A DNA stretch of 64,000 nt, from positions 282,775 to 346,774 of the forward strand of contig JAQUPX010000001.1 of NCBI GenBank assembly GCA_028716385.1, in the 5' to 3' direction. This DNA is from a bacterium. GTDB taxonomy: Bacteria; Hydrothermota; UBA3073; JACQXS01; JAQTXJ01. The notes beneath the pieces were generated by a model. It was not told the DNA's origin, searched no databases, and saw only the letters and a list, made by a program, of their open reading frames with translations. Positions 1-64,000 of this stretch are shown one piece after another (position 1 is the first letter of the stretch; each line of letters begins with the position of its first letter). The position numbers were made by a program, and so were the translations under genes.

Positions 1-552
1 GTCTCAGGAGAAACAGGCGGCGGATTTATTATTGTAGGGATGACATCCTCTTTCGGGATAGGAACTCCCGGTTGTCCTAATGTCTATCTAATCAGGATAA
101 ATTTTTCAGGTGATACTTTATGGACAAGGGCTTATGGCGGGACTGATTTTGATGGGAGCACTTCAGTTCAGCAGACTTCCGACGGCGGGTTTGTTATTGC
201 AGGATGTACATTGCATCCCGGGACACTCAACCAAGATGTCTATCTTATCAAGATTAAACCAGAACCGGGTATAGAAGAAAAATCAAAAATCAAATCACCG
301 CCAGGGCGGGATGTCGCTACGCTCCAAATCCTAAAAGGAAAGATTTGTTTATCCGTTCCGAATAACGAATATACTAATACACTAATAACGATTTATGATT
401 TAACAGGTAGACTTCAAAGCACTGTCTATTCAGGTACATTAACTAAAGGTAATTACATATTCACACCTAACATTCACAAGAGTGGGGTATATTTTGTAAA
501 ACTAACTAATGACAATATTAAACTAACACGGAAATTAGTTCTAATAAAATAA
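1..552 (+). CDS. T9SS-secreted repeat protein, 3' fragment (start lies upstream of window), with Por/T9SS C-terminal sorting tail
   Basis: Frame open from nt 1 to TAA at 550-552; repeat units (GGFxIxG...DxYLIK...GDTLWT) like CDS 44209-45618; last ~80 aa match the tail shared by 17 other proteins here (KIxLSVP...IYDLxGRL...GxYxFTPNIxKSGVYFVxL...KLVLIK). Confidence 0.6.
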   Translation, partial: VSGETGGGFIIVGMTSSFGIGTPGCPNVYLIRINFSGDTLWTRAYGGTDFDGSTSVQQTSDGGFVIAGCTLHPGTLNQDVYLIKIKPEPGIEEKSKIKSPPGRDVATLQILKGKICLSVPNNEYTNTLITIYDLTGRLQSTVYSGTLTKGNYIFTPNIHKSGVYFVKLTNDNIKLTRKLVLIK

Positions 553-559
553 AAGAAAT

Positions 560-1642
560 ATGAAAGAACTTGCTCTCTTATTTTTTATTACTTTAAATTC
601 TACAAACAACGGCATTGCTAAGACTTATCAAAACTCTGAAGCAAATGGGAAATATATTGCAGGTATTCATTTTCCCGAAAACCGGTATAACAAAAAGTTC
701 TCGCTTCCTTCATTGGATACCGTTTACTCTTTCCCAACGCCGGGAACATGGCCGGGAGGCTTAGCCTGGGATGGAACACATTTTTGGCTTTCGGATAATG
801 ATGCACTCTATATTTATAAACTTACTGCTACCGGGGTTGTAGATACATTCTTCCCTGAACCTGCCTCAGCCGGAGGGCTTACCTGGGACGGTTCGCACAT
901 TTGGTACGTAAGCGAACAAGACGCCAAATTATTTAAACTTGACCCGTCAACCGGAGCAGTAATGTCAACTTTCAACCTGCCTGCCTTTGGTCAGTCTGAC
1001 CCTAACTCCTGGGGAATTGCATGGGATGGCACTTATTTCTGGCACAGCGAGTATAACGGAGCCTCCTCAATAATATATAAACTTGACTCCGGAAATGGAA
1101 ATGTCATATCTTCATTTACAGTGCCATATGGTTTTATATTGGGTATAGTCTGGTTAAATAATTATCTTTATGGAGTTGATTGTCATTCTTTTAAAATTTA
1201 CAAAATAGATACTAACAGTGGTTCTGTAGTAGATAGCGGCGATTGGCCACTCCCTTATGCTTTGGGCCTGGCACGGAAAGATTCTTGCTGGTGGGGCGTC
1301 AGTAGCAAAATCCCGAGCGGAAATCAACGAGTATATGAGTTATGCGGTGAACTTTCGGGAGTTGAAGAAAAAAACAATGAACACTTATCAATAATGAAAA
1401 ATTGTCCTAATCCATTAAATAAAAAAACAATCATAAGTTATTGCCTCGTTTCCGGAACAGCCGTATCGTTAAAAATTTATGATATAAACGGGAAAGTAGT
1501 CAGAACGCTAATAAACGAAGAAAAACAAGCCGGAAATTATAATGTTAACTTAGATGCTCAAAACTTACCTGCAGGTATCTACCTCGCCAGACTTAATGCC
1601 GGCGAATATAAACAAACAATAAAAATGATTGTTGTGAAATAA
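560..1642 (+). CDS. secreted repeat (WDG[TS][HY][FI]W) propeller-like protein with T9SS C-terminal tail
   Basis: 360-aa ORF; four spaced G(L/I)(A/T)WDGxxxW repeats; C-terminal LKIYDINGKVVRTL...GIYLARL...IVVK tail. Confidence 0.55.
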   Translation: MKELALLFFITLNSTNNGIAKTYQNSEANGKYIAGIHFPENRYNKKFSLPSLDTVYSFPTPGTWPGGLAWDGTHFWLSDNDALYIYKLTATGVVDTFFPEPASAGGLTWDGSHIWYVSEQDAKLFKLDPSTGAVMSTFNLPAFGQSDPNSWGIAWDGTYFWHSEYNGASSIIYKLDSGNGNVISSFTVPYGFILGIVWLNNYLYGVDCHSFKIYKIDTNSGSVVDSGDWPLPYALGLARKDSCWWGVSSKIPSGNQRVYELCGELSGVEEKNNEHLSIMKNCPNPLNKKTIISYCLVSGTAVSLKIYDINGKVVRTLINEEKQAGNYNVNLDAQNLPAGIYLARLNAGEYKQTIKMIVVK

Positions 1643-1770
1643 TTGGCAGACCATTTTATCTGCCAAAGTCATAAAAATCTAAAATGACACTTGACAATAT
1701 GAAGCATAGATTGCATATATAAGGTATAGGATAAAAAGAGTTTTAGCATAAACAAAAAATAGGGGGATAG

Positions 1771-3651
1771 ATGATAGGTATTATTTTTCTTTTGTTAAAC
1801 ATAAACGTAGAATGGCAAACTGATTGGGTAGGCGGGTCAGGAGTTGCCGGGCCTGTTTCGGATTGGGGAAATAAATTCTGGCAATCCGACAGCGTTACAT
1901 ACAACATACAGGGGCAGGTGTCTCCAAGGGCATCAGGCACACCGAATTACACTAACTGGACAAAGCGCACGATTGATACTGATGCGAACATAGCTTATAA
2001 TGCAATATGGCCTGCCGATTTTGATAATGATGGCGATATGGATTTGGCAGGCTGGAAAAGCGTTAGCGGGCAGCTTGTTTTTTATAGAAATAACAGTAAT
2101 ACTTTTACTCAGGCAACTACTATGACCGGTCCGGTGGGTAGTTACTGGTCGTTTATGTATGGCGCTGACCTTGATAACGATACTAAAACGGATGTTGTAG
2201 TATGTGGAGGGGAGACGGGAAAAGGAGTATATTGGTATAAAAATAATGGCGGGTTTAGTTTTACTAAAAATACGATTACTACGGATAGTTGTTGCTTCTT
2301 TGTGGAAGGAGCTGACATTGATAAAGATGGTTATATTGACCTGGGGATTACAAGAGCATTTGTCGGCGGAGTAGAGATTTGGCATAATAATAAGAACGGC
2401 ACGTTTTCGCTCTGGCAAACACTGAGCGGGCTTGATTCCTGGAGGATTAAACTTGGAGATTTGAACGGCGACAGTTACCCCGATGTTGTAATAGGGGATG
2501 GGTATACCATTCTCTCTTCGGAGATTAGTTATAAAATATTTTTTAATGACGGCACGGGTCATTTTAATGTTGCCGCCACGGTTGCAAATGGCGCAAGCAC
2601 TACTACTAACGATGGCCTGTGGATTAGGGACGTGAATAACGACGGCAAAAACGATATAATTACTGCGCTTATAGATAACTCGTCCGGGCCAACCAGTGTT
2701 GCAATATACTGGTTTGAGAATGATGGCACGGGCGTAAACTATACTCAACATACCGTATATCCCGGGGGAAACATTTTTTACGGGGATGGCGGTTTCGCGG
2801 AAGATATAGATATGGACGGCAAAGCGGATGTCCCGACAGGATGGACACATCTTTCCTGGTTCAGGCAAAATAACTCCGATAGCTGGACTGAATACGTAAT
2901 TGACCAGCCTACGGATTTGTACACTCACTGGATTGTGCCGTTTAAAACAGAGTGGGGGCAATGTTTCGAGAGCGCAAAAATTAACTTGCTCGTTTCCTGG
3001 AGAGGGGCTTCTACGGGGTCATTTGTGTGGTACGAGAATAACATAGTAAGCGGTTTTGTTGCAAGCGCATCGCTTCAATCCTCTATTTTACGCTCCTCCG
3101 AATGCGATACTACGACATGGTTGCAGTTTGGTTGGAAAACTTGCTGTCCCTTTGACAACGCTATAAGTTTTCAATTCCGCAGCGGCAAGGATTACAGCAG
3201 TATAACAAGCGCTTTATGGAGCACGCCTGTCGTAGTAACTGCGGCGACTTCCATTGATTCGGTTGACCTTTCCTCGTATGTGCAGAATGGTAGCGGAGAT
3301 TCGCTTTTCCAGTATAAGGTTGGTTTTGTAGGCGCAAGCGATGCGGGCATATTGGATAGTGTGTGGGTAACCTACCATTGTGGAATTGCCGGAGTCGCTG
3401 AGAACAAGACAATCGGGAAAGAAGGACTTTCCATATATGCGAATAAAATTCTTTACTCTTTGCCAAAGGATACCGAAGTAAGGCTTGCTTTGTATGATGT
3501 GTCCGGGAGATTGGCAAAATTGCTTGATGAGGGCAAAAAGTCTCAAGGGGACTATACGGCAAACATTCCAAAACTTTCGAACGGAATCTATCTTGTGGTA
3601 TTAAAAGCAGGAGAGAAAATATTCTCCAAAAAGATTACGGTTATAAAATAG
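1771..3651 (+). CDS. FG-GAP/VCBS-like repeat protein with T9SS C-terminal tail
   Basis: 626-aa ORF; recurring DxDxDGxxDL/V motifs (DFDNDGDMDL, DIDKDGYIDL, DVNNDGKNDI, DIDMDGKADV); C-terminal sorting tail; GGGGGA purine-rich site upstream of ATG. Confidence 0.6.
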   Translation: MIGIIFLLLNINVEWQTDWVGGSGVAGPVSDWGNKFWQSDSVTYNIQGQVSPRASGTPNYTNWTKRTIDTDANIAYNAIWPADFDNDGDMDLAGWKSVSGQLVFYRNNSNTFTQATTMTGPVGSYWSFMYGADLDNDTKTDVVVCGGETGKGVYWYKNNGGFSFTKNTITTDSCCFFVEGADIDKDGYIDLGITRAFVGGVEIWHNNKNGTFSLWQTLSGLDSWRIKLGDLNGDSYPDVVIGDGYTILSSEISYKIFFNDGTGHFNVAATVANGASTTTNDGLWIRDVNNDGKNDIITALIDNSSGPTSVAIYWFENDGTGVNYTQHTVYPGGNIFYGDGGFAEDIDMDGKADVPTGWTHLSWFRQNNSDSWTEYVIDQPTDLYTHWIVPFKTEWGQCFESAKINLLVSWRGASTGSFVWYENNIVSGFVASASLQSSILRSSECDTTTWLQFGWKTCCPFDNAISFQFRSGKDYSSITSALWSTPVVVTAATSIDSVDLSSYVQNGSGDSLFQYKVGFVGASDAGILDSVWVTYHCGIAGVAENKTIGKEGLSIYANKILYSLPKDTEVRLALYDVSGRLAKLLDEGKKSQGDYTANIPKLSNGIYLVVLKAGEKIFSKKITVIK

Positions 3652-3811
3652 AAATAGTCCATAACAAAAAAAGTAGTTCCATTTGCTCCTGCGGTAAATC
3701 TTTCTGTATCTGCGCTCCCTGTTAAATTTTCTGTTTGTTATTTGTGCTTTTGTGGCGATATCTTTTCCCCTTGACAATTCCTGACAACTAATTATATTAC
3801 TCACTGAAACT

Positions 3812-4426
3812 ATGAGAAAACTTTTTATACTTTTAATTTTTAGCGCGCAAATCGCATCCGCGGATTCTTCCTCTTTTTCTGTTGATTTCCCAATAACTAA
3901 TATCCTAATAACCAATAATGTGTGTGATTCTTTTTCTCCCATCGGACTTAAGCCAAGCAATCTCATACTGACAGATTTATATGGATGTAAGAGTAATTAT
4001 TTGTTCACGGCAGTAAACGATTCTCAAAAATCTGTTACCTCTGCCGAAGATAGAACGTGGGTCGTAACCGAGCCTTTCGGCGGATTTTTAGGTGGAGTTT
4101 TGGGTGGACTTGCAGGCGCTATAATTGTTGCCTTGGCAGTGCCGTATAGCTTAGACAGTAGTGATCCCACAGTAAGGAACGGATTTCTTTTTGGGTATGC
4201 GGCCGGATGTGGGCTTGGTATCTGGTCAGCAGGGAAATGGATAGAAAGAGAAAAAGGAAATTTGATATGGACAATTTTTGGTAGTATGGCAGGAGAATTC
4301 CTTGCTTATGCAAAACTTACTTATAACAATAATCATGATGATTACAGTACCGGTATTTATTTAGTCATACCTGTATTACCTATAATATCAGGAGTAATTG
4401 CTTATCGTATGAGTTTTAAAAAATGA
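3812..4426 (+). CDS. glycine-zipper membrane protein, tandem paralog 1 of 5
   Basis: 204 aa; N-terminal signal-like segment, IGLKPSxL motif, WVVTEPxGG, Gly-rich hydrophobic segments, GIWxxGKxIEREKG, ends YRMSFKK; stop overlaps next start (ATGA). Confidence 0.55.
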   Translation: MRKLFILLIFSAQIASADSSSFSVDFPITNILITNNVCDSFSPIGLKPSNLILTDLYGCKSNYLFTAVNDSQKSVTSAEDRTWVVTEPFGGFLGGVLGGLAGAIIVALAVPYSLDSSDPTVRNGFLFGYAAGCGLGIWSAGKWIEREKGNLIWTIFGSMAGEFLAYAKLTYNNNHDDYSTGIYLVIPVLPIISGVIAYRMSFKK

Positions 4427-5040
4427 AAAAACTTTTTATCGTCTTTGTAATTTCCGTCACAATCATATCCGCCGATTCCCCATCTTCTTCTTTTGATTCC
4501 CAATTACCTGATTACCACTTAATTACTACAAGTTACAATCAATTACCATCCGGTATCGGCTTAAAGCCCAGCGACTTAACGCTAACTGATGCTTACGAAT
4601 ACAATCGTGGCAAGGCATTCGCATCATTTGGGGGGGAAGGGTATTCTTACGACGAATCTAACGGTGATGAAGATAACTCGTGGAAAATAACCGAACCTTT
4701 GGGTGGCTTGGCAGGAGGATTAATAAGCGCGCTTTTAGTAGGCGGGGCAGTAGGACTTGCAACACGTTCCAGTGATGATTGGAGCGGATTGATTTTAGCG
4801 TACTATGGTGTATTTATAGTATATCCGATAGGCGTTGGAACCGGCATCTGGATGACAGGGAAATACAGGGAAAAAGAAAAAGGGAACTTGTTGTTATCAA
4901 TATTGGGCGCTGCCGTTGGAACGATTCCTGCCTTTTTCTACCCGCCGTTATTACTTGTAACCCCTATATTATCAGGATTAACCGTTTATCGATTGACCCT
5001 TGGAATAGGAAATCCAAATTGTTGTTTAGGTTTGAAGTAA
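4423..5040 (+). CDS. glycine-zipper membrane protein, tandem paralog 2 of 5
   Basis: 205 aa; shares IGLKPSDLTLTDAYEY, ITEPLGGLAGG, GIWMTGKYREKEKG, YRLTLG with neighbours. Confidence 0.55.
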   Translation: MKKLFIVFVISVTIISADSPSSSFDSQLPDYHLITTSYNQLPSGIGLKPSDLTLTDAYEYNRGKAFASFGGEGYSYDESNGDEDNSWKITEPLGGLAGGLISALLVGGAVGLATRSSDDWSGLILAYYGVFIVYPIGVGTGIWMTGKYREKEKGNLLLSILGAAVGTIPAFFYPPLLLVTPILSGLTVYRLTLGIGNPNCCLGLK

Positions 5041-5047
5041 ATAAAAT

Positions 5048-5734
5048 ATGCATAAAATTATACTCTTTATAATTTTATTAGCCAGTAATCTTGCATTCGC
5101 AGACTCTTCGTCTTTTTCTGTTGATTCCCAATTACCTGATTGCCACTTAATTACTACAAGTTACAATCAATTACCATCCGGTATCGGCTTAAAGCCCAGC
5201 GATTTAACACTAACTGACGCGTGGGAAAACAGTTTTTTATTTTCAGCGTCAGGAGAAGACGATTTCACAAAAGAGTCTGATAAGGGATGTTGTACGCTTG
5301 GAAGTTTCAGTTTTAAAAAACCGAAAAACTCATGGGTAGTAACTGAACCTTTAGGTGGAATTGCAGGAATAGTGACAGGTGGATTAGCAGGGGCAATAGC
5401 GGGACTTATTTGTATATCTCCATTTATATCACACGATGGGAGTGAAGACTTCTTTGGCTTGTTAAATATATTATTTGGGGGGTTTGCTGTTGGCGCAACA
5501 ATAGGCATCCCAACCGGTATATGGTTAACCGGGAAGCATATAGAAAAAGAAAAAGGTAGCTGGAAGTGGGCAATGTTAGGCAGTGCTGTAGGGACCGGAT
5601 GTGTTCTCCTTATAAACAAAATAAACAATTCCCAAGAAGACATCTCTTCTACACTAGTGTTTCTTCCCCAAGTGTCTATTTCTTTACCCTTCATATCAAG
5701 TTTAGTTTTTTATCGTTTAAGTTTAAAAAAATGA
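5048..5734 (+). CDS. glycine-zipper membrane protein, tandem paralog 3 of 5
   Basis: 228 aa; same motif set (IGLKPSDLTLTDAWE, WVVTEPLGGIAG, GIWLTGKHIEKEKG, YRLSLKK). Confidence 0.55.
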   Translation: MHKIILFIILLASNLAFADSSSFSVDSQLPDCHLITTSYNQLPSGIGLKPSDLTLTDAWENSFLFSASGEDDFTKESDKGCCTLGSFSFKKPKNSWVVTEPLGGIAGIVTGGLAGAIAGLICISPFISHDGSEDFFGLLNILFGGFAVGATIGIPTGIWLTGKHIEKEKGSWKWAMLGSAVGTGCVLLINKINNSQEDISSTLVFLPQVSISLPFISSLVFYRLSLKK

Positions 5735-5820
5735 AAAATAGAATATCACAAAACAAAAAGTCGCTGAGCTCGCAGAGGATAAAAAAGTCGGACCGGGATA
5801 GTTGGATTTTTCGATGCAAA

Positions 5821-6510
5821 ATGAAAAAACTTTTTATCGTCTTTGTAATTTTTAGCGCAAATATATTCGCGGATTCTACGAATAATCAAATAACCGGGGT
5901 AGAGATGGGAGCACGTGCTCCTATCTACCCGCTTTGCTTAACGCCTTCAATCGGTCTTAAGCCAAGCGATTTAACACTCACCGATGCGTATGAATACAAA
6001 CGTGGCAAGGCATTCGCATCATTTGGAGGGGAGTATTCTGCTGATGAATCTGAATTAAACTGTTGTTTAATCAGGTGTTGTACGTTCGGGAAAATAGATC
6101 CCAGGATAGAAAGAACAAGAAGCTCATGGATGATAACTGAGCTTTTGGGTGGGCTTTTGGGGGGAGGTGTCGGCGGCGGTATAGTTGGAATAGCAGCAGG
6201 AAGCGCGTTCGAAGAGGAGAACCAGTACAAAATGGTAGTTGGAGCAATTATTGGATACTCAATTGGATGTGGAATTGGCATTTGGACAGCAGGTAGCCTT
6301 ATAGAAAAAGAAAAAGGGGATTGTCTATGGGCAACGGTAGGGAGTATTGTTGGAGCAACTATTATCTATTTTAAATTTCAGCATGACTATTATCGCAGTG
6401 CTACAAATACAATGTATGATTTCTGTTTGATTCCCATATTGCCTCTAATATCGGGATTAACTCTTTATCGCTTGACTTTAGGGAAAAGCTCTTTTTTAGG
6501 AATAAAGTAA
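5821..6510 (+). CDS. glycine-zipper membrane protein, tandem paralog 4 of 5 (start chosen by paralog alignment)
   Basis: Track ORF 5566-6510 has a 5' extension overlapping paralog 3; in-frame ATG at 5821 gives MKKLFIVFVIF..., the same N-terminus as paralog 2; same motif set. Confidence 0.5.
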   Translation: MKKLFIVFVIFSANIFADSTNNQITGVEMGARAPIYPLCLTPSIGLKPSDLTLTDAYEYKRGKAFASFGGEYSADESELNCCLIRCCTFGKIDPRIERTRSSWMITELLGGLLGGGVGGGIVGIAAGSAFEEENQYKMVVGAIIGYSIGCGIGIWTAGSLIEKEKGDCLWATVGSIVGATIIYFKFQHDYYRSATNTMYDFCLIPILPLISGLTLYRLTLGKSSFLGIK

Positions 6511-6512
6511 AA

Positions 6513-7199
6513 ATGACTTACAAACTTAAAATCCTAATCGTTTCAATAATTATATTTTCAGGAACAAACACCTTTGCGGATTCTTCCTCTTTTTCTGTTA
6601 ATTCTCCAATAACTAATACCCAATTACCTAATACCCTAATAACTAATTCCGTCTGTAATTTTTCTCCTTCCATCGGTCTCAAAGCGAGCGACTTGGTGAT
6701 AGCTGATGCGTGGAAAGGGAATTACTTATTTTTAGCTGAGTCTTCCGAAGGAGAGAACCCTGTAATTAAAAATGATGAATATTTGGGATGTTGTTTGGGA
6801 GGATGTACGTTTGGCAAACTAAATCCCAGGATAAAAAAACCGAAAAATTCCTGGGTGATAACGGAACCGTTGGGTGGGATTGCGGGTGGCGCTTTCGGTA
6901 TGCTTATTTTTGGCGGACTAGGCGTGGTTATTACTGGTTTTGAGGGGTATGATGTTGTTGGACTTTACGGTTTAATATTTGGATATATAATCGGAAGTCC
7001 GTACGGTATTTGGGCAACGGGCAAACTTATTGAAAAGGAAAAAGGATCTTTAAATCGTACAATGTTGGGAGGAATGTTGGGAGGATTAGGTGCAATGATA
7101 ATTTGCAATTCGAACGTAGATGGAGTGATTAAAACCGGTTCAATACTTGCCCTTCCTTTCGCAGGCGGGTTAATCGGTTATCGTATGAGTTTGAAATAA
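6513..7199 (+). CDS. glycine-zipper membrane protein, tandem paralog 5 of 5
   Basis: 228 aa; IGLKASDL, WVITEPLGGIAGG, GIWATGKLIEKEKG, YRMSLK. Confidence 0.55.
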   Translation: MTYKLKILIVSIIIFSGTNTFADSSSFSVNSPITNTQLPNTLITNSVCNFSPSIGLKASDLVIADAWKGNYLFLAESSEGENPVIKNDEYLGCCLGGCTFGKLNPRIKKPKNSWVITEPLGGIAGGAFGMLIFGGLGVVITGFEGYDVVGLYGLIFGYIIGSPYGIWATGKLIEKEKGSLNRTMLGGMLGGLGAMIICNSNVDGVIKTGSILALPFAGGLIGYRMSLK

Positions 7200-7223
7200 T
7201 GAAAAATTGTTTTTATCAGGGTA

Positions 7224-7245
7224 GGCGAAAGCCCTCGCTTTCGCC
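7224..7245. other. GC-rich hairpin (GGCGAAAG-ccctcg-CTTTCGCC) after the paralog array; no T-run
   Basis: Perfect 8-bp inverted repeat read directly; a second hairpin CCGCCTCAGGCGG follows at about 7267-7283. Confidence 0.4.
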
Positions 7246-7316
7246 ATACTCAACAAATTCGAGCGAGTCCGCCTCAGGCGGATCGAACCTACCCATAAAT
7301 TAAAAAAGGAGAAAAA

Positions 7317-8081
7317 ATGAAAACTAAAATTCCGCTAATCTTTTTCGCCATCATTCTTTTGACGCCTTCTTTTGCGCAGGGCGTGGAAAGCTATTTTCAC
7401 GTTTGTCCCCTTTCGCTTGACAAAGGAACGTCCTCATTCACGAGTATGGATTTTATGGAACTCGGCTTCGGCGCAGGTCCCGTAGTTCTGGGAACCGAGT
7501 TTATCGGATACAAAGTAGTGCCGGGTGGACATCAATATAACATAGAAATGTTCCCGTTAAAAGCGTATCTTATTTTATCCGATACAAAAAGAATGAAACT
7601 ATACGGGTACTTAAATTACAGCCCTTTCGGCGAAGGCGGGTCCGGGTATGAATATGAACTTGAGCGCGGGGATATTTCCGGGTCGTCTTCAGTGCATTCA
7701 CTTTCGCTGGGGATAGGTGCCACTTTTTATCACAGTATGCGATTGTGCTTAGGGTATTACAATTCTGAAGGACCATACAATCTTCGTTCCGGCAATGTTT
7801 ATGCTTCATTAGGAGTGGGGCTTCCCGATTTTTATGGAAAATGGAACCCCGTAAAGGGCGAGAAAAGCGCTCTTGCAAGAATAGGTTTGCCTACATTAGG
7901 CGGAGCGCTGGCGAGTCCACTTATTGGATTTGCAGGAACTCTTGTTTTTGGCGTAATAAAGGGCACCGGGAAAACTGGCATATATTATGACCCGGATGCA
8001 ATTCTAATAGCACTTTTGGGAGTGCCTGTCGGAGCGGTTATAGGACTTGCTTCCGGAATATATTGGAGCACCTGCAAATAA
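7317..8081 (+). CDS. secreted/membrane hypothetical protein with C-terminal glycine-zipper segments
   Basis: 254 aa; AGGAG 8 nt upstream of ATG; N-terminal signal-like MKTKIPLIFFAIILLTPSFAQG; C-terminal GxxxG-rich hydrophobic stretches. Confidence 0.5.
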   Translation: MKTKIPLIFFAIILLTPSFAQGVESYFHVCPLSLDKGTSSFTSMDFMELGFGAGPVVLGTEFIGYKVVPGGHQYNIEMFPLKAYLILSDTKRMKLYGYLNYSPFGEGGSGYEYELERGDISGSSSVHSLSLGIGATFYHSMRLCLGYYNSEGPYNLRSGNVYASLGVGLPDFYGKWNPVKGEKSALARIGLPTLGGALASPLIGFAGTLVFGVIKGTGKTGIYYDPDAILIALLGVPVGAVIGLASGIYWSTCK

Positions 8082-8230
8082 TCCCTTCTTGAATTATCTT
8101 TTTTCTGTACTATTCCGTATCTATATGTGACTATAATTTTTCTGCTCTTTTTTTTTCTGTGTTGATATTCTATTTTTCTGTGTTATTCTGTGTATTTCCC
8201 TGCCTACCGGCAGACAGGCAAAATTCTTGC

Positions 8231-9073
8231 CTACTCAACGACCGTATTTACGCCTAAATACTTCAGATAAGAATTTATACGGTCTTTACGGGACGGCATT
8301 CTGTCTGCGAAATTCCCTTTAACGGCTCCTTTTGTAGGTGTGCCGACATAGAAATCCACGCCACGATTATTGCCTTCAGCCGTAATAAATCCTTTAATAT
8401 CGCCTGTCATATTTCCTGTTTGTCCGACTTGAGCTAATTTTCCGGAACAAGGAGCTATACCCAAATAAACATAATACCAGGTAGCTCCCGCGACATTAAA
8501 ATAAGATGCAGGTATTGTTAAACTATTGGAAACAGGATAAACTCGACGGTCTGGACAATTGCCAATAGGGCCAAGAGAGGAATCATTATATGCCGCTGCG
8601 TAATACCATACATCGTAATACTGAGCGTTTTGTGCAGCTGTCCAGGTACAGTTAACCTGTCCCAAAGCTAAAGTATCGTGATCCAGGGGAGCAGTGATTT
8701 TAATAGTGTCCGGGAAAGTAATACTTCCGCCGGAGTTGCCGAGATTAGAAGTAAGCTCAAGCGTATAGGTTGTTAAAGGAGTTAGCAATGTAGAATCCAT
8801 AAACGCTAAATATCCCGGAGCTATTCCTTCCTGCGGGAATACAATGCTGTTTGTGCCCCATTTAATTTTTACCTGTGACTGTGCCGTATCTGCGATTGGG
8901 TCAGAAAGAAATATAACCTGTGAGTAGCCTGTATACAAGAAACCAAGAATCATAGCCGCAGTATTCGTATCGTCTGTTGAACCTGTTGTAGTTGTTTTCT
9001 TGCAACCGGAGAAAACCGTAACTGCAACGACAAAAAGCGTAACTACCGAAAACTTTAAGTTTTTATTCTTCAT
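8231..9073 (-). CDS. putative lipoprotein
   Basis: 280 aa; N-terminal MKNKNLKFSVVTLFVVAVTVFSGCKK (signal peptide plus lipobox-like Cys); GGGGGAAAG upstream of ATG on minus strand. Confidence 0.5.
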   Translation of the reverse strand: MKNKNLKFSVVTLFVVAVTVFSGCKKTTTTGSTDDTNTAAMILGFLYTGYSQVIFLSDPIADTAQSQVKIKWGTNSIVFPQEGIAPGYLAFMDSTLLTPLTTYTLELTSNLGNSGGSITFPDTIKITAPLDHDTLALGQVNCTWTAAQNAQYYDVWYYAAAYNDSSLGPIGNCPDRRVYPVSNSLTIPASYFNVAGATWYYVYLGIAPCSGKLAQVGQTGNMTGDIKGFITAEGNNRGVDFYVGTPTKGAVKGNFADRMPSRKDRINSYLKYLGVNTVVE

Positions 9074-9322
9074 CTTTCCCCCTTAGTTGGACTTTGTTCC
9101 GTAAGGAACATTATAGTCAAGCTCTTTCCAGCTCCGCTGGATTAGAGATTGCTATCCCGCTAGCGGGAGACCAACTTATCCAGCTTTGCCGGATTATGAA
9201 ACATTTCTTAATTACATACCCACTATAAATTACTTAATAAAAGGATTAGTATGTTTTGTCAAGATTTAAGAGTTTAGCGTGTTCTCCCATTCCCGATAAT
9301 CCCCATTAGAATTAATAAACTA

Positions 9323-9351
9323 TTGACAAAGTAAGGTTTTCAGAGTATAAC
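9323..9351 (+). promoter_or_regulatory. sigma70-like promoter candidate (TTGACA-N17-TATAAC) for the two-component operon
   Basis: TTGACA at 9323-9328 and TATAAC at 9346-9351, about 25 nt upstream of ATG at 9377. Confidence 0.3.
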
Positions 9352-9376
9352 AAATTTATCAAAGCTATAGATAAAT

Positions 9377-9760
9377 ATGGAAAAGAAGATATTAATTGTG
9401 GATGATGATTTCCATCTTATTACTCTCCTGCGGTTCAATCTGGAGAAAGCAGGTTACTCTGTTTGGTCTGCAAAAGACGGCAGCCAGGCGTTGAACATAA
9501 TGAAAAAAGACAAAATGGACCTCATAATTGCCGATATGATGATGCCGGTGATGGACGGTTTGGAATTATGTCGACGGGTAAAAAGCGAACCTTTATGGAA
9601 ATCCTGTCCCGTAATAATGCTCACTGCCAGAGTTCAGCTTTCGGACAAGGAAAAAGGAAAAGAGGCGGGAGTTGATGATTATATTACAAAACCTTTTCAG
9701 ATGAAAGAATTGCTTGCTTCGGTAAAAAACAATCTGAAACTATATTCAGATAAAAAATGA
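9377..9760 (+). CDS. single-domain response regulator (CheY-like receiver)
   Basis: 127 aa; ILIVDDD...MDLIIADMMMP..DGLEL...PVIMLTA...KEAGVDDYITKPF matches the receiver-domain pattern (acidic pocket, phospho-acceptor Asp, conserved Thr and Lys positions). Confidence 0.85.
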   Translation: MEKKILIVDDDFHLITLLRFNLEKAGYSVWSAKDGSQALNIMKKDKMDLIIADMMMPVMDGLELCRRVKSEPLWKSCPVIMLTARVQLSDKEKGKEAGVDDYITKPFQMKELLASVKNNLKLYSDKK

Positions 9761-10137
9761 ACAAACAAAGAAGAGAAATAGTAATAGGGAAGCATACTTT
9801 CTATCTTGATAAAAGCAATATATTACGCATAACCGTTGTCGGGGAACCGGGAAACGAAACCGTAACCGCAATGAAAACACTACATGAGAAACTCGATGAC
9901 ATAGCTAAAGACAAGGTGAATTTCCTTATAGACCTTAACCGGGCAGGAAAGCCCTCTCCGGAAGTAAGAAATATGGAGAAGTTAATTTACCGGCATAAGA
10001 AAGTTAGAAAAATCGCTTTCTGCGGCGCGCATCCTGTTGCAAAAGTACTTGCAAATTTTACTATATCCGTCACAAAAAAGAAAGATATGCAGTTCTTTGA
10101 CACTGAAGAAAAAGCCCTTTCCTGGCTGAAAAAATAA
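9757..10137 (+). CDS. small STAS/SpoIIAA-like protein, tandem paralog 1 of 4 (fold assignment tentative)
   Basis: 126 aa; shares with the next three ORFs IGKHTxxLxxxNIL...VxG...KVxxLxDL...KPSxExR...KKVxKIAxxGxxPVAKV...KKxxxFFxTxExALxWLK; start overlaps receiver stop (ATGA). Confidence 0.5.
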   Translation: MNKQRREIVIGKHTFYLDKSNILRITVVGEPGNETVTAMKTLHEKLDDIAKDKVNFLIDLNRAGKPSPEVRNMEKLIYRHKKVRKIAFCGAHPVAKVLANFTISVTKKKDMQFFDTEEKALSWLKK

Positions 10138-10149
10138 TAAAAAATGAAC

Positions 10150-10214
10150 AAAGAAAAAAAGATGTAAAATTTTTCAATACGAAAGAATCGGCAATCGTAT
10201 GGTTACGGGAATAA
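10150..10214 (+). pseudogene. 3'-terminal remnant of a fifth STAS-like paralog (internally deleted copy)
   Basis: 10150-10214 is near-identical to 10941-11004 (the last ~21 codons of paralog 3, ...KKDVKFFNTKESAIVWL(R/K)E*); ATGAACAAA at 10144 mimics the paralog-1 start but is out of frame, giving M-N-K-E-K-K-M-stop. Confidence 0.55.
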
Positions 10215-10226
10215 CGCGTAAAGGAC

Positions 10227-10613
10227 GTGAAAATGAATAAAGAAGAAAGAGAAATATTAATAGGAAAGCATACCGTCTGCCTCGGTGAAGACAATATATT
10301 ATATATAACTATTGTCGGAGACATTGACGAAGAAAAAATAGAGATATTGTTTGAAACAATTAGTAAACTTCTGGAGATGGGAAAAGGAAAAGTAAGCGTA
10401 TTAGTAAATATTAGCAAAGCCAAGAAGCCTTCTGTAAAAACAAGAAACCATATCGCACAATTCCATACGAATAAAAAGGTCGGGCAGATTGCCATTTTTG
10501 GACTAACCCCGGTTGCAAAAGTAATGTCGGCTTTCGCCGTAGGAATTACTAAAAAAAGAAATATAAAATTCTTTGATACAAAAGAATCGGCTCTTGCCTG
10601 GCTAAACGAATAA
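10227..10613 (+). CDS. small STAS/SpoIIAA-like protein, tandem paralog 2 of 4
   Basis: 128 aa; same conserved motif set; AAGGA upstream. Confidence 0.5.
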   Translation: MKMNKEEREILIGKHTVCLGEDNILYITIVGDIDEEKIEILFETISKLLEMGKGKVSVLVNISKAKKPSVKTRNHIAQFHTNKKVGQIAIFGLTPVAKVMSAFAVGITKKRNIKFFDTKESALAWLNE

Positions 10614-10617
10614 TAAA

Positions 10618-11004
10618 ATGGAAAAAGGGAAAAAAGAGTTTTTTATAGGGGAGAACAGATTATACCTCGGGGAAGATAAAATACTTTATGCGGATTTTTC
10701 AGGGGAACTTACCGTGGATATAATAAATTCGTTATACGATTTTTTTAATCTCAATAAAACCAAAATGATGAACGAAGGAAAAGTAAAGATACTTATACAC
10801 CTTAAGAATCCAAAGAAATCTTCTCCTGAAGCCAGGAAATTAACATATACGTTGAGTAAAGATAAAAATATTGGCAAAGTCGCCCTCTTGGGAATTAACC
10901 CGGTTACAAAAGTAATCGCCTCTTTCTTTATGGGAAATTCAAGAAAAAAAGATGTAAAATTTTTCAATACAAAAGAATCGGCAATCGTATGGTTAAAGGA
11001 ATAA
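10618..11004 (+). CDS. small STAS/SpoIIAA-like protein, tandem paralog 3 of 4
   Basis: 128 aa; same conserved motif set. Confidence 0.5.
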   Translation: MEKGKKEFFIGENRLYLGEDKILYADFSGELTVDIINSLYDFFNLNKTKMMNEGKVKILIHLKNPKKSSPEARKLTYTLSKDKNIGKVALLGINPVTKVIASFFMGNSRKKDVKFFNTKESAIVWLKE

Positions 11005-11017
11005 TGCATACAGAGAT

Positions 11018-11410
11018 ATGAAAATGAAAAAACAAGAAAAAGAAATATGGGCAGGGCAAAATAGATTATGTTTCGGAGAAGACAAAATACTTTACGCAAC
11101 TCTTGTCGGGGACCTTTCTGCGGAAATAGTGAATACGTTATATGTATTTTTCGAACAAAATAAAAATGAAAATATGGTTGACGGGAAAGTAAGATTTTTT
11201 GTAGACCTTACTAATTCAGGGAAACCTTCTATGGAAGCAAGAAAATTGACTTATGCGCTGAGTGAAAGTAAAGACATCGGGAAATTTGCCATAATCGGAA
11301 TGAATCCGGTTGCAAGGGTAATAGCGGCTTTTTTTATGGGAAATTCAAGAAAGAAAGGTATGAAATTTTTCAACACAAGGGAGGAAGCGCTTGAATGGCT
11401 AAAGAAATAA
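11018..11410 (+). CDS. small STAS/SpoIIAA-like protein, tandem paralog 4 of 4
   Basis: 130 aa; same conserved motif set; 3' end overlaps the kinase start. Confidence 0.5.
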   Translation: MKMKKQEKEIWAGQNRLCFGEDKILYATLVGDLSAEIVNTLYVFFEQNKNENMVDGKVRFFVDLTNSGKPSMEARKLTYALSESKDIGKFAIIGMNPVARVIAAFFMGNSRKKGMKFFNTREEALEWLKK

Positions 11411-12747
11411 TACCGTCAGACAAATTCAAAGAAATTACCTATAACAAGGAAAACCCTTTGCGCGATGAAACAATTATTCGTCTTAATAAGATGATTGAAA
11501 TTGTTATGAACGTGGCAAAAGGAATTTACTCCGAACAGGTTCAACTCTCGGATAAAAACGATGAGATTGATGCGCTTGGGATAGGTATAAATATGATGAT
11601 TGACGATATTAAAAAAAACGTTGAAAGAATCAAAAAAGAAAAAATTAACCTCGATAAACAAGAAAAAAGAAGAACTATAGAACTTAAAGAAGAACGGAAT
11701 AAATTCCACGCTACAGCCGAAAGCATATCCGACGGTATACTCGTGATAGACTTCAAGGGGAATATTCTAATCGTTAATTCGGCATTTGAAAGGTTATTTG
11801 GCATCAAAAAAGAACAGGTAACGGGACGACACGTGCTTGATTGTCTGGAGGATGTAAAAATTTTAGACCTTATAACCCGAAAATTAACAACAGGGCATGA
11901 ATATTATACGGAAGAACTTATAATCACGGATAGGGTAACCAACACAGAAAAAATCTTAAACGGACGAATATCTTCCGTCTTCAACCAGGCCGGAAAAAAA
12001 TTGGGAGCCGTAATAGTTCTGAGGAATATCACAAAAGAAAAAGAAGCCGAGAGAATAAAAAATGAATTTGTATCAAACGTGTCTCACGAAATCAGGACGC
12101 CCCTGTCTTCCATAAAAGGTTTCGTTGATACTCTTCTTATGGTTAAAGTTTCCGAGTCCGAACGTAAAAAGTTTTTAAACATAATCAAACAGGAATCAAA
12201 CAGGTTGAACCAGCTTATTACTGATTTGCTTGACCTTTCCCGTATTGAATCCGGAAGGGTAGAGCTTAAATTTGAACCCGTTGACGTTTTTCAAAAGTTG
12301 GAAGCCGTAAAATCGGAAATTTTAGGTAAAATCTCACGGAAGAAACTTTCTTTTGAAATAAAAGTGCCGGCTTCTTTGCCGCTGATAAAAGCCGATAAAA
12401 ATGCTTTGTTCCAGATTCTTATTAATCTTGTTAGTAATGCAATTAAGTTTACGGAAAAAGAAGGAAAAATTTGCGTGAAAGCGGAACTGTGCAACAAGAA
12501 AGAATGTGTCAAATTTTCTGTCCGGGATACGGGGTATGGAATAGAAAAACAATACCTGACAAAAATATGGGAAAAATTCTACAGGATTGAAACTTCTTCG
12601 CATAAAATCCCCGGAACAGGACTCGGGTTACCTATTGTTAAAGATTTGGTAGAAAAGCATAACGGGAAAATATGGGTAAACAGTAAACCCGGAAAAGGCA
12701 GTGTTTTTTACTTTACCATACCGGTTTTTACCGAAAGGAAAAAATGA
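11395..12747 (+). CDS. cytoplasmic sensor histidine kinase (PAS + HisKA + HATPase_c)
   Basis: 450 aa; no transmembrane segment seen; PAS-like region (ATAESISDGILVIDFKGNILIVNSAFERLFG); H-box NEFVSNVSHEIRTPLSSIKGF; ATP-lid motifs (LINLVSNAIKFT, VRDTGYGI, GTGLGLPIV). Confidence 0.85.
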   Translation: MAKEIIPSDKFKEITYNKENPLRDETIIRLNKMIEIVMNVAKGIYSEQVQLSDKNDEIDALGIGINMMIDDIKKNVERIKKEKINLDKQEKRRTIELKEERNKFHATAESISDGILVIDFKGNILIVNSAFERLFGIKKEQVTGRHVLDCLEDVKILDLITRKLTTGHEYYTEELIITDRVTNTEKILNGRISSVFNQAGKKLGAVIVLRNITKEKEAERIKNEFVSNVSHEIRTPLSSIKGFVDTLLMVKVSESERKKFLNIIKQESNRLNQLITDLLDLSRIESGRVELKFEPVDVFQKLEAVKSEILGKISRKKLSFEIKVPASLPLIKADKNALFQILINLVSNAIKFTEKEGKICVKAELCNKKECVKFSVRDTGYGIEKQYLTKIWEKFYRIETSSHKIPGTGLGLPIVKDLVEKHNGKIWVNSKPGKGSVFYFTIPVFTERKK

Positions 12748-13130
12748 GCGATATAGATAAATTACAAAAAATACTTATAATAGACGATGAATACAACTTA
12801 TGCACGCTTCTGCGGTTTCATTTGCAGATGGAAGGATTCAAAGTGTTTACTGCGCATAATGCGGCAGATGGCGTAGAAGCGGCAAAAACGAAACTTCCCG
12901 ACCTTATCCTGCTTGACGTAAAAATGCCGGATACGGACGGCATACAAGTATGTAAAATCTTAAGAAGAAACCGTAAAACCAAGCATATCCCTATATTTAT
13001 GATTACGGGATTATCCCAGATGGGCATTATGGAAGATGCGTTCAAGGCAGGCGCGAACGATTATATCTCCAAACCTTTTGACGTGACTACAATCGTAGAG
13101 CTGGTTACCGAAAAATTTTCCAAACTCTAA
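12744..13130 (+). CDS. single-domain response regulator (CheY-like receiver)
   Basis: 128 aa; ILIIDDE...PDLILLDVKMPDTDG...IPIFMITG...AGANDYISKPF; start overlaps kinase stop. Confidence 0.85.
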   Translation: MSDIDKLQKILIIDDEYNLCTLLRFHLQMEGFKVFTAHNAADGVEAAKTKLPDLILLDVKMPDTDGIQVCKILRRNRKTKHIPIFMITGLSQMGIMEDAFKAGANDYISKPFDVTTIVELVTEKFSKL

Positions 13131-13544
13131 TCCGCTTCCCTGTCCTATTTTCCTAATAACTAATACCCTATTAACGGATTCTCCCGCACGGGGTGTGCCA
13201 ATTTTATCTTTTCTCTGTGCACTCTCTGTCTTCGGAGTTTACCCCGCATTTTGCGGGGTAGTTTTAATCTGTATTCTGTTTTTTGTTGTTTACACTATAA
13301 ATTTCTTTTCTCTGTGCTCTCTGTGGTTAGACTTTCGTGGCGATGTTCTTTTTTTCCTTGCAAAAACGAAACTATAGTATATTCTGAAAACTAACAATTA
13401 TAAGATACAAATAGAAAATAGTAACTGGTAGTCCCGCTAGCGGGATAGCAATCTCTAATGACTAACATCAAAGAGCTTGCTATAATTTAAGGAGTAATTG
13501 GTTGTAACTGAAAAAAAGAATAACCGTAACTAATAGGAGGAAAG

Positions 13545-15725
13545 ATGCGAAATGTTTTCAGGAGTGTTTTTGTCGGGATAATGCTTATCCCGTTTATTTT
13601 ATCCGGCGAACAAAAAATCGCCGCCCGGTCAGTAAGAATTCAGCAGGATAATGTTTTTGAAACAAAAGGCGGAACAAAAACGGGCGTTCCGTCAGAGATT
13701 AACTACCAGGGATGGCTTGGCGCTGCAGATACATCGGCGGTGACAGGAAAACTTAATATGGTATTTAAAATTTATACCGCATCAACAGGCGGGACATTAT
13801 TATGGACAGAGCAAGACAGCGTGCAGGTGAGCAAAGGGATATTCAACGTATTACTTGGCAGCGTAACGCCTATACCGGACAGTATTTTCAACAACACGTC
13901 TCTTTATCTTGAGACACAAGTTGACGCGGACGTTTTAGAGCCGAGGAAAAAACTTACAAGCGTCGGTTATGCAATAAAATCAAAACATTCGGACAATGCA
14001 ACTCGAGCGGACACCGCGACTTACGCAATCAACGCCAACGTTCAGTACGTGGATTCGGCGAGAGTAGCGGCTACGGCTTATGCCTTGACGGATACGACTG
14101 CTTTCAACGACAAATATGTGAGTGTATCCGGCGACACAATGACGGGGCCGTTTGTTGCTTCGGCGAATTCGGCCGATAATTTGGTTTCTTCAATCCAGGC
14201 AGGCGTAGGCAAAGCAGGGTATTTCGAGATAGCCAATATTACAAATGCAAATGACGTGGTATATAATTACACAACCGGCACGGGAAACGCCGGTTTATTC
14301 CGGATAAACAATGCCGTAAATTCGAACAATGCGGTATACGGGATGACGAATGGCGCCGGGCATGCGGTATATGGTTATACGAACGGCACGGGGAATGCGG
14401 TACGCGCGACTACAATCGGAGCCGGGGATGCGCTGTATAGTTATACGACCGGTACCGGGGGCGCGGGATATTTTAATATAAACAATGCTTCAAATGCGAA
14501 CAATGTAGTATATGGGACTACGAATGGCGACGGGGATGCAATATCCGGATATACGACCGGAGCCGGGCATGCGGTATACGGGCAGACAAATTCCAGCGGG
14601 GATGCTGTATACGGTTATACGAACGGCACGGGCAGGGCAGCGTTATTCCAGATAGGGAATGTTTCAAATGCAAGCGATGCTTTGTATACTTATACAAACG
14701 GCACGGGAAAAGCGGCGTATTTTGAGATAGGAAATGTCGCGAGTTCAAGTCCTGTGGTGCATGCGTATACAAACGGCACGGGAAACTGCGGGTATTTTTC
14801 GATAGCCAATGCTTCGAATTCAAACAACGCAGTCTATGCTTCTACGAGTGGAAACGGGCATGCGATACAGGGGTATATGGCAGGAACGGGCACCGCGGGG
14901 TATTTTTCGGTAAACAATGCCGCAAGCGCAGGCGAGGCAATAGCCGCAACTACAATCGGAACGGGCAGGGCGGGGTATTTTTCGATAAGCAATGCCACGA
15001 ATCCAAGTTCCGTAATATATGCGACTACAAATGGAAACGGAGTAGCAGGGCATTTCCAGGTAAGCAATGTTTCAAGTTCAGGCCCTGCGCTGTATGGGGT
15101 AACGAATGGCAGCGGGGAAGCCGTGTACGGGTCAGGGAGCGGAAGCGGGATTGCGGTACGCGGGAGCACAAACGGAACGGGTAGGGCAGGATTTTTCCAG
15201 ATAACAAATGTTTCAAATTCAAGCGATGTGTTGTATGGAACTACGGACGGAAGCGGGAACGTGGTGCATGGTTATACAAGCGGAACGGGCAGGGCGGGGT
15301 ATTTCCAGATAAACAATGTTTCAAATTCGTCAGATGTAATTTATTTAACGTGCAACGGGACGGGGAATTTCATAAATACGTCTAAAAGCGGTTGTTACCT
15401 TGACAAAGACGGTGTATGGCATACTCCAAGCAGTCGTGAACTCAAAGAAAACATAGAAGAACTCCGTGCGGATGAAGCGATGAGTGCGGTTGAAAAGTTG
15501 AATCCGGTTAAATTCAATTACAGGAAAGGTGGAGGAGAAAGCTATGTAGGGTTTATCGCTGAGGACGTGCCCGACCTGGTAGCAATGAAAGACAGGAAAT
15601 CTTTATCGCCGATGGACATAGTAGCGGCTTTGACGAAGGTAGTGCAGGAACAGCAGAAAAGCATACAGGCGCAGCAAAAAGAGATAAACGCATTAAGGGA
15701 AAAAGTAGACCGGCTAACAAAATAA
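13545..15725 (+). CDS. secreted fibre-like repeat protein with C-terminal intramolecular-chaperone (peptidase S74 / endosialidase-chaperone-like) domain
   Basis: 726 aa; AGGAGG upstream; signal-like N-terminus; about 20 copies of a ~21-aa unit (YTNGTGxAGYFxIxNxSNxxxVVY); C-terminal SSRELKENIEEL...LNPVKFNYRK...GFIAEDVPDLVA...coiled-coil tail fits the tail-fibre chaperone pattern SDxRLKxNI...PVxF...GFIAQEV..PxLV. Confidence 0.7.
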   Translation: MRNVFRSVFVGIMLIPFILSGEQKIAARSVRIQQDNVFETKGGTKTGVPSEINYQGWLGAADTSAVTGKLNMVFKIYTASTGGTLLWTEQDSVQVSKGIFNVLLGSVTPIPDSIFNNTSLYLETQVDADVLEPRKKLTSVGYAIKSKHSDNATRADTATYAINANVQYVDSARVAATAYALTDTTAFNDKYVSVSGDTMTGPFVASANSADNLVSSIQAGVGKAGYFEIANITNANDVVYNYTTGTGNAGLFRINNAVNSNNAVYGMTNGAGHAVYGYTNGTGNAVRATTIGAGDALYSYTTGTGGAGYFNINNASNANNVVYGTTNGDGDAISGYTTGAGHAVYGQTNSSGDAVYGYTNGTGRAALFQIGNVSNASDALYTYTNGTGKAAYFEIGNVASSSPVVHAYTNGTGNCGYFSIANASNSNNAVYASTSGNGHAIQGYMAGTGTAGYFSVNNAASAGEAIAATTIGTGRAGYFSISNATNPSSVIYATTNGNGVAGHFQVSNVSSSGPALYGVTNGSGEAVYGSGSGSGIAVRGSTNGTGRAGFFQITNVSNSSDVLYGTTDGSGNVVHGYTSGTGRAGYFQINNVSNSSDVIYLTCNGTGNFINTSKSGCYLDKDGVWHTPSSRELKENIEELRADEAMSAVEKLNPVKFNYRKGGGESYVGFIAEDVPDLVAMKDRKSLSPMDIVAALTKVVQEQQKSIQAQQKEINALREKVDRLTK

Positions 15726-15746
15726 TAATTTATTCGTAATATCGTA

Positions 15747-15788
15747 GGGGCGAGGCTGTACAATAAATGTACAGGGTCGCCCTTTTTT
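15747..15788 (+). terminator. rho-independent terminator candidate after the fibre-like gene
   Basis: GGGCGAggcTGTACA-ataaa-TGTACAgggTCGCCC imperfect hairpin followed by TTTTTT. Confidence 0.5.
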
Positions 15789-15906
15789 ATTGGGGGCTTG
15801 CCCGCCGTTTTTCTTGGAGGATAATGTCCTGTTGGGGTAGCTGAGAGCCCTCGCTCTCAGCAATATTCTCTATACGAGGTCGTTTTTTTCGTTGGGAACG
15901 TCTTAA

Positions 15907-16530
15907 TCAATCTTTATTTTGAGGGGTCTTTTTTTTCAAATTATGGAAATTAAATCTAATGCTTCCGTAACGCATAGAGTAACTTTCTTCTTCCAGATGA
16001 ATTGGAATCACATCAATTTCTCCTAACAACTCCAGCCAATAAGTAAGGGAGAAACTGGCTCCACAAGCTATAAGCGGATAGCTATACGAGAAAAAAGATT
16101 CGGAATTTCCGGGGGGAACTACGTTTGTCATAATATTATATCTACAAGCAATATATGGGGTTGCGAAATCAATTCTTTTACTAAGATATGCCGTAGCTTC
16201 AAGATTAGCGGCGCCTAAGAAGTTGAATCCAAGCCCGCCTCCGATAGAGAAAGTAACGGGGTCTTTAATTAACCTGGCTTTGAGGCATCCGATCATTCCA
16301 AAGTTAGACACGCGTAGTTCGGAATCAAGATTATCTGCAACGCCTAGTTTAAGGTATAAATTAGAATTATAAAGATACGTAGGGTCATAAGGAACGTTTA
16401 CTAAAGTGCTAATTCCCGCTTCTATTTTATGCGGCGGCAAGGTTTCGCCCGTATCAACTATGGAAGTGGTACAGCCGGACAATAATATTACGGACAAGGG
16501 TAATATTTTCAACAGTATTCGTTTTCGCAT
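15907..16530 (-). CDS. putative lipoprotein / outer-membrane hypothetical protein
   Basis: 207 aa; N-terminal MRKRILLKILPLSVILLSGCTT (signal plus lipobox-like Cys). Confidence 0.5.
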   Translation of the reverse strand: MRKRILLKILPLSVILLSGCTTSIVDTGETLPPHKIEAGISTLVNVPYDPTYLYNSNLYLKLGVADNLDSELRVSNFGMIGCLKARLIKDPVTFSIGGGLGFNFLGAANLEATAYLSKRIDFATPYIACRYNIMTNVVPPGNSESFFSYSYPLIACGASFSLTYWLELLGEIDVIPIHLEEESYSMRYGSIRFNFHNLKKKTPQNKD

Positions 16531-16559
16531 TTTTCAGTATCTTTTTCCTATATAAAATG

Positions 16560-17100
16560 ATTAGTATGTTTTGTCAAGATTTAAGAGTTTTTGGTAGCCG
16601 CAAGCTTTAGCTTGCGCAACTATTTCAAAATGTTAACATATTGACTTAGTAGTAACAGATTTAAGAGTTTTTGGTAGCCGCAAGCTTTAGCTTGCGCAAC
16701 TCTGCCTTTCCCTCTGCTTCCGCGTCCCGTGCATCTTGTCTCTTACAGTCCCTGTTGAAATTCTCTGTTTTTTCGTGTCCTTTTTTCGTAGTAAGTTTTT
16801 CTGTTTCTGTTCTTTTTATCTCTTACAAGTCTTAACAAGTAACAGATTTAAGAGTTTTTGGTAGCCGCAAGCTTTTTACCCTGAGCGTAGTCGAAGGATA
16901 GCTTGCGCAACTATTTCAAAATGTTAACATATTGACTTAGTAGTAACAGATTTAAGGGTTTTTGGTAGCCGCAAGCTTTAGCTTGCGCAACTCTGCCTTT
17001 CCCTTTGCTCTCTCCCCATCTTCGCGTCCCGTGCATCTTGTCTCTTACAGTCCCTGTTGAAATTCTCTGTTTTTTCGTGTTTAGCTGGCGTTTTCTGTTA
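16560..17100. repeat. tandemly duplicated ~290-bp intergenic unit with four copies of a ~45-bp hairpin element
   Basis: (a)GATTTAAGAGTTTTTGGTAGCCGCAAGCTTtAGCTTGCGCAACT at about 16585, 16660, 16855, 16945; flanking TTGACT-containing and CTCTTACAGTCCCTGTTGAAATTCT segments also repeated; the 16855 copy carries a ~22-nt insertion (TTACCCTGAGCGTAGTCGAAGG) in its loop. Confidence 0.6.
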
Positions 17101-17108
17101 CTAACTTT

Positions 17109-18596
17109 TTACTTCACAACTACTATTTTCGATGTGCAGTTTTGTCCGCAAGCGGACAGTCTTGCGAGGTATACGCCGGAGGTAAACCCTGTCGGCGTCC
17201 ATTCTAATGTATATTCACCGGGAACCTTATTTGTGTTTAAAAGAGTTTTAACCAATTCGCCTGCAGTGTTATATATCCTTAAACATACATCGGAATTTTT
17301 TGGTATGGAGTATCTGAAAAGTAATTTGTGGTTAGAGAGTTGTGCATATAATCTAGGCGTTTCCCGAGAATAAACTTTTTCCTGAACACCGGCTATACAT
17401 CCTCCATCCAGGACTTTCAAAATTCCTGTTCCTCCGATTACCACTTCCAATTGCCCGTCCCCGTCTACGTCTCCGATTGAAGGGTCGCTGTCTCCGGCAG
17501 AACTATTGCCAAATTCCCATAGAAGAGTTCCGTCATTATTGAGTCCGCGTATTATTGTATCGTTAGAGGCAAATACTATTTCGGGTTTATCGTCACTGTC
17601 CAAATCGCCAATCGCAGGGCATGACCATATGTGACTTCCCGTTGCATAACTCCAGAGCACTGAGCCATCTTCACCGTTGAGAGCGTAAAAGTTGAAATCA
17701 TCGGAGCCAAATACTATTTCAGGTTTAGTGTCGTTATCCAAATCTGCAATCGCAGGGGAAGAGCGTACGGAACCTCCTGTCGTCGTGTAGCTCCAAAGTA
17801 AAGAACCGTCTTCTCCGTTGAGAGCGTAGAAATCGAATGAGCCGACAACTATCTCGAGTTTAGTATCGTTATCCAAATCTGCAATCGCCGGGGAAGCGCT
17901 AACTCCTATTGGATAACTCCAGATAAGCGAACCATCTTCACCATTAAGAGCATATAATTTATTGTCGCCAAGAACTACCTCAAGTTTAGTATCGTTATCC
18001 AAATCCGCAATTGCAGGCGAAGACCATATGTAACTTCCCGTTGCATAACTCCAGAGTACTGAGCCGTCTTCACCGTTGAAAGCGTAGAACGTATAATCCA
18101 GGGAGCCAACAGCTATTTCAGGTTTACTATCGTTATCCAAATCCGCAATCGCGGGGGAAGACATTACCCGATTTCCTGTCTTATAACTCCAGAGCAGGGA
18201 GCCGTCTTCAGTATTGAGGGCATAAAGTTGGCTGTCATAGGAGCAGACAACCACCTCGAGTTTAGTGTCCCCGTCTAAATCCCCAAGTGCAGGGCAAGAG
18301 CATATTTTACCCGACGTTGTATAGCTCCATATTACTGAACCGTTTTCTCCATTGAAATTATATATTTTATTGTCTATGTCATTACCGGAAATTATTTCAG
18401 GGATGTTATCATTATTTATGTCTACAATTGCAAATTTAGCGAATCCCTCGTTAGGGGTTTGCCATTTGATTCTCATAGAATCGGAAGTTAAGCATCCTTT
18501 GAGTTCAGGTTGAAAACCAGTATTTTGCAGGTCATGATGGAATTTCAGCCATTCTCCGGGCAAGGTCAAAAGGCAAATAAGAAATATATTCAACAT
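17109..18596 (-). CDS. propeller-repeat (PQQ-like / FG-GAP-like) protein with T9SS C-terminal tail; inverted paralog of 29316-30824
   Basis: 495 aa; repeating IADLDNDTKxEVVxGSxDxxLYALNGEDGSxLWSYxTG units; C-terminal sorting tail; N- and C-terminal regions about 80-90 percent identical at nucleotide level to 29316-30824 on the other strand. Confidence 0.65.
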   Translation of the reverse strand: MLNIFLICLLTLPGEWLKFHHDLQNTGFQPELKGCLTSDSMRIKWQTPNEGFAKFAIVDINNDNIPEIISGNDIDNKIYNFNGENGSVIWSYTTSGKICSCPALGDLDGDTKLEVVVCSYDSQLYALNTEDGSLLWSYKTGNRVMSSPAIADLDNDSKPEIAVGSLDYTFYAFNGEDGSVLWSYATGSYIWSSPAIADLDNDTKLEVVLGDNKLYALNGEDGSLIWSYPIGVSASPAIADLDNDTKLEIVVGSFDFYALNGEDGSLLWSYTTTGGSVRSSPAIADLDNDTKPEIVFGSDDFNFYALNGEDGSVLWSYATGSHIWSCPAIGDLDSDDKPEIVFASNDTIIRGLNNDGTLLWEFGNSSAGDSDPSIGDVDGDGQLEVVIGGTGILKVLDGGCIAGVQEKVYSRETPRLYAQLSNHKLLFRYSIPKNSDVCLRIYNTAGELVKTLLNTNKVPGEYTLEWTPTGFTSGVYLARLSACGQNCTSKIVVVK

Positions 18597-18699
18597 TTCA
18601 TCCCTAAGATACGGCTAAACAAACACCTTGTCAATTTTTTATCTGTTATAGTCATTATAGAAAGCCCTTGAGTCCGCCTGCCCACAGTTCTTTTTGGTA

Positions 18700-18870
18700 G
18701 ACCTGCCTTTTGTCATTCTCGTGAAAACGGGAATCCATTTCGTGGTTTAGTGCTTTGCCCGTCCTTTCCTGCCCGCCGTTCCTTTTGGTAGGCCTGCCTT
18801 TTGTCATTCTCGTGAAAACGGGAATCCATTTCGTGGTTGAGTTGTCATTCTGAGTCGAAGACGAAGAATC
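18700..18870. repeat. intergenic direct repeats (two copies of TTTTGTCATTCTCGTGAAAACGGGAATCCATTTCGTGGTT plus a related GTCATTCTGAGTCGAAGACGAAGAATC unit)
   Basis: Near-identical ~80-bp blocks at about 18690-18760 and 18780-18840, read directly. Confidence 0.5.
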
Positions 18871-19221
18871 TCTTTGTTATTTTTTCGGCGATAGTCTGCG
18901 AAAATCCCTGCCTGTCCGCCTCAGGCGGAGCAGGTGCGTCCAAAAAATTGTTTTCTATTTTTCGTGGTTACTTAGAGTTTGTTCCTCTCAGGAACATTAC
19001 TCTAAGTTATCCAGCTCAGCTGGGCCTTCTTTTGTTTTTATTTGTTTGGAGTTTACCCCGCTTTGGCGGGGTGGTTAAAGCTTTTCCATTCTCTTTCTTT
19101 TGTTTTGAACTTTGCGGCTTAGCGACTTGGCGCGAGATATTCCGTTTTCTATTTCTGTTCTCTGTTTTTGTCTCTTAAAGTCTCATCCCTGCCTGCCGGC
19201 AGGCAGGAAGTCCCTGTTGAA

Positions 19222-19602
19222 CTATTTGTCTCTTTTCGTAGCAGTTTTTCTCTTAAGGAATTCGACACTCCCGGAAATGATATTAGCGAAGCCCAGAATC
19301 CATCCAATAGGGTACGGCAAAACCGTAAGCCCCCACCACCACGAATGTGCGCCGGGACCAAATCCTCCGACAGCGCTCCATCCAAACAATGCTCCGACTC
19401 CTACTGCTATCATAATAAAAATAAATCTCCAGTAACGGAACAAACTGCGCCGGTTTTTATCAAGGAACGTACCGAACAAAACCATACCGCTGGCGGGAAG
19501 GATAAGCAGAGAGCCTTCCAGGGGATCCACGATTCCGAGTATCATAAAAATACTGCCAACAACAATCATAACCCGCGACCATTTCATAATGTTAATTTCC
19601 AA
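19222..19602 (-). CDS. small multi-pass membrane protein (hypothetical)
   Basis: 126 aa with three to four hydrophobic helices (IVVGSIFMILGIV, MVLFGTFL, FIFIMIAVGVGALFGW, LTVLPYPIGWILGFANII); overlapping plus-strand ORFs have no such features. Confidence 0.4.
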   Translation of the reverse strand: MEINIMKWSRVMIVVGSIFMILGIVDPLEGSLLILPASGMVLFGTFLDKNRRSLFRYWRFIFIMIAVGVGALFGWSAVGGFGPGAHSWWWGLTVLPYPIGWILGFANIISGSVEFLKRKTATKRDK

Positions 19603-19666
19603 TAAAAGGAATAAATGTCAAGTGGGAAATTAAAGTGACAGTTCTTTACCGGATTCGGCGGATAAA

Positions 19667-19864
19667 CTATCCGTTTTTCCTGAATTCTTTCGCCCATTCT
19701 TGATGTTTACAGCTTGGGCATTGAAGGAGTTTTTTACCGGGGAGGAGTACTTTGAAAACAAAACCGCATTTACGGCATTTATAAACGTGTGTGTTGGCAT
19801 ACCCTATTATGATGGAAAGCAGAACGATTACTGCAATTAAAATCCCAATCATCCATTTTTGCAT
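19667..19864 (-). CDS. small membrane-anchored zinc-ribbon protein (hypothetical)
   Basis: 65 aa; N-terminal helix IGILIAVIVLLSIIIGY then CRKCG...CPSCK (two CxxC pairs). Confidence 0.4.
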   Translation of the reverse strand: MQKWMIGILIAVIVLLSIIIGYANTHVYKCRKCGFVFKVLLPGKKLLQCPSCKHQEWAKEFRKNG

Positions 19865-20172
19865 TGCACAACTAATATATGTTAAAAATCCGCACTGTCA
19901 AGAAAATAGCTCCCCTGTGTTCCGATTATACGATTACACGAATATCCTAATAACGACTTTGTCTGTTAATTTTGATATTTAATATTTATTTATCTCTTAC
20001 AAGTCTCTTACAGTCCCTGTTGAAATTCTTTCTGTTATCTGCTTGCCTACGCCTGCCCGCCGTTCTGTTTGGAGGGGTAGGTTTTTCGTGATGGACTTTC
20101 TTGTGTTCCGTTCTATGTTTTTCTGTTTAGTATAATTTCGTGTTTTTGTGCCTTAGTGGCGAGTATTACTCT

Positions 20173-22224
20173 TCACCAAAAGAACAGATACCTCACCTTC
20201 GCAACGGCGACTCTATCCGTCAATTCCATATCGTCTTCGACGTTGTCTATGGTTTGGTTAAACGCCAGATACACCCACGACTTCGGTCTGAAGTTATAAG
20301 AAATAAGCGCATTAAATTTATGTATATGCGTATCGGTATTCGGCTCTGCGTATATCCTCAATTGCATATCCTTTGTAAGCGCATACTGTACGGTCGGCAG
20401 TAAAATCGAAGCTATTGCCACGCTATCATTATTCGGAGTCCATTCAAAAGTGTTTGACAGGACAAGTGAAAAACTTAAAGACGGATTGACTTTCCAGTCT
20501 ACAATAAAGTCATTCGTTCCGGTTGATGCAAAATACTTTTTCCTGTAATTAAAACCATAACTCTTATACCACACCTCTTCGTTTAAGACAAAAGCCTTGC
20601 TGAAATCGGTATATAAGCAAACGCTCAGACGGGAGTAATCATACTCCGTATTCATTTCATATCCTTTACCTTTGTAAACGTTTATGTGTCCCCCGTAATT
20701 ATTCTTAAAGCAAGGGCTGACGCGCGCGCTAATCCAATTCCCGCCCGGATTGCCGGCTTTTTGTGTTCCGCCTGCTCCCGCGCAAGCCACGAATTTACGA
20801 AAAGGTCCCTTGTTAAAAAATTGCGGTCCCGCCATAAGAGAATATATCTTGTACCCGACATACGGAGCAAACCCGATTTCCCCGACATCGAAACTTGTAT
20901 CATAATTTTCGTACCCTGCCAGCACCAGAAATTTCGGCGCATACCAATTCAGAGCTATCTCCTCCGCATACCCGCTGTCCGATTTCGCCACCTCTGCGGC
21001 ACATTGCAGTTGATGCGTTCGGAACATCCCGTCTATCCCCATTACTTTCTGGTTGTTAAAACTGCTGTCCCCGCTGACTCCCGAATAAGTAAACCCTATG
21101 TCCGAATTTTTCAGGATGCCCATTTTTATCCTTCCCACGGAGTATAAATTTCTAGGTTCAAACCAATCTTCTCCCGGCGAAATGCTGTCCGTGTACGCCG
21201 ACAACATTCCGAATTTTACTCTCCCCAGCGACCCCGTATATTTTGCCCCGCCCAAAATCGGGACTTCACCTTCGGGCAATTTTTTGCCTATCCTACGGGA
21301 ATAGAAAAGTGTTATCGGAGTGGCGAAGACTTCCTGCGATTCGATAAAAAACGGCCGTCTTTCGTCGAGATAAAGTTCGTACTCGGAAAGGTTAATCGTA
21401 TAAGGGTCTGCTTCTATTTGCGCAAAATCCGGCAGCATCGTAAGCGAAAGCTGCGACGAAGTAAACCCCCAACCGACGTCCAGTCCTGCCTGCGGGCGAA
21501 GGATTAAAGTATCTCTATCCTCAAGGGTCTTTCCCAATTCGTATCTTACAAGTCCCACGGGATAAACTTCAAGGTTCAGTCCCTGTCTGGTGTTCGGGAT
21601 TCCTTTGAGCGCTCCACTTCTGGAAACACGCATCCCTTCTACCTGTTTAAGGGGCGCCCACGATACGCTCTCGCTATTTTTTGAAATATATCTAAAGAAG
21701 TTGACGCCCCATTCATCGAGTCCTTGTTTAAACCGTAATGTTTTGAAAGGTATTTTCATTTCCGCGACATACCCGTATTTCGTAACTTTAGCCACCGAGT
21801 ACCAGACTCCGTCCCAGCTTACGTCGTCTGCTCTTCCGTCCTGGGAAATTTTTTCATCGTATTGCACGCCTGCGGCGTTCAGCATAAATTCGTAAGCAGT
21901 AGTTTTATCGCCAAAAGTATCGAATATAATTCCGACGTTATCTTCGTTATAGAAATAATCTCTCGGCACTTTTTTAATATTTAAGCTTTTCGGGTCGGCG
22001 TCAAAACACTTAAATGCGATATAAATATTTTTATCATCGCAACAGATGTAGACTTTAGTGGATTCGGAAGGAGACGCTCCCTCGTCCGGGTCACTCTGGA
22101 CGAAGTTTTGAACGGAGTCTGCGTTCTGCCAGACCGAGTCAATTTTTCCGTCAATAACCGGCGGAGTGGTAACTTTCGGTATGTTTACGACACTTCCAAG
22201 GCTTAAAAAAAGTAATAGCAACAT
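20173..22224 (-). CDS. predicted outer-membrane protein: N-terminal CBM9/DOMON-like domain plus C-terminal beta-rich region (DUF5916-like)
   Basis: 683 aa; signal-like N-terminus; DGKIDSVWQNA...IYIAFKCFD...DxVxIxFDTFxDxxTAYxF motif block; ends in aromatic ...RYLFFW as in many outer-membrane barrels. Confidence 0.5.
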   Translation of the reverse strand: MLLLLFLSLGSVVNIPKVTTPPVIDGKIDSVWQNADSVQNFVQSDPDEGASPSESTKVYICCDDKNIYIAFKCFDADPKSLNIKKVPRDYFYNEDNVGIIFDTFGDKTTAYEFMLNAAGVQYDEKISQDGRADDVSWDGVWYSVAKVTKYGYVAEMKIPFKTLRFKQGLDEWGVNFFRYISKNSESVSWAPLKQVEGMRVSRSGALKGIPNTRQGLNLEVYPVGLVRYELGKTLEDRDTLILRPQAGLDVGWGFTSSQLSLTMLPDFAQIEADPYTINLSEYELYLDERRPFFIESQEVFATPITLFYSRRIGKKLPEGEVPILGGAKYTGSLGRVKFGMLSAYTDSISPGEDWFEPRNLYSVGRIKMGILKNSDIGFTYSGVSGDSSFNNQKVMGIDGMFRTHQLQCAAEVAKSDSGYAEEIALNWYAPKFLVLAGYENYDTSFDVGEIGFAPYVGYKIYSLMAGPQFFNKGPFRKFVACAGAGGTQKAGNPGGNWISARVSPCFKNNYGGHINVYKGKGYEMNTEYDYSRLSVCLYTDFSKAFVLNEEVWYKSYGFNYRKKYFASTGTNDFIVDWKVNPSLSFSLVLSNTFEWTPNNDSVAIASILLPTVQYALTKDMQLRIYAEPNTDTHIHKFNALISYNFRPKSWVYLAFNQTIDNVEDDMELTDRVAVAKVRYLFFW

Positions 22225-22314
22225 AGTTTTCTATCTTTCTCTTTTAATGCAAAACATATCCGTTGTCAAAAAAACACCCTCAATTCTGTCCAAAATTCAT
22301 GAATCTTAGAATCT

Positions 22315-24177
22315 TTAGGTCTTCTCACTCAGTTGATTAAGCATTTTTTCCTGTGAAATTTTTACGGCCGCCATTTTTTCCCTTAATGCTGAATGTAGAT
22401 GGCTCCATGTTTCAAAATCACACTCTTCTCTAAGTTCACATTCATTACATCTAAAACATCTTGGGAGTTTTAGCCCGCTAAAAAAGTTGTATTCAATATT
22501 TTTAATAATTTTTTCTACTAATTGTTGCGAATAGAAAATCTCAAGTTTTTCTTTTGCCATTTTAGTATTATAATTCTTAAGCTTTTTTAAAACCAAATAA
22601 TCTCTTATCGCTGAAAAATAAGTAATTTCTTCCTCGTTGTTTTTTATATTTCCGGACGATAGTATATTAATAAATTTTTGCAATTCATATATCGCTTTTT
22701 TATATGAACCGGTAACTAAATGCAAAAACGAAAGTAGTAAAACAGGATTTATTCTGCTCCATTGAGAATCCCATTTACGCAAAGGGAGCCATGTAAAAGG
22801 GAGGATATTATTTATTTTATAGGGAGTCTTATATACGCTGTTGTTAACCAGTTCTTTGATTTCTTTGAATTCATCAATTTTTCTTTTATCTAAATCTATA
22901 AATAAATTATTTTTTTCTATTTTTTCTTTATGTAATTCTAACTCCTTCCATGAAGCTCTTCTGGAGTTAGTCCCCGGTACAATAACTTGATAACTTGGAA
23001 ATCCCAAAAAAGATACATCTCTTATAAATATAGGTCCTTTTGTTGCTCTATGTAATATATTACACATACGTTGATAGTGTAGTTTATTGTTAAATTTGTT
23101 ATTTGTGTTTGCCGACAAAGTACTATTATAAGATGGTTTTCCAAAGAAAAAACTGTTTGGATAAGCACCGTCATTCGTTTTTAGCAAGTTAAAAAAGTTG
23201 TTAGACCATCCGCCATTATTAATTTTTTGTTCGAATAATAAATCTTTTAAGTTTACTTTCGTTCCGCTTTTGTAGTCCAAAATATGTCTACCTTGAAATG
23301 TTTCTGTAATGGCGCGGGAAATAGCCTCATCTATATTAGGATGCGACCCAAAATTTACATGGTAGCTGCCTTTCCTTTTATCGTGCGCTATGACAGCAAC
23401 AACAGGCAACGCCATATTTAGAGAACAATCTTTAATTGAAATATGGAAATTACTATTTTTTTCTATTTCCTCAATCATAATCTTTAAGTGTGGGGAACGA
23501 GATATACAACTTTTGTTTAATTCCGGGGGAGTTAATTGCTTGTGGTAAATAACATCCATACAGTGCCTTTCACTTACTTCGCTCATCCCTTGCACCAATG
23601 CTTCGTAAATATTATTCCCGGCGCACATCCCCGTAGAACCATAATGATACCTTATCATCTCCAATGGCAAAAAAACAATTTTTCCGCTAATCACATCCGC
23701 AAATGGAATGCATAGCAATTTTCCTTCGTATGAAAAAAAATCCAGCCATTTTTCGGCATCCCCTTTCTGTCTGTCACACGGAGCAAAATTTCTTAACAAA
23801 TTCTTGTCGACAGACTTAACAAATTGGCGCGGTGTTAAAAATATTTCATCCGGGGAATAAATAAAATCAGAAATCTTATGCAGTGTTTTATAGTTTAATA
23901 TAAAACTATTATGATTTGCGGTGTTGAATTGATTTTGTATTCTTTCCATTAGTTCCGCATAAGCGCTGGCAAGCGCCGCTTCTTTTGACATCCCCTTCCC
24001 GTTTGAACCAATAAAACTATCATTAAAACTAATGCGTACCGAATATAAAGAATCTCCATTCTTATACCACCTGTCTTCATTAATCAAAACTCCTATTTTG
24101 TAAAAAATGTTTCTTATACGAGTTATAGTTTCTATGGGTTTTACATCTTTATATAAAACTGTCTGAACCTTTTCCAT
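22315..24177 (-). CDS. ycaO: YcaO-domain protein, full-length E. coli YcaO-type
   Basis: 620 aa; SVRISFNDSFIGSNGKGMSKEAALASAYAELMERIQNQF matches the YcaO ATP-binding core (GKG...AxxSAxxExxER); further blocks YHYGSTGMCAGNNIYEALVQGMSEVSERH and FGSHPNIDEAISRAITETFQGR line up with E. coli YcaO along its length. Confidence 0.85.
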   Translation of the reverse strand: MEKVQTVLYKDVKPIETITRIRNIFYKIGVLINEDRWYKNGDSLYSVRISFNDSFIGSNGKGMSKEAALASAYAELMERIQNQFNTANHNSFILNYKTLHKISDFIYSPDEIFLTPRQFVKSVDKNLLRNFAPCDRQKGDAEKWLDFFSYEGKLLCIPFADVISGKIVFLPLEMIRYHYGSTGMCAGNNIYEALVQGMSEVSERHCMDVIYHKQLTPPELNKSCISRSPHLKIMIEEIEKNSNFHISIKDCSLNMALPVVAVIAHDKRKGSYHVNFGSHPNIDEAISRAITETFQGRHILDYKSGTKVNLKDLLFEQKINNGGWSNNFFNLLKTNDGAYPNSFFFGKPSYNSTLSANTNNKFNNKLHYQRMCNILHRATKGPIFIRDVSFLGFPSYQVIVPGTNSRRASWKELELHKEKIEKNNLFIDLDKRKIDEFKEIKELVNNSVYKTPYKINNILPFTWLPLRKWDSQWSRINPVLLLSFLHLVTGSYKKAIYELQKFINILSSGNIKNNEEEITYFSAIRDYLVLKKLKNYNTKMAKEKLEIFYSQQLVEKIIKNIEYNFFSGLKLPRCFRCNECELREECDFETWSHLHSALREKMAAVKISQEKMLNQLSEKT

Positions 24178-24224
24178 AGTTTTAACTAATTCCCCTCATC
24201 TCCCTATCCGCCTTATTCTTTTCT

Positions 24225-24651
24225 TTTAATCTCTCCAATCTATTACCAACCCTTGATTTATCTAGGGATGGTTATCCAGCTCTGCTGGAAAATCTCCAAT
24301 CCAAAATCCAAAATCTATTACTTGCCTGCCCCGTACATTTATTGCACAGGGGCGCTCACTTGGTAGCCGCAAGCTTTAGCTTGCGCCTGTCCACCTTTTG
24401 TTTTGGCGGAAAGCGGGGAAGAATCTCGTTTTTCCCCTTCGCCCTTTGCTCTTCTCGCTCCTCCGTATCTCCCCAATTCGCATTCCAAAATCTTTTTTTT
24501 CAGTATCTTTTAATTCCCCAATTCCTTCTTTTAATCCGTTCAATCCCCAATCCCTGCCTACCGGTCAGGCAGGCAAAATCTAAAATCTATTACCAGCCCT
24601 TGAGTTATCTAGGGATGGTTATCCAGCTCCGCTGTGGCTGGAAAATCCGCC
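24225..24651. repeat. repeat-rich intergenic region containing remnants of T9SS-linker coding sequence
   Basis: Two copies of CTATTACCxxCCCTTGAxTTATCTAGGGATGGTTATCCAGCTCxGCTG (about 24235-24290 and 24585-24640); AATCCAAAATCCAAAATC and CCCTGCCTACCGGTCAGGCAGGCAAAATC blocks match coding sequence at 33585-33625; GGTAGCCGCAAGCTTTAGCTTGCGC hairpin at about 24360. Confidence 0.45.
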
Positions 24652-26370
24652 CTATCCCTCGTTTTCTATTGTTTGAAATAAATGCTGGTATAAGATATTC
24701 GTTTGTATCAATTCTCTGTGCGTCCCCGATGTAACAAAATTCCCCTTATCAAGAACTATCGTCCTGTCCGCTAAAAGCATCGTTTCTTTTGAATGACTGA
24801 TAACTATCGTTATTCTGTCGTCTTTGCCGTCTATTAAAACATTATGTATCGCTTTAATGTTGTTCGCATCAAGTCCTGCCGTGGCCTCATCCAACAGCAA
24901 TACGTCCGGTTTTTTTAGAAAAGCCCGCGCTATCGCCAGCCTCTGTTTTTGCCCGCCACTCAGATTTCCACCGCTTTCATTAAGTTTATGATTCAACCCG
25001 TCTTCTAATTGATTAATGAATTCCATTGCCTGGGCCCTTTTTAGAACAGTATCAATTTCTTCATCGGTTGAATTTAACTTGCCCATAGAAATGTTCTCTT
25101 TTATCGTTGCTAAAAATAAAAAAGGCGCCTGTTGCACTATTGCTATTTTATTCCGATACGAATCCAGGGATATTGAATTGATGTTAATGCCGTTTGCGCT
25201 TATCTCACCTTTCTCCGGCATATATACCCGCTGCAATAACTTAAATATCGTCGTTTTCCCCGCCCCGCTTTCCCCTACTAATGCTATGATTTCACCTTTC
25301 TTTGCGCTGAAAGAAACATTCTTAAGACCAAAATCATCCTTTTCGGAATATGAAAAACAAACTTCTTTAACGTTGAGCGTTTCTATGCTTTCAATATCAA
25401 TGCCTTCTTTCTTCTCCTGCTCTATAGAGAATAATTCCTGCACTCTTTTTATACAACTTTTCCCCGTTTGAAGAGATATGTTAAGATTCGTTAACCCGGA
25501 CGTTGAACTGAATACTTGCACCATAAGCATATTAAACGCAAAGAAACTGCCAAAAGTAAGCTCCCCTTTAATTATCAGGTATCCCCCCAGCCATATTAAT
25601 ACGACCTTCCCCAGGGTCGAACTTAGTTGCCCCAGCACAGATGGCTTGCAGGAATATACGAACCGTTCAATTGCAATATTAAACAACTCTGTTAATTTTT
25701 TAGCATACCTGCTTATAATTTCTTTTTCTGCTCCTAAATATTTTATTTCCAGACGCCCGGAAATGATTTCGTTCAAATAAAAAGTATTATTTGCTTTCTT
25801 CTCCAGCATTTTTATCGTTCTCTGGTTCATCCCGCGATTAAATAGCTTTAAAGAAATGGCAAAAATCGGGAGTATACTGAAAAACACTAAAGATAACGTA
25901 AGATTAAACTTCGCAATGATTATCACGCTAACTACAAGCGTAATCGCATCTTTTGTTAAATTTAACATATCGTCTATAAAAAACGTATTAACTCCTTCCA
26001 AATCTCCCTCTATTCGTCCCGTAAGATATCCCGACCCTTTTTGAGATAATTCTTTCCAGTTGGAATTAATAATTCGTCCCAATAATATTGACTTTAAATA
26101 GTTCCCGAAACCATACTTCAGGCAATTTGCCATATAAGTATCAAAAATGCTTATCCCTATAAGGCAAACTTGAGCAGCCAATATCGCAATAGCCCATTTT
26201 GTTAAAAGAAGATAGTCTTTAGAAGGCAAAACAATATCAAGGATATGTTTTGTCAGGAGCGGAATTATAACGACTAAAGCGACTTTCAATATGTTCCCAA
26301 CAACAATAAGTAGTGATGATGAAAAAGCAATCCCAAAAAAATATTTACCTGCTAATTTTCTTACTTTCAT
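24652..26370 (-). CDS. ABC exporter, fused permease-ATPase (no N-terminal C39 peptidase domain)
   Basis: 572 aa; N-terminal half with multiple hydrophobic helices; Walker A GESGAGKTT, signature LSGGQKQRLAIARAF, Walker B VLLLDEATAGLD; start overlaps the rSAM stop by 4 nt. Confidence 0.85.
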   Translation of the reverse strand: MKVRKLAGKYFFGIAFSSSLLIVVGNILKVALVVIIPLLTKHILDIVLPSKDYLLLTKWAIAILAAQVCLIGISIFDTYMANCLKYGFGNYLKSILLGRIINSNWKELSQKGSGYLTGRIEGDLEGVNTFFIDDMLNLTKDAITLVVSVIIIAKFNLTLSLVFFSILPIFAISLKLFNRGMNQRTIKMLEKKANNTFYLNEIISGRLEIKYLGAEKEIISRYAKKLTELFNIAIERFVYSCKPSVLGQLSSTLGKVVLIWLGGYLIIKGELTFGSFFAFNMLMVQVFSSTSGLTNLNISLQTGKSCIKRVQELFSIEQEKKEGIDIESIETLNVKEVCFSYSEKDDFGLKNVSFSAKKGEIIALVGESGAGKTTIFKLLQRVYMPEKGEISANGININSISLDSYRNKIAIVQQAPFLFLATIKENISMGKLNSTDEEIDTVLKRAQAMEFINQLEDGLNHKLNESGGNLSGGQKQRLAIARAFLKKPDVLLLDEATAGLDANNIKAIHNVLIDGKDDRITIVISHSKETMLLADRTIVLDKGNFVTSGTHRELIQTNILYQHLFQTIENEG

Positions 26371-27731
26371 AGTTTGTCCTTATAGATGAGTTTCATTATC
26401 CCACACTGGTATTCATCCGGAGTATATAAATTGCCGTTTGCCAATAAAGCAGCCCCCGGACACATTTTACAATAATTCTTTATACTACATATATTACACG
26501 TTTTCAAATCGTCTACTTTAATATTATGATGCATTCTTATTTCATCACTTCCCCATATCTCATCTATTGATTTGTTTCTAATGTTTTGACTCCCGTACCT
26601 CAATGTTGCACACGGGAAAACGTTCCCCTTAGCATCTATTGCAAAACTATAAGCTCCGGAATAACAATTTGCTGAATTTGGCCCCCTAATATCCTCTTCT
26701 TGTTGCAAACTCTCTCTTCCCACTTTGTTAATTAACCAATCAATCTGTGATAAAGAACAGAAAACATTTTGATTCATATTTCTATACAATCCTTTTCTCA
26801 TTTGGGTAATGTCGTAAGTATATCTTAAACCATAAGATGCGCATAATTTTTCCATTGCGGGAATCTGCCGGTAATTCATCGCCAAAACTGGGGTTTTAAT
26901 ACGGATGCGCATATTAGTTTTAGAAAGTATGGGAAGTAAAGTTTTTATATGCTCTGAGGCAGTTACTCCGCAAATCTCTTTATAAGTTTTTTCATTAGCT
27001 CCCAAAACGCTAATTTCTAACTTGTATACCCCAAGAGATTCCAAATGTTTTATAAGAGCCTTATTCAATAAATACCCATTTGTAAAAACTACTACTGCAA
27101 AATTTCTATCTATTGCCATCTTTATAATATTAAGAAAATCTTTTCTTATAAGAGGTTCTCCCCCTGAAATTGTAACTCTTAAACACTTTTTTTCTTTGAG
27201 CCAATTTAATATCTCTATAATTTCATTTAGTGAAAGGTCTTCGGATGTTTTTGATTTTTTACTTGGTATTTTGTTATAGCAATGTATACATTGGAAATTG
27301 CACATAGATGAAACCTCTATAAATGCCGACATAGGAAGTTTTTCTCCGGCATATAATCTACGTATTTTCTTAGAATCTAATATCTGCTTAGCATTAAATA
27401 GTTTTTCATTTTTGTTTGATTGGGATTTCATTATTTGTTCTTTATCAACAAACAAAATACTTTCGGCATTTAACCAATTTATTATTAATTTTATATTATC
27501 AACAATAAACTTGTGCGATATAATTATTTTCTTTTTATACGCTAAAGAAATTATATTTTTTTCAATCTTATTCTTGCTATTACCTTTTAAAAAAGAGTAT
27601 ACTATTAGTGCCCCAATTCCATTTATAAGGCTATAGCTATCTGTTTTTTTATTAAAAACAATTGCTTGATTTAGATTTTTAAAATATCTACAAATAAAAA
27701 TCTTATTTAATCTCGACATTTTTAGTCCCAT
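26367..27731 (-). CDS. radical SAM enzyme with C-terminal SPASM domain and ~130-aa N-terminal extension (possible peptide-recognition, RRE/PqqD-like)
   Basis: 454 aa; CNFQCIHC (CxxxCxxC) cluster; glycine-rich SAM motif VTISGGEP; C-terminal Cys cluster CNICSIKNYCKMCPG typical of SPASM; N-terminal region before the rSAM core is a small alpha/beta unit. Confidence 0.8.
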   Translation of the reverse strand: MGLKMSRLNKIFICRYFKNLNQAIVFNKKTDSYSLINGIGALIVYSFLKGNSKNKIEKNIISLAYKKKIIISHKFIVDNIKLIINWLNAESILFVDKEQIMKSQSNKNEKLFNAKQILDSKKIRRLYAGEKLPMSAFIEVSSMCNFQCIHCYNKIPSKKSKTSEDLSLNEIIEILNWLKEKKCLRVTISGGEPLIRKDFLNIIKMAIDRNFAVVVFTNGYLLNKALIKHLESLGVYKLEISVLGANEKTYKEICGVTASEHIKTLLPILSKTNMRIRIKTPVLAMNYRQIPAMEKLCASYGLRYTYDITQMRKGLYRNMNQNVFCSLSQIDWLINKVGRESLQQEEDIRGPNSANCYSGAYSFAIDAKGNVFPCATLRYGSQNIRNKSIDEIWGSDEIRMHHNIKVDDLKTCNICSIKNYCKMCPGAALLANGNLYTPDEYQCGIMKLIYKDKL

Positions 27732-27780
27732 CAGTATTTTACTTTTTTAATACATTATAAAATTAATAATCTACTCCTTG

Positions 27781-27803
27781 TGTACACCTGTAAAAGGTGT
27801 ACA
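27781..27803 (-). terminator. perfect 9-bp-stem hairpin between small ORF and rSAM gene (possible attenuator)
   Basis: TGTACACCT-gtaaa-AGGTGTACA, 17 nt downstream of the small-ORF stop and about 50 nt upstream of the rSAM start. Confidence 0.4.
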
Positions 27804-27819
27804 CAAGGATGCAATACAA

Positions 27820-27963
27820 TTACATAAGGACCATTGTACAATTATCCGTCATGTCAGTTTCATCTTCATTCAATCTACTAGGCCCTATACGTCTTGCTAA
27901 TTTCCCTGGTGTTGTCCCAGCCTCAATAGTTACGGTACTTTCAATTTTTGTTAGTTCAAACAT
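27820..27963 (-). CDS. unannotated 47-aa ORF, candidate precursor peptide
   Basis: Minus-strand ATG at 27963 with AAGGAGGTGA 8 nt upstream; translation MFELTKIESTVTIEAGTTPGKLARRIGPSRLNEDETDMTDNCTMVLM; stop TAA at 27820-27822; sits directly 5' of the rSAM-ABC operon on the same strand; below the 60-aa track cutoff. Confidence 0.35.
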   Translation of the reverse strand: MFELTKIESTVTIEAGTTPGKLARRIGPSRLNEDETDMTDNCTMVLM

Positions 27964-27990
27964 TTTTTCATCACCTCCTTTTTCACATAG

Positions 27991-28073
27991 CAATCACTTT
28001 AAATGTATGTCAAGAGAATTGCAAGAAAAAATCCTAGTAAAATATTAGGATTTCTAGTAAAATATTAGTATCC
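27991..28073 (-). promoter_or_regulatory. promoter/operator module with tandem direct repeats (CTAGTAAAATATTAG x2), -35-like TTGACA and a TTTAAAGT box
   Basis: Minus-strand reading: TTTTACTAGAAATCCTAATATTTTACTAGGATTTTTTCTTGCAATTCTCTTGACATACATTTAAAGTGATTGC, just upstream of the RBS of the small ORF; about 80 percent identical to 61715-61794. Confidence 0.45.
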
Positions 28074-28272
28074 CTTTCGCCCCCATTTTTCCCTGAAATA
28101 CCCATTGTCCCCCATCTTTCAGAGAAATTTCTGCTAACCGGTTCTAAACTTTAAAAAATACTTATTTCCCTTTACAAATCGAATTTTTCCACCCCATAAA
28201 ATCTATTTCGCCGGCGGCGGAAATACTAAAACGTTTGAAAAATTTATACGGGAACAGAAAAAACCGCAGAAC

Positions 28273-29046
28273 CTAAAACGCTTTTTGTCCCAGAATAGTC
28301 ATATTGAAAGAATTAGTATTGAATTTGTTTTCTTCAAGATTAGGATTGACCGAATCGCCATAGACTGCCTTAATGCTGATGTTGACTTCGCGAAACATTT
28401 TTTCTATGTCCCCATAAGAATAAACTTTAATTTTTTGTTTGGGGTATTCGTATGAATTATTCCCTTCAATAACTGTCGTGTTGACGGTAAAAATACTTTG
28501 CAAAACATCAAAAGCGTTCTCTACTATAAAAGTTTTTTCCCCGATTTTATACCTGTCTTTTTTTAGCAGCTTCGGAATATATTGCAAGTTAAATAAATCC
28601 AGAAGTAAATGTCCCTGCGGTTTTAACAAACCCGATATGAGATTTAGCGCCTTCATATTTTCTTTGTCCGACAAAAGACCGAAACTGATGTCCATCATAT
28701 AGACAGCATCAAACCTACACTTGAAACAAGGCGAAAGCATATCCCCGCAAACAAAAGAAGCGCTTAACTTCTTTCTCCCTGCCTCTGCCATTCCGGATTT
28801 TAAAAGCACAAAAGAGTAATCCATCCCTACGACGTTTTCGTATTTCCTTTTCGCAAATTCTATAATATGTCTTCCGTCCCCACATCCTAAATCCAACACC
28901 GCCGTTTCTTTACGTATATTCAAAACTTTTTCAAGGAAGTCCGTCTGGGCAACTGTCACGGCAAGGGATTCTCTCCACCCGTTTTCATACCTGAGCGCGT
29001 AAAGCTCCTTCCACCATTCCTTTGAATATCCTTTTTTCATTGTCAT
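28273..29046 (-). CDS. class I SAM-dependent methyltransferase
   Basis: Motif I VLDLGCGDGRH and downstream acidic/hydrophobic motifs; track ORF extends to 29199 but the likely start is MTMKKGYSK at 29046. Confidence 0.7.
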   Translation of the reverse strand: MTMKKGYSKEWWKELYALRYENGWRESLAVTVAQTDFLEKVLNIRKETAVLDLGCGDGRHIIEFAKRKYENVVGMDYSFVLLKSGMAEAGRKKLSASFVCGDMLSPCFKCRFDAVYMMDISFGLLSDKENMKALNLISGLLKPQGHLLLDLFNLQYIPKLLKKDRYKIGEKTFIVENAFDVLQSIFTVNTTVIEGNNSYEYPKQKIKVYSYGDIEKMFREVNISIKAVYGDSVNPNLEENKFNTNSFNMTILGQKAF

Positions 29047-29278
29047 CTTAAAACCCCAACCTAACTCACTTTCATCGGTTGAAGCGGTCCCCCAAAGCAC
29101 TACATTAACATACAAATAACACAATTTAAAGTTGTGTCTACAATTACTTTTTTCGGCACGCAAGATGTCCCATTTAAAATCCTGACTGCCGTCAGGCAAG
29201 TTATCGGACTATGCCCATTCTGCTTTCCTTTTTTAAAAATATTGTAGGGACAGCCTCCCCAAAAAAAATGCTTATTCC

Positions 29279-29306
29279 TTGACAAACTTTTTTAACAAAA
29301 TAAAAT
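29279..29306 (+). promoter_or_regulatory. sigma70-like promoter candidate (TTGACA-N16-TAAAAT)
   Basis: TTGACA at 29279-29284 and TAAAAT at 29301-29306, immediately upstream of ATG 29316. Confidence 0.3.
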
Positions 29307-29315
29307 AAGGGTAAG

Positions 29316-30824
29316 ATGTTAAACATTTTTCTTATCTGTCTTCTCAACCTCCCCGGCGAATGGCTCAAATTCCATCACGACCTCCAAAACACAGGTTTCC
29401 AATCTGAACTCAAAGGATGCTTAACTCCTGACTCCGTCAGAATCAAATGGGAAACTCCTAATTTGGGATTCGCCAAATTCACAATTGTAGATATAAATAA
29501 TGACGGCATTCCTGAAATAATTGCCGGTAATTACTATGACTATTCAATATATAATTTCAAAGGGGAAGACGGTTCGGTAATATGGAGTTACGAAACAGGA
29601 AGCAAAGTGTCCTCTACTCCTGCGATTGCAGATTTGGATAACGATACTAAACTTGAGATACTTGTTGGCTCAAGGGATTATAATTTATACGCTCTCAAGG
29701 GTGAAAATGGGACACTGCTCTGGAATTATACAACAGGAGGTTCTGTGTATTCTTCGCCAACGATTGCGGATTTAAATAACGACAGTAAACTTGAGGTAGT
29801 TGTTGGCTCTGGCGATTTTACACTATATACGCTCAACGGAGAAGATGGTTCTCTACTCTGGAGTTATACAACAGGAGGGAGTATAATATCTTCACCTGCA
29901 ATTGCGGATTTGGATAACAACGCTAAACTTGAGGTAGTTGTTGGGTCCGATGATTCTACGCTGTATGGCCTAAATGGAGAAAATGGCTCACTACTCTGGA
30001 GCTATAAAACAGGAAATTGCATAGAGTCTTCGCCGGCAATTGGGGATTTGGATAACGACACTAAACCTGAAGTAGTTTTTGGCTCTGTGGATTCGACGTT
30101 GTATGCTCTCAATGGCGAAGATGGCTTACTACTCTGGAGTTATACAACAGGAGGTTCCGTATACTCTTCGCCGGCAATTGGGGATTTGAATAACGACAGT
30201 AAACTTGAGGTAGTTGTTGGATCATTTGACCATAAACTGTATGCTCTCAATGGAGAAGATGGCTCATTGCTCTGGAGTTATGGAACAGAGAATTGGATAT
30301 ACTCCTCGCCAGCAATTGGGGATTTGGATGGTGATGGGAAACTTGAGATAGTATTTGCCTCTTGTGATACAATAACAACAGTATACGGACTCAACGACGA
30401 TGGCACTCTTCTATGGACATTTAACATTTATTCTGCTGGAGACAGCGACCCTTCAATCGGAGATGTAGACGGTGACGGACAACTAGAAGTAGTAATCGGG
30501 GGAACGGGTTATTTAAAAGTTCTGGATGGAGGATGCATAGCCGGCGTTCAGGAAAAAATTGATTCTAAAGAAACCCCTAAACTCCATACACAAATCTTCG
30601 GGCGCAAATTACTTTTCAGATACTCCATACCAAAGAAATCCGACGTCTGTTTACGAATATATAACACTGCAGGCGAATTAGTTAAGACTCTTTTAAACAC
30701 AAATAAAGCCCCCGGTGAATATACATTAGAATGGACGCCGACAGGTTTTGCCTCAGGCATCTACCTTGCAAGACTATCCGCTTGCGGAGCAAACTGCACG
30801 TCAAAAATAGTAGTCGTGAAGTAG
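29316..30824 (+). CDS. propeller-repeat (PQQ-like / FG-GAP-like) protein with T9SS C-terminal tail; inverted paralog of 17109-18596
   Basis: 502 aa; same repeat architecture and near-identical first ~60 and last ~100 residues as 17109-18596. Confidence 0.65.
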   Translation: MLNIFLICLLNLPGEWLKFHHDLQNTGFQSELKGCLTPDSVRIKWETPNLGFAKFTIVDINNDGIPEIIAGNYYDYSIYNFKGEDGSVIWSYETGSKVSSTPAIADLDNDTKLEILVGSRDYNLYALKGENGTLLWNYTTGGSVYSSPTIADLNNDSKLEVVVGSGDFTLYTLNGEDGSLLWSYTTGGSIISSPAIADLDNNAKLEVVVGSDDSTLYGLNGENGSLLWSYKTGNCIESSPAIGDLDNDTKPEVVFGSVDSTLYALNGEDGLLLWSYTTGGSVYSSPAIGDLNNDSKLEVVVGSFDHKLYALNGEDGSLLWSYGTENWIYSSPAIGDLDGDGKLEIVFASCDTITTVYGLNDDGTLLWTFNIYSAGDSDPSIGDVDGDGQLEVVIGGTGYLKVLDGGCIAGVQEKIDSKETPKLHTQIFGRKLLFRYSIPKKSDVCLRIYNTAGELVKTLLNTNKAPGEYTLEWTPTGFASGIYLARLSACGANCTSKIVVVK

Positions 30825-31119
30825 TATCCAATCGCGCATCTAGCGGGATTAGCCTAACTAAACGTGCTCTCCCATCTACCCTGTGTTTTGTTTTCAATCC
30901 TGTTCATCTGCGTCCAAATATTTTTTGTTTTTCCTTACTTAACTAACTATACTCACTTACCTAACTCAACTATTTTAGTATCACCATCTTCTTCGTCTCC
31001 TTAACATTCCCAGCCGTTACCCTCACAAAATATAGCAGACTCTTGCGTTCAACAAAGTGGAACGCTTAGAGGTCGCTATCCGGCTCTGCTACAACCTCTT
31101 TCTCTCTCGCATAGGCTTT

Positions 31120-31548
31120 TTATGGTAAAAGCGCAGGGTCTGTGTACCACCAAATTTTATTTATTTTAATTTCAATTTTTAATGTGTCACTGGAAGAGGT
31201 ATTTACGACTACAAGCATAACGGTATCGGGATCATCTGCTTTCCAACCCCAGTCAACATTATAAAGAGTGTCTTTCGTAATCTCTTTGTAACTGCTGTCT
31301 TTGTATTCACTGAGAGATATGCGCCCGACAGAAGGCCCGGATTCGTGAGTCGTTTTAACGTATAAAGTATCTCCTTCACCCCAACAATGTCTCCATATAA
31401 TAGAATCATTCTGAGAAATCGTCCATACTGTATCAACCCAACAATCATTGTACCTATAAGGTTTTTTCTTAGGGGCATTGCAGGCAAGGGTAAAAACTAT
31501 AAAACACATACTACAAATGGAAAGAATAAAAAAATAATTCTTTTTCAT
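31120..31548 (-). CDS. putative lipoprotein
   Basis: 142 aa; MKKNYFFILSICSMCFIVFTLACNAPKK signal/lipobox-like; AAGGAGGGGGA upstream. Confidence 0.5.
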   Translation of the reverse strand: MKKNYFFILSICSMCFIVFTLACNAPKKKPYRYNDCWVDTVWTISQNDSIIWRHCWGEGDTLYVKTTHESGPSVGRISLSEYKDSSYKEITKDTLYNVDWGWKADDPDTVMLVVVNTSSSDTLKIEIKINKIWWYTDPALLP

Positions 31549-31697
31549 ATCCCCCTCCTTTTTTACCCGGCTCAGCTACAAACTCTTGGATACAATCCTT
31601 AGAGTTTGTTGTCCAGCTCAGCTGTGGCCGTGGCTTTTTTTATTTTGCTTTCTGTTTTGTCATTGTCATCCCGCACTTGATGCGGGATCCATTGTTT

Positions 31698-33131
31698 TCA
31701 CTTTATTAGTACCATTTTCTTTGTCTCTTTAAAATTATTAGTTGTCACCCTCACAAAATATACCCCACTCTTTTTTATATTCGGCGTAAACACATAATCC
31801 CCTTTGCTTAATGCTCCATTGTAAATAACCTCTTTCGTTCTCCCGCACAAATCGTAAATTTTCAATTCCGCATTTATACTCTTTGGCACGCTCAAATAAA
31901 TCTTATCTTTTATTATTTCCATTTTTGATATTTGATTTTTGATTTTTGATTTCTCCTCTATCCCTACCTTAACATATTTTAATGCAAGCGAATAGTTCCA
32001 TCCTGCCGAAATTGCAGTAACGCCTGTCAGGAGGCTTGTCTGGACAGGCTGATTACGCTGGGTGCCGGTAGAATCTCCAAGCTGTCCATAACCGTTCTGC
32101 CCCCAAGCCCATACGGTACTGTCGGATTTTATTAATGCGAGTGAATGTTCCCCTCCTGCTGAGATTGCAACGGCATTGGTCAGATTAAGTGTCTGCAAGG
32201 GCACGGAATGAGGATTATAATCACTACTTCCGATACCAAGCTCCCCATAGCCGTTATATCCCCAAGCCCATACGGTTCCGTCAGGCTTTAATGCGAGTGA
32301 ATGCGCGCCCCCTGCTGAGATTGCAATAACACCGGTCAGGAGTTTTACCTTGACAGGCTGATTATTCTGGGTGGTGGTAGAATCTCCAAGCTGTCCGTAG
32401 TAGTTATATCCCCAAGCCCAGACTGTACTGTCAGACTTTAACGCAAGTGAATGGTGACCTCCCGCTGAAATTGCAACGACATTCGTCAAAAGATTTGTCT
32501 GGACAGGTACGAAATGAGTATTGTAATCGCTACTTCCGATACCAAGCTGTCCGGAGCCGTTATATCCCCATGCCCAGACGGTTCCGTCAGATTTTAACGC
32601 AAGTGAATGCGAACCTCCCGCAGAAATTGCAATAACATTCGTAAGAAGTTTTGTTTGCACAGGATAACGGCGATAGGCAGTAACAGTAGAATCTCCAAGC
32701 ACTCCGGAACCATTACTTCCCCAAGCCCAGACAATGCTGTCAGATTTTAAAGCAAGTGAATGCGAACCTCCCGCAGAAATTGCAACAACATTAGTCAAGA
32801 ACTTTGTCCGGACAGGATTATATCTATAATAAAAAGTAGTAGAATCTCCAAGCTGTCCGTAGGCATTATATCCCCACGCCCAGACAGTGCTGTCATAGTT
32901 TATGGCAAGCGAAAAGTCATATCCTCCTCCGCCTTTTCCTGCACAGATTGCAAGAACATTAGTCAAGATTTTTGTCCGGACGGGTTGATTCCGTTGCCAA
33001 GTATTAGTAGAATCTCCAAGCTGTCCCCAGTCATTACTTCCCCATGCCCATACATTTTCATCGGCTTTTGCGACACCTGCGCTTCCTGCTATCAACAGGC
33101 TTACGACCCACATAAAACTTTGTTTCTTCAT
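31698..33131 (-). CDS. RCC1-repeat propeller protein with T9SS C-terminal tail
   Basis: 477 aa; seven-plus repeats of VWAWGxNxYGQLGDST...GGxHSLALKSDxTV; C-terminal sorting tail. Confidence 0.7.
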   Translation of the reverse strand: MKKQSFMWVVSLLIAGSAGVAKADENVWAWGSNDWGQLGDSTNTWQRNQPVRTKILTNVLAICAGKGGGGYDFSLAINYDSTVWAWGYNAYGQLGDSTTFYYRYNPVRTKFLTNVVAISAGGSHSLALKSDSIVWAWGSNGSGVLGDSTVTAYRRYPVQTKLLTNVIAISAGGSHSLALKSDGTVWAWGYNGSGQLGIGSSDYNTHFVPVQTNLLTNVVAISAGGHHSLALKSDSTVWAWGYNYYGQLGDSTTTQNNQPVKVKLLTGVIAISAGGAHSLALKPDGTVWAWGYNGYGELGIGSSDYNPHSVPLQTLNLTNAVAISAGGEHSLALIKSDSTVWAWGQNGYGQLGDSTGTQRNQPVQTSLLTGVTAISAGWNYSLALKYVKVGIEEKSKIKNQISKMEIIKDKIYLSVPKSINAELKIYDLCGRTKEVIYNGALSKGDYVFTPNIKKSGVYFVRVTTNNFKETKKMVLIK

Positions 33132-33345
33132 CTTTCCCCCTTAGAAACTCTTATTTTTTTATGTTTAGAGTTTCTTATCAGTGTTTCTGCATTAGTTGGA
33201 CTTTCCCGCTCCGCCTGAGGCGGACGGATTAGACCAACTTATCAGTGTTCCTGGCTTTATCAAATTCCCGGCAAATCCGGGTTTTTTTTATTTTGCTTTC
33301 TGTTCTGTCATTGTCATCCCGCACTTGATGCGGGATCCATTGTTT

Positions 33346-34407
33346 TCATTTTATTAGTACCAGTTTCTTTGTCTCTTTAAAATTATTAGTTGTCACCCTC
33401 ACAAAATACACCCCATTCTTTTTCACATTCGGAGTAAACACATAATCCCCTTTGCTTAATGCGCCATTGTAAATAACCTCTTTCGTTCTCCCACACAAAT
33501 CGTAAATTTTCAATTCCGCATTTATACTTTTAGGCACATCCAAATAAATCTTATTTTTTCTTATCTGTAAATCCGCATTCCCCAATCCCTGCCTACCGGT
33601 CAGGCAGGCAAAATCCAAAATCGATGGGTCTTCTATCCCTGCACCGGCATCATAAACTGCTATTGTTGCCCTGCCGCTATCATCCCATGCTATTGCTTCG
33701 CTGGGCGACGAAGCGGAAATCTCTCCCCCGGCTCTAAAGTATACATTTGAAATACCTGAGAAAACGTAATGAGACGCAAGATTTGTGAAGTATAAATCAA
33801 GAGGATAGAGAGTGGAAAGCCCTACGTTCATATTAAATGCATTAGCCACGGGAGCTATGTTCTGATTAGGACAATATGCATTTTCAGACATTATTAAAAT
33901 TCCACCTGTTTTTAAGAGCCAGTTGAATGCATTTAAAGCGAAAGCTTTGTTATCTGCAGAATCAATATACTCACTGTCACAGAAATTACAGTCCCCGACT
34001 AACAATACGCGCCCGTTTTTTCTTTTAATATATTGAGCAAGAGAATCTACTTCAGAGGGTTGATAAAAACTATCCCAGGCACATGCGGAATTAATTACTA
34101 TAACATCGTAACCCGATAGATTCATAAAACCTATACCTGTGTCAACGACATCTATGCAATAATCATTAGAATCTAAAAGAGCAGTTAATCTGCTATACCC
34201 TCCGGAAGGAAGGTAGTAGTTACTGTATATTCCGTGCGTAGTATCCCACAGAACTGAGTATGTTGCCGTTTTCCCCTTTTTTTGTAATGATGGTTTTTGG
34301 GATTCATTCGTAGTATTAATTATTCTTCCTGTAGTAGCATCGTACTGAGCATAAGTCAGGTTACAAAATACAATTATTCCTGCAAAGACAAGCCGAATTT
34401 TTCTCAT
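33346..34407 (-). CDS. secreted hypothetical protein with T9SS C-terminal tail, duplicate A
   Basis: 353 aa; signal-like N-terminus; first ~270 codons about 98 percent identical at nucleotide level to 37724-38797. Confidence 0.55.
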   Translation of the reverse strand: MRKIRLVFAGIIVFCNLTYAQYDATTGRIINTTNESQKPSLQKKGKTATYSVLWDTTHGIYSNYYLPSGGYSRLTALLDSNDYCIDVVDTGIGFMNLSGYDVIVINSACAWDSFYQPSEVDSLAQYIKRKNGRVLLVGDCNFCDSEYIDSADNKAFALNAFNWLLKTGGILIMSENAYCPNQNIAPVANAFNMNVGLSTLYPLDLYFTNLASHYVFSGISNVYFRAGGEISASSPSEAIAWDDSGRATIAVYDAGAGIEDPSILDFACLTGRQGLGNADLQIRKNKIYLDVPKSINAELKIYDLCGRTKEVIYNGALSKGDYVFTPNVKKNGVYFVRVTTNNFKETKKLVLIK

Positions 34408-34414
34408 AACTTTA

Positions 34415-36040
34415 TTATCTCATTAGAATCAATTTCTTTGTTTCTCTGTAATTATCCGTTTTTAACTTCACAAAATAAATCCCTGTTTTTAGGTCTTTTG
34501 AGTTATTATCGGTACCATCCCAGGTGACAGTGGTCATTGGGGAATTAGGTAATTGAGTTATTGGGAAACTCTTTACTAATTTGCCGGCAATGTCGTAAAG
34601 TTTCAAGGAACAGTCCCGACTGTTCCCTACGGAGAAGGAAATGACTGTTGATTTTGAGAATGGATTTTTGTTTACCCTAAGCGTAGTCGAAGGGGGAGTG
34701 ATGTTTACTTTTTCCTGTATGCCCATTTTTTCGTTAGTTTTATAATGATACCCCATATCTACATATTTTTTATCAAAGACCGAGTCAGTTCTTGTTGTGT
34801 AAAGATGGAACCCCAAATCTTCTGCAAGCGTGTCTCCTGCCTCTACGCAAGGGCTTTCGACTGCTTGTCCTGCCGCTATCTGACTAAGGAAAAACGAATC
34901 TGCGCCCGATATTGCAAACATTGGGGGGCGGGAAATATTATAAAAACTATCACAAGGAATTCCGTTGCGATTTACACCCCAAGTCGTATCTCCGACTCCC
35001 GGACAAAAAACAAAATTTCCGGCCGAATTACCCCAAACGTTATTAAAAGCAATAAGAGAAGGAGTGATTTGACCACAATTATAACAATCTATCCCATATC
35101 CCGAACAACTAACAATAATATTATTAAGAATTACTGCGGGAGAAGGTGACTGACTGAGCCAGACCTGAGTAGGAGGAGCAGAACCGGAAGACCACGTCGT
35201 ATTATTTGAAATAGTATTATTTATAACGAAACTATTAGAGCGACATATATCAATTGCATAAGCGCGTTGAGATATGTTTCTACATATAAGATTGTTTTTT
35301 ATGGTATCAGACGAGGAGACACATCTTATTCCTCCGCCATCGAACCAAACTGAATTGTTTTTTATAATATTCCCAAATATTATAGAGCCTGTATTGGAGT
35401 CAAGATAAATGCCTCCGCCATATCCTCCTCCAATGGGTGTCACTGAGAAAAGCCCGCCATTTCCAACTATTTGATTATACATTATTTTAGCTCCATTAGA
35501 ATGACCACAATAAATAGCTGACCCTAAATGCCCTTTATTGCCTGATAAAACATTAAAGGTGATTTTAGTTGCCCCGCCCAAACAGCAAATTCCACCGCCG
35601 TTAGAGGAAATGGACCCATTTACAAAATTATTAAGTATCTTGTTATTGGTAATGGTAAGATAAGAATTATAACAATATATACCGCCTCCAACACTATCAG
35701 TAACATATCCCCATTGGATTGTAAAACCGGAAATTATTGTGTTGGAATCAAGAGTATTGCAGTTAAAAATCCTATTAGTACTATCCGCATCAACTATCGT
35801 AGAATCCGCACCTTTCTCGCTCATCAAAATTACCCCATTTTCCATATTTATCGGGAAAGTTTCTCCGGATGCCGTGTCGTAAATTCCCGGGGCTACGAGA
35901 ACAGTATCGCCATATTTAGCCGAATCTTCAACTGCATGTTTTATTGTTGAAATATATGATGGAACATACCATATTTTTGCCTGCAAAGAGTTAACCACAA
36001 ATAATAAGGTTGTAACAACAAAACAATTTACTCTTTTCAT
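34415..36040 (-). CDS. right-handed parallel beta-helix repeat protein with T9SS C-terminal tail
   Basis: 541 aa; repeated GGGIYxxNSxxTIxNNxIxNN units typical of pectate-lyase-fold repeats; C-terminal sorting tail. Confidence 0.65.
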   Translation of the reverse strand: MKRVNCFVVTTLLFVVNSLQAKIWYVPSYISTIKHAVEDSAKYGDTVLVAPGIYDTASGETFPINMENGVILMSEKGADSTIVDADSTNRIFNCNTLDSNTIISGFTIQWGYVTDSVGGGIYCYNSYLTITNNKILNNFVNGSISSNGGGICCLGGATKITFNVLSGNKGHLGSAIYCGHSNGAKIMYNQIVGNGGLFSVTPIGGGYGGGIYLDSNTGSIIFGNIIKNNSVWFDGGGIRCVSSSDTIKNNLICRNISQRAYAIDICRSNSFVINNTISNNTTWSSGSAPPTQVWLSQSPSPAVILNNIIVSCSGYGIDCYNCGQITPSLIAFNNVWGNSAGNFVFCPGVGDTTWGVNRNGIPCDSFYNISRPPMFAISGADSFFLSQIAAGQAVESPCVEAGDTLAEDLGFHLYTTRTDSVFDKKYVDMGYHYKTNEKMGIQEKVNITPPSTTLRVNKNPFSKSTVISFSVGNSRDCSLKLYDIAGKLVKSFPITQLPNSPMTTVTWDGTDNNSKDLKTGIYFVKLKTDNYRETKKLILMR

Positions 36041-36048
36041 TTTATTTC

Positions 36049-37638
36049 CTATTTCATTAAAATCAGTTTCTTCGTTTCTTTTATATTTCCTGCTGTTAGC
36101 CTCACAAAATACACTCCGCTCTTTTTTATGTTCGGCGTAAATGTATAATTGCCTTTGGTTAATGTACCTGAATAAACAGTGCTTTGAAGTCTACCACATA
36201 AATCGTAAATAGTTATTAGGGCATTAGGACAATAGTTATTAGGAACAGAAAGATAAATCTTTCCTTTTATAATTTTCAATTCCAAATTCCGAAATCCAAA
36301 ATCCAAATTCTTTTTATCCGCCTTCTCTTCAACTCCTATCTGTGTTCCATAATGGTATCCCAAATCAACCCATCCGGTATCAGGCTTTCCGTCAGTGGTA
36401 TTGCCACCCAGAAAGAGAAACTCATTATTAACAATATAATCCCCGCACCCTGAAACATTTTGCTGGTAATAATTTCCTAACGTCCCGCTCGTAAATCCCG
36501 GGTCAATGTTTATGTTATAAAAGCTATCGCAGGCATTTCCGTTCCTGTTAGTGCCCCAGGAGAAATTGCCAACTCCCTGCGGAGCATTATGAAAATTATC
36601 GGGATTATTGAGATAAAAACCGTTATATCCGATAAAAACTTTAGCCAGACTGTCGCAATATATTCCTCCTCCTGTTATTGCGCTGTCATAGGCAATTATG
36701 TTATTTTTTATAATTATAGAGTCCTGTCCCGAATCATTTCCCCAACAAAAAATACCGCCACCTCGTCCATCCCCATTATTAAACGGGTAATAATTATTAA
36801 CTATTGTATTGTTGATTATCTCTACCGGAGCAGAGCACTCAATTCCCATTCCAAAACCTTCTACATACCAGCCATTGCATGCATAATTGCTATCTATAAG
36901 ATTATTAAAAATAACGGCTTTTATGCAATTTACACACTCAATTCCGCCTCCATAAGGACTAGCTTCTATTGCATTATTTTTAGCTATAACATTATTCTTG
37001 ATAGTGATAATTGTAGCTTCTGCATATATTCCGCCCCCCCCGTATGCCTCATAGTATTTTGAGATATCCCCTTGAAGGTTATTTCCATCTTCTTTTACTA
37101 ACATACCGGCAGACTTTTTATTGTTTTTAAGATTGTCGGCCTCAGAGCTATTATACTTTATTATGTTATTCTCAATCAAAGCGGACCCTCCGTAAACAAA
37201 TATACCCCCACCCGCTGCAGGGAGATTATAAGCAGGATCTAACGTGTTATCCCGAATAATATTATTCCTTATAATTATATTTGAATTGTCGGAATATATT
37301 CCACCCCCATAAGAATGAAAACTACTGCCATCACTTATGGTAAAGCCATCAATTAGAACTGTATCGGTTAAACCAATGCATTTGATAACTGAGTACCCTC
37401 CGCTAATGATTGTGCTTTCCGGGCCTTCTTCGCTTTTGAGATGGATACCCCCCTTCATATTTATACTGTTTATACCGCCGGAGTAAGTCCCTTTTGAGAC
37501 AAGAACCACATCTCCCGACACGGCAGAATCAATTCCCGTTTGAATTGTAGAATAGTCAGCCGGGATACGAATTGTTTTTGCTTCAATATTACCCGTAATA
37601 AAGAATATCAAAGACACAAAAAATAAATATGTTCTCAT
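36049..37638 (-). CDS. right-handed parallel beta-helix repeat protein with T9SS C-terminal tail
   Basis: 529 aa; GGGIYSDNSNIIIRNNIIRDN and GGGIFCWGNDSGQDSIIIKNNII units; C-terminal sorting tail. Confidence 0.65.
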   Translation of the reverse strand: MRTYLFFVSLIFFITGNIEAKTIRIPADYSTIQTGIDSAVSGDVVLVSKGTYSGGINSINMKGGIHLKSEEGPESTIISGGYSVIKCIGLTDTVLIDGFTISDGSSFHSYGGGIYSDNSNIIIRNNIIRDNTLDPAYNLPAAGGGIFVYGGSALIENNIIKYNSSEADNLKNNKKSAGMLVKEDGNNLQGDISKYYEAYGGGGIYAEATIITIKNNVIAKNNAIEASPYGGGIECVNCIKAVIFNNLIDSNYACNGWYVEGFGMGIECSAPVEIINNTIVNNYYPFNNGDGRGGGIFCWGNDSGQDSIIIKNNIIAYDSAITGGGIYCDSLAKVFIGYNGFYLNNPDNFHNAPQGVGNFSWGTNRNGNACDSFYNINIDPGFTSGTLGNYYQQNVSGCGDYIVNNEFLFLGGNTTDGKPDTGWVDLGYHYGTQIGVEEKADKKNLDFGFRNLELKIIKGKIYLSVPNNYCPNALITIYDLCGRLQSTVYSGTLTKGNYTFTPNIKKSGVYFVRLTAGNIKETKKLILMK

Positions 37639-37723
37639 TTTTCCTCCCCTCCTCCGATATTTTTTCTGTTATTTGTTTTATTTGTCTTATTCGTCCTATA
37701 TGACTTATATGTCTTATCTTTTC

Positions 37724-38797
37724 CTATTTCATTAATATTAGTTTCTTTGTCTCTTTTATATTCCCCGCACTTACCCTCACAAAATACACCCCACTCTTTT
37801 TTATATTCGGAGTAAACACATAATCCCCTTTGCTTAATATGCCATTGTAAATAACCTCTTTCGTTCTCCCGCATAAGTCGTATATTTTCAATTCCGCATT
37901 TATACTCTTTGGCGCGCTCAAATAAATCTTATCTTTTAGCAATTGGAGCGAAGCGACATCCCGCCCTGGCGGGACCAAAATCGATGGGTCTTCTATACCT
38001 GCACCGGCATCATAAACTGCTATTGTTGCCCTGCCGCTATCATCCCATGCTATTGCTTCGCTGGGCGACGAAGCGGAAATCTCTCCCCCGGCTCTAAAGT
38101 ATACATTTGAAATACCTGAGAAAACGTAATGAGACGCAAGATTTGTGAAGTATAAATCAAGAGGATAGAGAGTGGAAAGCCCTACGTTCATATTAAATGC
38201 ATTAGCCACGGGAGCTATGTTCTGATTAGGACAATATGCATTTTCAGACATTATTAAAATTCCACCTGTTTTTAAGAGCCAGTTGAATGCATTTAAAGCG
38301 AAAGCTTTGTTATCTGCAGAATCAATATACTCACTGTCACAGAAATTACAGTCCCCGACTAACAATACGCGCCCGTTTTTTCTTTTAATATATTGAGCAA
38401 GAGAATCTACTTCAGAGGGTTGATAAAAACTATCCCAGGCACATGCTGAATTAATTACTATAACATCGTAACCCGATAGATTCATAAAACCTATACCTGT
38501 GTCAACGACATCTATGCAATAATCATTAGAATCTAAAAGAGCAGTTAATCTGCTATACCTTCCGGAAGGAAGGTAGTAGTTACTGTATATTCCGTGCGTA
38601 GTATCCCACAGAACTGAGTATGTTGCCGTTTTTTCTTTTTTTTGTAATGATAGTTTTTGGGGTTCATTCGTAGTGTTAATTATTCTTCCTGTTGTAACGT
38701 CATATTGAGCGTAAGCTATGTTAAAAAATACGATTATTCCTGCAAAGACAAGCCGAATTTTTCTTCTGCCTGAGGCGGATTTCGCTTTGCTCAACAT
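37724..38797 (-). CDS. secreted hypothetical protein with T9SS C-terminal tail, duplicate B
   Basis: 357 aa; see duplicate A; the linker before the tail differs (VPPGRDVASLQLL versus DFACLTGRQGLGNADLQI). Confidence 0.55.
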   Translation of the reverse strand: MLSKAKSASGRRKIRLVFAGIIVFFNIAYAQYDVTTGRIINTTNEPQKLSLQKKEKTATYSVLWDTTHGIYSNYYLPSGRYSRLTALLDSNDYCIDVVDTGIGFMNLSGYDVIVINSACAWDSFYQPSEVDSLAQYIKRKNGRVLLVGDCNFCDSEYIDSADNKAFALNAFNWLLKTGGILIMSENAYCPNQNIAPVANAFNMNVGLSTLYPLDLYFTNLASHYVFSGISNVYFRAGGEISASSPSEAIAWDDSGRATIAVYDAGAGIEDPSILVPPGRDVASLQLLKDKIYLSAPKSINAELKIYDLCGRTKEVIYNGILSKGDYVFTPNIKKSGVYFVRVSAGNIKETKKLILMK

Positions 38798-38804
38798 AAT
38801 TTTC

Positions 38805-40268
38805 CTATCTCATTAGAATCAATTTCTTTGTTTCTCTGTAATTATCCGTTTTTAACTTCACAAAATAAATCCCTGTTGTTAAACCTTTGGCGTCAAAATT
38901 AACACTATAACTTCCCGCTTGTTTTTCTTCATTGACAAGTGTTTTAACACAACTGCCCGTTATGTCATAAAGGGCTAACGAAACTTTACTTTTCCCATTG
39001 TTGAGCGAAGCGAAATCCGCCGTAGGCGCGAGTATTTGATATTTAATAATCCCTTTATTTACTATAGGATTTGGAAAACAATCGGTCAATCCATATGTTT
39101 TTGGAGTCCCGGTTTCTTCTTGAATGCTGCCAAAGCCAGGTCCTATCGCATAAAAAAGACTATCGCTTCCTTGTACATATATTGTTCCATCTGAACCTAT
39201 CGTAGGAGAAGAATATATTGGCGCTCCTGTTAAATAAGACCATTTAAGCGAACCATCAGAATTTATTGCGTAAAGGTTACTATCACTAGACCCAATATAT
39301 ATAGTTCCATTAAAATCTATTGCCGGAGAACTTCCTATTCTCTCACCTGTTAGAAAAGACCATTTAACCGAGCCATCAGGATTCATTGCATAAAGTTTCC
39401 TATCGTACGATCCAACATATATAGTCTCATCATAACCTATTGCAGGGCAAGAAGTAGTTATCATACCTCCTGTTTGATATGACCATTTTAGCGTCCCACT
39501 ATCAGGGTTTAAAGCATAAAGCTTGTGATTATATGCTCCTATATATACGGTTCTATCAGAACCTATCGCCGGTGCAGGATTGGGCTGACTTCCCGTTTGA
39601 TATGACCATTTTTCAACCCCGTCGTAATTTATCGCGTAAACCTTACCGGCATCACACCCCAAATATATAACCCCGTTAAGAGGGTCTATTGCCGGAGATG
39701 ACGCTATTCGGAAGTCTGTTTGATATGACCATTTAAGCGAACCATCAGGGTTTATCGCATAAAGTTTAAAATTAGATGACCCAAAATATATAATCCCGGC
39801 AGAATCTATTGCCGGGGAGCTGTTTTGATACCATCCGCTTCCTACTGTTACAAAAGACCATTTAAGCGAGCCGTCAGGATTTATTGCATAAAGTTTACTA
39901 TCCCAGGATAATACATATATAGTACTATCATAGCCTATTGCCGGCGAAGATATTACATAGTCCCCCGTTTTATATGACCATTTGATAGAGCCCATAGAAT
40001 CTATTGCATAAAGATTGCTATCGCTTGACCCGACATATAAAGTCCCATCAAAACCTATTGTTGGGGAAGAAAAACTCAAATAATTTCCTGTTACACAGCT
40101 CCATTTAAGTTGAGGGGTTGCAGGTCCGATATATGGGCTGCGTCCTGTATGTTGTAAATCATGGTGAAACATTGGCCAGGGAGTATTTGCTAACTGAGCA
40201 TCCAGGTTTCTAAACCCAATCAACCCAACAAATAAAATGAAAAAAACTTTTATACTTTTTATTGTCAT
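38805..40268 (-). CDS. PQQ-like beta-propeller repeat protein with T9SS C-terminal tail
   Basis: 487 aa; eight-plus repeats of YAINPDGSLKWSYxTGxxxxSSPAI; C-terminal sorting tail. Confidence 0.65.
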   Translation of the reverse strand: MTIKSIKVFFILFVGLIGFRNLDAQLANTPWPMFHHDLQHTGRSPYIGPATPQLKWSCVTGNYLSFSSPTIGFDGTLYVGSSDSNLYAIDSMGSIKWSYKTGDYVISSPAIGYDSTIYVLSWDSKLYAINPDGSLKWSFVTVGSGWYQNSSPAIDSAGIIYFGSSNFKLYAINPDGSLKWSYQTDFRIASSPAIDPLNGVIYLGCDAGKVYAINYDGVEKWSYQTGSQPNPAPAIGSDRTVYIGAYNHKLYALNPDSGTLKWSYQTGGMITTSCPAIGYDETIYVGSYDRKLYAMNPDGSVKWSFLTGERIGSSPAIDFNGTIYIGSSDSNLYAINSDGSLKWSYLTGAPIYSSPTIGSDGTIYVQGSDSLFYAIGPGFGSIQEETGTPKTYGLTDCFPNPIVNKGIIKYQILAPTADFASLNNGKSKVSLALYDITGSCVKTLVNEEKQAGSYSVNFDAKGLTTGIYFVKLKTDNYRETKKLILMR

Positions 40269-40275
40269 CTTTTCC

Positions 40276-41622
40276 TTATTTCATCACGATTAACTTTTTT
40301 GTTAGTTTGTAATTGTCTGCACTTAGTTTCACAAAATAAATTCCTGTTTTTAATTCTTTTGCATTTAGAGTAACACTATAACTTCCCGCTTCTTTTTCCC
40401 CGTCAGCTAATGTCTTAACACAACTTCCTGAAATGTCGTAGAGCCTTAATGAGATATTGCTTTTATCGGGTACGCAGTAACTAACAGTAGTTGATTTAAT
40501 AAACGGGTTTTTCAGTATTTCTAATTTTGCATTTCGGAATGTGAATTGCGGATTTTGGGATTCTTCCATCCCCATAGTTGTATAAACCCATTTTAAGTCT
40601 TTGTTTGTGAAATCATAATAAGCAACATCCATTGCGTACCCATCTTCACCACAACTCGTGTATCCTCCAACATCTCCAAAATCACACGCCCCTCCGCCCG
40701 ATGAAGTGTTTCCCCATTTAAGAACTCCGCCAGTTTTATCATAGTAAGTGATCATCCCATCGTTACAGCAAGCAAACATCCCTACATCTCCAACACTATC
40801 CAGAATAGAAGTTATCCAACTGCTCCCATTAAAAACAGCTTTTTTCAGGTCACCGTTTGTTACATCGTAATAAGCAATTACATAATTATTAGTTACTTTA
40901 CTGAGAGAACAGTACTGTCCTACATTTCCTGCTGTGTCCGCTTTTCCAATTATCCACTGGGTTCCGGTCCGGTATGCATATTTCAGGTCGCCGTTTGTTG
41001 CATCATAATAAGCTATTCCATATCTATCCTCTTTGTAGAGAGAACTGTATTGTCCAACGTCTCCCGCGGTATCCACTTTCTCAATTATCCATTGTGTTCC
41101 ATTCCAACTTGCATATTTTAAGTCGCCGTTTGTCGCATCATAATAGCTTATGTGTGGATAATTGAGAGTATCTAATTTCAACGAGGTGTATAATCCAACA
41201 TTTCCGGTAGTGTCCACTTTTTCAATATCCCATTGTGTCCCATTCCAATGGACATACTTTAAGTCTCCATTTGTAGAGTCATAATAACTTATGTGCGGAG
41301 AATACAGACTGTCTTTAATAACGGTTTGTATTCCAATAGAAGTCCACATTCCCACATCACCTATTGTATCTACATTTTGGATTGAAAACATTTCAAATCC
41401 TTCTGCACACTTTAGATTACCATTTGTAGCATCATAATAGGATATAAAAACAGGGAAAAGATCTGCTCTGGATATACTTTGAGGCGCTACCATTGAAATA
41501 TATTTTCCAACGTCCCCGGTTGTATCTACCCTGAAAATAGCTCCTCCTGTTGATTTTTCACTGAGAATTGCCAACATTACTACTGTCCAGAATATACTTA
41601 GCATAAATCTACTTCTTCTCAT
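40276..41622 (-). CDS. tandem ~45-aa repeat (ISYYDATNGDLKYA...) protein with T9SS C-terminal tail
   Basis: 448 aa; five-plus copies of DTxGDVGxYxSLxxxxxxxPHISYYDATNGDLKYAxWNGTQW; C-terminal sorting tail. Confidence 0.55.
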   Translation of the reverse strand: MRRSRFMLSIFWTVVMLAILSEKSTGGAIFRVDTTGDVGKYISMVAPQSISRADLFPVFISYYDATNGNLKCAEGFEMFSIQNVDTIGDVGMWTSIGIQTVIKDSLYSPHISYYDSTNGDLKYVHWNGTQWDIEKVDTTGNVGLYTSLKLDTLNYPHISYYDATNGDLKYASWNGTQWIIEKVDTAGDVGQYSSLYKEDRYGIAYYDATNGDLKYAYRTGTQWIIGKADTAGNVGQYCSLSKVTNNYVIAYYDVTNGDLKKAVFNGSSWITSILDSVGDVGMFACCNDGMITYYDKTGGVLKWGNTSSGGGACDFGDVGGYTSCGEDGYAMDVAYYDFTNKDLKWVYTTMGMEESQNPQFTFRNAKLEILKNPFIKSTTVSYCVPDKSNISLRLYDISGSCVKTLADGEKEAGSYSVTLNAKELKTGIYFVKLSADNYKLTKKLIVMK

Positions 41623-41871
41623 CTTTCCTCCTACTTTATTTCATCCTCAAGTATCTTTATACTTAATATTCTCAAAACCTTTCTTTGTCAATCTTAAATG
41701 TCAACTTTTTTAATTCCTTCGGTGAATCAAAGAATTCTGTGCCAACTTTGCGATAATCCATCAAACAGAGGAAAGAGAATTTTCCAATTTTTGTCTAAAT
41801 CTCGGGGCAAAAGTTAGGTCGTGTAAATTAGGAACCGCAGACATCCATACGATCATAAACTTAAAACATTC

Positions 41872-43299
41872 TTATTTTAACACTTTCCAATATCCGCCTT
41901 TATCCGGTCCAATTCGCTTGATAATTTTCTCTTTAACCAGTTTTCGTAATCGAGACTGTATTGTTTCTTCTGTCTCGTTCAGTTGTATAGATAATTCTTT
42001 CCTTGATAACTGCGGGTTTTCTTTTATCGTATTTATTATTATCCGGTATTTATCCGGTATTTTTCTGGGACTTTTCTGGGACTTTTCTGGGACTTTTGCA
42101 GTGATCTTTACAGTGCCTTTCCCGGCGTCCTTGTTATATAATTTTTCTGAAAACTTTTTTTTCGACTTATAAAAAATTACTACAAAACCTGTTTTTATAC
42201 ACTGAAACTCAACTTTTATTTTATATTTCTCGCATTCTTCGTAGATTCTTTTTAATCCGCTTCCCCATTTTTCAATGTCACTTGATTTATACAAAGTCTC
42301 CGCAATTAATGGATTCCTTAAGATAGAATGCTCTTTGCCCTTGATAAAGTCTTCAGGGGTTGCTTCTTCCGGGAACTGTCCGGGGTTATATATTTCTATC
42401 CTGTCCTTAAAAATAGCAATTTCATTGCCTTTAGGATTAGCATAATCCCTGTGACATAATGAATTGACAATAGCCTCTGTAATGGCTCTGACAGAGATTT
42501 CAGGGATTTCTTCTCTCCTGCTTCCTTCAAGATTAGCGCGCCAGTTCATATGCTCTTTTATGTAAGTTTCTGATTGTGCTTTCAAATTGAAAATATTTCC
42601 CTTAAATTTCTTGATATCAAGAAATGTGAGTTTATCCGTACCGGCAAATACAGCCGCCTGTACTTCCATTAAATTGTCATCACAAAATAAAACCTCTGCG
42701 GATTTGAGTAGTTTGTTTCCTTTGCTAAGATTTAATTTATGTAATACAGTTTTTATGTTTGAAAACTTGAAGTTAATTCTTTTAGCTTCGTTTGCCCTTG
42801 CTATATAATTTTTTACTGTATCTACATTTATATCTTTAAGAGATTTCTCTGATACTCCGTTTTCCCAAAAGATTTTGTTTTTCTTAAGTATTAAATTCTC
42901 CAATTCTCGAGCACTCAATTGCCTGTTTTCGTCGCCAACTCTCATATATGCTCTACCATAAGCAAAGTAAGGAATGTCCTGCCCGGAAAATTCAACCTCA
43001 ATATACATCTTTTTATTTGCCTTATTTGCAGAAACTTTAGGGAAAATTCTAGGCTCAATATGTTCTGAAATAGCTCTGGAAATTTCTCTTAAAGTATTTT
43101 TACCTATCGCCTGGCCTACAAAAGTGCTATCATCTTTTATGCCAAAATATATTTTACCTTTACTATGTTTATTAAGAATGGCAGATATAGAAATAATGGC
43201 TTCTTTTAATTCTGAAGTTGATGCCTTAAGCTCAACCTTTTCTGATTCTATATATTTCATTCTATTAGTACTACTATATAGTTTCTGTAATGTCGTCAA
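41872..43299 (-). CDS. putative DNA-binding regulator (AlbA_2/Schlafen-like domain + HATPase_c_4-like + C-terminal winged helix)
   Basis: 475 aa; N-terminal YIESEKVELKAS...GKIYFGIKDD block, central ITEAIVNSLCHRDYANPKGNEIAIFKDRIEIYNPG block, C-terminal IINTIKENPQLSRKELSIQLNETEETIQSRLRKLVKEKIIKRIG helix-turn-helix; contains an 11-nt x3 tandem repeat at 42061-42093. Confidence 0.65.
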   Translation of the reverse strand: MTTLQKLYSSTNRMKYIESEKVELKASTSELKEAIISISAILNKHSKGKIYFGIKDDSTFVGQAIGKNTLREISRAISEHIEPRIFPKVSANKANKKMYIEVEFSGQDIPYFAYGRAYMRVGDENRQLSARELENLILKKNKIFWENGVSEKSLKDINVDTVKNYIARANEAKRINFKFSNIKTVLHKLNLSKGNKLLKSAEVLFCDDNLMEVQAAVFAGTDKLTFLDIKKFKGNIFNLKAQSETYIKEHMNWRANLEGSRREEIPEISVRAITEAIVNSLCHRDYANPKGNEIAIFKDRIEIYNPGQFPEEATPEDFIKGKEHSILRNPLIAETLYKSSDIEKWGSGLKRIYEECEKYKIKVEFQCIKTGFVVIFYKSKKKFSEKLYNKDAGKGTVKITAKVPEKSQKSPRKIPDKYRIIINTIKENPQLSRKELSIQLNETEETIQSRLRKLVKEKIIKRIGPDKGGYWKVLK

Positions 43300-43369
43300 T
43301 AAAATTATTAAAGCGTATGATTAAAAGGGGGAAATCCAGTGCCAAATCTGTGCCCATCCGTGCTTTGTA

Positions 43370-44197
43370 TCATTTCATTAATATTAGTTTCTTTGTCTCT
43401 TTTATATTCCCCGCACTTAACTTCACAAAATATACCCCGCTCTTTTTTATGTTCGGCGTAAATGTATAATCCCCTTTACTTAATGTGCCACTGTAAATAA
43501 CCTCTTTCGTTCTCCCGCATAAATCGTAAATTTTCAATTCCGCATTTATACTCTTTGGCGCGCTCAAATAAATCTTTCCTTTTATAATTTTCAAGTCAAC
43601 AGCTTGAAGCGAGGGCTTCAAGCTACCCTGTTCTTCTATCCCTACGACAGGAGTGCCTGTTATGGAAACATCGTCAATCCAAAAAGCGACAGAGTCAGTA
43701 TAACTTGAAGTACCGGGAGATTGTATATCTGCTCCGAATATAATTCCGGTTATAGTATCCTTATCAGTATAAATTCCTTGCCATTGTGTCCATACCAAGT
43801 TTTCCCCCATACCATACAGATAATCCCCCCTAGTCCATACTGTATCATTCTTTTTATTTATAAGGAGAATGATAGATATTTTGTTAACAGACATCGCAGG
43901 CGCATCGCACGAATATTGATACTGAATTTTGCATGTGCAAGATATTACGGGTTTTATCGTTTGGGACATAGTTATGCTACTGAACTGGCATGAAGGTTTA
44001 TATCCATAAGCATATACCTCGCAACTTGCCGGAGAGGAGTAATATTTTGTATAGCAAGGAGTTGCCCTCCCGCCACCGTGTGCTATTGTGGGCGACCAGC
44101 TCGTTACTCCCGAATTAAATCCACCGTTAGTTATCATCTCACTCGCAAACATAGATAACGGCACAATTAACATCAAACCTATCAATACCTTTTTCAT
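43370..44197 (-). CDS. secreted hypothetical protein with T9SS C-terminal tail
   Basis: 275 aa; signal-like N-terminus; C-terminal sorting tail. Confidence 0.5.
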   Translation of the reverse strand: MKKVLIGLMLIVPLSMFASEMITNGGFNSGVTSWSPTIAHGGGRATPCYTKYYSSPASCEVYAYGYKPSCQFSSITMSQTIKPVISCTCKIQYQYSCDAPAMSVNKISIILLINKKNDTVWTRGDYLYGMGENLVWTQWQGIYTDKDTITGIIFGADIQSPGTSSYTDSVAFWIDDVSITGTPVVGIEEQGSLKPSLQAVDLKIIKGKIYLSAPKSINAELKIYDLCGRTKEVIYSGTLSKGDYTFTPNIKKSGVYFVKLSAGNIKETKKLILMK

Positions 44198-44208
44198 AGT
44201 TTTTTCTC

Positions 44209-45618
44209 CTACTTAATCAAGATTAATTTCTTTGTTTCTGTAAAATTATTAGTTTTTAATTGCACAAAATACACCCCATTCTTTTTTATCTTCGGCGTAA
44301 ACGTATAATCCCCTTTACTCAATATGCCATTATAGACAGTGCTTTGAAGTCTTCCACATAAATCATAAATCGTTATTAGTGTATTAGTATAATAGTTATT
44401 AGGAACAGAAAGACAAATCTTATCTTTTATAGTTTTTATATTTACTGACCACTCACCACTCACCACTGGCAACTGTTCTTCTTCTACGCCGACTTCTTTC
44501 CCCAATTTAATCAGATAGACTCCACAACCTGCCCCACTTCCTGCAATAATAAATCCGCTGTCAGAAGTTTGTTGAATTGATCTTCCCGCATCATAGCCGG
44601 TTCCGCCGATAGTTTTTGTCCAGAGAGTGTCGCCCGAACTATTTATCTTGATTAGATAGATATCTCCACCACCTGCCCCAAAAGAGGTTGTCATTCCTGA
44701 AATAATAAATCCGCTATCAGAAGTTTGTTGAAATGCCCAGCCCTCATCATACTCAGTTCCACCATAAGTTTTTGTCCAAATCGTATTACCTGAAGAATTT
44801 GTACGTATAAAATAAATATCTCCCTTACCTGCTCCTAAAAGTTCTGAATAACCTAAAACAATAAAGCCACCCATTCCGCCCGAAACTGATTGAACGGAAG
44901 TGCCGCCATCATATCCGCTTACACCGAAAGTTTTAGTCCAGATAACATCTCCCGAACTAGTTGTCCTTATTAGATAAACATCTCCCTCGCCCGGTCCATA
45001 ATATGCTTTTGTCATTCCTGAAATGATAAACCCTCCGTCTTGAGTCTGTTGAACGGAAAAACCTACATCATCGTAAATTCCGCCATAAGTTTTTGTCCAG
45101 AGAGTATTACCCGAAGAATCTGTCTTGATAAAATAAAAATTCTGATAATCCGGTGCGCCTGTCCCGAAAGAGTATGTCCCGCCTACGATAACAAATCCTC
45201 CGTCTTGAGTCTGTTGAACGCATTCTCCATAATCAGAGTCAGTCCCGCCGTAACTTCTTGACCATAAGGTATCCCCTAAAGAATCCGTTTTAATCAAACA
45301 AACATCTTTCCCGGAATACGTATTGCCTGCAATAATAAACCCGCAGTCAGAAGTCTGTTGGACCGAAAAGCCCCCATTGTTGCTAATTTTTCCGAAAGTT
45401 TTTGTCCACAGGGTATCCCCCGAAGAGTTTGTTCTGATGAGATAAATATTATTAGAATCTGTACGGCTTACAATAACAAATCCCCCGTCTTGAGTCTGTT
45501 TAACAAAATAGGCAGATGCACTTTTCCCGCCATAAGTCCTTGTCCATAAAGTATCCGGTGCAGATGCGAACAAGTTTGTTCCCGTTATGATAATTAATAT
45601 AATCAAATATCTTTTCAT
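44209..45618 (-). CDS. beta-propeller-type repeat (SBBP-like) protein with T9SS C-terminal tail
   Basis: 469 aa; eight repeats of GDTLWTKTYGGxxxDxGxSVQQTxDGGFIIxGxT...DxYLIKT; C-terminal sorting tail; same family as the fragment at 1-552. Confidence 0.6.
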   Translation of the reverse strand: MKRYLIILIIITGTNLFASAPDTLWTRTYGGKSASAYFVKQTQDGGFVIVSRTDSNNIYLIRTNSSGDTLWTKTFGKISNNGGFSVQQTSDCGFIIAGNTYSGKDVCLIKTDSLGDTLWSRSYGGTDSDYGECVQQTQDGGFVIVGGTYSFGTGAPDYQNFYFIKTDSSGNTLWTKTYGGIYDDVGFSVQQTQDGGFIISGMTKAYYGPGEGDVYLIRTTSSGDVIWTKTFGVSGYDGGTSVQSVSGGMGGFIVLGYSELLGAGKGDIYFIRTNSSGNTIWTKTYGGTEYDEGWAFQQTSDSGFIISGMTTSFGAGGGDIYLIKINSSGDTLWTKTIGGTGYDAGRSIQQTSDSGFIIAGSGAGCGVYLIKLGKEVGVEEEQLPVVSGEWSVNIKTIKDKICLSVPNNYYTNTLITIYDLCGRLQSTVYNGILSKGDYTFTPKIKKNGVYFVQLKTNNFTETKKLILIK

Positions 45619-45724
45619 ATTGCCCCCCTATTTCAGTGGGTAGTTGGGAGCACGTGCTCCCAACGCTACCCTGTGTTTTCATTCTGTCATTGTCATCCCG
45701 CACTTGATGCGGGATCCATTGTTT

Positions 45725-46900
45725 TCATTTTATTAGTACCATTTTCTTCGTTTCTTTAAAATTATTAGTTGTCAGCCTCACAAAATACACCCCGCTCTTT
45801 TTTATATTGGGCGTAAATGTATAATCCCCTTTGCTTAGTAGACCTTGATAAACAGTGCTTTGAAGTCTTCCACATAAATCATAAATTTTCAATTCCGTAT
45901 TTATACTCTTTGGCGCGCTCAAATAAATCTTGCCCTTTATTATCTGTAAATCCGCATTCCCCAATCCGAAATCCAAAATCAAAGGTTCTTCCACTCCCGA
46001 TTTTGAGTTAATGAATTTTAATATCCACTTTCCCGTAGTGTCGGGAACATTATATAAATATAACTCGGAAGAATCCGGTGTCAAACTTAGCCCTGACACA
46101 AACCCTATTCCACTAAATTCCGGCATCGCTTCAGGTGTAGAAAAAGTGTCTCCTATCGAACCTCTTTTTGCGTAGTAAATAATACCGGCTCTAAAATAAA
46201 TTTCCAGTTCATTATTTGTCAGGAAACAAGAAAAGTTATTAGTGCCGGGAAAATTAATTTTAAGGGACTCTTTAGCTCCGAATAAAGAATCTCTATTGCT
46301 TCTGGAAGCCATATATAAATAAACCCCCTGAGAATCCTCCTGCGCAAAATAAAGATGTAATCCGTTTGGTGAAATCCATGGGTAAGCGTCTGCCGTATCG
46401 GTAATATTTATCTCGCTTAGCGGGCGCAAACTATCAAAAGGGTCCGTTAAAGAATTCCTTACGGCAATCCATAAATCATTGTTGTCCCAGTTATTGTCCC
46501 AGCTTTTCGTAAATACCATTATTTTCCCGTCTTCCGTAATTGTGGGCTGGCTATTCGAGAAAGTATCCACATCATTAATATTCCCGGGCAATTTTGTCAG
46601 ACTTAATGAATCAAACTCTTCCTTAAGATTATTGCGGGACATAACATACAATCTATAGTTACCCGTGCTATCCGCAATGCTTGCATAATATTTCAGTCCG
46701 TCTTTTGAGAGCTGTCCCGGTCCGGGTATAAGATTCTGCGGAACTATAAGCGTATCCTTTAAAATAAAAGTTGTATCCGAGAAAAAAGCCGTTTTTGTAT
46801 TATTCTTTGTCTGGAGAATCCGCAGATTCCCGTCCTGTTTCCTTTCAACGTTTCCCTGCGTTAACGCAAGAACAAACCCCATCAAAATCGCATAAATCAT
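45725..46900 (-). CDS. secreted protein with T9SS C-terminal tail (start set at MIYAIL...)
   Basis: Track ORF reaches 46939, but ATG at 46900 has AAGGAGAG 5 nt upstream and begins a signal-like MIYAILMGFVLALTQG; C-terminal sorting tail. Confidence 0.55.
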   Translation of the reverse strand: MIYAILMGFVLALTQGNVERKQDGNLRILQTKNNTKTAFFSDTTFILKDTLIVPQNLIPGPGQLSKDGLKYYASIADSTGNYRLYVMSRNNLKEEFDSLSLTKLPGNINDVDTFSNSQPTITEDGKIMVFTKSWDNNWDNNDLWIAVRNSLTDPFDSLRPLSEINITDTADAYPWISPNGLHLYFAQEDSQGVYLYMASRSNRDSLFGAKESLKINFPGTNNFSCFLTNNELEIYFRAGIIYYAKRGSIGDTFSTPEAMPEFSGIGFVSGLSLTPDSSELYLYNVPDTTGKWILKFINSKSGVEEPLILDFGLGNADLQIIKGKIYLSAPKSINTELKIYDLCGRLQSTVYQGLLSKGDYTFTPNIKKSGVYFVRLTTNNFKETKKMVLIK

Positions 46901-46984
46901 ATTCTCTCCTTTATTAACCGGTATGTCGGTTAATAACACCCATCAACAACAAAAGTCAAACATTTTAATTTGTACGATGCAAGC

Positions 46985-48568
46985 TTATTTCAATACTATA
47001 AATCTTTTATTTATGCAGTGGCCGTTGGATTCCAACCTGACAAAATATATCCCGCCGGATAACCCTTTTGTATCTATACTAACCGTATGTTCGCCTGCGC
47101 ACTGCTCTCCGCTGAAAATAGTCCTGACCGCTCTCCCGCTGACATTATAAACTTTCAACGAAAAACTACTTTTAACGGGGAGTTCGTAACTTATATTCGC
47201 AAACTTTGAAACGAGATTCGGATTTACCTTTAATTCCCCAATCCGAAATCCAAAATCCGAATTCGACGATTCTTCTACCGCATTTAACGAAACTTTCGAG
47301 TAATAAACATCGGGATTCTCCATAGAAATCGACAAAGCGCTCCATACTATGTGGAGATATCCCGAGCCGTCAATTGCTGCCGAAGGATACATAGAAGCAA
47401 AACCTCCCGTGCTGATAATATTAGAGCTCCACGATAGTCCGCTGTTCTTGGAATACTTTACCCCGATTTTCGGATAAGGTTCCCCCATTAAACTATCGTA
47501 TTGATAAACACCATAAACAACTGCAACAAAATTATCCCGGACATTAATTTGAGGTATCCCCATCCCGTATCCCCCCACAGCCAAAGTCTCTACTGCCGGA
47601 ATCAGACAAACAGGAGTTCCCCAACTTGCTCCTCCATTGGAGGAATATCTTATGTAATACGAAAAAACGGAATCTTGTTTCTCGCACTGTAACCACCCTA
47701 TATAAACCGAATTTCCGCTTGACGCAACCGACGGCAAAATAGAAATATCCGTATCCGTCGTAAGCCTGACATCGGACGCCCAGACTTTTCCGCTGTCCGT
47801 TGAGCGTTTATAATATATCTCTCCGAGCGAATCGTTTTTTGAATCCTGCCATACCAGATGCACAAGATTACCGGAAGCTGATATTACCGGGAAAGGCTCA
47901 CATAAAAGACCCATTTGAGGAGGCGTATGTGTTACACCGGCAGTTGTCAACTTTTCAACGGGATTTGACCACCCGGAACCGCTGTTGAAAGAATGAGTAT
48001 AAACAAAATCATAAGTGCTGTCGGTTTCTAGTTTCGTCCAGATTGAATGAACGGTATTATTCCCGGACGTCGCCATAGATACGAGTCCCAGCCCTTGAAT
48101 CGAGTCCGATTTGTACAACACGGTATCTTTCCATATACTTCCGCCATCTACGGAACGAGTATAATAAATACAATAATTATCGCCGACATTTTCGTATTTG
48201 GAATAAAATATATGAACGGCATCGAGATTGTTAGTTGCTATCGTAGGCCAAAACCCAAGGGAGTCGGCAAGCCTTACGGTATCGCCGAACGTTGTTCCTC
48301 CATCGGTAGAGCGTTTATAATAAAGATGTGTTGCCGAACTTTTAGCCTTGTTTTTTGAGAATAATTCTATTGATTTGTAGCCTGTAGTGTCTACGTCATC
48401 TATCCACACGATATGAACACGGTTTCGCGAATCCAAAGCAACGGAATGCTGGGAAAAAAGAGAACTCGCCGAACATCCCGGGGTGTTGCTTATATTCGTT
48501 GCGCTCTTATACGAAACAGTCAATCCACCCAAAAGGATGCTTACTAAAAAATATTTAATGTATACCAT
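46985..48568 (-). CDS. BNR/Asp-box repeat (sialidase-fold) protein with T9SS C-terminal tail
   Basis: 527 aa; Asp-box motifs STDGGTTF, SVDGGSIW, STDSGKVW, SSNGGASW, SKNSGLSW; C-terminal sorting tail. Confidence 0.65.
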   Translation of the reverse strand: MVYIKYFLVSILLGGLTVSYKSATNISNTPGCSASSLFSQHSVALDSRNRVHIVWIDDVDTTGYKSIELFSKNKAKSSATHLYYKRSTDGGTTFGDTVRLADSLGFWPTIATNNLDAVHIFYSKYENVGDNYCIYYTRSVDGGSIWKDTVLYKSDSIQGLGLVSMATSGNNTVHSIWTKLETDSTYDFVYTHSFNSGSGWSNPVEKLTTAGVTHTPPQMGLLCEPFPVISASGNLVHLVWQDSKNDSLGEIYYKRSTDSGKVWASDVRLTTDTDISILPSVASSGNSVYIGWLQCEKQDSVFSYYIRYSSNGGASWGTPVCLIPAVETLAVGGYGMGIPQINVRDNFVAVVYGVYQYDSLMGEPYPKIGVKYSKNSGLSWSSNIISTGGFASMYPSAAIDGSGYLHIVWSALSISMENPDVYYSKVSLNAVEESSNSDFGFRIGELKVNPNLVSKFANISYELPVKSSFSLKVYNVSGRAVRTIFSGEQCAGEHTVSIDTKGLSGGIYFVRLESNGHCINKRFIVLK

Positions 48569-48770
48569 TATTTCTCCTTGTCTTGTTTTTAAACTAGACC
48601 CTTACTCCATATCTTTGTTTGTTGGGGTTGTCAAGTGGAAAAAGAAGGGGAAAAGGAATAAATATTAATTTAGCAGTAACTTATAGCCTAGCCCAATGAA
48701 AGAGACTGCAGCAGAACCGGGTAAACCGCCTTTGGCAGAAAGCGGAGCGCCCCAACCTACCCTCTATTTT

Positions 48771-50516
48771 TCATTTTAATGGATTTGCTCCCCGATTTAT
48801 CAAAGCGTTGTAATATTTGTTTCGTCGGCAAAGTTCCTCGTGTGTTCCCGTATCTATTAAACTGCCCTCTGCCAACACAATAATTTCGTCTGCCAACTTT
48901 GCAACTGACGGGTGATGTGTTATGAAAATAACGATTCTATCCTTGAAACTATTCAATACATTTTGGAGCACTTTTTTCTCTGTTTCGGAATCCAATGAAG
49001 CCGTCGCTTCATCAAGCACTACGATGTCCCCGCCTTTTAAAAACATCCGCGCAAGTATGATTCGCTGGATTTGCCCCTCGCTTAGACCGAGCCCGTTTTC
49101 CCCAAGATAAGTGTTGTATCCCGATTTTGTTTCTTTGATAAATTCGTTTGCCGTTGCCAGAATGGATGCCTGCTCTATCCCACTCTCATCCGTTGTGGTT
49201 TTCGCAATCCGTATATTATCGGAAATGCTTTCGGAAAAAATGAAATCCGAAATCGAAGCAATGCTTATTCGTGACCTGATATAATCAACAGGCAACTTTT
49301 CATACGCAATATTATTGATGAGATATTGTCCTTTCTGAGGAGAATAAAGACCGGCAAGTATATTCGCAATCGTGGACTTTCCCGCTCCCGAACTTCCTAC
49401 TAAGGCATACACCCGCCCGGCAACGCACTCAAACGTAATCTCTTGTAAAGCAACCGTCTTATCGGGATAAGCATAACTTATATTGTCTAACTTAATTTGT
49501 GTTATCCTGTTCGGTAAAACTGTATTTTGCTGTAAGTCGTTGGATTCTGATGGCATCAAAAGATATTCCTGTAAACGTTTTATCGTGCCTTCAATAATAG
49601 GTAATTTGCCTCCGACATTGATTACATTAGTAAACGACCCTATAAATCGACTAGAATATAAATCAAGCGCTATCCATTGTCCTATCGTCATATTCCCTTT
49701 CAATACTAAATATCCACCGAACAAAAAAACCAATAATGTTGGCAGATACTCTAAAAACAATTCCTGGAATAAAGAGGGGTAATACTCGGCAACGGAGAGC
49801 TTAACGCTTTTGTTAATGTAATCCGTATATCGTTTTTTATATGTTTCCATACGGAATTTATGCGCGAGCCATAATTTAAGCGAGCGAAGTCCGGCAAGCG
49901 TTTCATAGCGAAAAGTTTCTATATCGCACGCCTGGTCGCGAACCGCAAAAACCTGCTCACGCATCCGGTCATAGTATTTCCCTATGAAAAAATATAACGG
50001 AAAGAAGACAACCGCTATAATAACGGCAATCCAGATATTTACCGTTAGCGCATAAACGATTGCCCATATTGCGGTAACTATCTGGCTGACTAAACGGGAA
50101 CTAATATGTTCATAAAAATTCATTACGCTTTCGGTATCTTTTTTAATTCTGTTCGCATGGAAACTGCCGGGTTTTTGCCCGAGCGATTGCACGGATACGT
50201 CCAGAATTTTACTCAGTATTTGATTGTCCAATGCGCAGGTTAAAGTAAGTTTCACCCGCCCCTGCAATAGCGTAATAATATATTGCGCAAGAAGAATCCC
50301 TCCAATATTCAGCGCCAGAACCCCGACAAACGGATACAACATAGCAAGGCTTTTACTCGGGACGATGGTATCGATAAAATATTTCGCATAAAGGGGCAGC
50401 GCCATATAAAGGCAATCCAGTATTATCTGTAAGATTACTATTAACAGCGTTTTGTTTCCCTGTGTAGAGATAAGACTTTTATAAAACGCCGTTATTTTAC
50501 GAATGTCGTTTATCAT
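48771..50516 (-). CDS. ABC exporter, fused permease-ATPase
   Basis: 581 aa; hydrophobic N-terminal half; Walker A GSSGAGKST; signature LSEGQIQRIILARMF; Walker B VVLDEATASLD. Confidence 0.8.
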   Translation of the reverse strand: MINDIRKITAFYKSLISTQGNKTLLIVILQIILDCLYMALPLYAKYFIDTIVPSKSLAMLYPFVGVLALNIGGILLAQYIITLLQGRVKLTLTCALDNQILSKILDVSVQSLGQKPGSFHANRIKKDTESVMNFYEHISSRLVSQIVTAIWAIVYALTVNIWIAVIIAVVFFPLYFFIGKYYDRMREQVFAVRDQACDIETFRYETLAGLRSLKLWLAHKFRMETYKKRYTDYINKSVKLSVAEYYPSLFQELFLEYLPTLLVFLFGGYLVLKGNMTIGQWIALDLYSSRFIGSFTNVINVGGKLPIIEGTIKRLQEYLLMPSESNDLQQNTVLPNRITQIKLDNISYAYPDKTVALQEITFECVAGRVYALVGSSGAGKSTIANILAGLYSPQKGQYLINNIAYEKLPVDYIRSRISIASISDFIFSESISDNIRIAKTTTDESGIEQASILATANEFIKETKSGYNTYLGENGLGLSEGQIQRIILARMFLKGGDIVVLDEATASLDSETEKKVLQNVLNSFKDRIVIFITHHPSVAKLADEIIVLAEGSLIDTGTHEELCRRNKYYNALINRGANPLK

Positions 50517-50553
50517 AATTACTTACGAAATATAACTATTTCAGGATTATTTT

Positions 50554-51993
50554 TTAGACAAGATATTTATTAAGTCTTGCAATAAAAGGTTCAAAAAAGA
50601 AATCCTTGATTCCCATACTTTGTAAAATTTCAAATAGAGTATGTTTTTTCCCGATTTTCCAAAGGTTTTTCAAAAAATTACCTGCCGCAGGATCATTAAA
50701 CCATTTCTCCCCATAATTTTTTTCAAGATAAGCAGAGAAAACGGGTTCAAATAACGCAGATTTTATATAGTTTATGATTTCAAACGCCGGATCAATGCTT
50801 CTCAAATACATAGCTTCCGGGAATTCTCCCTTACACGCATTAGACAAAATGTTTTTATAAAGCTCGCCCTTCCCTTTTAATTCTTCTGTTTTACGAAGCT
50901 CAATTTCGTAAATAAACTCGGCAGCCCATTGACGCAAAAGGGAAAGGTCGCGGAAAAACATTAATCGCAAAAACTTTTCAGGTTTCTTTATGCCTAATGC
51001 GGAAAACAACCAATGCGGATTATAAATAAGATGATCAAATGTTGCGGCAAATCCCTCTTCGACTGAATTATCCCCCAATCGCATATACTCAAAAGGAGTA
51101 TGTTCATCCATATGTATATTTGAAAGGGCATGCCCCAATTCATGCAGAAATGCTCCATAAGTTCTGTATGATATTCCCAATGGGGCAATAACTAAAAAGA
51201 TTTTAGAAGGAATTTCAATCGGCGCACAAAAACCGTTCCCTGCTTTTTTCTCTCTCGTGTCTGTGTCAAACTTAATATTATTTTCTCCACTATAACCTAT
51301 ATCCATATCTTCAAGTAATTTTTTAATAATATTAACCATTGCGTCTTCAGGAAACAAAGAACTGAAAGTCTCAGGTTTTCCGTACTCTATCTTAATTGCT
51401 TTATCATAAATATCTTGAGTTTTTTTCAAAAAGTCTTGCATTGACTCCGAAAGTTTGTATAAATCTATACCACTAATAGTCTGAAACATAGAAATGTAAT
51501 TACTAAATCCCAGCTCTTCGGGTATTTTCATTGTTCTTTTATGAATATCCTCAAGAGACGGATTAATTTTATCCATAATTTTTATTTTCTCTTCCGTCCA
51601 CCAGGTTTTTAAGTATGAATTTTTATTGCTCATCATTTCTATTTGAGCAGCATAATAGGAAACCTTTCTTCCATCAGGAAAAATAACTGTAGCATCGGAT
51701 TCTATGTTGTCGGCATTATCATTAAGTTCTTTTACTTGCATTTGTTCATAATTATTAATAAGAAATTCAAGAATATACCGGATGCTTTTTTTCTCTTCTT
51801 CTCCCGCTTTATTCATAAACTCTATTACGGATTCTATTGTTTCTTTTGAACTCAAAACACTATATTTTTCGTATATTGCAGAAAAATTACTTTCGTCTTT
51901 CTGCCCGGACCATACGAGATATCTTTCCTGATATATTTCTCTAAAAAACTCTTCCCCTTTTTCTCTGATTGTTTGCACACTGATTTTTAACAT
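50554..51993 (-). CDS. zinc metallopeptidase (HExxH gluzincin-type; family not resolved)
   Basis: 479 aa; FLHELGHAL followed by a downstream Glu (EEGFAATF); no signal peptide seen. Confidence 0.55.
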   Translation of the reverse strand: MLKISVQTIREKGEEFFREIYQERYLVWSGQKDESNFSAIYEKYSVLSSKETIESVIEFMNKAGEEEKKSIRYILEFLINNYEQMQVKELNDNADNIESDATVIFPDGRKVSYYAAQIEMMSNKNSYLKTWWTEEKIKIMDKINPSLEDIHKRTMKIPEELGFSNYISMFQTISGIDLYKLSESMQDFLKKTQDIYDKAIKIEYGKPETFSSLFPEDAMVNIIKKLLEDMDIGYSGENNIKFDTDTREKKAGNGFCAPIEIPSKIFLVIAPLGISYRTYGAFLHELGHALSNIHMDEHTPFEYMRLGDNSVEEGFAATFDHLIYNPHWLFSALGIKKPEKFLRLMFFRDLSLLRQWAAEFIYEIELRKTEELKGKGELYKNILSNACKGEFPEAMYLRSIDPAFEIINYIKSALFEPVFSAYLEKNYGEKWFNDPAAGNFLKNLWKIGKKHTLFEILQSMGIKDFFFEPFIARLNKYLV

Positions 51994-52067
51994 TACTTCC
52001 CTCCCGGGATTTTCAATTAATTGTTTTTACAAAAATTGCAACTACAAGTGCCCCAGCCTACCCAACT

Positions 52068-52634
52068 TTATTTACAAAGCGCATCCTTCATTTCCTTTTC
52101 TATGTCAAAAACATTTTCTGACGTTAAAAGAACATTCGCCGTCTTTCCCTCTTTTAATTCTACGAGAATATACCAAACAAAAGTAATACCCTCTGTTGTC
52201 GTTCTCATTTTTGTAACTATCCATTTTTTTGCGCCCGGTTTCGGAACACCGTAAGACGTTTCCCCGAATCCGTTCATCCCGCCTTTCTTTGTCTCCCCTA
52301 TGAGTAAATCAATATCCGTTCCCTTAACCTTTGCGAAACATCCATCCCACAAAGCTCCCCATTTTAAAAGAGTGTCTTCCCTGCACTTTCCTTCCGATAG
52401 CCATTTTCTATACTTAATTTTGTTTTCTTTGAGTTTGTATCTCAATGCCGGTAGCGGGTCTTTATCAAATATTGCAAATTGCACAACATTAGGTTCTAAA
52501 GAGGTAGCGCCTAAACTTACAAATATCCCATATGCTTTTTGCAAGCCTGTTTCTAAGTATTCTATTTCAGTACTCGCTTTAACTTCTACCGTTATCCACC
52601 CCGTTATTACTAAAATCCATATCCACTTTTTCAT
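52068..52634 (-). CDS. secreted hypothetical protein
   Basis: 188 aa; signal-like MKKWIWILVITGWITVEVKAS. Confidence 0.45.
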   Translation of the reverse strand: MKKWIWILVITGWITVEVKASTEIEYLETGLQKAYGIFVSLGATSLEPNVVQFAIFDKDPLPALRYKLKENKIKYRKWLSEGKCREDTLLKWGALWDGCFAKVKGTDIDLLIGETKKGGMNGFGETSYGVPKPGAKKWIVTKMRTTTEGITFVWYILVELKEGKTANVLLTSENVFDIEKEMKDALCK

Positions 52635-52718
52635 ATTTTCTCCCTTCCAAAATATTCATAACTACTTAATCAAATATAACTAATTTTTTCAATTGTCAAA
52701 GGATATGATACCAACTTG

Positions 52719-53192
52719 TTAGTCCATCTTTGCGCCTTTGCGACTTAGCGTGAGATATTCTGTTATTTTTTCCATCTCTTTTTGAAACTCGGCAATTGGT
52801 TCTCTATAAGACGCTTTTAACAGAATCTTTCCTTCCCGGTTTACAAAAATTTTCGCAGGCGTCTCCTCGAACCCAAGTTTTTTCTTTGCCGATAAGTCCT
52901 TATCGAACAAAACAAGAAAATTGATTTTGGCATTCCTGACCCAGTCCACTAATTCTCTTTCGCTCACGTGATACGCAATCCCGATTACCCGGATATTTTC
53001 GTCTTTGGCAATCTCCGGCCAGACCCACCGTTCTGCAATGCAAGGCAAACTATCAAGTAACGAGAAATAAATAAACAACGTATGCTTTTTTTCTTTCAGT
53101 AGTTCCGAAACGTTTCTTTCTTTTCCCGTTAAATCGGGCAGCGAAAAAAACGGAATGCAAGATTCTTTGTTTTTCATTATATATTCATACAA
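52719..53192 (-). CDS. thioredoxin-fold (redoxin/TlpA-like) protein
   Basis: 157 aa; weak resemblance to redoxin-family proteins (ETPAKIFVNREGKIL) with a single Cys in LDSLPCIAERW; no CxxC; start overlaps upstream gene by 16 nt. Confidence 0.4.
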   Translation of the reverse strand: MYEYIMKNKESCIPFFSLPDLTGKERNVSELLKEKKHTLFIYFSLLDSLPCIAERWVWPEIAKDENIRVIGIAYHVSERELVDWVRNAKINFLVLFDKDLSAKKKLGFEETPAKIFVNREGKILLKASYREPIAEFQKEMEKITEYLTLSRKGAKMD

Positions 53193-54100
53193 TACTTTAC
53201 AATAAAATACTTCTGCGAATCTTCGGTTTTTTCTTCCCTGAGAAAATACACGAACCCGTTTTCATCCGCGCAAAGTAATTTGTCATTTGTCTTAAAATTG
53301 CCAACGAATTTTCCGCCTATAGTCCAAACGTCTATTACGTATTTTTCTTTAATTTCTTCTACCAAATCATTCATATTCAATTGTAAAAAAATCAGTTTGT
53401 CTTTTGGAGAGGTGCATATTTTTATTACTTGTGTCCAGGAACGTGCCCATTTTTCTATGTTGCCTTCCATACAGTTCCCGGGATATTTCAGTTTAGGGGA
53501 AACAAAATATTCAGGCTCTTCCCCCAAAGTTCTTATTAACTTACCCTCTAAACTATATTCCCAAATCTTATAATCACCTACTTGAACGACAAACAAACTA
53601 TCCTTATATAAATCAAAAAATACTCCCAGTATTTCAAAATCTATGGAAGTTGGGCTTTTAGGGCAGAATGAATATAGAAATTCGCCCCTTAAAGAAAGAG
53701 TATGTATGTAAGTTTGTGTAGCAGGATTTGATGCTCCCGCGAATATAAGTTCTTTTGCAACCCGTATTGTAAATGGTTGTGTATGGTATTCCGTAAAGAT
53801 AAAAGAATTGGTGAGTTCCCCGTCAGGACTGAAAGCGCTTAACCTTCTTATGGCGTGGTCGGTTATATAAAAATTTCCTTTTTCGTCTTTTGTTATTGCG
53901 TTCGGCAGTTGAAACTCTCCCGGCTTCAATCCTTCTTTTCCTATCGTTTTGATTAGTTTCCCGTCTTTGTTGAATATCAAAAATCGTTTGCCGTGCATAT
54001 CCGTTATCCCAAATCTTCCTTGCGAATCCACTACCATACCCGTTAAAGATAACGTTTGCGTTTCTAAAGGAATAATCGTTTTCAAGTTAAAAATATCCAT
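53177..54100 (-). CDS. NHL-type / six-bladed beta-propeller repeat protein
   Basis: 307 aa; repeated GxxxLxxPxGITxDxxGxxYITD-like units (GRFGITDMHGKRFLIFN, FQLPNAITKDEKGNFYITDH). Confidence 0.5.
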   Translation of the reverse strand: MDIFNLKTIIPLETQTLSLTGMVVDSQGRFGITDMHGKRFLIFNKDGKLIKTIGKEGLKPGEFQLPNAITKDEKGNFYITDHAIRRLSAFSPDGELTNSFIFTEYHTQPFTIRVAKELIFAGASNPATQTYIHTLSLRGEFLYSFCPKSPTSIDFEILGVFFDLYKDSLFVVQVGDYKIWEYSLEGKLIRTLGEEPEYFVSPKLKYPGNCMEGNIEKWARSWTQVIKICTSPKDKLIFLQLNMNDLVEEIKEKYVIDVWTIGGKFVGNFKTNDKLLCADENGFVYFLREEKTEDSQKYFIVKYCMNI

Positions 54101-54307
54101 AACAATATAGTTTTCTCCCTATTGGGTAGATAGGGCTTTAATGCCCTATCTTATTCTATGATATTCTTAATCAAATATAACTATTTTTTTCAATTGTCAA
54201 AGAATATGGTACCAACTTCTAATCCGTTTTTGTAAATTACCCCGTCCTTTAGGGCGGGGGCGTGAACCTAAAACAAAATATTTTCTTGGGCTTTAGCCCG
54301 AAATTAC

Positions 54308-55042
54308 CTACCTTTTCTGACAAATAAATATCGCCCGCGTTGTTTCCGCATCTACCTTTTTATCTTTTTTGTCTTCCACATCCCATACCTCTTTTATCGT
54401 AAACCCGCTTTTTTCAATCAAAGAACTTATCTCCGCAACTTCATAGCGTCTCTGGATGTGTGTTTCTTTATACGCTTTTCCCTTGAAGTTTAGAATAAGG
54501 TCCAGCGTCTTTATTTTTGTCGTCTCGTTGTAAGATGGAGATATTGTCACTCCAAAAGTATCAAACTTCGCATTAAATTTCACCGAGAATTTTTTCCCCT
54601 GGTATGGAGTAGTTATGTCAAATATGAAGTGTCCGTTTTCGTTTAGGCGGGCATACACATTATTGAAAACCTTTGTCATATCTTTTCTCAGGAGAATATA
54701 ATTTATGGCGTCAAAGTTACAGGTTGCCAAATCGAAGTAATCACGGAGTTGAATTTCTCTCATATCCCGGACAAAAAAATTACATAAGAGGCGTTGTTTT
54801 TTCGTTTTTATTTTTGCTAAACGTATCATTTCGGGAGACGAATCTATCCCCGTTCCCGTCCATCCGTTCTTTACCATTTCCAGAAGAAACGTTCCTGTCC
54901 CGCACCCGATATCCAGAAGTTTTTTGTTGTTTCCCGTTGTTGAACCGAAATAATCGTTGAGTAGTTTTATGGTTACTTGGTGTAACTCTTTGTATAAAAC
55001 ATCATACACCTGCGAGAGATATTTGTAAGGATTATTTAACAT
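54308..55042 (-). CDS. class I SAM-dependent methyltransferase
   Basis: 244 aa; motif I LLDIGCGTGTF; architecture parallels the methyltransferase at 28273-29046. Confidence 0.7.
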   Translation of the reverse strand: MLNNPYKYLSQVYDVLYKELHQVTIKLLNDYFGSTTGNNKKLLDIGCGTGTFLLEMVKNGWTGTGIDSSPEMIRLAKIKTKKQRLLCNFFVRDMREIQLRDYFDLATCNFDAINYILLRKDMTKVFNNVYARLNENGHFIFDITTPYQGKKFSVKFNAKFDTFGVTISPSYNETTKIKTLDLILNFKGKAYKETHIQRRYEVAEISSLIEKSGFTIKEVWDVEDKKDKKVDAETTRAIFICQKR

Positions 55043-55288
55043 TGTTTTTTATTCTTGTGTTTTATCATAAAACATATTCTTTGTCAAAGATATTCAGGAC
55101 GGAAATTTAAAAAACGTCTTCCCGCCGGTTTGCCTATTAGTAGGTAAAATTGTAGGGGCGACTCGCCGAGTCGCCAGTTTACAATGCCTGAGCCGGGTAT
55201 GATTTTCTAAAACAAAAGCCCTCCCCGAATAACGGGGAGGGCTTCTGCGTTATTATCTGTGTCTATCCTTGTCCATCTGTGTTTTGTA

Positions 55289-58200
55289 TCATTTCATCAA
55301 TATGAGTTTCTTTGTCTCTTTGTATTCACCAGCTTTAAACTTCGCAAAGTATATACCCGTCGGATAGTTCCTTGATTCAAGAGTTTCCTTGTAACAACCC
55401 GGTACTTTCTCTCCATCTACCAATGTCTTTATGCATCGTCCTGTAAGGTCGTAAAGTTTTAAAGAAACTTTGCTAGTTTTCGGTAGTGAATATTGAATCG
55501 TTGTTCTGTCCCTAAATGGATTAGGATAATTTTGATAGAGCTTGAATACAAGCGGTTTAGACATAGTTCCTTGCGATCCGCCGCTTCCAAGTTCAGCTCT
55601 GCAAATCTTTCCTTCGCCCCCATCTGTCGCATTATCAGGACCTATTCCTTGAGTTACCAAAACATTTCCCGTGAAAGTCTCTACATTTCTTATAAGTGCG
55701 ATTCTCCCGCCTGCCGATCCACCACCGTCCGCTTGTGTATTATTTGCTCCGTCATTTCCTTTTGCTTCTATGTTCCCTTCACCTTTTAATGAATCACAGC
55801 TTATAAAAATCGAGCCACCGCTTCCGGCACCGCCTGCATATCCACTTGCATATTTATATCCAGCTTCTCCATTTACTGAAACTACTCCGTCAATTGTTAT
55901 CACATTTGCTGAAAGTTTTAATCTTCCTCCACCGGAACCTCCCGGGGCTACTGTATAGTTATTTCCAGCGCCTCCGCCGGAACCAAGAGATGTAGGATTA
56001 AGAGAATCTGCTTCACCATAAGCAACTCCACCGGATATTCCGCTTTCTCCGTTTCCCCCTGTGTTTCCGTAACCTGCTCCGCCGGCACCCGCTCCATTCA
56101 ATCCGTTTGTGCCTTTCCCGGTTCCGTTTGATGTTAAATAGCCTTTTTTATCTGCACTTATCACTGCTCCCGAACCGACAGTTATCTCATTTGCTATAAT
56201 AGAAGCATTACCTAATACGGAATCTCCGGAATCAAGCTGGAATTTTACATTGCTGAAACTTGCTCCGTTAACAAACGAAAGCCTGTCATGTGAGCCTATT
56301 GTCGTATTTACCGGAGAAACAAGCAATTCTACGTTTCCGTTAGATTGAGCTACTTTTATTATTCCGCTCTGTCCGTCTTGTGCCTTATCCGGATAAATAG
56401 AGCCTGCCCCAACGCCACCGCTTGCCAATAACTTTCCACTAAAAGATGAATTCCTGTAATCAATTTGAAGCCTTCCCGCGCTTCCGCCTCCACCCTGTGC
56501 TGTGCTTCTATATGCGCCATTTCCTCCGTTTGTTTCTGCAATTCCGCTCCCTGCAATTGAATCGCAAGTTATCCAAATTGAACCTGCTCCACCGCCACCG
56601 CCGGCATAAGACGAGCCGCCTGCTTCTCCATCCGTTCCATTAGATTCTATTTTCCCTGAAAGCGTTAATGTCGCTGTTGAGAGTTTAATTAAACCGCCTC
56701 CTGCTCCACCCCAAGCCGAATAAGAGCTTCCGTTTCCGCCACCACAGCCAAGGTAAGCCATTGGAGAAAGAGTATCAGGATAAGCGGCTCCGCCTGATAT
56801 TTCTGTTTCTCCTAAACCGCCTTGCCCACAGCACGCTCCACCGCCTGCGCCTGCACCATTTGTGCCATTTGTGCCTTTGCCCGGTCCACTGGCTTTCGGA
56901 TTTCCCTTGCCTGTAGAGCTTAAAGTTCCTAATAGTTGCATTGTTTGAGCTTCCACGTCTATGATACCTGTAGTAGAATCAGTGCCATTAAATGCAACGC
57001 TATTCATCGTAGCGCCTGAATTTATCTTAAATAAGTTTATGTTATAATGTCTACCTGAAACGAGTCTTGTGCTGTCCGTTGTCCATACCCAATCAGTCCC
57101 GCCGTGATTTGTTCCACCAAGTCCTACGCTTAACTGGAAGTGACGCACTCCACCTGCACCTGAATTATAAACATAGTTTGGATTAGTGCGTAAGTTCTGT
57201 GTAGCCCCATTCCCAAGATCAAGCAAATATATGCCGTATCCCGAAGGCACATCGGACGGTAAAATGTTAAGTGTTATATTTTCGTTTGATTTATCCGTAT
57301 TGACTTCAAAGTTCCATACCATTGTGGAATCCGTAAGGTCAACCGTTTCTCTTACATCCTGACAGAACTTATCTCCTAAAGGATGATTCCATTCGGAATG
57401 AGGAAAATAGAGGTGTACATAATTGGAAGGGGGAGTAGAATATTTTGGAATGTCATATCCTTCGTCACAACTGTCAGAAGCTTCTCCAAGCACTCCTGCG
57501 TAATTTGAAATATCTTCGGCAAAGTTGGAAGTTGCTTTGACCTGGAGTTTCCAGTCGAGAGGTAGAATAGTTTTTATCGGCATAAAAGTACTATATCCGG
57601 AAACGGTACCTGCTATGGTAGCGGAATCGCTGTTCTCCCAGTAATTATTCTGAGCGATAATCGTATCTCCGGATGTGTTTACAAAATTCCATAACCCATT
57701 AGCATAAATGTTATTATTCCCGGGATTGTATTCCGCATTGGAATAAGTAGCATTACCAAAATTAATTCCTGTTCCTGTATTGGTAAATACTCCAATTGAG
57801 TCATTCGCAACTATTGTATTTTCCCTGCCGAGTAGGGAGGAATTATATGCTTTTATACCTATTCTGTTATGATGAATCGTACTTTTCCATACTTCCCCGT
57901 AAGGTGAATTATCATAGAGAATTCCGGCTTGTTTACAATTCTCTATTTCAAAACCACGTATTGTAATGTACTGTTTATTGCTTACATTAAATCCATAATC
58001 CCTTGTATTGTCTCCGGTAATGACAACTCTTTCTCCTTCGGCAGCAAGATAAACAATTCTTCCGTCGTCGGGATCTCCTGCGTTTTGGGGAGTTACGGTC
58101 TCGTGATAAGTGCCACCCTTTACGATAACGGCTTCACCGGGTTGAAGAGTGTTAGCGGCTTTTTGAATAGTTGCCCATGGTGATGTTTCAGTCCCCGAAT

Positions 58201-61200
58201 TCCCATCGTTACCGCCATTGCAATTCACGTATTTTACGGATTTGTATGTGATATAAGGCACAGGCGTACTCCATGGACCAATATTGCCAGACCTATCTAT
58301 TGCACAAACAGCATAATAATACATCCAGTCGACTGGCGCCCACTCATACCATGTCCTTTGAATAGGAGAAAATGTTGTAGCTAGATTAAACGTGTTTGGC
58401 GAGTTACTCGCACTCACAAAATAGCCGCCTAAATACGGTTCATGGTTAGATTCGCCAGTACCTGCCTCTGTAAATGGAGTAGCATCCCACACACAACGAA
58501 TAATGCCACCTCTGCCTCTAAAGAAAGACACGCCTGTTACCTGAGGAGGCTTCAAGATATTATTAGCACCGGTTTTTACAAAACTACCAGAAGGAGGCGG
58601 TGTTTCACTAAAAGAAGCAGGCTCTGAAGGTATTTCATTGGTGCCAACAGCATTAACCGCTCTAATTGCATAATAATAATCCCGTCCAACCTCACCGGTA
58701 AAGTCCTGGTAATTCAGCCCCGATGTGTTGCCAATATATTCATAATCTCCGTTACTGCTTACTTCCGAACGATAAATATAATATTCTAGGGCATAGGGAA
58801 CGGAGTTCCAACTTATAAAACCACTTTTTTCACCATGGTCTATGGGATAAGGAATACGTGACATTACGCTAGGTGCAATAGGCCTATTAGTAATAGGCAT
58901 TAATCCCCATGGTCTGGATTTGGCAGGCCCAATCCAGAATTGTGCTCGGTTTTCCCCCCCGTCATCCCATATGACTTTTACTTTGTACCAATATGGAATG
59001 TTAAAACAAACAGTATTATCCGTATACCCATAGAAATTAAAGCCGTTGTTTGTCGCATTAATTACACTGCCCGGAACCTCTTCAAACGGACCTTCCTCGC
59101 ATATACTGCGATATACAATATACTTAGTTATCTTATCGCTTACACCGCTTGTCCATGTTTCTTCTCCGGTAATCCAGCCTATGCTGACACCTCCTTCATA
59201 CCCTTCTGCCCAAATATTACCTAACAATGGAGCATAATACCTGCCAAGGAGTGTACCTTCTTCAACGTCTATGTTTGGACGTCTTCCTCCGGAATATGCC
59301 ATCCAGCCTTTTTCGCCGTTACTGCATACACAATAAAGATCATTATTCTTTAAGAAATATTCATGTTCCCATTCTGCATATGTTTTGTAAATTGCATCTG
59401 ATGTGCCAACGTAGAATGTTCCTTTCTCGCCGCCGCCGATACTTCCATATTTAACATCAGTGAACCATGTAGGATACATTATCCTGCCGTCAAAATTAAT
59501 ATCTACTGAAGTCGAATTCCACGCAGAGCCGGAACTTGCCCCAACCCCTCCCGTGGAAATTCCCATTATTGCGTCGTCTATAGCTCCGCCTGATCCTGTA
59601 ATTCCAAAATTTGCATGTCTGACATCTGCCCAGTTGACAGGAGCGTTTACCCAATCACTTTGTCCCCAACCCCAGGGATACGGATTATGTCCCGGTTCAT
59701 CATTCCTGAATGTATTAAAAGATGCAGCAGTTGTCTCATTCCATTTGGTCCAAGTTATGCCTCCATTCTTTGTCTGCGCCACACACCCTCTGTTGTCCGT
59801 TGTTATCCAAACGTTATTGCCAAGCAGATTGTTTTTGTCTACCCATATACCTCTTACACAGTCGGAAAAATGCTCTGGTGTGTTTGGGACGGGTTTTGTA
59901 GTTATATTTGCCTTCCAAGTTTGTCCAAAATCTACTGATTTTAATACATATCCTCCGGATGCTCCTATGTATCCAACCTGGTCATTTGCAAAATCCACAC
60001 AATAGAAAGCAAGGTTATTATTGTCTGCACCCACTATATTATCCGAATATAAAAAAGATTGCCCTCCTCCTGTTTTTTCAAGTTTTGCTATAATTCCTCG
60101 CACACCTGTATAAGTTATATCCGTGCTTACTTTTACATTTGTCCCTACGACATATGCATAGTCCTGCGTCTCGCATACTCCATAAAAATCCCAATCATTT
60201 CCACAACCCGTTACCGGGGTCCACTTTGAATATGCATCTTTTTTTAAGATTAATCCTTTATCTCCAACTGCATAGTTTTCACTAACTGCTCTTATAATTT
60301 GGTTATTGGAACCAAAATCCGGCTGTTGATTAAACCAACCGGAAGTAAATAAAGGGTCAAGTTTGTCGTCAAAAATAAATAAGCCGAAAGTATTACTATA
60401 AGAACCAGGTAGTGCTATTTCTAAATCACCATCGTTATCTATATCCCCTATTGCAAGCTCATGAATAGTAGTACCTATGGATAAAGTGTACGCGGTTTCC
60501 CATAAAAAACTTCCGTCATAATTAAGGCAAAGAAGACAATATTTTAACGCAACAAACGGATCTAGAGAAATAATTATTTCTGGGTTAGGAGTTAGGTCAT
60601 TTATATTGGCAACCGTTATAGAAAGACTTGTTGTAGCGATGCCGGTTAAAGCATAAGTCCATTTGAAGCTACCATCATGATATAAAGAATAAATTTGAGT
60701 CCCAGACGCAAAAATTATTTCATCATAAGGATTGTTGTCTATATTCGCTATTGCCGGGGAAGAAATAATTCTGTTTCCTGTTGTATAACTCCATCTGCAA
60801 GAACCATTTGTGTTTAACAGATATACTTTGTTATCATCCGAACCGGCTACTATTTCCAAAGTGGAGTTATTATTATCTATATCCGTTATTGCCGGGGAAA
60901 ACCTTACTTTGTCTCCTGTTGCATAATTCCATCTGCAAGAACCATTTGCATTTAATACGTATACATTGTTGTCATAAGAGCCGACCACTATTTCTAAAGC
61001 AGTGTTATTATTATCTATATCCGCTATTGCCGGGGAAGATTCTACGTCGCCTCCTGTTGCATAAGTCCATCTAAAAGAACCATTTGCATTTAATACATAT
61101 ACATTGTTATCATCAGAGCCGAATACTATTTCTAAAGGACCGTTATTATTATCTATATCCGTTATTGCCGGGGAAGATTCTATTTTATCTCCTGTTGGAG

Positions 61201-61642
61201 TCGAATAAGACCATAAACAATTGCCATCATGGTCAAGGGCATAAATTTTGCCATCCCAACTTCCAAAAACTATCTCAAGATCACCATCTCCGTTTATGTC
61301 TCCTACTGCCGGGGCAGAGGATACACCCTCCCATGGACTGGTGGGTGCATAATTCCAAAGGTCACTGCCATTATGGTCTATCGCATATACCCTTCCTTCA
61401 AAATTTACCATAGATTGCGCATTGTAAGTTCCAAGTATTGTTTCTAAATATCCATCCCCATTAATATCCGCAAGAACTCCTCCCGATTTAGCCGTGAGCG
61501 TATTTAAACGAGCAGTTTTAAATATCGGTGCAGTACTCATTTTCCCTGTTCCAATATTCTGGAAATTTGTATTACGTAAATCATGCCCATGCTTAGGCCA
61601 TGCCGAAAGACTCATTACTGCTAAAAGATAAACATACCACAT
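55289..61642 (-). CDS. giant multi-domain surface protein (propeller repeats, beta-helix, Gly-rich repeats) with T9SS C-terminal tail
   Basis: 2117 aa; AAGGAGGT 5 nt upstream; N-terminal IDNNNxxLEIVxGSDDNxVYVLNxNGS repeats; central pectate-lyase-like block; Gly-rich GGxGxxG segments; C-terminal LKLYDLTGRCIKTL...GIYFAKFKAGEYKETKKLILMK. Confidence 0.7.
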   Translation of the reverse strand: MWYVYLLAVMSLSAWPKHGHDLRNTNFQNIGTGKMSTAPIFKTARLNTLTAKSGGVLADINGDGYLETILGTYNAQSMVNFEGRVYAIDHNGSDLWNYAPTSPWEGVSSAPAVGDINGDGDLEIVFGSWDGKIYALDHDGNCLWSYSTPTGDKIESSPAITDIDNNNGPLEIVFGSDDNNVYVLNANGSFRWTYATGGDVESSPAIADIDNNNTALEIVVGSYDNNVYVLNANGSCRWNYATGDKVRFSPAITDIDNNNSTLEIVAGSDDNKVYLLNTNGSCRWSYTTGNRIISSPAIANIDNNPYDEIIFASGTQIYSLYHDGSFKWTYALTGIATTSLSITVANINDLTPNPEIIISLDPFVALKYCLLCLNYDGSFLWETAYTLSIGTTIHELAIGDIDNDGDLEIALPGSYSNTFGLFIFDDKLDPLFTSGWFNQQPDFGSNNQIIRAVSENYAVGDKGLILKKDAYSKWTPVTGCGNDWDFYGVCETQDYAYVVGTNVKVSTDITYTGVRGIIAKLEKTGGGQSFLYSDNIVGADNNNLAFYCVDFANDQVGYIGASGGYVLKSVDFGQTWKANITTKPVPNTPEHFSDCVRGIWVDKNNLLGNNVWITTDNRGCVAQTKNGGITWTKWNETTAASFNTFRNDEPGHNPYPWGWGQSDWVNAPVNWADVRHANFGITGSGGAIDDAIMGISTGGVGASSGSAWNSTSVDINFDGRIMYPTWFTDVKYGSIGGGEKGTFYVGTSDAIYKTYAEWEHEYFLKNNDLYCVCSNGEKGWMAYSGGRRPNIDVEEGTLLGRYYAPLLGNIWAEGYEGGVSIGWITGEETWTSGVSDKITKYIVYRSICEEGPFEEVPGSVINATNNGFNFYGYTDNTVCFNIPYWYKVKVIWDDGGENRAQFWIGPAKSRPWGLMPITNRPIAPSVMSRIPYPIDHGEKSGFISWNSVPYALEYYIYRSEVSSNGDYEYIGNTSGLNYQDFTGEVGRDYYYAIRAVNAVGTNEIPSEPASFSETPPPSGSFVKTGANNILKPPQVTGVSFFRGRGGIIRCVWDATPFTEAGTGESNHEPYLGGYFVSASNSPNTFNLATTFSPIQRTWYEWAPVDWMYYYAVCAIDRSGNIGPWSTPVPYITYKSVKYVNCNGGNDGNSGTETSPWATIQKAANTLQPGEAVIVKGGTYHETVTPQNAGDPDDGRIVYLAAEGERVVITGDNTRDYGFNVSNKQYITIRGFEIENCKQAGILYDNSPYGEVWKSTIHHNRIGIKAYNSSLLGRENTIVANDSIGVFTNTGTGINFGNATYSNAEYNPGNNNIYANGLWNFVNTSGDTIIAQNNYWENSDSATIAGTVSGYSTFMPIKTILPLDWKLQVKATSNFAEDISNYAGVLGEASDSCDEGYDIPKYSTPPSNYVHLYFPHSEWNHPLGDKFCQDVRETVDLTDSTMVWNFEVNTDKSNENITLNILPSDVPSGYGIYLLDLGNGATQNLRTNPNYVYNSGAGGVRHFQLSVGLGGTNHGGTDWVWTTDSTRLVSGRHYNINLFKINSGATMNSVAFNGTDSTTGIIDVEAQTMQLLGTLSSTGKGNPKASGPGKGTNGTNGAGAGGGACCGQGGLGETEISGGAAYPDTLSPMAYLGCGGGNGSSYSAWGGAGGGLIKLSTATLTLSGKIESNGTDGEAGGSSYAGGGGGAGSIWITCDSIAGSGIAETNGGNGAYRSTAQGGGGSAGRLQIDYRNSSFSGKLLASGGVGAGSIYPDKAQDGQSGIIKVAQSNGNVELLVSPVNTTIGSHDRLSFVNGASFSNVKFQLDSGDSVLGNASIIANEITVGSGAVISADKKGYLTSNGTGKGTNGLNGAGAGGAGYGNTGGNGESGISGGVAYGEADSLNPTSLGSGGGAGNNYTVAPGGSGGGRLKLSANVITIDGVVSVNGEAGYKYASGYAGGAGSGGSIFISCDSLKGEGNIEAKGNDGANNTQADGGGSAGGRIALIRNVETFTGNVLVTQGIGPDNATDGGEGKICRAELGSGGSQGTMSKPLVFKLYQNYPNPFRDRTTIQYSLPKTSKVSLKLYDLTGRCIKTLVDGEKVPGCYKETLESRNYPTGIYFAKFKAGEYKETKKLILMK

Positions 61643-61714
61643 CTTACCTCCTTTGCTCTAATAAAGAGCAAGCTACCTTACAAAAAATTATCTCCTCTTC
61701 TTCTTTATAAAAAA

Positions 61715-61794
61715 CAGTTTACTTTAAATATAGATTAATGCTTTTGCAATAAAAAATCCTAGTAAAATATTAGTATTTCTAGTAAAATCTTAAC
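61715..61794 (-). promoter_or_regulatory. promoter/operator module homologous to 27991-28073 (tandem CTAGTAAAAT repeats, TTGCAA, TTTAAAGT)
   Basis: Minus-strand reading: TTTTACTAGAAATACTAATATTTTACTAGGATTTTTTATTGCAAAAGCATTAATCTATATTTAAAGTAAACTG, about 75-150 nt upstream of the giant-protein ATG. Confidence 0.45.
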
Positions 61795-61822
61795 ATTTTT
61801 AGTTGGAGTTTCCGGCCTTGGC

Positions 61823-61915
61823 GGGATTACTCCAACTTATCAGTGTTTCTGATTAGTTAGAGTTTGCGATTCGCTCGTTACTCCAACTTATCAGTGTTTC
61901 TGATTAGTTAGAGTT
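61823..61915. repeat. tandem direct repeat of ~53-bp nested-palindrome element (TTACTCCAACTTATCAGTGTTTCTGATTAGTTAGAGTT x2)
   Basis: Two adjacent copies read directly; related single copies near 33185-33245 and 9100-9185; AGTTGG and CCAACT arms flank GC-rich inner hairpins. Confidence 0.5.
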
Positions 61916-62037
61916 TTATTCCTGAAATATTCGGTTTTTTAAAATTGTTTCGGGGGAAATGTAAGCTATTTAATTGAGGATAAACAAAAAGCCCTTCCCA
62001 TCACTGGGAAGGGCTTCAAATTAACTTTTTTTATTAA

Positions 62038-64000
62038 CTACTTCATCAATATCAGTTTCTTTGTTTCTTTATAATCCCCTGCCTTAAACTTCGCAAAGTA
62101 TATACCCGTCGGATAGTCTTTTGAATTCAGTTCCGCTTTGTAATATCCCGGTAGTTGTTCCTCATCTACTAACGTCTTTACACATCTGCCGGTTAAATCA
62201 TAAAGCATTAACGATACTTTACTCGTTAAAGGTATCTGGTACTTTATAGTCGTCTTATTCCTGAATGGATTCGGATAATTCTGGAACATCTTAAACACAA
62301 ACGGCAATCCCGCATTGTTCACATAAGATACAGGTGTGAAATTCTGCAAGAGTTTTTCCTTTAAAAACGTTCCCGTATCTCCCGGTGTTGCGCCAGTTCC
62401 TCCGGAATCTCCACCCACTACGTATACTGAAATTGTGTGTGTAGTGTCAAGGCTGTCCGTGTAAAATATTACTCTTCCGCCTGCACCTCCACCTGCTTTA
62501 CAGTTGGATATAGTTCCGCCGTTTCCGCCTCTCGCGTTTACGACTCCACTTCCTTTCAGGCATTTTGCGTAGATTAAGATACTTCCGCCGCTGGCTCCGC
62601 CGCCTGCATAACCGGTCTGTGACGTTCCGTTGCTTCCTTTTACGGATAACGTTCCGTCAAGCACTATCGTTCCGGCATCGCATTCAAGCTCAATTGCTCC
62701 ACCACCGTTTCCGCCGCCGTATCTGTATCCCGAGACGTTTGCAAAGTCTCCGCCGCCGCTTCCCAAACTATCCGGCATAAAAGAATCAGGATATGCAATT
62801 CCGCCGTCTCCGACTCCACCCTGTGTATGATAACTTCCCCATCCGCCTAAATTACCGTATCCCGCTCCGCCTGCTCCGTGTGAGCTTGAGCCGGTATGTC
62901 CGTAACCGGTCCCCTGGTTATGGGCATATCCTTTTTCATCTGCCAGGATATAAGAGGAGGTGTTTACTATAATAGAGTCTCTTGCTCTTGCCCTGAAGTT
63001 TCCTACTATACTATCTCCGCTTGTTAATCTTATATATTTATCCGTGAATTCAATTCCTTTTACAAAACCGTATCTGCTATCAGTCGAGCTGAATGTCTGC
63101 ACGGGAGATAAGATAATCTTTACCGAATCATCCGTCTGGTGAATCAATGCCGTTCCCATCTGTCCTGTCTGTGCATTGTCATAAGCAAGTCCACCCGACA
63201 CATCCACTCTTCCCGTAAACGAAGATTGTTGATACCAGACGTTCAATCTTCCGCCTGAGCCGCCGCCACCGTCAGCTGTCCCATTTGCTCCGTTTCCACC
63301 TTTACAGGACACAAGTCCGTTTCCTGTTAATTTATTAGTCTGTAGCCATACAGAGCCGCCTGCTCCTCCACCTGCTGCTTTGTTGCCTGATCCGGAGCCT
63401 GTTTTCCCGTCACTCTTGATTGTTCCTGCTACGTTTATAGTTCCTGAAGATATTAATCTGATAATTCCTCCGCCTGCTCCGCCTTTGTATGCAAGAGTTA
63501 CGTCGGAGTTACCTCCACCGCTTCCAAGGTCACATGGGTTTTCCAAATTGCCATAAGCAAACCCGCCGTATTTACTTGTATCGCCTTGTAAGTTACAACC
63601 ACCTGCTCCACCTCTGCCTCCATATCCAGCACCGCCTGCTCCGTATGCAGATGCGCCCATAGTGCCTGCTCCTGTGCCTTCGCCTGCCAGGTAACCTGCA
63701 GAGTCTGCCGAGAATGTGCCTTCAATGTCAAAGCTATCGGCTTCTATTGCAATCCAGCCGGTAGTATTGATTGATTTCGGTGCGACTTTTGCGGTCTTAC
63801 CGCTGTTGATTTTAAATGTCCCTACATTCCAGTAAGTGCCGTAGATTGTGGTGTCATTGGCGATTGTCCAGTCAGCATCCTTTAAGTCTATTCCGAAAGG
63901 CTCTCTTACTATTTTTCCTATTAGCTTTAATGAATCGGTATTGAAACTGCCCCAGTAATTTGCCTGTGCCATTATGCTGTCTTGTGTGTTGTTGAATAAA
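62038..64000 (-). CDS. Gly-rich beta-helix-like surface protein with T9SS C-terminal tail (5' end probably beyond window)
   Basis: Frame stays open upstream of the first Met (63972) to the window edge; no signal peptide at that Met; Gly-rich repeats resemble the giant protein; C-terminal LMLYDLTGRCVKTL...GIYFAKFKAGDYKETKKLILMK. Confidence 0.6.
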   Translation of the reverse strand, partial: LFNNTQDSIMAQANYWGSFNTDSLKLIGKIVREPFGIDLKDADWTIANDTTIYGTYWNVGTFKINSGKTAKVAPKSINTTGWIAIEADSFDIEGTFSADSAGYLAGEGTGAGTMGASAYGAGGAGYGGRGGAGGCNLQGDTSKYGGFAYGNLENPCDLGSGGGNSDVTLAYKGGAGGGIIRLISSGTINVAGTIKSDGKTGSGSGNKAAGGGAGGSVWLQTNKLTGNGLVSCKGGNGANGTADGGGGSGGRLNVWYQQSSFTGRVDVSGGLAYDNAQTGQMGTALIHQTDDSVKIILSPVQTFSSTDSRYGFVKGIEFTDKYIRLTSGDSIVGNFRARARDSIIVNTSSYILADEKGYAHNQGTGYGHTGSSSHGAGGAGYGNLGGWGSYHTQGGVGDGGIAYPDSFMPDSLGSGGGDFANVSGYRYGGGNGGGAIELECDAGTIVLDGTLSVKGSNGTSQTGYAGGGASGGSILIYAKCLKGSGVVNARGGNGGTISNCKAGGGAGGRVIFYTDSLDTTHTISVYVVGGDSGGTGATPGDTGTFLKEKLLQNFTPVSYVNNAGLPFVFKMFQNYPNPFRNKTTIKYQIPLTSKVSLMLYDLTGRCVKTLVDEEQLPGYYKAELNSKDYPTGIYFAKFKAGDYKETKKLILMK

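What the first reader, a model, noticed from the sequence alone, without database searches (positions are those of the whole stretch)
20173..29199. Candidate RiPP-type peptide maturation/export cluster: methyltransferase, small peptide, rSAM-SPASM, ABC exporter, YcaO, outer-membrane protein
On the minus strand, a class I methyltransferase (28273-29046), a 47-codon ORF with a strong RBS (27820-27963), a radical-SAM enzyme with CxxxCxxC and SPASM Cys clusters and an N-terminal extension (26367-27731), a translationally coupled ABC exporter (24652-26370), a YcaO protein (22315-24177) and an outer-membrane-type protein (20173-22224) are colinear. rSAM-SPASM enzymes with N-terminal recognition domains and YcaO enzymes are both established peptide-backbone and side-chain modifiers, and a dedicated exporter and methyltransferase are common companions. 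This exact combination in a T9SS-rich uncultivated lineage is not a cluster type I recognise. The functional link is inferred from gene order only.
Basis: partly seen in the sequence, partly recalled or inferred. Interest (0 to 1): 0.9.

Follow-up and report, generated by a model that had tools for sequence, protein, structure and literature searches.

The report
Rare radical-SAM/YcaO modified-peptide gene cassette
A four-gene cassette (small precursor peptide, radical-SAM enzyme with its own peptide-binding domain, ABC exporter, E. coli-type YcaO) that almost certainly makes and exports a modified peptide; it belongs to a known general kind but to a very rare, uncharacterised family.

Summary
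Four form a real unit: the 47-aa ORF, the rSAM-SPASM, the ABC exporter and the YcaO. The same four genes, in the same order, occur in an unrelated metagenome contig (L007). A third contig (L035) carries peptide plus rSAM before it ends.

The three peptides share MF[ED]xTxIExT at the N-terminus and an invariant T-D-N-C four to five residues from the C-terminus. Each is followed by a strong hairpin.

The rSAM's N-terminal extension is a PqqD-like peptide-recognition domain, by predicted fold, profile comparison and relatives with PqqD. Its best structural matches are the peptide maturases SkfB, CteB, SuiB and PqqE, not sulfatase maturases.

The YcaO has the full-length fold of E. coli YcaO plus a C-terminal CxxCxxCx5C motif. 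Its closest relatives all sit next to RiPP genes.

The methyltransferase and the DUF5916 protein are absent from the other loci and differ in codon composition, so their membership is not shown.

An rSAM + YcaO + exporter peptide cluster already has a characterised precedent, the Bacteroides itf cluster. The chemistry here remains unknown. This is a rare new variant of a known kind.

The parts
27820..27963 (-). Precursor peptide gene (47 aa). Conserved N-terminal MFExTxIExT is the presumed leader/recognition part. Invariant T39-D40-N41-C42, five residues from the C-terminus, is the presumed core.
   Evidence: Sequence and RBS. Homologous ORFs in L007 and L035. Alignment A7. The motif occurs only in these ORFs among all loci fetched. 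The ORF is not annotated in the NCBI record.
27772..27813 (-). Stable hairpin directly after the precursor stop codon. Presumed partial terminator or mRNA stabiliser that raises the precursor-to-enzyme ratio.
   Evidence: Free energy -28.1 kcal/mol, z = -6.2. Equivalent hairpins with unrelated sequence in L035 (z = -7.3) and L007 (z = -5.5).
26367..27731 (-). Radical-SAM/SPASM peptide maturase (454 aa) with a fused N-terminal RRE.
   Evidence: Pfam. Below the cut-off of every curated NCBIfam family. PDB by sequence, SkfB best. AF2 model. Foldseek top hits SkfB, CteB, SuiB, PqqE. 42% identical over full length to the L007 enzyme.
27456..27698 (-). RRE (PqqD-like winged helix, residues 12-92 of the rSAM).
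   Evidence: Predicted three strands then three helices, pLDDT 82-90. hhalign against PqqD-type domains, probability 90%, E = 1.5e-6. Distant full-length relatives carry Pfam PqqD above the gathering score at the same position. The closest shorter relatives have a separate PqqD gene just upstream.
24652..26370 (-). ABC exporter half-transporter (572 aa, TMD-NBD, no peptidase domain), translationally coupled to the rSAM by an ATGA overlap.
   Evidence: 46% identical to the L007 ABC protein.
24178..24651 (.). Repeat-filled spacer between the ABC and YcaO genes. Two 56-nt direct repeats (24232-24287 and 24579-24634) flank a REP-like palindrome (24366-24386). Probably a secondary insertion, because ABC and YcaO overlap in L007.
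22315..24177 (-). E. coli-type two-domain YcaO (620 aa) with conserved ATP-site motifs. Presumed ATP-dependent activator of a backbone amide in the precursor.
   Evidence: Pfam and NCBIfam. PDB 4q84 by sequence and by profile, 1.1e-97. AF2 pLDDT 88.5. Foldseek TM 0.74-0.82 to 4q84-4q86. The close clade sits in RiPP contexts.
22420..22458 (-). C-terminal CxxCxxCx5C motif of the YcaO (C574, C577, C580, C586). Candidate Zn or Fe-S site, absent from the part homologous to E. coli YcaO.
   Evidence: Nearly invariant in 30 family members. It lies beyond the stretch aligned to 4q84. No Pfam match.
28273..29046 (-). Class I SAM methyltransferase, adjacent and co-directional. Membership of the cassette is not shown.
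   Evidence: Pfam. No counterpart in L007 or L035. GC3 0.43 against 0.26-0.30 for peptide, rSAM and YcaO.
20173..22224 (-). DUF5916/CBM9 protein (683 aa), outer-membrane-like, 90 bp downstream of the YcaO. Membership of the cassette is not shown.
   Evidence: Pfam. No counterpart in L007. GC3 0.49. Spacer sequence.

Best explanation
The core of the finding is a four-gene RiPP cassette.

1. The 47-aa precursor is made in excess. This is inferred from its strong RBS and the hairpin after its stop codon.
2. Its conserved N-terminal segment (MFExTxIExT) is bound by the PqqD-like recognition domain fused to the radical-SAM/SPASM enzyme. The domain is shown by fold and profile; the binding is inferred.
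3. The rSAM enzyme uses its SAM cluster and two auxiliary clusters to abstract a hydrogen. It then installs a crosslink or other C-H functionalisation in the invariant (H/M)-T-D-N-C motif near the C-terminus. The most likely reaction is a thioether from the single invariant cysteine to a nearby carbon, as in SkfB, CteB and PapB. This is inferred, and the chemistry is unproven.
4. The stand-alone E. coli-type YcaO uses ATP to activate a backbone amide in the same C-terminal region. Candidates are an ItfB-like amidine, or a thiazoline at Asn-Cys if the rSAM does not use the cysteine. This is inferred.
5. The translationally coupled ABC half-transporter exports the product. It has no peptidase domain, so any leader removal is done elsewhere or not at all.

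The neighbouring methyltransferase and DUF5916 protein are local neighbours, at most host-specific accessories. The cassette is patchily distributed and probably horizontally acquired.
For: **Conserved synteny**
- L007 carries peptide, rSAM (42% identity, full length), ABC (46%) and YcaO (37%) in the same order. The rSAM and ABC genes are 2 nt apart, and ABC and YcaO overlap by 20 nt.
- L035 carries peptide plus an rSAM fragment.

**Precursor**
- Ten residues are invariant across the three peptides, including T-D-N-C.
- A hairpin follows the stop codon in all three loci, z = -5.5 to -7.3.

**RRE**
-, plus a separate PqqD gene next to the closest shorter relatives.

**rSAM type**
- SkfB is the best PDB match by sequence.
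- SkfB, CteB, SuiB and PqqE lead the fold search at E about 1e-14, and anSME ranks 41st.
- The seven SPASM cysteines are conserved.

**YcaO**
- ATP-site motifs are conserved, with full-length homology to E. coli YcaO.
- Every close relative examined (37-50% identity) sits in a RiPP context: B12-rSAM neighbours; carbamoyltransferase + NHLP + LanM; six GG-leader precursors with a C39-ABC and HlyD; or this same cassette.

**Precedent**
- The itf cluster (PMC11002830).
Against: - No product has been observed and the chemistry is entirely inferred.
- Only two complete loci and one partial locus exist. The two searches of 5.8e9 clusters found only the window's rSAM and the L007 one as full-length members. 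The scan of 1.84e9 representatives added three close fragments. Conservation statistics are therefore thin.
- In the window the YcaO is separated from the ABC gene by 474 bp of repeats, so co-transcription here is uncertain.
- The RRE does not hit Pfam PqqD directly.
- More distant members of the YcaO family (about 30% identity) are orphans in housekeeping contexts.
- No protease for leader removal is present.
- The composition argument for horizontal transfer is weak, because the cassette GC lies at the low end of the window's range, not outside it.
Confidence: 0.8

Rival explanations
1. The full six-gene cluster proposed by the first reader is the functional unit. The methyltransferase methylates the peptide, and the DUF5916 outer-membrane protein carries the product across the outer membrane.
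For: - Both genes are co-directional with the core. The gaps are short: 90 bp from YcaO to DUF5916 and 309 bp from the methyltransferase to the peptide.
- No convincing terminator lies between them.
- Bacteroidales rSAM/YcaO clusters also carry an outer-membrane protein gene next to the exporter (PMC10352776; ItfF).
- A diderm host needs some route across the outer membrane.
Against: - Neither gene is present in L007.
- The gene upstream of the peptide in L035 is on the opposite strand.
- GC3 is 0.43 and 0.49 for these genes against 0.26-0.38 for the core.
- The methyltransferase matches only generic class I families.
- DUF5916 is not a TonB-dependent or TolC-type protein.
Confidence: 0.2
2. 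Only peptide, rSAM and ABC form the RiPP unit. The YcaO is an unrelated housekeeping protein of the E. coli type (accessory factor for RimO methylthiolation of ribosomal protein S12) that happens to lie downstream.
For: - The best NCBIfam match is YcaO_for_S12 and the fold is full-length E. coli YcaO.
- A 474-bp gap separates it from the ABC gene.
- Distant family members are orphans, one of them next to translation-related genes.
Against: - The NCBIfam score is 207 bits against a cut-off of 700.
- In L007 the orthologous YcaO overlaps the ABC gene of the same cassette.
- All five other close relatives examined sit beside RiPP genes or uncharacterised neighbours, none in a ribosomal or RimO context.
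- The gap is filled with repeat elements found elsewhere in the window, so it looks secondary.
Confidence: 0.05
3. The cassette makes a peptide-derived small molecule or cofactor, as in the mycofactocin and PQQ pathways, rather than an exported modified peptide.
For: MftC (83.5 bits, residues 126-429) and PqqE (residues 132-402) are the highest-ranked NCBIfam matches that extend beyond the radical-SAM core. PqqE is among the top structural matches. A conserved short C-terminal motif is typical of such precursors.
Against: - All scores are far below family cut-offs.
- A dedicated exporter is translationally coupled to the rSAM in both complete loci.
- No peptidase, oxidoreductase or other tailoring genes are conserved in the cassette.
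Confidence: 0.07
4. This is not a peptide system at all. The rSAM acts on a non-peptide substrate (sulfatase maturase, heme or cofactor type) and the small ORF is spurious.
For: The highest NCBIfam scores are to AhbD and NirJ (104 and 91 bits), but they cover only the rSAM core, residues 139-302.
Against: - The ORF is conserved with its RBS and hairpin in three loci.
- The rSAM has an RRE domain.
- anSME ranks low in the fold search.
Confidence: 0.02

Closest known systems
itf cluster of Bacteroides: ItfA precursor, ItfB YcaO, ItfD rSAM-SPASM, ItfE ABC/C39, ItfF outer-membrane transporter (Clark & Seyedsayamdost 2022, as summarised in PMC11002830 and PMC10352776)
   Same: - A small precursor with a conserved short C-terminal motif.
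- An rSAM-SPASM enzyme, a stand-alone YcaO and an ABC exporter in one cluster, in an FCB-group type of organism.
- The itf YcaO is described as fused to an Fe-S-type domain. The YcaO here carries a Cys4 motif.
- An outer-membrane protein gene lies next to the cluster.
   Different: - The ABC exporter here has no C39 peptidase domain and the precursor has no GG leader.
- The conserved motif is TDNC, not W..ITF.
- The neighbouring outer-membrane-like gene is DUF5916, not TonB-dependent, and is not conserved.
Thioether-forming rSAM-SPASM maturases with an N-terminal RRE or peptide-binding domain (SkfB, CteB; sactipeptides and ranthipeptides)
   Same: - Best sequence and structure matches.
- CX3CX2C plus a seven-Cys SPASM domain.
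- An N-terminal peptide-binding domain.
- An invariant Cys in the presumed core.
   Different: - Only 15-18% identity.
- Below the cut-off of every curated family.
- A single conserved Cys rather than several.
- Paired with a YcaO.
E. coli YcaO (PDB 4Q84-4Q86; NF040716, accessory factor for RimO methylthiolation of S12)
   Same: Full-length two-domain fold, TM 0.74-0.82. Profile match of 1.1e-97 over about 540 residues, with conserved ATP-site motifs.
   Different: - 207 bits against a cut-off of 700.
- An extra C-terminal CxxCxxCx5C motif.
- Embedded in a RiPP cassette rather than standing alone.
Split PqqD + rSAM pairs in uncharacterised peptide clusters (P0002 and P0003 loci, one with ScmC of the SynChlorMet cassette)
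   Same: These are the closest rSAM relatives outside the family, 28-33% identity. They have a PqqD gene immediately upstream, small ORFs beside them, and an ABC exporter in one case.
   Different: The RRE is a separate protein there. No YcaO is present. The small ORFs are unrelated to the precursor here.

Membership tests
RiPP biosynthetic gene cluster (generic) | Short precursor ORF next to the modifying enzyme, conserved among related loci | tested here: met
   Three loci with homologous 40-47 aa ORFs immediately upstream of the rSAM.
RiPP biosynthetic gene cluster (generic) | RiPP recognition element (PqqD-like winged helix) in or beside a modifying enzyme | tested here: met
   AF2 topology of three strands then three helices. 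hhalign probability 90%, E = 1.5e-6. Relatives carry Pfam PqqD at the same position. A direct Pfam hit is absent.
RiPP biosynthetic gene cluster (generic) | A post-translationally modified peptide product | not testable with these tools
   Needs expression and mass spectrometry.
rSAM-SPASM peptide maturases (sactipeptide/ranthipeptide type) | CX3CX2C SAM cluster plus a full seven-Cys SPASM domain | tested here: met
   C144, C148, C151 and C356, C374, C412, C415, C421, C424, C443 are all conserved with L007. Pfam SPASM.
rSAM-SPASM peptide maturases (sactipeptide/ranthipeptide type) | Score above the cut-off of a curated family model | tested here: not met
   All NCBIfam hits are far below their cut-offs, for example StsB 57 against 625 and MftC 83.5 against 265.
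rSAM-SPASM peptide maturases (sactipeptide/ranthipeptide type) | Cys-to-carbon thioether in the product | not testable with these tools
   There is one invariant Cys in the core. The reaction is unproven.
itf-type rSAM/YcaO RiPP cluster | rSAM-SPASM, YcaO and ABC exporter together with a precursor | tested here: met
   The family is described in PMC11002830.
itf-type rSAM/YcaO RiPP cluster | Peptidase-containing ABC transporter (C39) and a GG-type leader | tested here: not met
   No C39 domain; the transmembrane domain starts at about residue 20. No GG motif in the three precursors.
itf-type rSAM/YcaO RiPP cluster | YcaO and rSAM orthologous to ItfB and ItfD | not tested
   ItfB (UniProt A0A173ZJC6) could not be fetched.
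E. coli-type YcaO (NF040716, S12 methylthiotransferase accessory factor) | Full-length YcaO plus C-terminal helical domain fold with ATP-site motifs | tested here: met
   Foldseek TM 0.74-0.82 over about 620 columns. Profile match 1.1e-97.
E. coli-type YcaO (NF040716, S12 methylthiotransferase accessory factor) | Equivalog score at or above 700 bits | tested here: not met
   206.9 bits.
Azoline-forming cyclodehydratase YcaO (TOMM, TIGR03604) | Family score at or above 219 bits, an E1-like/Ocin-ThiF partner or fusion, and a C-terminal PxPxP motif | tested here: not met
   67.9 bits. No partner domain in the cluster. The C-terminus ...QLSEKT has no prolines.
Thioamide-forming YcaO-TfuA pair | Adjacent TfuA gene | tested here: not met
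   No TfuA among the genes at 17-33 kb of the window or in L007.
   anSME ranks 41st in Foldseek at E = 6e-8, against 1e-14 for SkfB, CteB and SuiB. It is absent from the 25 NCBIfam hits shown, out of 80.

The most novel reading that the evidence does not exclude
The cassette defines a new RiPP class in which an E. coli-type YcaO, carrying a Cys4 metal site, works as the obligate partner of a radical-SAM enzyme on one invariant T-D-N-C motif. One example would be a beta-thio-aspartate crosslink between Cys42 and Asp40. That product would parallel the beta-methylthio-Asp88 that RimO, a radical-SAM enzyme, installs on ribosomal protein S12 with the help of E. coli YcaO. If so, this small and portable system would give the first direct biochemical handle on what E. 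coli-type YcaO proteins do.
Probability: 0.1. Interest if true: 0.8.

Novelty: new variant of a known kind. Interest (0 to 1): 0.55.

Why it matters
The result is a defined four-gene unit that could be synthesised and expressed, with three natural precursor variants. It is ready for heterologous expression to find out what an rSAM-SPASM enzyme and an E. coli-type YcaO do to a conserved HTDNC motif.

The family is extremely rare in public data, and no curated model covers its rSAM or its precursor. New chemistry is therefore plausible.

It also shows that a subclade of the poorly understood E. coli-like YcaO proteins, marked by a conserved Cys4 tail, has been recruited repeatedly into RiPP clusters. 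That bears on the unresolved biochemical role of this YcaO type.

Tried and rejected
- **Pattern scans with the rSAM alignment.** Metagenome contigs, genome contigs and viral contigs returned only relatives at 24-33% identity over the rSAM core. None carried the cassette.
- **Direct Pfam search of the N-terminal extension.** No PqqD hit. BLASTP against a neighbour's PqqD protein was also negative. The RRE call rests on fold, profile comparison and transitive evidence.
- **Promoter and terminator scan.** Counts were no higher than in shuffled sequence, so no promoter is claimed.
- **Other libraries.** Rfam and tRNA scans found nothing. PADLOC gave only generic ABC, viperin-core and methyltransferase hits, so a defence system was rejected. 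A Pfam search of the Cys4 tail found nothing.
- **Comparison with ItfB.** The primary paper is not held, the sequence is not in the supplements, and the afdb50 library is unavailable.
- **Composition as evidence for horizontal transfer.** Only suggestive.
- **Rejected identities for the rSAM.** Sulfatase-maturase, viperin and heme-synthase identities were rejected, because those matches cover only the core or rank low.


Full report
**1. The observation**

Profile searches confirm each assignment.

- Methyltransferase (28273-29046): Methyltransf_25, 4.9e-16.
- rSAM (26367-27731): Radical_SAM 1.5e-19, SPASM 5.1e-08.
- ABC exporter (24652-26370): ABC_membrane plus ABC_tran, with no C39 peptidase domain.
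- YcaO (22315-24177): PF02624, 4.2e-52.
- 20173-22224: DUF5916 plus a CBM9-like domain.

The 47-codon ORF (27820-27963) encodes MFELTKIESTVTIEAGTTPGKLARRIGPSRLNEDETDMTDNCTMVLM. An AAAGGAGGTG Shine-Dalgarno sequence precedes its start codon. The rSAM stop and the ABC start overlap as ATGA.

Two details were not in the finding. First, 474 bp of non-coding DNA separate the ABC and YcaO genes. This spacer holds two 56-nt direct repeats around a palindromic element that also occurs three times near 16.6-17.0 kb. Second, the whole 18.6-29.3 kb segment lies between two inverted paralogous genes for T9SS beta-propeller proteins.

**2. Is the gene order meaningful?**

The decisive evidence is a second locus. 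The contig L007 was found through a YcaO relative with 37% identity. It carries, in the same order and on one strand:

- a 40-codon ORF;
- a 448-aa rSAM-SPASM, 42% identical over its full length including the N-terminal extension;
- an ABC exporter, 46% identical;
- the YcaO.

In L007 the rSAM and ABC genes are 2 nt apart, and ABC and YcaO overlap by 20 nt.

A third locus is the 1.4-kb contig L035. It carries a 40-codon ORF and the first 220-odd residues of a further rSAM, whose N-terminal domain is about 50% identical to the window's. The contig ends there.

The three small ORFs align as follows:

| Locus | Peptide |
|---|---|
| window | MFELTKIESTVTIEAGTTPGKLARRIGPSRLNEDETDMTDNCTMVLM |
| L035 | MFEPTEIEETVAENPDSRSGSISMGRNEVTDHTDNCTMCL |
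| L007 | MFDETVIETTDTTKGDVVWNSLCHFNEEVNHTDNCAATVP |

Invariant residues are M1, F2, T5, I7, E8 and T10, then T-D-N-C four to five residues before the end. Each ORF has a strong ribosome-binding site.

Each is also followed directly by a very stable hairpin. The free energies are -28.1, -30.7 and -25.3 kcal/mol, with z-scores of -6.2, -7.3 and -5.5. The hairpin sequences are unrelated to one another. This arrangement is usual for precursor genes of modified-peptide operons.

The TDNC motif occurs in no comparable ORF in any other locus fetched. The small ORF is therefore a real, conserved gene. It is absent from the NCBI annotation of the source MAG.

**3. The radical-SAM enzyme**

It has the CX3CX2C motif and a complete seven-cysteine SPASM domain, both conserved with L007. 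No curated NCBIfam model is reached.

SkfB is the best solved relative by sequence. An AlphaFold model (pLDDT 76, pTM 0.79) matches SkfB, CteB, SuiB and PqqE best, at E about 1e-14. The alignments with CteB and SuiB run to 467-489 columns, longer than the 454-residue query. Anaerobic sulfatase maturase ranks 41st.

Several lines identify the N-terminal extension as a PqqD-like RRE.

- It is predicted with pLDDT 82-90 as three strands followed by three helices, residues 12-92.
- Pfam does not detect PqqD in it directly.
- A profile of the three N-terminal domains matches a profile of PqqD-type domains with 90% probability and E = 1.5e-6 over 82 columns.
- More distant relatives that align over their full length carry Pfam PqqD above the gathering score at the same position.
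- The closest shorter relatives (P0002, P0003) have a separate PqqD gene immediately upstream, plus small ORFs and in one case ScmC and an ABC exporter.

**4. The YcaO**

Its AlphaFold model (pLDDT 88.5) superposes on E. coli YcaO over about 620 columns, with TM 0.74-0.82. The cyclodehydratases and the archaeal thioamidation enzymes reach only TM of about 0.4-0.45 normalised to the query.

A profile of 30 family members matches E. coli YcaO at 1.1e-97 over positions 10-553, and the nucleotide-site motifs are conserved. The equivalog model for the S12-accessory YcaO scores only 207 bits against a cut-off of 700.

The family has a nearly invariant C-terminal CxxCxxCx5C motif (C574, C577, C580, C586) that lies outside the region homologous to E. 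coli YcaO. It lacks three things:

- the PxPxP tail of cyclodehydratases;
- an E1-like partner;
- a TfuA partner.

The closest relatives, at 37-50% identity, all sit next to peptide-modification genes or in uninformative contexts:

- B12-type rSAM enzymes;
- a carbamoyltransferase, an NHLP-type precursor and a LanM;
- six paralogous precursors with a shared GG leader, plus a C39-ABC and HlyD;
- the same cassette in L007;
- two uncharacterised neighbours on a short contig.

More distant members, at about 30% identity, are orphans in ordinary contexts. The window's YcaO therefore belongs to a subclade of E. coli-like YcaO proteins that has been recruited to modified-peptide clusters.

**5. What belongs to the unit**

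The peptide, rSAM, ABC and YcaO genes are conserved together. The methyltransferase and the DUF5916 protein are not.

- L007 has neither.
- In L035 the gene upstream of the peptide is on the opposite strand.

Third-position GC separates the groups:

| Gene | GC3 |
|---|---|
| rSAM | 0.26 |
| peptide | 0.27 |
| YcaO | 0.30 |
| ABC | 0.38 |
| methyltransferase | 0.43 |
| DUF5916 | 0.49 |

The cassette values are at the low end of the window's range, not outside it. This is suggestive of acquisition, not proof.

In L007 the ABC and YcaO genes overlap. The 474-bp repeat-filled spacer in the window therefore looks like a later insertion.

The two flanking genes may still serve the cassette in this host. 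An outer-membrane protein beside the exporter is also seen in Bacteroidales rSAM/YcaO clusters. That remains untested.

**6. How it most likely works**

Shown:

- a conserved precursor;
- an rSAM-SPASM with a fused RRE;
- a coupled exporter;
- an ATP-site-intact YcaO of a RiPP-associated clade.

Inferred:

- the RRE binds the conserved N-terminal segment;
- the rSAM modifies the invariant (H/M)TDNC motif;
- the YcaO activates a backbone amide in the same region;
- the ABC half-transporter exports the product, and because it has no peptidase domain it does not remove the leader.

For the rSAM, the best guess is a thioether from the only invariant cysteine. The closest solved relatives by sequence and fold include SkfB and CteB, the entries for a RiPP maturase and for sactipeptide thioether-bond formation.

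For the YcaO, two candidates stand out:

- an ItfB-like amidine;
- a thiazoline at Asn41-Cys42, if the rSAM leaves the thiol free.

Thioamide formation is less likely because no TfuA is present. None of this chemistry can be decided from sequence.

**7. Comparison with what is known**

The nearest characterised system is the Bacteroides itf cluster. There an rSAM-SPASM (ItfD) makes a Trp-Ile C-C crosslink. [quoted passage not shown] The substrate is a precursor with a conserved C-terminal motif. An ABC/C39 transporter and an outer-membrane transporter lie alongside (PMC11002830; PMC10352776).

The present cassette shares the enzyme combination and the logic of a short conserved C-terminal motif. 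It differs in the precursor family, in lacking a GG leader and a C39 domain, and possibly in enzyme lineage. Direct comparison with ItfB and ItfD was not possible.

The combination is therefore not unprecedented, but this family is new. Two word-seeded searches of 5.8 billion clusters found only the window's and L007's proteins as full-length members. A complete HMMER scan of 1.84 billion representatives added three close fragments. Scores then drop from about 240 to about 200 bits, into more distant rSAM-SPASM proteins, most of them lacking the N-terminal extension.

**8. Verdict**

This is a rare, uncharacterised variant of the rSAM/YcaO class of modified-peptide clusters. I rate interest as moderate to fairly high, for three reasons:

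- the system is small and portable;
- it comes with three natural precursor variants;
- it involves the poorly understood E. coli-type YcaO.

Genome mining already yields many uncharacterised rSAM peptide clusters, and no chemistry is yet known for this one.

Noticed in passing
window 17109-18596 (-) and 29316-30824 (+): Two paralogous T9SS-tailed beta-propeller (FG-GAP/PQQ-like) genes lie in inverted orientation. Their ends are 84% complementary over 449 nt. They bracket the 10.7-kb segment that holds the cassette. They could mark an insertion or inversion site.
   Followed up: partly
window 16597-16617, 16677-16697, 16968-16988, 24366-24386; also 24232-24287 and 24579-24634: A REP-like palindromic element, GCCGCAAGCTTTAGCTTGCGC, occurs four times, one copy inside the ABC-YcaO spacer. 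There it sits between two 56-nt direct repeats 347 nt apart. The arrangement looks like a small mobile or repeat insertion that split an originally overlapping ABC-YcaO gene pair.
   Followed up: partly
window 28034-28048 and 28054-28068 (minus strand): A tandem direct repeat CTAATATTTTACTAG with a 20-nt period lies about 70-105 nt upstream of the precursor start codon. It is a candidate regulator-binding site.
   Followed up: no
window 27835-27844; L035 ~507-516; L007 ~4821-4828: The codons around the invariant Cys form a short DNA palindrome in all three precursors. It is ATTGTACAAT in the window and L035, and CTGCGCAG in L007. The palindrome is kept although the residue after Cys changes from Thr (ACA) to Ala (GCA). 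This may be chance.
   Followed up: no
window 22420-22458 (YcaO residues 574-586) and proteins P0024-P0134: A CxxCxxCx5C motif at the C-terminus is nearly invariant across the whole family of roughly 600-aa E. coli-like YcaO proteins. That includes orphan members in Sporomusa and Dehalococcoidia. It is not part of the region homologous to E. coli YcaO and has no Pfam match.
   Followed up: partly
L006 6741-7555 and 10354-11737: A YcaO 44% identical to the window's is surrounded by six paralogous precursors. They share the leader MARIKIEDLPKDMKISKEEMKKVVGG and have unrelated cores. A cNMP-binding C39-ABC transporter and an HlyD-type protein lie alongside.
   Followed up: partly
window 19222-19602 (-): A 126-aa hydrophobic, multi-pass membrane protein with no family match lies downstream of the DUF5916 gene. 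It could be unrelated, or it could be an immunity-type protein.
   Followed up: no
window 9074-11394 and 13545-15725: A stretch of about 2.3 kb has no ORF of 150 aa or more. The 10-12 kb composition window that overlaps it has low GC (0.34) and unusually high AT skew (0.25). It is followed by a PAS histidine kinase and a 726-aa protein with a C-terminal Peptidase_S74 (endosialidase chaperone) domain.
   Followed up: no
window 40-3651 and 31698-40268: The window is dense in secreted proteins with T9SS C-terminal sorting domains (RCC1 repeats, beta-helix, beta-propellers). This fits an FCB-group organism. The source MAG is labelled only 'bacterium' at NCBI.
   Followed up: partly

What the first reader, a model, noticed from the sequence alone, without database searches (positions are those of the whole stretch)
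22315..24177. Full-length E. coli-type YcaO without E1-like or TfuA partner, next to a SPASM radical-SAM enzyme
The protein aligns along its whole 620-aa length with E. coli YcaO (ATP-binding block GSNGKGMSKEAALASAYAELMERI and later conserved blocks), not with the short azoline-forming D-protein type. No E1-like/ocin-ThiF or TfuA gene is visible nearby. E. coli YcaO is known to assist a radical-SAM methylthiotransferase, so a YcaO next to an rSAM enzyme of a different class (SPASM) is an unusual pairing that may mean a different chemistry or substrate.
Basis: partly seen in the sequence, partly recalled or inferred. Interest (0 to 1): 0.6.

Follow-up and report, generated by a model that had tools for sequence, protein, structure and literature searches.

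The report
Rare YcaO–radical-SAM peptide-modifying gene cassette
The YcaO gene is real and has the E. coli-type fold, but it is not the housekeeping ribosome-modifying enzyme: it is the last gene of a very rare four-gene cassette (47-residue precursor peptide, radical-SAM enzyme, exporter, YcaO) that most likely makes a small modified, secreted peptide whose chemistry is unknown.

Summary
Window 22315-24177(-) encodes a 620-aa YcaO with all ATP/Mg residues. Its predicted fold matches E. coli YcaO over the full length (TM 0.74-0.76), and no E1/ThiF or TfuA partner was found among the window ORFs scanned.

It is not a housekeeping orthologue:
- It scores 207 bits against the 700-bit NCBIfam cutoff.
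- Its pI is 9.15, against 4.38 for E. coli YcaO.
- It falls in an 8-member clade whose members mostly sit in RiPP-type loci.
- More distant homologues (about 30% identity) sit alone among housekeeping genes.

The gene ends a cassette: 47-aa precursor, RRE-like rSAM/SPASM enzyme, ABC exporter, YcaO. The cassette recurs with every part conserved in an unrelated metagenome contig (rSAM 42%, ABC 46%, YcaO 37% identity). Three precursors share MF.xT.IE.T.T…NE.E…T.NC. An exhaustive search of 1.84 billion proteins found only one other full-length copy of the rSAM enzyme.

The YcaO is not directly adjacent to the rSAM gene. The upstream methyltransferase is not part of the cassette.

A conserved 4-Cys C-terminal tail, absent from E. 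coli YcaO, is a new detail. The chemistry (thioamide, azoline or amidine) is unresolved.

The parts
27964..28067 (-). Upstream regulatory module of the cassette: two exact TAATATTTTACTAG 14-mers 20 nt apart (28034-28047, 28054-28067), then TTGCAA and a TAcATTTAAAGT box, then the Shine-Dalgarno sequence AAAGGAGGTGA
   Evidence: Homology with the independent contig L028 starts here, at about window 28066. The module is nearly identical upstream of the 2117-aa gene at 61700-61792. The Shine-Dalgarno sequence is read directly from the DNA.
27820..27963 (-). Precursor peptide gene, 47 aa: MFELTKIESTVTIEAGTTPGKLARRIGPSRLNEDETDMTDNCTMVLM (acidic, pI 4.56). The N-terminal MF.xT.IE.T.T motif is the inferred leader, and the C-terminal NE.E…T.NC motif is the inferred core.
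   Evidence: Two homologues are known: P0284/L028 (85% identical) and the L003 peptide (36-38%), with invariant M1 F2 T5 I7 E8 T10 T12 N32 E33 E35 T39 N41 C42. Against L028 there are 8 synonymous and 7 nonsynonymous codon changes, and the nonsynonymous ones cluster at residues 17-26.
27775..27809 (-). Strong RNA hairpin immediately after the precursor stop codon (15-bp stem)
   Evidence: Fold energy is -27.9 kcal/mol, z=-7.1. Hairpins sit at the same position in L028 (z=-7.1) and, with an unrelated sequence, in L003 (z=-4.7).
26367..27731 (-). Radical-SAM/SPASM peptide maturase (454 aa) with an N-terminal domain of about 130 aa whose predicted topology resembles a PqqD-like RRE
   Evidence: Pfam Radical_SAM, Fer4_12 and SPASM. 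No NCBIfam family reaches its cutoff. It is 42% identical over its full length to the L003 enzyme. The predicted N-terminal topology is β-β-β-α-α-α, at low confidence. Best structural matches are PqqE, SkfB, SuiB and CteB, the last two aligning over 470-495 columns.
24652..26370 (-). ABC exporter (572 aa; fused permease and ATPase, no C39 peptidase domain). Its start overlaps the rSAM stop by 4 nt.
   Evidence: Pfam ABC_membrane plus ABC_tran. It is 46% identical to the L003 exporter.
24178..24651 (.). 474-bp non-coding gap between the ABC and YcaO genes, made of small dispersed repeats, including a 56-nt direct repeat at 24232-24287 and 24579-24634. It is probably a secondary insertion.
   Evidence: In L003 the ABC and YcaO genes overlap by 20 nt. 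A Logan contig of the same organism breaks inside the repeat.
22315..24177 (-). YcaO, 620 aa: ATP-binding YcaO domain plus an E. coli-type helical (TPR-like) C-terminal domain. It is basic (pI 9.15).
22420..22458 (-). Conserved 4-Cys motif in the YcaO tail: C574-x2-C577-x2-C580-x5-C586 (CFRCNECELREEC). It is a candidate metal or Fe-S site and is absent from E. coli YcaO.
   Evidence: All four Cys are present in 103 of 120 homologues, none in 11 and some in 6. E. coli has -PSA at these columns. The region has high model confidence, pLDDT 87-94.

Best explanation
The YcaO is the last enzyme of a compact, horizontally mobile RiPP (ribosomally synthesised, post-translationally modified peptide) cassette: regulatory module, 47-aa precursor, hairpin, rSAM/SPASM maturase, ABC exporter, YcaO.

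Shown:
- The four genes are co-inherited.
- The precursor is under purifying selection at both ends.
- The YcaO has an intact ATP/Mg site.

Inferred:
1. The N-terminal MF.xT.IE.T.T motif of the acidic precursor acts as the leader. It is bound by the RRE-like N-terminal domain of the rSAM enzyme and, electrostatically or through its helical C-terminal domain, by the basic YcaO.
2. The rSAM/SPASM enzyme cross-links the invariant Cys42 of the T-x-N-C core to a nearby residue, giving a sacti- or ranthipeptide-like thioether.
3. The YcaO uses ATP to O-phosphorylate a backbone amide in the same core and replaces the oxygen. I favour a thioamide (about 35-40% of the chemistry options) for two reasons. 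The closest characterised relative by fold, E. coli YcaO, is a TfuA-independent thioamide-forming enzyme. The C-terminal PxPxP motif that I recall, from my own knowledge of the literature, as typical of azoline-forming YcaOs is absent.
4. The conserved 4-Cys tail, together with the family-specific Cys185 and Cys251 near the active site, may bind a metal or Fe-S cluster involved in sulfur delivery.
5. The ABC exporter secretes the product. Leader removal is unassigned, because the cassette encodes no protease.
For: - Cassette conservation. L003 has a 40-aa peptide, a 448-aa rSAM/SPASM enzyme, a 584-aa ABC exporter and a 613-aa YcaO in the same order. Identities are 42%, 46% and 37%.
- Third precursor. 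It lies on L028 and is followed by the same rSAM N-terminus.
- Precursor selection. There are 8 synonymous and 7 nonsynonymous changes, with both end motifs preserved.
- Hairpin. One follows every precursor gene.
- Not housekeeping. NF040716 scores 207 bits against a 700-bit cutoff. The pI is 9.15 against 4.38. PMC13063428 reports that uL16-modifying YcaOs are highly acidic and suggests, from genomic context, that non-acidic group members are RiPP-linked.
- Clade. P0001-P0008 are monophyletic in a neighbour-joining tree.
- Clade contexts. Two members have this cassette. Two have B12-rSAM neighbours. One has six GG-leader peptides with a C39-ABC exporter and an HlyD-type protein. One has NHLP, LanM and a carbamoyltransferase.
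- Outgroup. Four of four homologues at about 30% identity are orphans among housekeeping or translation genes.
- Active site. It is intact.
- PxPxP. None occurs in the last 40 residues of any of the 120 homologues.
- rSAM enzyme. Its closest structural matches are RiPP maturases, including the RRE-bearing SuiB and CteB.
- Base composition. The cassette GC is 34%, against 40-45% for its neighbours.
Against: - No chemistry has been observed, so the thioamide call is inference from relatedness.
- No sulfur-delivery genes (TfuA, ThiS) are present.
- The sole invariant Cys sits right after Asn41. That is also the ideal set-up for a thiazoline, which would conflict with a Cys thioether.
- The RRE assignment rests on low-confidence structure (pLDDT 36-79 at the N-terminus), and Pfam gives no PqqD hit.
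- In this genome a 474-bp repeat insertion separates the YcaO from the ABC gene, so co-transcription here is not assured.
- Only three precursors, from two deep lineages, define the motif.
- The tree is neighbour-joining without support values and covers only the top 120 hits.
Confidence: 0.72

Rival explanations
1. Same RiPP cassette, but the YcaO is a stand-alone cyclodehydratase. It converts the invariant Asn41-Cys42 pair into a thiazoline. The rSAM enzyme then does something other than a Cys thioether, such as a C-C or C-O cross-link or an epimerisation.
For: Cys42 is invariant, even through a synonymous TGT to TGC change. The residue before it, Asn41, is also invariant. Partner-independent YcaOs exist, for example in bottromycin biosynthesis (established knowledge). 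The YcaO weakly matches the TOMM SagD model.
Against: TIGR03604 scores 67.9 bits against a 219-bit cutoff. The C-terminal PxPxP motif that I recall as typical of azoline-forming YcaOs is absent. No dehydrogenase or E1-like partner is present. The fold is much closer to E. coli YcaO than to LynD, TruD or McbD.
Confidence: 0.2
2. Same cassette, but the YcaO installs a backbone amidine using ammonia (ItfB-like), or it acts as an ATP-dependent peptidase that removes the leader (MusD-like). The peptidase option would make up for the lack of any protease in the cassette.
For: ItfB works beside an rSAM cross-linking enzyme and a transporter in the itf cluster and forms an amidine near the precursor C-terminus. 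YcaO peptidase activity has a solved example, 7U58, which appears among the structural matches. The exporter lacks a C39 domain and no protease gene is present.
Against: MusD is a distant match (TM 0.42).
Confidence: 0.15
3. The YcaO is a housekeeping protein-modifying enzyme (uL16 thioamidation, or the 'S12/RimO accessory' role). It merely lies near an unrelated rSAM/ABC operon, and the 474-bp gap marks the boundary between the two.
For: It shares the full-length E. coli architecture. Its larger family at about 30% identity is made of orphans in housekeeping contexts, one of them beside BipA and ribosomal protein S21. The gap separates the YcaO from the ABC gene.
Against: In L003 the ABC and YcaO genes overlap, and all three proteins have diverged by similar amounts. 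The pI is 9.15. The score is far below the equivalog cutoff. The YcaO shares the cassette's low GC (32.5%), while the next gene has 45%. Every clade member with readable context lies beside rSAM, RiPP or unannotated genes and none among housekeeping genes.
Confidence: 0.05

Closest known systems
E. coli YcaO (P75838; PDB 4Q84-4Q86), the uL16-Met82 thioamide-forming enzyme formerly called 'S12 methylthiotransferase accessory factor'
   Same: It has the same two-part architecture (YcaO ATP-binding domain plus helical TPR-like C-terminal domain) and the same ATP/Mg residues. It has no E1-like or TfuA partner. It is the best structural match (TM 0.74-0.76).
   Different: Identity is only 22-27%. 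The window protein is basic rather than strongly acidic. It has a 4-Cys tail and conserved Cys185 and Cys251 that E. coli lacks. It is embedded in a peptide-rSAM-exporter cassette rather than standing alone. Its presumed substrate is a 47-aa peptide, not a folded ribosomal protein.
itf cluster of Bacteroides thetaiotaomicron (ItfA precursor, ItfB YcaO, ItfD rSAM, ItfE C39-ABC; Clark & Seyedsayamdost 2022, as summarised in PMC11002830 and PMC10352776)
   Same: It is a RiPP locus that combines a SPASM/twitch-type rSAM cross-linking enzyme, a stand-alone YcaO acting near the precursor C-terminus, and an ABC exporter.
   Different: The precursor motif differs (C-terminal Ile-Thr-Phe against T-x-N-C followed by 4-5 residues). 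The itf exporter carries a C39 peptidase and works with GG leaders, and here it does not. Homology between the window's rSAM and YcaO and ItfD and ItfB could not be tested.
Sactipeptide and ranthipeptide maturases with an N-terminal RRE (CteB, SkfB, AlbA type) and NxxcB-type β-thioether formation
   Same: The enzyme has an RRE-like domain, an rSAM core and a full SPASM domain with two auxiliary-cluster Cys motifs. The core is Cys-containing and acidic, and Thr and Asn lie close to the Cys.
   Different: No NCBIfam maturase family reaches its cutoff; the best score is about 105 bits against cutoffs of 265-650. There is a single invariant Cys rather than several. An additional YcaO is present.
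Orphan ~600-aa YcaO family of Clostridia, Negativicutes and Dehalococcoidia (e.g. Wukongibacter, Sporomusa, Tepidibacter), uncharacterised
   Same: It has the same length and architecture, the same 4-Cys tail and the same conserved Cys185 and Cys251. Identity is 27-33%.
   Different: These proteins sit alone among housekeeping genes, often after a Com_YlbF gene or near translation genes. They have no peptide, rSAM or exporter neighbours. They are mildly acidic (pI about 5-6).

Membership tests
uL16-thioamidating / 'S12 accessory' YcaO (NCBIfam NF040716 equivalog, E. coli YcaO group) | Whole-protein score at or above the curated equivalog cutoff (700 bits) | tested here: not met
   The score is 206.9 bits, although the alignment spans residues 8-570 against model positions 4-547 of 571.
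uL16-thioamidating / 'S12 accessory' YcaO (NCBIfam NF040716 equivalog, E. coli YcaO group) | YcaO domain plus a C-terminal helical TPR-like domain of about 150 residues | tested here: met
   The AF2 model matches 4Q84-86 over about 610-625 columns with TM 0.74-0.76. Pfam YcaO_C matches weakly, E=0.0013-0.008.
uL16-thioamidating / 'S12 accessory' YcaO (NCBIfam NF040716 equivalog, E. coli YcaO group) | Strongly acidic protein (pI about 4.4) complementary to basic uL16 (PMC13063428) | tested here: not met
   The pI is 9.15, against 4.38 computed for E. coli YcaO.
uL16-thioamidating / 'S12 accessory' YcaO (NCBIfam NF040716 equivalog, E. coli YcaO group) | No adjacent small ORF or RiPP genes (orphan context) | tested here: not met
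   The cassette contains a precursor, an rSAM enzyme and an exporter, and it is conserved in L003.
YcaO superfamily (Pfam PF02624), catalytically competent | ATP/Mg-binding residues (E. coli S71, E75, E78, N187, E199, E202, R203, R286, E290) | tested here: met
   All are conserved in the query and in 119-120 of 120 homologues. S184 is Cys.
Azoline-forming TOMM cyclodehydratase (SagD type, TIGR03604) | Model cutoff, an E1-like/Ocin-ThiF partner or fusion, and a C-terminal PxPxP motif | tested here: not met
   The score is 67.9 bits against a 219-bit cutoff. No ThiF or E1 domain occurs in the window ORFs scanned. No PxPxP occurs in the last 40 residues. The PxPxP criterion comes from my own knowledge of the literature.
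TfuA-dependent thioamide-forming YcaO (thioamitide / McrA type, TIGR03266) | An adjacent TfuA gene and the model cutoff | tested here: not met
   The score is 57.5 bits against a 365-bit cutoff. No TfuA is present in the window (same scans as above).
RiPP biosynthetic gene cluster (generic) | A short precursor gene with conserved leader and core motifs next to maturases, with conserved synteny across lineages | tested here: met
   Three precursors share the motifs, and the cassette is syntenic in L003 and partly in L028.
RiPP biosynthetic gene cluster (generic) | Modified peptide product demonstrated | not testable with these tools
   This needs expression and mass spectrometry.
itf-type rSAM+YcaO RiPP (Clark & Seyedsayamdost 2022) | [quoted passage not shown] | tested here: not met
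   The precursor ends …TDNCTMVLM. The exporter has only ABC_membrane and ABC_tran domains.
itf-type rSAM+YcaO RiPP (Clark & Seyedsayamdost 2022) | Sequence homology of the YcaO and rSAM enzymes to ItfB and ItfD | not tested
   The ItfB and ItfD sequences could not be retrieved with the available tools.
RRE-bearing rSAM/SPASM peptide maturase (SuiB / CteB architecture) | CxxxCxxC rSAM motif plus a full SPASM Cys pattern | tested here: met
   The Pfam domains are present. C144, C148, C151, C356, C374, C412, C415, C421 and C424 are invariant in A4.
RRE-bearing rSAM/SPASM peptide maturase (SuiB / CteB architecture) | N-terminal PqqD-like RRE (three strands plus three helices) | tested here: inconclusive
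   The predicted order is E10-14, E25-27, E32-34, H38-48, H53-66, H73-88, but at pLDDT 36-79. Full-length Foldseek alignments to SuiB and CteB exist. Pfam gives no PqqD hit.

The most novel reading that the evidence does not exclude
The cassette encodes a new RiPP class. In it, an E. coli-type YcaO performs TfuA-independent backbone thioamidation (or another O-replacement) on a T-x-N-C core that a new SPASM enzyme also cross-links. The conserved C-terminal CxxCxxCx5C tail, with Cys185 and Cys251, is a built-in Fe-S or persulfide sulfur-delivery module. Because over a hundred orphan YcaOs from Clostridia and other lineages share this tail, it would also point to how partner-less YcaOs obtain sulfur. 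The 2026 uL16 study explicitly leaves that question open.
Probability: 0.15. Interest if true: 0.8.

Novelty: new variant of a known kind. Interest (0 to 1): 0.55.

Why it matters
E. coli-type YcaOs were a functional mystery until 2026, when the E. coli enzyme was shown to thioamidate ribosomal protein uL16. This locus shows the same architecture working inside a peptide natural-product cassette with a defined, tiny candidate substrate. That offers a tractable in vitro system: a 47-aa peptide and two enzymes. With it one could ask what chemistry this branch performs, how it recognises substrates without an E1 or RRE partner, and whether the conserved 4-Cys tail supplies sulfur.

The cassette itself is a genome-mining lead. 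It has a previously undescribed precursor family and an rSAM/SPASM subfamily with only two full-length members among 1.84 billion representative proteins. The practical value is moderate. rSAM plus YcaO RiPP clusters already have precedent, and RiPP-linked members of the E. coli YcaO group have been noted in passing.

Tried and rejected
- Methyltransferase 28273-29199 as a cassette member: rejected. Homology with L028 begins only about 100 bp upstream of the precursor, L028 has a T9SS-tail protein upstream instead, and L003 has no methyltransferase.
- Scans of metagenome contigs and genome contigs with the two-sequence rSAM alignment: only distant rSAM enzymes were returned (21-33% identity over partial lengths) and no new cassette.
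- Word-indexed protein search with the rSAM enzyme: it missed even the L003 homologue. The exhaustive search was needed.
- Pfam on the isolated rSAM N-terminal domain, the YcaO tail and the peptide: no RRE/PqqD, Fe-S or precursor family was found.
- Rfam on the whole window: no hit, so the gap is not a known RNA.
- Sigma-70 promoter and terminator consensus scan: counts did not exceed those in shuffled sequence, so it was uninformative.
- Small-ORF search in L001, L004 and L005: no recognisable precursor was found. L004 and L005 are high-GC, so their ORF lists are noise.
- Supplements of PMC13063428: Figure S33, which shows RiPP loci of non-acidic YcaOs, is an image and is not held as text. 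I could not check whether this cassette is among them.
- pI as a clade-wide discriminator: it is only soft. Clade members range from 5.3 to 9.1 and the orphans from about 5 to 9. It is decisive for the window protein only.
Full report
**1. Observation**

The ORF at 22315-24177 on the minus strand is real: 620 codons, from ATG to stop.
- It carries a Pfam YcaO domain (E=4e-52, residues 59-403) and a weak YcaO_C match.
- Its best NCBIfam model is the E. coli type, NF040716. The alignment covers residues 8-570 against model positions 4-547 of 571, but it scores only 206.9 bits against a curated cutoff of 700.
- Against E. coli K-12 YcaO, taken from NC_000913.3, BLASTP gives 27% identity over residues 10-445. 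A family alignment gives 22% over 568 shared columns.
- The ATP/Mg residues seen in the 4Q84 alignment (S71, E75, E78, N187, E199, E202, R203, R286, E290) are all conserved. S184 is Cys.
- An AlphaFold2 model built on 56 homologues is confident (pLDDT 91.1, pTM 0.92). Its best PDB matches are the E. coli YcaO entries 4Q84-4Q86, over about 610-625 aligned columns at TM 0.74-0.76. LynD, TruD, MusD, McbD and methanogen YcaOs reach only TM 0.33-0.44.

The 'full-length E. coli-type' description is therefore correct. I scanned nearly all window ORFs of 150 aa or more with Pfam or NCBIfam and found no ThiF/E1-like, TfuA or RimO-type protein. One correction is needed: the rSAM/SPASM gene is not adjacent to the YcaO. 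An ABC exporter gene and a 474-bp gap lie between them.

**2. Anatomy of the locus**

On the minus strand, from upstream to downstream, the locus has these parts:
- **Regulatory region (about 100 bp).** It holds two exact TAATATTTTACTAG 14-mers 20 nt apart, then TTGCAA, a TAcATTTAAAGT box, and a strong Shine-Dalgarno sequence.
- **Precursor ORF (27820-27963), 47 aa.** The sequence is MFELTKIESTVTIEAGTTPGKLARRIGPSRLNEDETDMTDNCTMVLM, pI 4.56.
- **Hairpin.** A 15-bp-stem hairpin follows the stop codon directly (-27.9 kcal/mol, z=-7.1).
- **rSAM/SPASM enzyme (26367-27731), 454 aa.** It has a CxxxCxxC motif and a complete SPASM cysteine pattern.
- **ABC exporter (24652-26370).** It overlaps the rSAM stop by 4 nt and has no C39 peptidase domain.
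- **Gap (474 bp).**
- **YcaO.**

The next gene downstream encodes a CBM9/DUF5916 protein with 45% GC, against 32.5% for the YcaO, and it is unrelated to the cassette. The cassette as a whole has 34% GC, against 39.6% for the window.

**3. The cassette is conserved elsewhere**

The exact YcaO is on record from an NCBI MAG labelled only 'bacterium', on a 953-kb contig. Only seven other proteins in the 5.8-billion-protein collection are 37-50% identical. After them comes a large set at about 27-33% identity, mostly from Clostridia, Negativicutes and Dehalococcoidia.

The contig of P0006 (L003, a JGI metagenome) carries the same genes in the same order: a 40-aa ORF, a 448-aa rSAM/SPASM enzyme, a 584-aa ABC exporter and a 613-aa YcaO. 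Its ABC and YcaO genes overlap. Identities to the window proteins are 42% for the rSAM enzyme (over the full length, including the N-terminal domain), 46% for the ABC exporter and 37% for the YcaO. The L003 peptide is MFDETVIETTDTTKGDVVWNSLCHFNEEVNHTDNCAATVP. It shares the N-terminal MF.xT.IE.T.T motif and the C-terminal NE.E…TDNC motif.

A profile of the two peptides recovered a third precursor, P0284, on ENA contig L028: MFELTKIESTVTIEAGKTPGTPVRRVGPSRLNEDETDMTANCTMVLV. The same rSAM N-terminus follows it. Between the window and L028 the ORF differs at 15 codons, 8 synonymous and 7 nonsynonymous. The nonsynonymous changes cluster at residues 17-26, and the Cys codon has a silent TGT to TGC change. 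This is the pattern expected of a translated gene with constrained ends. The invariant core is T39-x-N41-C42, and Asp40 is not invariant. A strong hairpin follows the precursor in all three loci, with an unrelated sequence in L003.

Homology between L028 and the window starts only about 100 bp upstream of the precursor, at about window 28066. L028 has a different upstream gene, encoding a T9SS-tail protein. The methyltransferase at 28273-29199 is therefore not part of the cassette.

**4. Rarity**

An exhaustive phmmer search of 1.84 billion representative proteins with the rSAM enzyme found few specific relatives:
- the enzyme itself;
- the L003 enzyme (P0134, 400 bits, 43%);
- three fragments: P0135 (49%), P0136 (64%) and P0137 (36%).

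Everything else scores 175 bits or less, which is generic rSAM/SPASM similarity. Pattern-based scans of metagenome and genome contigs found no further cassette.

**5. Placement among YcaOs**

- In a neighbour-joining tree of the top 120 hits, rooted on E. coli YcaO, the window protein and its seven closest relatives form an exclusive clade. The tree has no support values.
- The clade's contexts are RiPP-like:
  - two loci carry this cassette;
  - two have an adjacent B12-binding rSAM gene (L001, L004);
  - one sits among at least six peptides with the double-glycine leader MARIKIEDLPKDMKISKEEMKKVVGG, plus a C39-ABC exporter and an HlyD-type protein (L002);
  - one lies beside a carbamoyltransferase, an NHLP-type precursor and a LanM;
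  - one is unclear (L005).
- All four outgroup homologues examined are solitary genes among housekeeping genes. P0010 and P0019 follow a Com_YlbF gene. P0016 lies among metabolic genes. P0051 lies between BipA and ribosomal protein S21.

**6. Relation to current knowledge of E. coli YcaO**

A 2026 study shows that E. coli YcaO thioamidates ribosomal protein uL16 at Met82 and that its link to RimO/S12 is weak. It reports that uL16-modifying YcaOs are highly acidic (pI 4.4). It suggests, from genomic context, that the few non-acidic proteins grouping with E. coli YcaO belong to RiPP loci. It leaves the sulfur source of these TfuA-less enzymes unknown (PMC13063428).

The window YcaO has pI 9.15, against 4.38 computed for E. 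coli YcaO, and its candidate substrate is acidic. It therefore fails three defining features of the housekeeping family: the score cutoff, the charge and the orphan context. It shares the fold and the active site.

rSAM plus YcaO RiPP loci have precedent. In the itf cluster, the YcaO ItfB forms an amidine and the rSAM enzyme ItfD forms an Ile-Trp cross-link, with a C39-ABC exporter alongside (PMC11002830). Related Bacteroidales clusters are described in PMC10352776. The window cassette differs from these in its precursor motif and in lacking a peptidase domain on the exporter.

**7. A new detail: family-specific cysteines**

The YcaO tail carries C574-x2-C577-x2-C580-x5-C586, which lies beyond the region that aligns with E. 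coli YcaO.
- Across 120 homologues, all four cysteines are present in 103, all are absent in 11, and the set is partial in 6.
- E. coli YcaO has none of them.
- The region is modelled with pLDDT 87-94.

This near all-or-none pattern is what a metal or Fe-S site would show. Two more cysteines are conserved in this family and absent from E. coli YcaO: C185 at the E. coli S184 nucleotide-site position (97 of 120) and C251 (108 of 120). Their role is unknown. A sulfur-relay function is speculation.

**8. The rSAM enzyme**

No curated maturase family reaches its cutoff; the best score is about 105 bits. The AlphaFold2 model has only moderate confidence (pLDDT 70). Its N-terminal 90 residues are predicted as β-β-β-α-α-α, the PqqD-like RRE topology, but at pLDDT 36-79. 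Foldseek ranks PqqE, SkfB, BlsE, SuiB and CteB at the top. SuiB and CteB, which have the RRE-rSAM-SPASM architecture, align over 470-495 columns. Pfam finds no RRE. I treat the RRE as likely but unproven.

**9. Mechanism**

Shown: this is a co-inherited precursor-rSAM-exporter-YcaO cassette with an intact YcaO active site and a constrained precursor.

Inferred:
- The N-terminal motif is the leader, and the T-x-N-C region is the core.
- The rSAM/SPASM enzyme cross-links Cys42. A thioether is the commonest outcome for SPASM enzymes acting on Cys-containing cores.
- The YcaO ATP-activates a backbone amide in the core.

Among the possible outcomes I rank thioamide first. The closest characterised relative is a partner-less thioamide-forming enzyme. 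The C-terminal PxPxP motif, which I recall from the literature as typical of azoline-forming YcaOs, is absent. The extra cysteines also point that way. Thiazoline at Asn41-Cys42 comes second, and amidine or peptidase activity third. None of this can be settled computationally.

**10. The gap and other caveats**

The 474-bp ABC-YcaO gap contains a 56-nt direct repeat (91% identical, 347 bp apart) and pieces that recur in other intergenic regions of the window. A Logan contig from the same organism breaks inside the repeat. The gap looks like a secondary insertion of small dispersed repeats, and it may affect co-transcription in this genome.

Other limits:
- Only two deep lineages of the cassette are known.
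- The tree is simple.
- pI is a soft criterion across the clade, where it ranges from 5.3 to 9.1.

**11. Verdict**

This is a real and correctly described gene. It is not the housekeeping enzyme. It is a rare, uncharacterised RiPP cassette that recruits an E. coli-type YcaO, which makes it a new variant of a known kind. It is a good experimental lead with moderate surprise value.

Noticed in passing
window 27985-28067 (-) and 61700-61792 (-); also L028 1110-1200: An ~80-bp module is nearly identical upstream of the precursor gene and upstream of a 2117-aa T9SS-secreted β-propeller protein (55289-61642). It consists of two TAATATTTTACTAG 14-mers 20 nt apart, then TTGCAA, then a TA..ATTTAAAGT box. 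The exact 14-mer occurs nowhere else in the window. This suggests a shared operator and promoter, and possibly co-regulation.
   Followed up: partly
window 24178-24651; 16500-17150; 33564-33622; 8197-8224: A family of small dispersed intergenic repeats. The ABC-YcaO gap shares a 27-mer with three sites at 16591, 16671 and 16962, and a 61-nt stretch with 33564-33622. The 16.5-17.1 kb intergenic region is a nest of 38-111-nt direct repeats. No Rfam family matches.
   Followed up: partly
window-wide (e.g. 40-552, 560-1642, 17109-18596, 29316-30824, 31698-33131, 33346-41622, 43370-48568, 55289-63972): About twenty ORFs end in a T9SS C-terminal sorting domain (Por_Secre_tail). Many have FG-GAP, PQQ-like or RCC1 β-propellers and most have no other annotation. 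This points to an FCB-group organism, although NCBI labels the MAG only 'bacterium'.
   Followed up: no
window 9377-12747 (+): A response regulator, four tandem paralogous proteins of about 127 aa with no domain searched, and a PAS histidine kinase. It looks like a partner-switching or two-component regulatory cluster.
   Followed up: no
window 48771-55042 (-): A second ABC exporter (581 aa) lies beside an unannotated 479-aa protein, an AhpC/redoxin-like protein, a DUF5128 six-bladed propeller and a second SAM methyltransferase. It may be another small secondary-metabolite or secretion locus.
   Followed up: no
L002 6741-11737 (contig of P0004, 44% identical YcaO): At least six paralogous peptides of 61-94 aa share the double-glycine leader MARIKIEDLPKDMKISKEEMKKVVGG and have divergent cores. 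They flank a clade YcaO next to a cNMP-binding C39-ABC exporter and an HlyD-type protein. This is a second, different RiPP or bacteriocin context for this YcaO clade.
   Followed up: partly
L009 7647-9830 and L029 5539-7830: In two Clostridia-type genomes the orphan 4-Cys-tail YcaO directly follows a Com_YlbF-family gene. In a Dehalococcoidia MAG (L030) it lies between BipA and ribosomal protein S21. These may be hints to the unknown protein substrate of that large orphan family.
   Followed up: no
window 41872-43299 (-): A Schlafen/AlbA_2 plus HATPase_c_4 plus wHTH protein is embedded among the T9SS cargo genes. The left edge of L003 also carries an AlbA_2 gene.
   Followed up: no

Follow-up and report, generated by a model that had tools for sequence, protein, structure and literature searches.

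A repeat mosaic in a RiPP operon and its 21-nt hairpin, a putative mobile element of extremely small size

The 474 nt that separate the ABC exporter and YcaO genes of a RiPP operon are a BIME/SDR-like mosaic of small repeats, in which heptamer arrays of the GATTTTG type are combined with lineage-specific stem-loops and with a 21-nt hairpin, CCTGCCTGACCGGTAGGCAGG, here called HP. The operon (precursor, rSAM-SPASM, ABC exporter, YcaO) lies in a 64-kb stretch of DNA that was analysed as a whole and is referred to as the window. We consider it probable, as an overall explanation, that the repeat mosaic accumulated in a formerly tight exporter-YcaO junction, that HP is mobile and that no cargo gene decayed at this site. 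The occurrences of HP in other genomes support its classification as a putative, extremely small mobile element.

The spacer and its operon

The spacer is delimited by the exporter stop codon (24652-24654) and the YcaO start codon (24175-24177), and the features that define the locus are as follows.

24178..24651, unstranded: spacer from the ABC exporter to YcaO, 474 nt, mosaic of small repeats
24652..26370, minus strand: ABC exporter, flanking gene with a complete C-terminus (Pfam ABC_membrane and ABC_tran)
22315..24177, minus strand: YcaO, flanking gene of full length (Pfam YcaO, 4e-52; homologs cover 97-100%)
27823..27963, minus strand: probable RiPP precursor peptide, MFELTKIESTV...DMTDNCTMVLM, upstream of the rSAM gene

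The GC content of the spacer is 45-48%, compared to 29-40% for the flanking genes. Its sense (minus) strand is rich in purines. The spacer is non-coding, with abundant stop codons in all three sense frames. Palindromic units are combined here with other short motifs between genes of one operon (24178-24651), as in BIMEs. From the exporter to YcaO the parts are:

24650..24657, unstranded: 8-nt direct repeat CCCTATCC, first copy, overlapping the exporter stop codon
24579..24647, unstranded: 56-nt unit, copy 1, with GCTGGAAAATC tail; stem-loops CCAGC..GCTGG (24623-24641) and CCAGCCCT..AGGGATGG (24593-24618)
24574..24592, minus strand: heptamer array GATTTTA GATTTTG (sense strand), adjoining HP
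24553..24573, unstranded: HP, the 21-nt hairpin (CCTGCCTACCGGTCAGGCAGG on the plus strand), between heptamer units
24466..24552, minus strand: degenerate heptamer / GATTGGGG-GATTAAAAG modules, with linker-like peptides GLGIERIK and GIGELKDTEKKDFGMRIGEIR in different frames
24415..24437, unstranded: stem-loop GGGGAAGAATCTCGTTTTTCCCC
24362..24387, unstranded: stem-loop GGTAGCCGCAAGCTTTAGCTTGCGCC, with four further copies in intergenic 16531-17108
24329..24352, unstranded: imperfect stem-loop CCCCGTACATTTATTGCACAGGGG
24289..24319, minus strand: heptamer array GATTTTG GATTTTG GATTGGA GATTTTC, containing AATCCAAAATCCAAAATC
24232..24294, unstranded: 56-nt unit, copy 2, with GCTGGAAAATC tail; stem-loops at 24276-24288 and 24246-24271
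24202..24209, unstranded: 8-nt direct repeat CCCTATCC, second copy, 25 nt ahead of the YcaO start

The longest repeat, which the first-pass annotation had recognized as a unit of ~55 bp, is a 56-nt direct repeat (24232-24287 and 24579-24634) with 91% identity between its copies, each of which is followed by GCTGGAAAATC. Twenty nucleotides of copy 2 are found again in intergenic DNA of a related genome (L168:5503-5522). A 21-mer from the unit had no matches in public genome contigs or in metagenome contigs, and because neither collection contains it, dispersal or mobility of this unit cannot be shown. Among the four intergenic copies of GGTAGCCGCAAGCTTTAGCTTGCGCC, one (16866-16907) carries a 24-nt insertion nested in its loop. 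The two CCCTATCC copies bracket 448 nt and are a possible target duplication; their occurrence by chance is possible as well.

The DNA of the spacer folds with a z-score of -5.9, and its hairpin families are also present in other intergenic regions of the window. Overall, the window contains 27 perfect hairpins of at least 7 bp, compared to ~5 in shuffled sequences. Eighteen of these are located in non-coding DNA, which comprises 12% of the window, and two more are in ORFs that are probably spurious (by a crude ORF map). Pfam scanning of the window ORFs detected neither a transposase nor a RAYT, nor any other gene that would be a candidate for mobilising the repeats.

Comparison with the orthologous locus, which the first-pass annotation had put forward as a check, was informative. 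The L004 operon has the identical gene order (40-aa ORF, rSAM-SPASM, exporter, YcaO), and its proteins share 46%, 42%, 37% and 36% identity with those of the window, whereby the exporter is 46% identical over its full length and YcaO 37%. The 36% identity (E 2e-4) between the 27823-27963 precursor and the 40-aa ORF links peptides at equivalent positions. In L004 the exporter and YcaO genes overlap by 20 nt, and the spacer is therefore probably added DNA, a polarity (insertion here versus loss there) that rests on parsimony since L004 is the single ortholog with this four-gene architecture. Next to other YcaO homologs the spacer to the neighboring gene is at most 70 nt. The YcaO homolog loci L002, L003, L252 and P0008 have different neighbors and are uninformative on the exporter-YcaO junction. 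We also considered the spacer as a RiPP precursor gene and rejected this; it contains no plausible ORF, and the probable precursor is encoded elsewhere, at 27823-27963, ahead of the rSAM gene.

In the scenario that we favor, the exporter-YcaO junction would originally have been tight and probably translationally coupled, and small non-autonomous DNA repeats would have piled up within it. Tandem heptamer arrays of the GATTTTG / GATTGGG / GATTAAAAG type would have formed the backbone, into which went lineage-specific stem-loops, namely the two 56-nt unit copies and the GCAAGCTT hairpin, as well as the discrete 21-nt HP. The whole 448-474 nt would thereby have been gained stepwise via insertion and slippage. 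By analogy with REP/BIME stem-loops, such a structured, purine-rich spacer may uncouple YcaO translation from that of the exporter and affect mRNA stability. In this RiPP operon, 474 nt of structured repeat DNA now part the two genes, which may change the dosage of YcaO relative to the exporter.

The 21-nt hairpin in other genomes

HP consists of a 7-bp stem and a 7-nt loop and is present in the window in two exact and two variant copies, the variants being:

8199..8218, unstranded: HP-like variant, intergenic
19188..19207, unstranded: HP-like variant CCTGCCTGCCGGCAGGCAGG, which splits a tctcttaMagtc..gtccctgttgaa motif

The split motif is intact at ~16745, 17045 and 20005. Outside the window, HP was found in more than 120 metagenome contigs that range in GC content from 30 to 68% and have unrelated flanks; an exact 21-mer common to very different uncultured lineages is unusual for REP-like repeats. 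Copies are nested in the loops of other hairpins or in heptamer arrays (including L225, L195, L211, L154, L155 and L209), and both empty and filled sites exist, as described for SDRs. In the window, the T9SS paralog CDS 45725 provides a clean, empty site that corresponds to the filled site in CDS 33346.

HP also occurs in frame inside genes in the metagenome contigs, including dnaE, dnaK, RNR, smc, PGM and others, and all four of its stop-free frames are used. Its presence in frame in the genes of very different bacteria suggests that it behaves like a tiny mobile element. The dnaK gene of Ca. Zambryskibacteria, an essential gene, displays clean presence and absence of HP. The P0123 protein contains LPTGQAG, while P0125-P0128, which are 95-96% identical, do not. 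At the nucleotide level, the filled site reads AAAGA-HP-TGC and the empty site AAAGA-TGC, an exact 21-nt insertion with no target duplication. The flanks of 119 HP sites revealed a sole preference, for a purine at position -1 (90%).

Judged from these sites, HP goes in as a unit of exactly 21 nt that leaves the target site unduplicated, favors the position just 3´ of a purine and lands in heptamer arrays, in the loops of other hairpins and in coding genes in which the frame stays open. We infer that it moves by a single-strand, HUH/Y1-transposase-like route. Searches for HP and the GCAAGCTT hairpin gave no matches in viral contigs that would indicate a phage vector, and a verbatim search of the literature for the DNA and peptide sequences found no papers. 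The identity of HP across lineages, combined with the dnaK polymorphism, makes the question of how palindromes of less than 30 nt move directly testable.

T9SS linkers and alternative readings

The first-pass annotation noted that motifs of this non-coding spacer recur in the linkers of T9SS proteins, and both motifs, AATCCAAAATCCAAAATC and CCCTGCCTACCGGTCAGGCAGGCAAAATC, are indeed present in the two settings. AATCCAAAATCCAAAATC is located at 24298-24315; with up to three mismatches allowed there are 11 matches in the window compared to 0.26 expected. Those other than 24291-24315 lie inside CDS 31698, 33346, 36049, 45725 and 46985, and the translations include NLDFGFRNLELK, ILDFGLGNADL and SDFGFRIGELK. 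Exact CCCTGCCTACCGGTCAGGCAGGCAAAATC occurs twice in the window (24552-24580 and 33587-33615; 0 expected). The suggested alignment of the spacer to 33560-33640 widens this match to 44 nt with 98% identity (24544-24587 versus 33579-33622), after which similarity to the T9SS genes ends. The linkers are composed as follows.

33579..33622, minus strand: linker of cargo CDS 33346-34407, heptamers and HP (33588-33608), encoding ILDF-ACLTGRQ-GLG
45948..45980, minus strand: linker of CDS 45725-46939, the same heptamer module but lacking HP, with GATTTCG/GATTGGGG as the empty site
36278..36310, minus strand: heptamer array, linker of CDS 36049-37638 (NLDFGFRNLELK)
47233..47264, minus strand: heptamer array, linker of CDS 46985-48568 (SDFGFRIGELK)
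31921..31952, minus strand: a different heptamer array, AAATCAA x4.6, linker of CDS 31698-33131
44444..44467, minus strand: a different heptamer array, GGTGAGT x3.4, linker of CDS 44209-45618
43601..43624, minus strand: hairpin with a 10-bp stem, AGCTTGAAGC-cctc-GCTTCAAGCT, linker of CDS 43370-44197
34671..34693, minus strand: linker of CDS 34415-36040 (PSTTLRV), the element also inserted in nested form at intergenic 16875-16897
37940..37975, minus strand: linker of CDS 37724-38797, hairpin TCCCGCCagGGCGGGA and GTCGCTTCGCTC module where the near-identical paralog 33346 has its heptamer/HP linker

Alignment of seven T9SS paralogs shows a distinct heptamer array or hairpin as the linker of each. 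The first-pass annotation had missed that all of the T9SS paralog linkers examined consist of such arrays or hairpins. The linker modules also occur in intergenic regions, and the AGC-cctc-GCT loop type of the 43601..43624 hairpin is shared by hairpins in intergenic DNA at 7224 and 15840. Upstream of its Por_Secre_tail match (aa 285-350), CDS 33346-34407 contains HP in frame in its linker, as do the metagenome genes, in the manner of Rickettsia palindromic elements.

The D-F-G-F motif is a (GATTTTG)n tandem heptamer array, a widespread simple repeat that is mostly non-coding. The 20-mer GATTTTGGATTTYGGATTGG is found in more than 120 genomes from Acidobacteriota, Cyanobacteria, Chloroflexota, Planctomycetota, Verrucomicrobiota and others. 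Heptamer arrays are depleted from long open frames (38% versus 61%), a test that is a weak proxy as the array is open in all six frames and GC-rich genomes contain long spurious frames. A few of the array matches are the ILDFGLA codons of Ser/Thr kinases (L094, L119, L120). The first-pass suggestion that mobile hairpin units had inserted into coding linkers is supported for HP, given the empty site in CDS 45725, the more than 120 copies and the dnaK polymorphism, and fails for D-F-G-F, which is an array and not a hairpin unit.

The stretch from the G[IV]EE motif to the C-terminal sorting domain (CTD), which is presumably flexible, appears to tolerate in-frame heptamer arrays and hairpins, and the spacer would resemble T9SS linkers because this stretch accepts copies of the same repeats. 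However, between genomes the linker module shows 97-100% nucleotide conservation compared to 60-87% for the adjacent CTD, which passive tolerance of junk repeats fails to explain; linker DNA that is more conserved than neighboring coding DNA may hint at a function of the DNA itself, for instance in homogenisation or in the shuffling of cassettes. A CTD protein search returned only two relatives. These proteins represent a class of secreted proteins in which translated non-coding repeats serve as the linker before a T9SS sorting signal. Repeats of the heptamer/hairpin kind are also a technical problem, as short-read assemblies break at them and annotations acquire spurious ORFs and odd insertions of 7 aa.

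A broader proposal, which we regard as possible but rather doubtful, is that HP is an undescribed mini-element that spreads horizontally, ranks with the smallest mobile DNAs known, enters single-stranded or hairpin DNA with the target left unduplicated and is, or recently was, active from CPR/Patescibacteria to this T9SS-bearing bacterium. Together with heptamer arrays it may supply a nucleotide-conserved joint before T9SS sorting domains, and this joint may be a recombination patch by which CTD cassettes are attached to new cargo genes.

Recombination could also have acted on the spacer itself. Ectopic recombination or gene conversion would have copied the 44-nt heptamer and HP block between linker and spacer, in either direction, with the repeats acting as short homology patches. 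The 98% identity of the two blocks is consistent with this, as are the presence of the same 37-nt block in a T9SS linker of the related genome L168 and the mosaic structure of the CTD paralogs, which break at the linker (33346 and 37724, for instance, share one sequence as far as CGATTTTGG and diverge from there), and the greater conservation of the linker relative to the CTD is what homogenisation predicts. The block common to the spacer, CDS 33346 and L168 could reflect such composite copying rather than two independent HP insertions. But the process accounts for ~10% of the spacer only, and HP in more than 120 unrelated contexts and the dnaK polymorphism need true insertion. As an account of the spacer we find it unlikely, and it is compatible with, rather than exclusive of, the stepwise accumulation of repeats.

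A selected cis-regulatory spacer, in which stem-loops and purine-rich repeats are kept to set the exporter:YcaO ratio (by mRNA processing or stability, or uncoupling) or to bind a protein, would be consistent with the sense-strand RNA fold, which lies below that of shuffled sequences (z = -2.9), with the conservation of the heptamer/HP module across genomes at the nucleotide level and with the position within an operon, as for the REP/BIME elements known as upstream-mRNA stabilisers (PMC3733652). Yet the fold is a series of independent local hairpins typical of repeats. There were no Rfam matches in the window at the gathering score and none in 24100-24750 even at E ≤ 1, and a scan of the spacer revealed no sigma-70-like promoter or intrinsic terminator, with a consensus that may not suit the host. 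The unit is missing from the ortholog and from the public collections and provides, for this reason, no covariation evidence. We judge selection for regulation quite improbable.

The other possibility raised in the first-pass annotation, a degraded T9SS cargo gene between the exporter and YcaO of which the linker alone survives, is very improbable. This genome is very rich in T9SS cargo genes, and a tblastn search with 14 T9SS proteins identified ILDFACLTGRQGLG in the spacer as identical to CDS 33346 (E 4e-7) and gave a weak match of GIGELKDTEKKDFGMRIGEIR to GVEEKADKKNLDFGFRNLELK of CDS 36049 (E 0.02). However, the similarity stops at short motifs of at most 44 nt, the outcome that the first-pass annotation had named as refuting, and blastn and tblastn comparison of the spacer with the 14 T9SS genes detected no cargo-domain similarity and no residue of the sorting domain (Por_Secre_tail) downstream of the linker, whereas the CTDs of the paralogs are 70-90% identical at the DNA level. 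Moreover, at least four linker-like modules are spread over three frames, and the orthologous L004 operon has no gene there. The same repeats are also present in CPR housekeeping genes and in non-coding DNA of phyla that are not known to have T9SS; the organisms with these repeat kinds include cyanobacteria, Chloroflexota and a CPR bacterium. The false lead of a dead cargo gene at this locus is thereby removed.

Finally, an assembly artefact, through mis-joining or the collapse of a repeat in the MAG, is likewise very improbable; while the independent short-read contig L001 ends inside the 56-nt unit, indicating that the region is hard to assemble, L001 confirms 24178-24266 as contiguous with YcaO (100% identity), the source contig is 953 kb, the gene order on both sides agrees with the L004 operon, and HP and the heptamers are confirmed by related genomes that were assembled independently (L168, L125).

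Comparison with known repeat systems

The repeat mosaic and HP have counterparts in several known systems. REP families are, to our knowledge, species- or genus-specific, whereas HP is identical in sequence across the T9SS-bearing bacterium, CPR Zambryskibacteria and contigs of 30-68% GC. Like REPs, HP is an imperfect palindrome in the 20-40-bp range with multiple copies, but it has no terminal GTAG/CGTC tag, its GTAG being internal, across the junction of the loop and 3´ arm. REP/BIME elements are likewise short, GC-rich imperfect palindromes of many copies, form mosaics with other short motifs between the genes of one operon as in the spacer, and are presumed selfish, with side effects on mRNA (PMC3733652). 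In the GTAG- and CGTC-tagged super-families, intragenic and palindrome-nested REPs are described (Di Nocera et al. 2013, PMC3733652), some copies being in frame in genes, including dnaE, as is HP. In contrast to REP/BIME dimers, HP occurs as single 21-nt units.

The SDR1-8 repeats of Nostocaceae are 21-27-nt hairpin-forming units that lack coding capacity and, like HP, are apparently mobile and insert in a nested fashion. SDRs are essentially non-coding, and Elhai and colleagues reportedly found in 2008 that other repeats, tandem heptamers and HIP1 among them, serve as their insertion sites. HP differs in its occurrence in non-cyanobacterial lineages, often in frame in genes, and the likeness to SDRs is one of form and insertion behavior. 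SDRs have been reported from Nostocaceae only (PMC5861425).

Rickettsia palindromic elements (RPEs) share with HP the properties of selfish palindromes located in frame in functional protein genes, where they encode a surface-loop peptide. HP is 21 nt (7 aa) and crosses lineages, whereas RPEs are longer, at ~100-150 bp, and restricted to Rickettsia; their description is said to date from work by Ogata and colleagues in 2000.

The heptamer arrays resemble the heptameric SSRs GGGAATC of Xanthomonas and GGGGA(T/C)T and STRRs of Nostoc/Calothrix, which are attributed to polymerase slippage (Rehm et al. 2015, PMC4692102). As here, those are intergenic tandem heptamers, often in inverted arrays, with lengths that vary between relatives (PMC4692102). 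The arrays described in this study differ in their unit, GATTTTG, in coding for T9SS linkers and in serving as a landing site for HP. The 448-nt block is similar to MITEs in being non-autonomous, structured, intergenic and bracketed, possibly by chance, by an 8-nt direct repeat; it differs from them in that its terminal units are direct rather than terminal inverted repeats, and no further copy of it turned up anywhere. HP itself inserts without duplication. Within this range of systems, the spacer hairpin adds a variant to the REP/RPE/SDR-type small repeats.

Structure of the exporter–YcaO junction

Region 22315–27963 of the window encodes a complete small RiPP-type cluster, in the order precursor-like ORF, rSAM-SPASM enzyme, ABC exporter and YcaO, on a 953-kb contig of a MAG:

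27823–27963, minus: probable precursor peptide ORF, ending ...DMTDNCTMVLM
26367–27731, minus: radical-SAM/SPASM enzyme
24652–26370, minus: ABC exporter, full length
24178–24651, within the minus-strand operon: spacer, 474 nt
22315–24177, minus: YcaO protein, full length

A perfect hairpin with a 15-bp stem (27775–27809) comes after the precursor-like ORF. The orthologous four-gene cluster is found on JGI contig L004, with identities of 46% (exporter), 42% (rSAM), 37% (YcaO) and 36% (short precursor-like ORF); the 40-aa precursor-like ORF of L004 ends ...NHTDNCAATVP and shares the TDNC motif with that of the window. As the precursor-like ORF sits at 27823–27963 and is matched in L004, the spacer was rejected as the precursor site. 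The L004 exporter and YcaO genes overlap by 20 nt and both window proteins are full length; thus, in the simplest reading, the spacer is probably ~450 nt of DNA added at a once-tight junction. The sequence CCCTATCC occurs as an 8-nt direct repeat at 24202 and 24650, on either side of 448 nt, and may be a target duplication or have arisen by chance. An independent short-read contig, L001 (Logan SRR22315506), encodes an identical YcaO and matches the window at 100% over the 89 nt upstream, which confirms 24178–24266; it appears from sequence to be an assembly of the same organism. It breaks inside a 56-nt repeat unit, 89 nt upstream of YcaO, indicating that repeats of the spacer type fragment short-read assemblies.

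The spacer has no coding potential in any sense frame, matches no Rfam family and, at 45–48% G + C, lies above its flanking genes. It folds as a string of local hairpins (z = -5.9 as DNA and -2.9 as sense-strand RNA). Its sense-strand backbone consists of heptamer-type repeats, GATTTTG, GATTGGG and GGATTAAAAG, in which stem-loops are embedded:

24232–24287 and 24579–24634: 56-nt unit, formed jointly by stem-loops CCAGC..GCTGG and CCAnCCCT..AGGGATGG
24553–24573: HP, a 21-nt hairpin
24415–24437: stem-loop GGGGAA..TTCCCC
24362–24387: GCAAGCTT hairpin
24329–24352: imperfect hairpin

The two 56-nt copies are 91% identical and correspond to the twice-repeated unit of ~55 bp reported in the first-pass annotation. 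That annotation had also placed two motifs of T9SS linkers, the stretches upstream of the C-terminal sorting domain (CTD, Por_Secre_tail) of T9SS cargo proteins, in this non-coding DNA, and both are indeed present. The 18-mer AATCCAAAATCCAAAATC lies at 24298–24315 (11 matches in the window versus 0.26 expected), with near-copies in the linkers of CDS 36049, 45725 and 46985, as claimed, and in those of CDS 31698 and 33346. The motif encoding ACLTGRQG falls in a 29-mer around HP that occurs exactly twice in the window, at 24552–24580 and, within CDS 33346, at 33587–33615; the match stretches to 44 nt at 98% identity. The spacer is a mosaic of HP-type discrete units and heptamer arrays.

The window contains more than 15 genes for T9SS cargo proteins with Por_Secre_tail domains, and the spacer had been proposed to be the remains of one. 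Searches of the spacer by blastn and tblastn, with 14 T9SS genes and proteins as queries, gave two matches only, ILDFACLTGRQGLG (E 4e-7) and a weak linker-like match (E 0.02), and found no CTD remnant, though paralogous CTDs are very similar in DNA. The linker-like modules, moreover, occupy different frames. Similarity ends at short motifs, the refuting outcome that the first-pass annotation itself had named; by this measure the degraded-gene reading is refuted, and we rejected it.

Repeat units in T9SS linkers and intergenic DNA

In an alignment of the 3' ends of seven paralogs, the CTD is conserved and the stretch from G[IV]EE to IKxKIYL is different in each gene. The linkers contain the following:

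CDS 36049 and CDS 45725: GATTTTG arrays
CDS 33346: GATTTTG array and HP
CDS 31698: AAATCAA, 4.6 copies
CDS 44209: GGTGAGT, 3.4 copies
CDS 43370: 10-bp hairpin, with the AGC-cctc-GCT loop of intergenic hairpins at 7224 and 15840
CDS 37724: TCCCGCCagGGCGGGA and GTCGCTTCGCTC module
CDS 46985 (outside the alignment): GATTTTG array

The element encoding the PSTTLRV linker of CDS 34415 also occurs at 16875, nested within a hairpin of intergenic DNA. The T9SS linkers examined thus consist of the non-coding repeats of the genome, and share units with the spacer. CDS 45725 (GATTTCG|GATTGGGG) provides a clean empty site for the HP of CDS 33346. The linker peptides ILDFGLGNADL, PSTTLRA and LDVASL recur in related genomes (L125, L128, L168), and HP occupies the same linker position in L168. 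Between genomes, nucleotide identity is 97–100% in the heptamer/HP module, 60–87% in the adjacent CTD and ~45% in the cargo domain; mere tolerance of junk does not explain the higher conservation of the module.

The cargo paralogs 33346–34407 and 37724–38797 are near-identical through ...GIEDPSIL, have wholly unlike linkers (heptamer plus HP in the former, a GC hairpin module in the latter) and are alike again in the CTD. This pattern suggests that recombination has had its break points in the linker. Three T9SS cargo genes are each followed, after ~10 nt, by an identical hairpin, ATCCCGCActtgaTGCGGGAT (31668–31688, 33316–33336 and 45695–45715), so that the duplicated or converted "CTD cassette" takes in its 3' stem-loop. 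The first codons called for CDS 37724 (ATG TTG AGC GAA GCG AAA TCC, MLSEAKS; 38774–38796) copy the GAGCGAAGCGAAATCC repeat. It is likely that the start as annotated falls within an intergenic repeat and that translation truly begins further downstream.

Perfect hairpins of at least 7 bp number 27 in the window versus ~5 in shuffles. By a crude ORF map, 18 are in non-coding DNA (12% of the window) and 2 in probably spurious ORFs; three of the remaining seven are in T9SS linkers, 190–245 nt ahead of the stop codon. The GCAAGCTT hairpin has four further copies in intergenic region 16531–17108, one with a 24-nt loop insertion, and HP-like variants occur at 8199 and at 19188, the latter splitting a motif that is unbroken elsewhere. 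Region 16531–17108 comprises four copies of a ~80-nt unit (..gatttaagagtttttGGTAGCCGCAAGCTTTAGCTTGCGCaact..), one with the nested 24-nt insertion (16866–16907), and two copies of a ~75-nt cttgtctcttacagtccctgttgaaattctctg unit. A 91-nt tandem repeat (18677–18842; 1.8 copies, 93%) carries GTCATTCTCGTGAAAACGGGAATCC hairpins, and the adjoining hairpin GTCATTCTGAG..CGAAGAATC, unbroken in the window, holds a nested CCTGAGCGCAGTCGAAGG insertion in related genome L168 (5630–5680). Elsewhere, 9760–11400 contains four tandem paralogous ORFs of ~125 aa, each with the C-terminus ...FFDT(E/K)E(K/S)A..WL(K/N), between a response-regulator gene and a PAS histidine kinase.

Distribution of HP and heptamer arrays across lineages

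The exact 21-mer was found, among the matches listed, in at least 120 metagenome contigs with GC contents of 30–68% and unrelated flanks. Copies lie inside the loops of other hairpins (L154, L155, L209, L216, L236), within heptamer or octamer arrays (L225, L195, L211, L146) and in tandem (L242). About 35% of the copies listed sit in open frames of at least 900 nt, and each of the four frames without stop codons occurs (LPTGQAG, PAYRSGR, ACLTGRQ and CLPVRQA). From sequence alone, we take HP-bearing ORFs to include dnaE, class II RNR, smc, phosphoglucomutase and histidine kinase genes; the assignment of an HP-bearing dnaK was confirmed by search. This dnaK (L190) is from Ca. Zambryskibacteria (CPR), and its product, P0123, reads EKALKD-LPTGQAG-APT, while P0125–P0128, 95–96% identical, are without exactly the 7 HP-encoded residues. 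In DNA, AAAGA|CCTGCCTACCGGTCAGGCAGG|TGC versus AAAGA|TGC reveals that 21 nt were inserted without duplicating the target. Another Parcubacteria genome (L251) has a different GC hairpin at this dnaK site. The flanks of 119 distinct HP sites show a purine at -1 (G 66%, A 24%), a weak T at +1 and no other signal, and do not extend the stem. HP is thus a discrete unit whose sites, in coding as well as non-coding DNA, are found both empty and filled. These data, with the empty and filled sites of CDS 45725 and 33346, support and generalise the other first-pass proposal, that mobile hairpin units had inserted into coding linkers. No mobilising gene was found in the window, and HP had no match in a viral contig collection.

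The DnaK loop after EKALKD carries mini-inserts that differ by genome among Parcubacteria and Zambryskibacteria (P0123, P0145, P0151, P0233; L190, L249–L251): LPTGQAG (HP), LPASAEGQAG (another GC hairpin), LPAQSG and VSAGSDASLQL, the last similar to the D[VF]ASL module that T9SS linkers of the window contain. The loop has the appearance of a hot spot at which tiny palindromes insert.

Heptamer arrays are similarly widespread. The 20-mer GATTTTGGATTTYGGATTGG was present in at least 120 genome stretches among the matches listed, from Acidobacteriota (many Pyrinomonadaceae), Cyanobacteria, Chloroflexota, Planctomycetota, Verrucomicrobiota, Rhodothermales, Zixibacteria and others; a few matches are ILDFGLA codons of Ser/Thr kinases. 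In loci L005–L124, whose hosts include Nostocales, the start of the GATTTTG array frequently coincides with a gene's stop codon. An inverted CAAAATC partner lies within 160 nt in 45 of 126 cases, giving (GATTTTG)n - short spacer - (CAAAATC)n, an architecture for which we know of no name.

Possible mechanism and relation to known systems

The heptamer arrays may grow by slippage, as described for such arrays (PMC4692102). HP could move through a single-strand intermediate, by "cut/copy and paste" as in IS200/IS605 or REP-RAYT systems, which likewise prefer hairpins and make no duplication (PMC3733652). In the operon, the spacer would uncouple translation of YcaO from that of the exporter and may alter the stability of the mRNA in the manner of REP/BIME elements.

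The main points of note are a 21-mer that is shared across lineages and shows a clean polymorphism in dnaK, and T9SS linkers that are repeat-built and conserved in nucleotide sequence. The HP sequence, the HP peptides and the heptamer 18-mer had no match in the literature searched. The nearest systems are REP/BIME elements, Elhai's small dispersed repeats of Nostocaceae, Rickettsia palindromic elements and bacterial heptamer SSRs. REPs inside genes, dnaE included, and nested in palindromes are documented (PMC3733652), and HP's kind is therefore already known. HP differs in being without a terminal GTAG/CGTC tag, in being a single 21-nt unit, in the occurrence of one exact sequence in very different lineages and in that HP and heptamer arrays systematically serve as T9SS linker sequence.
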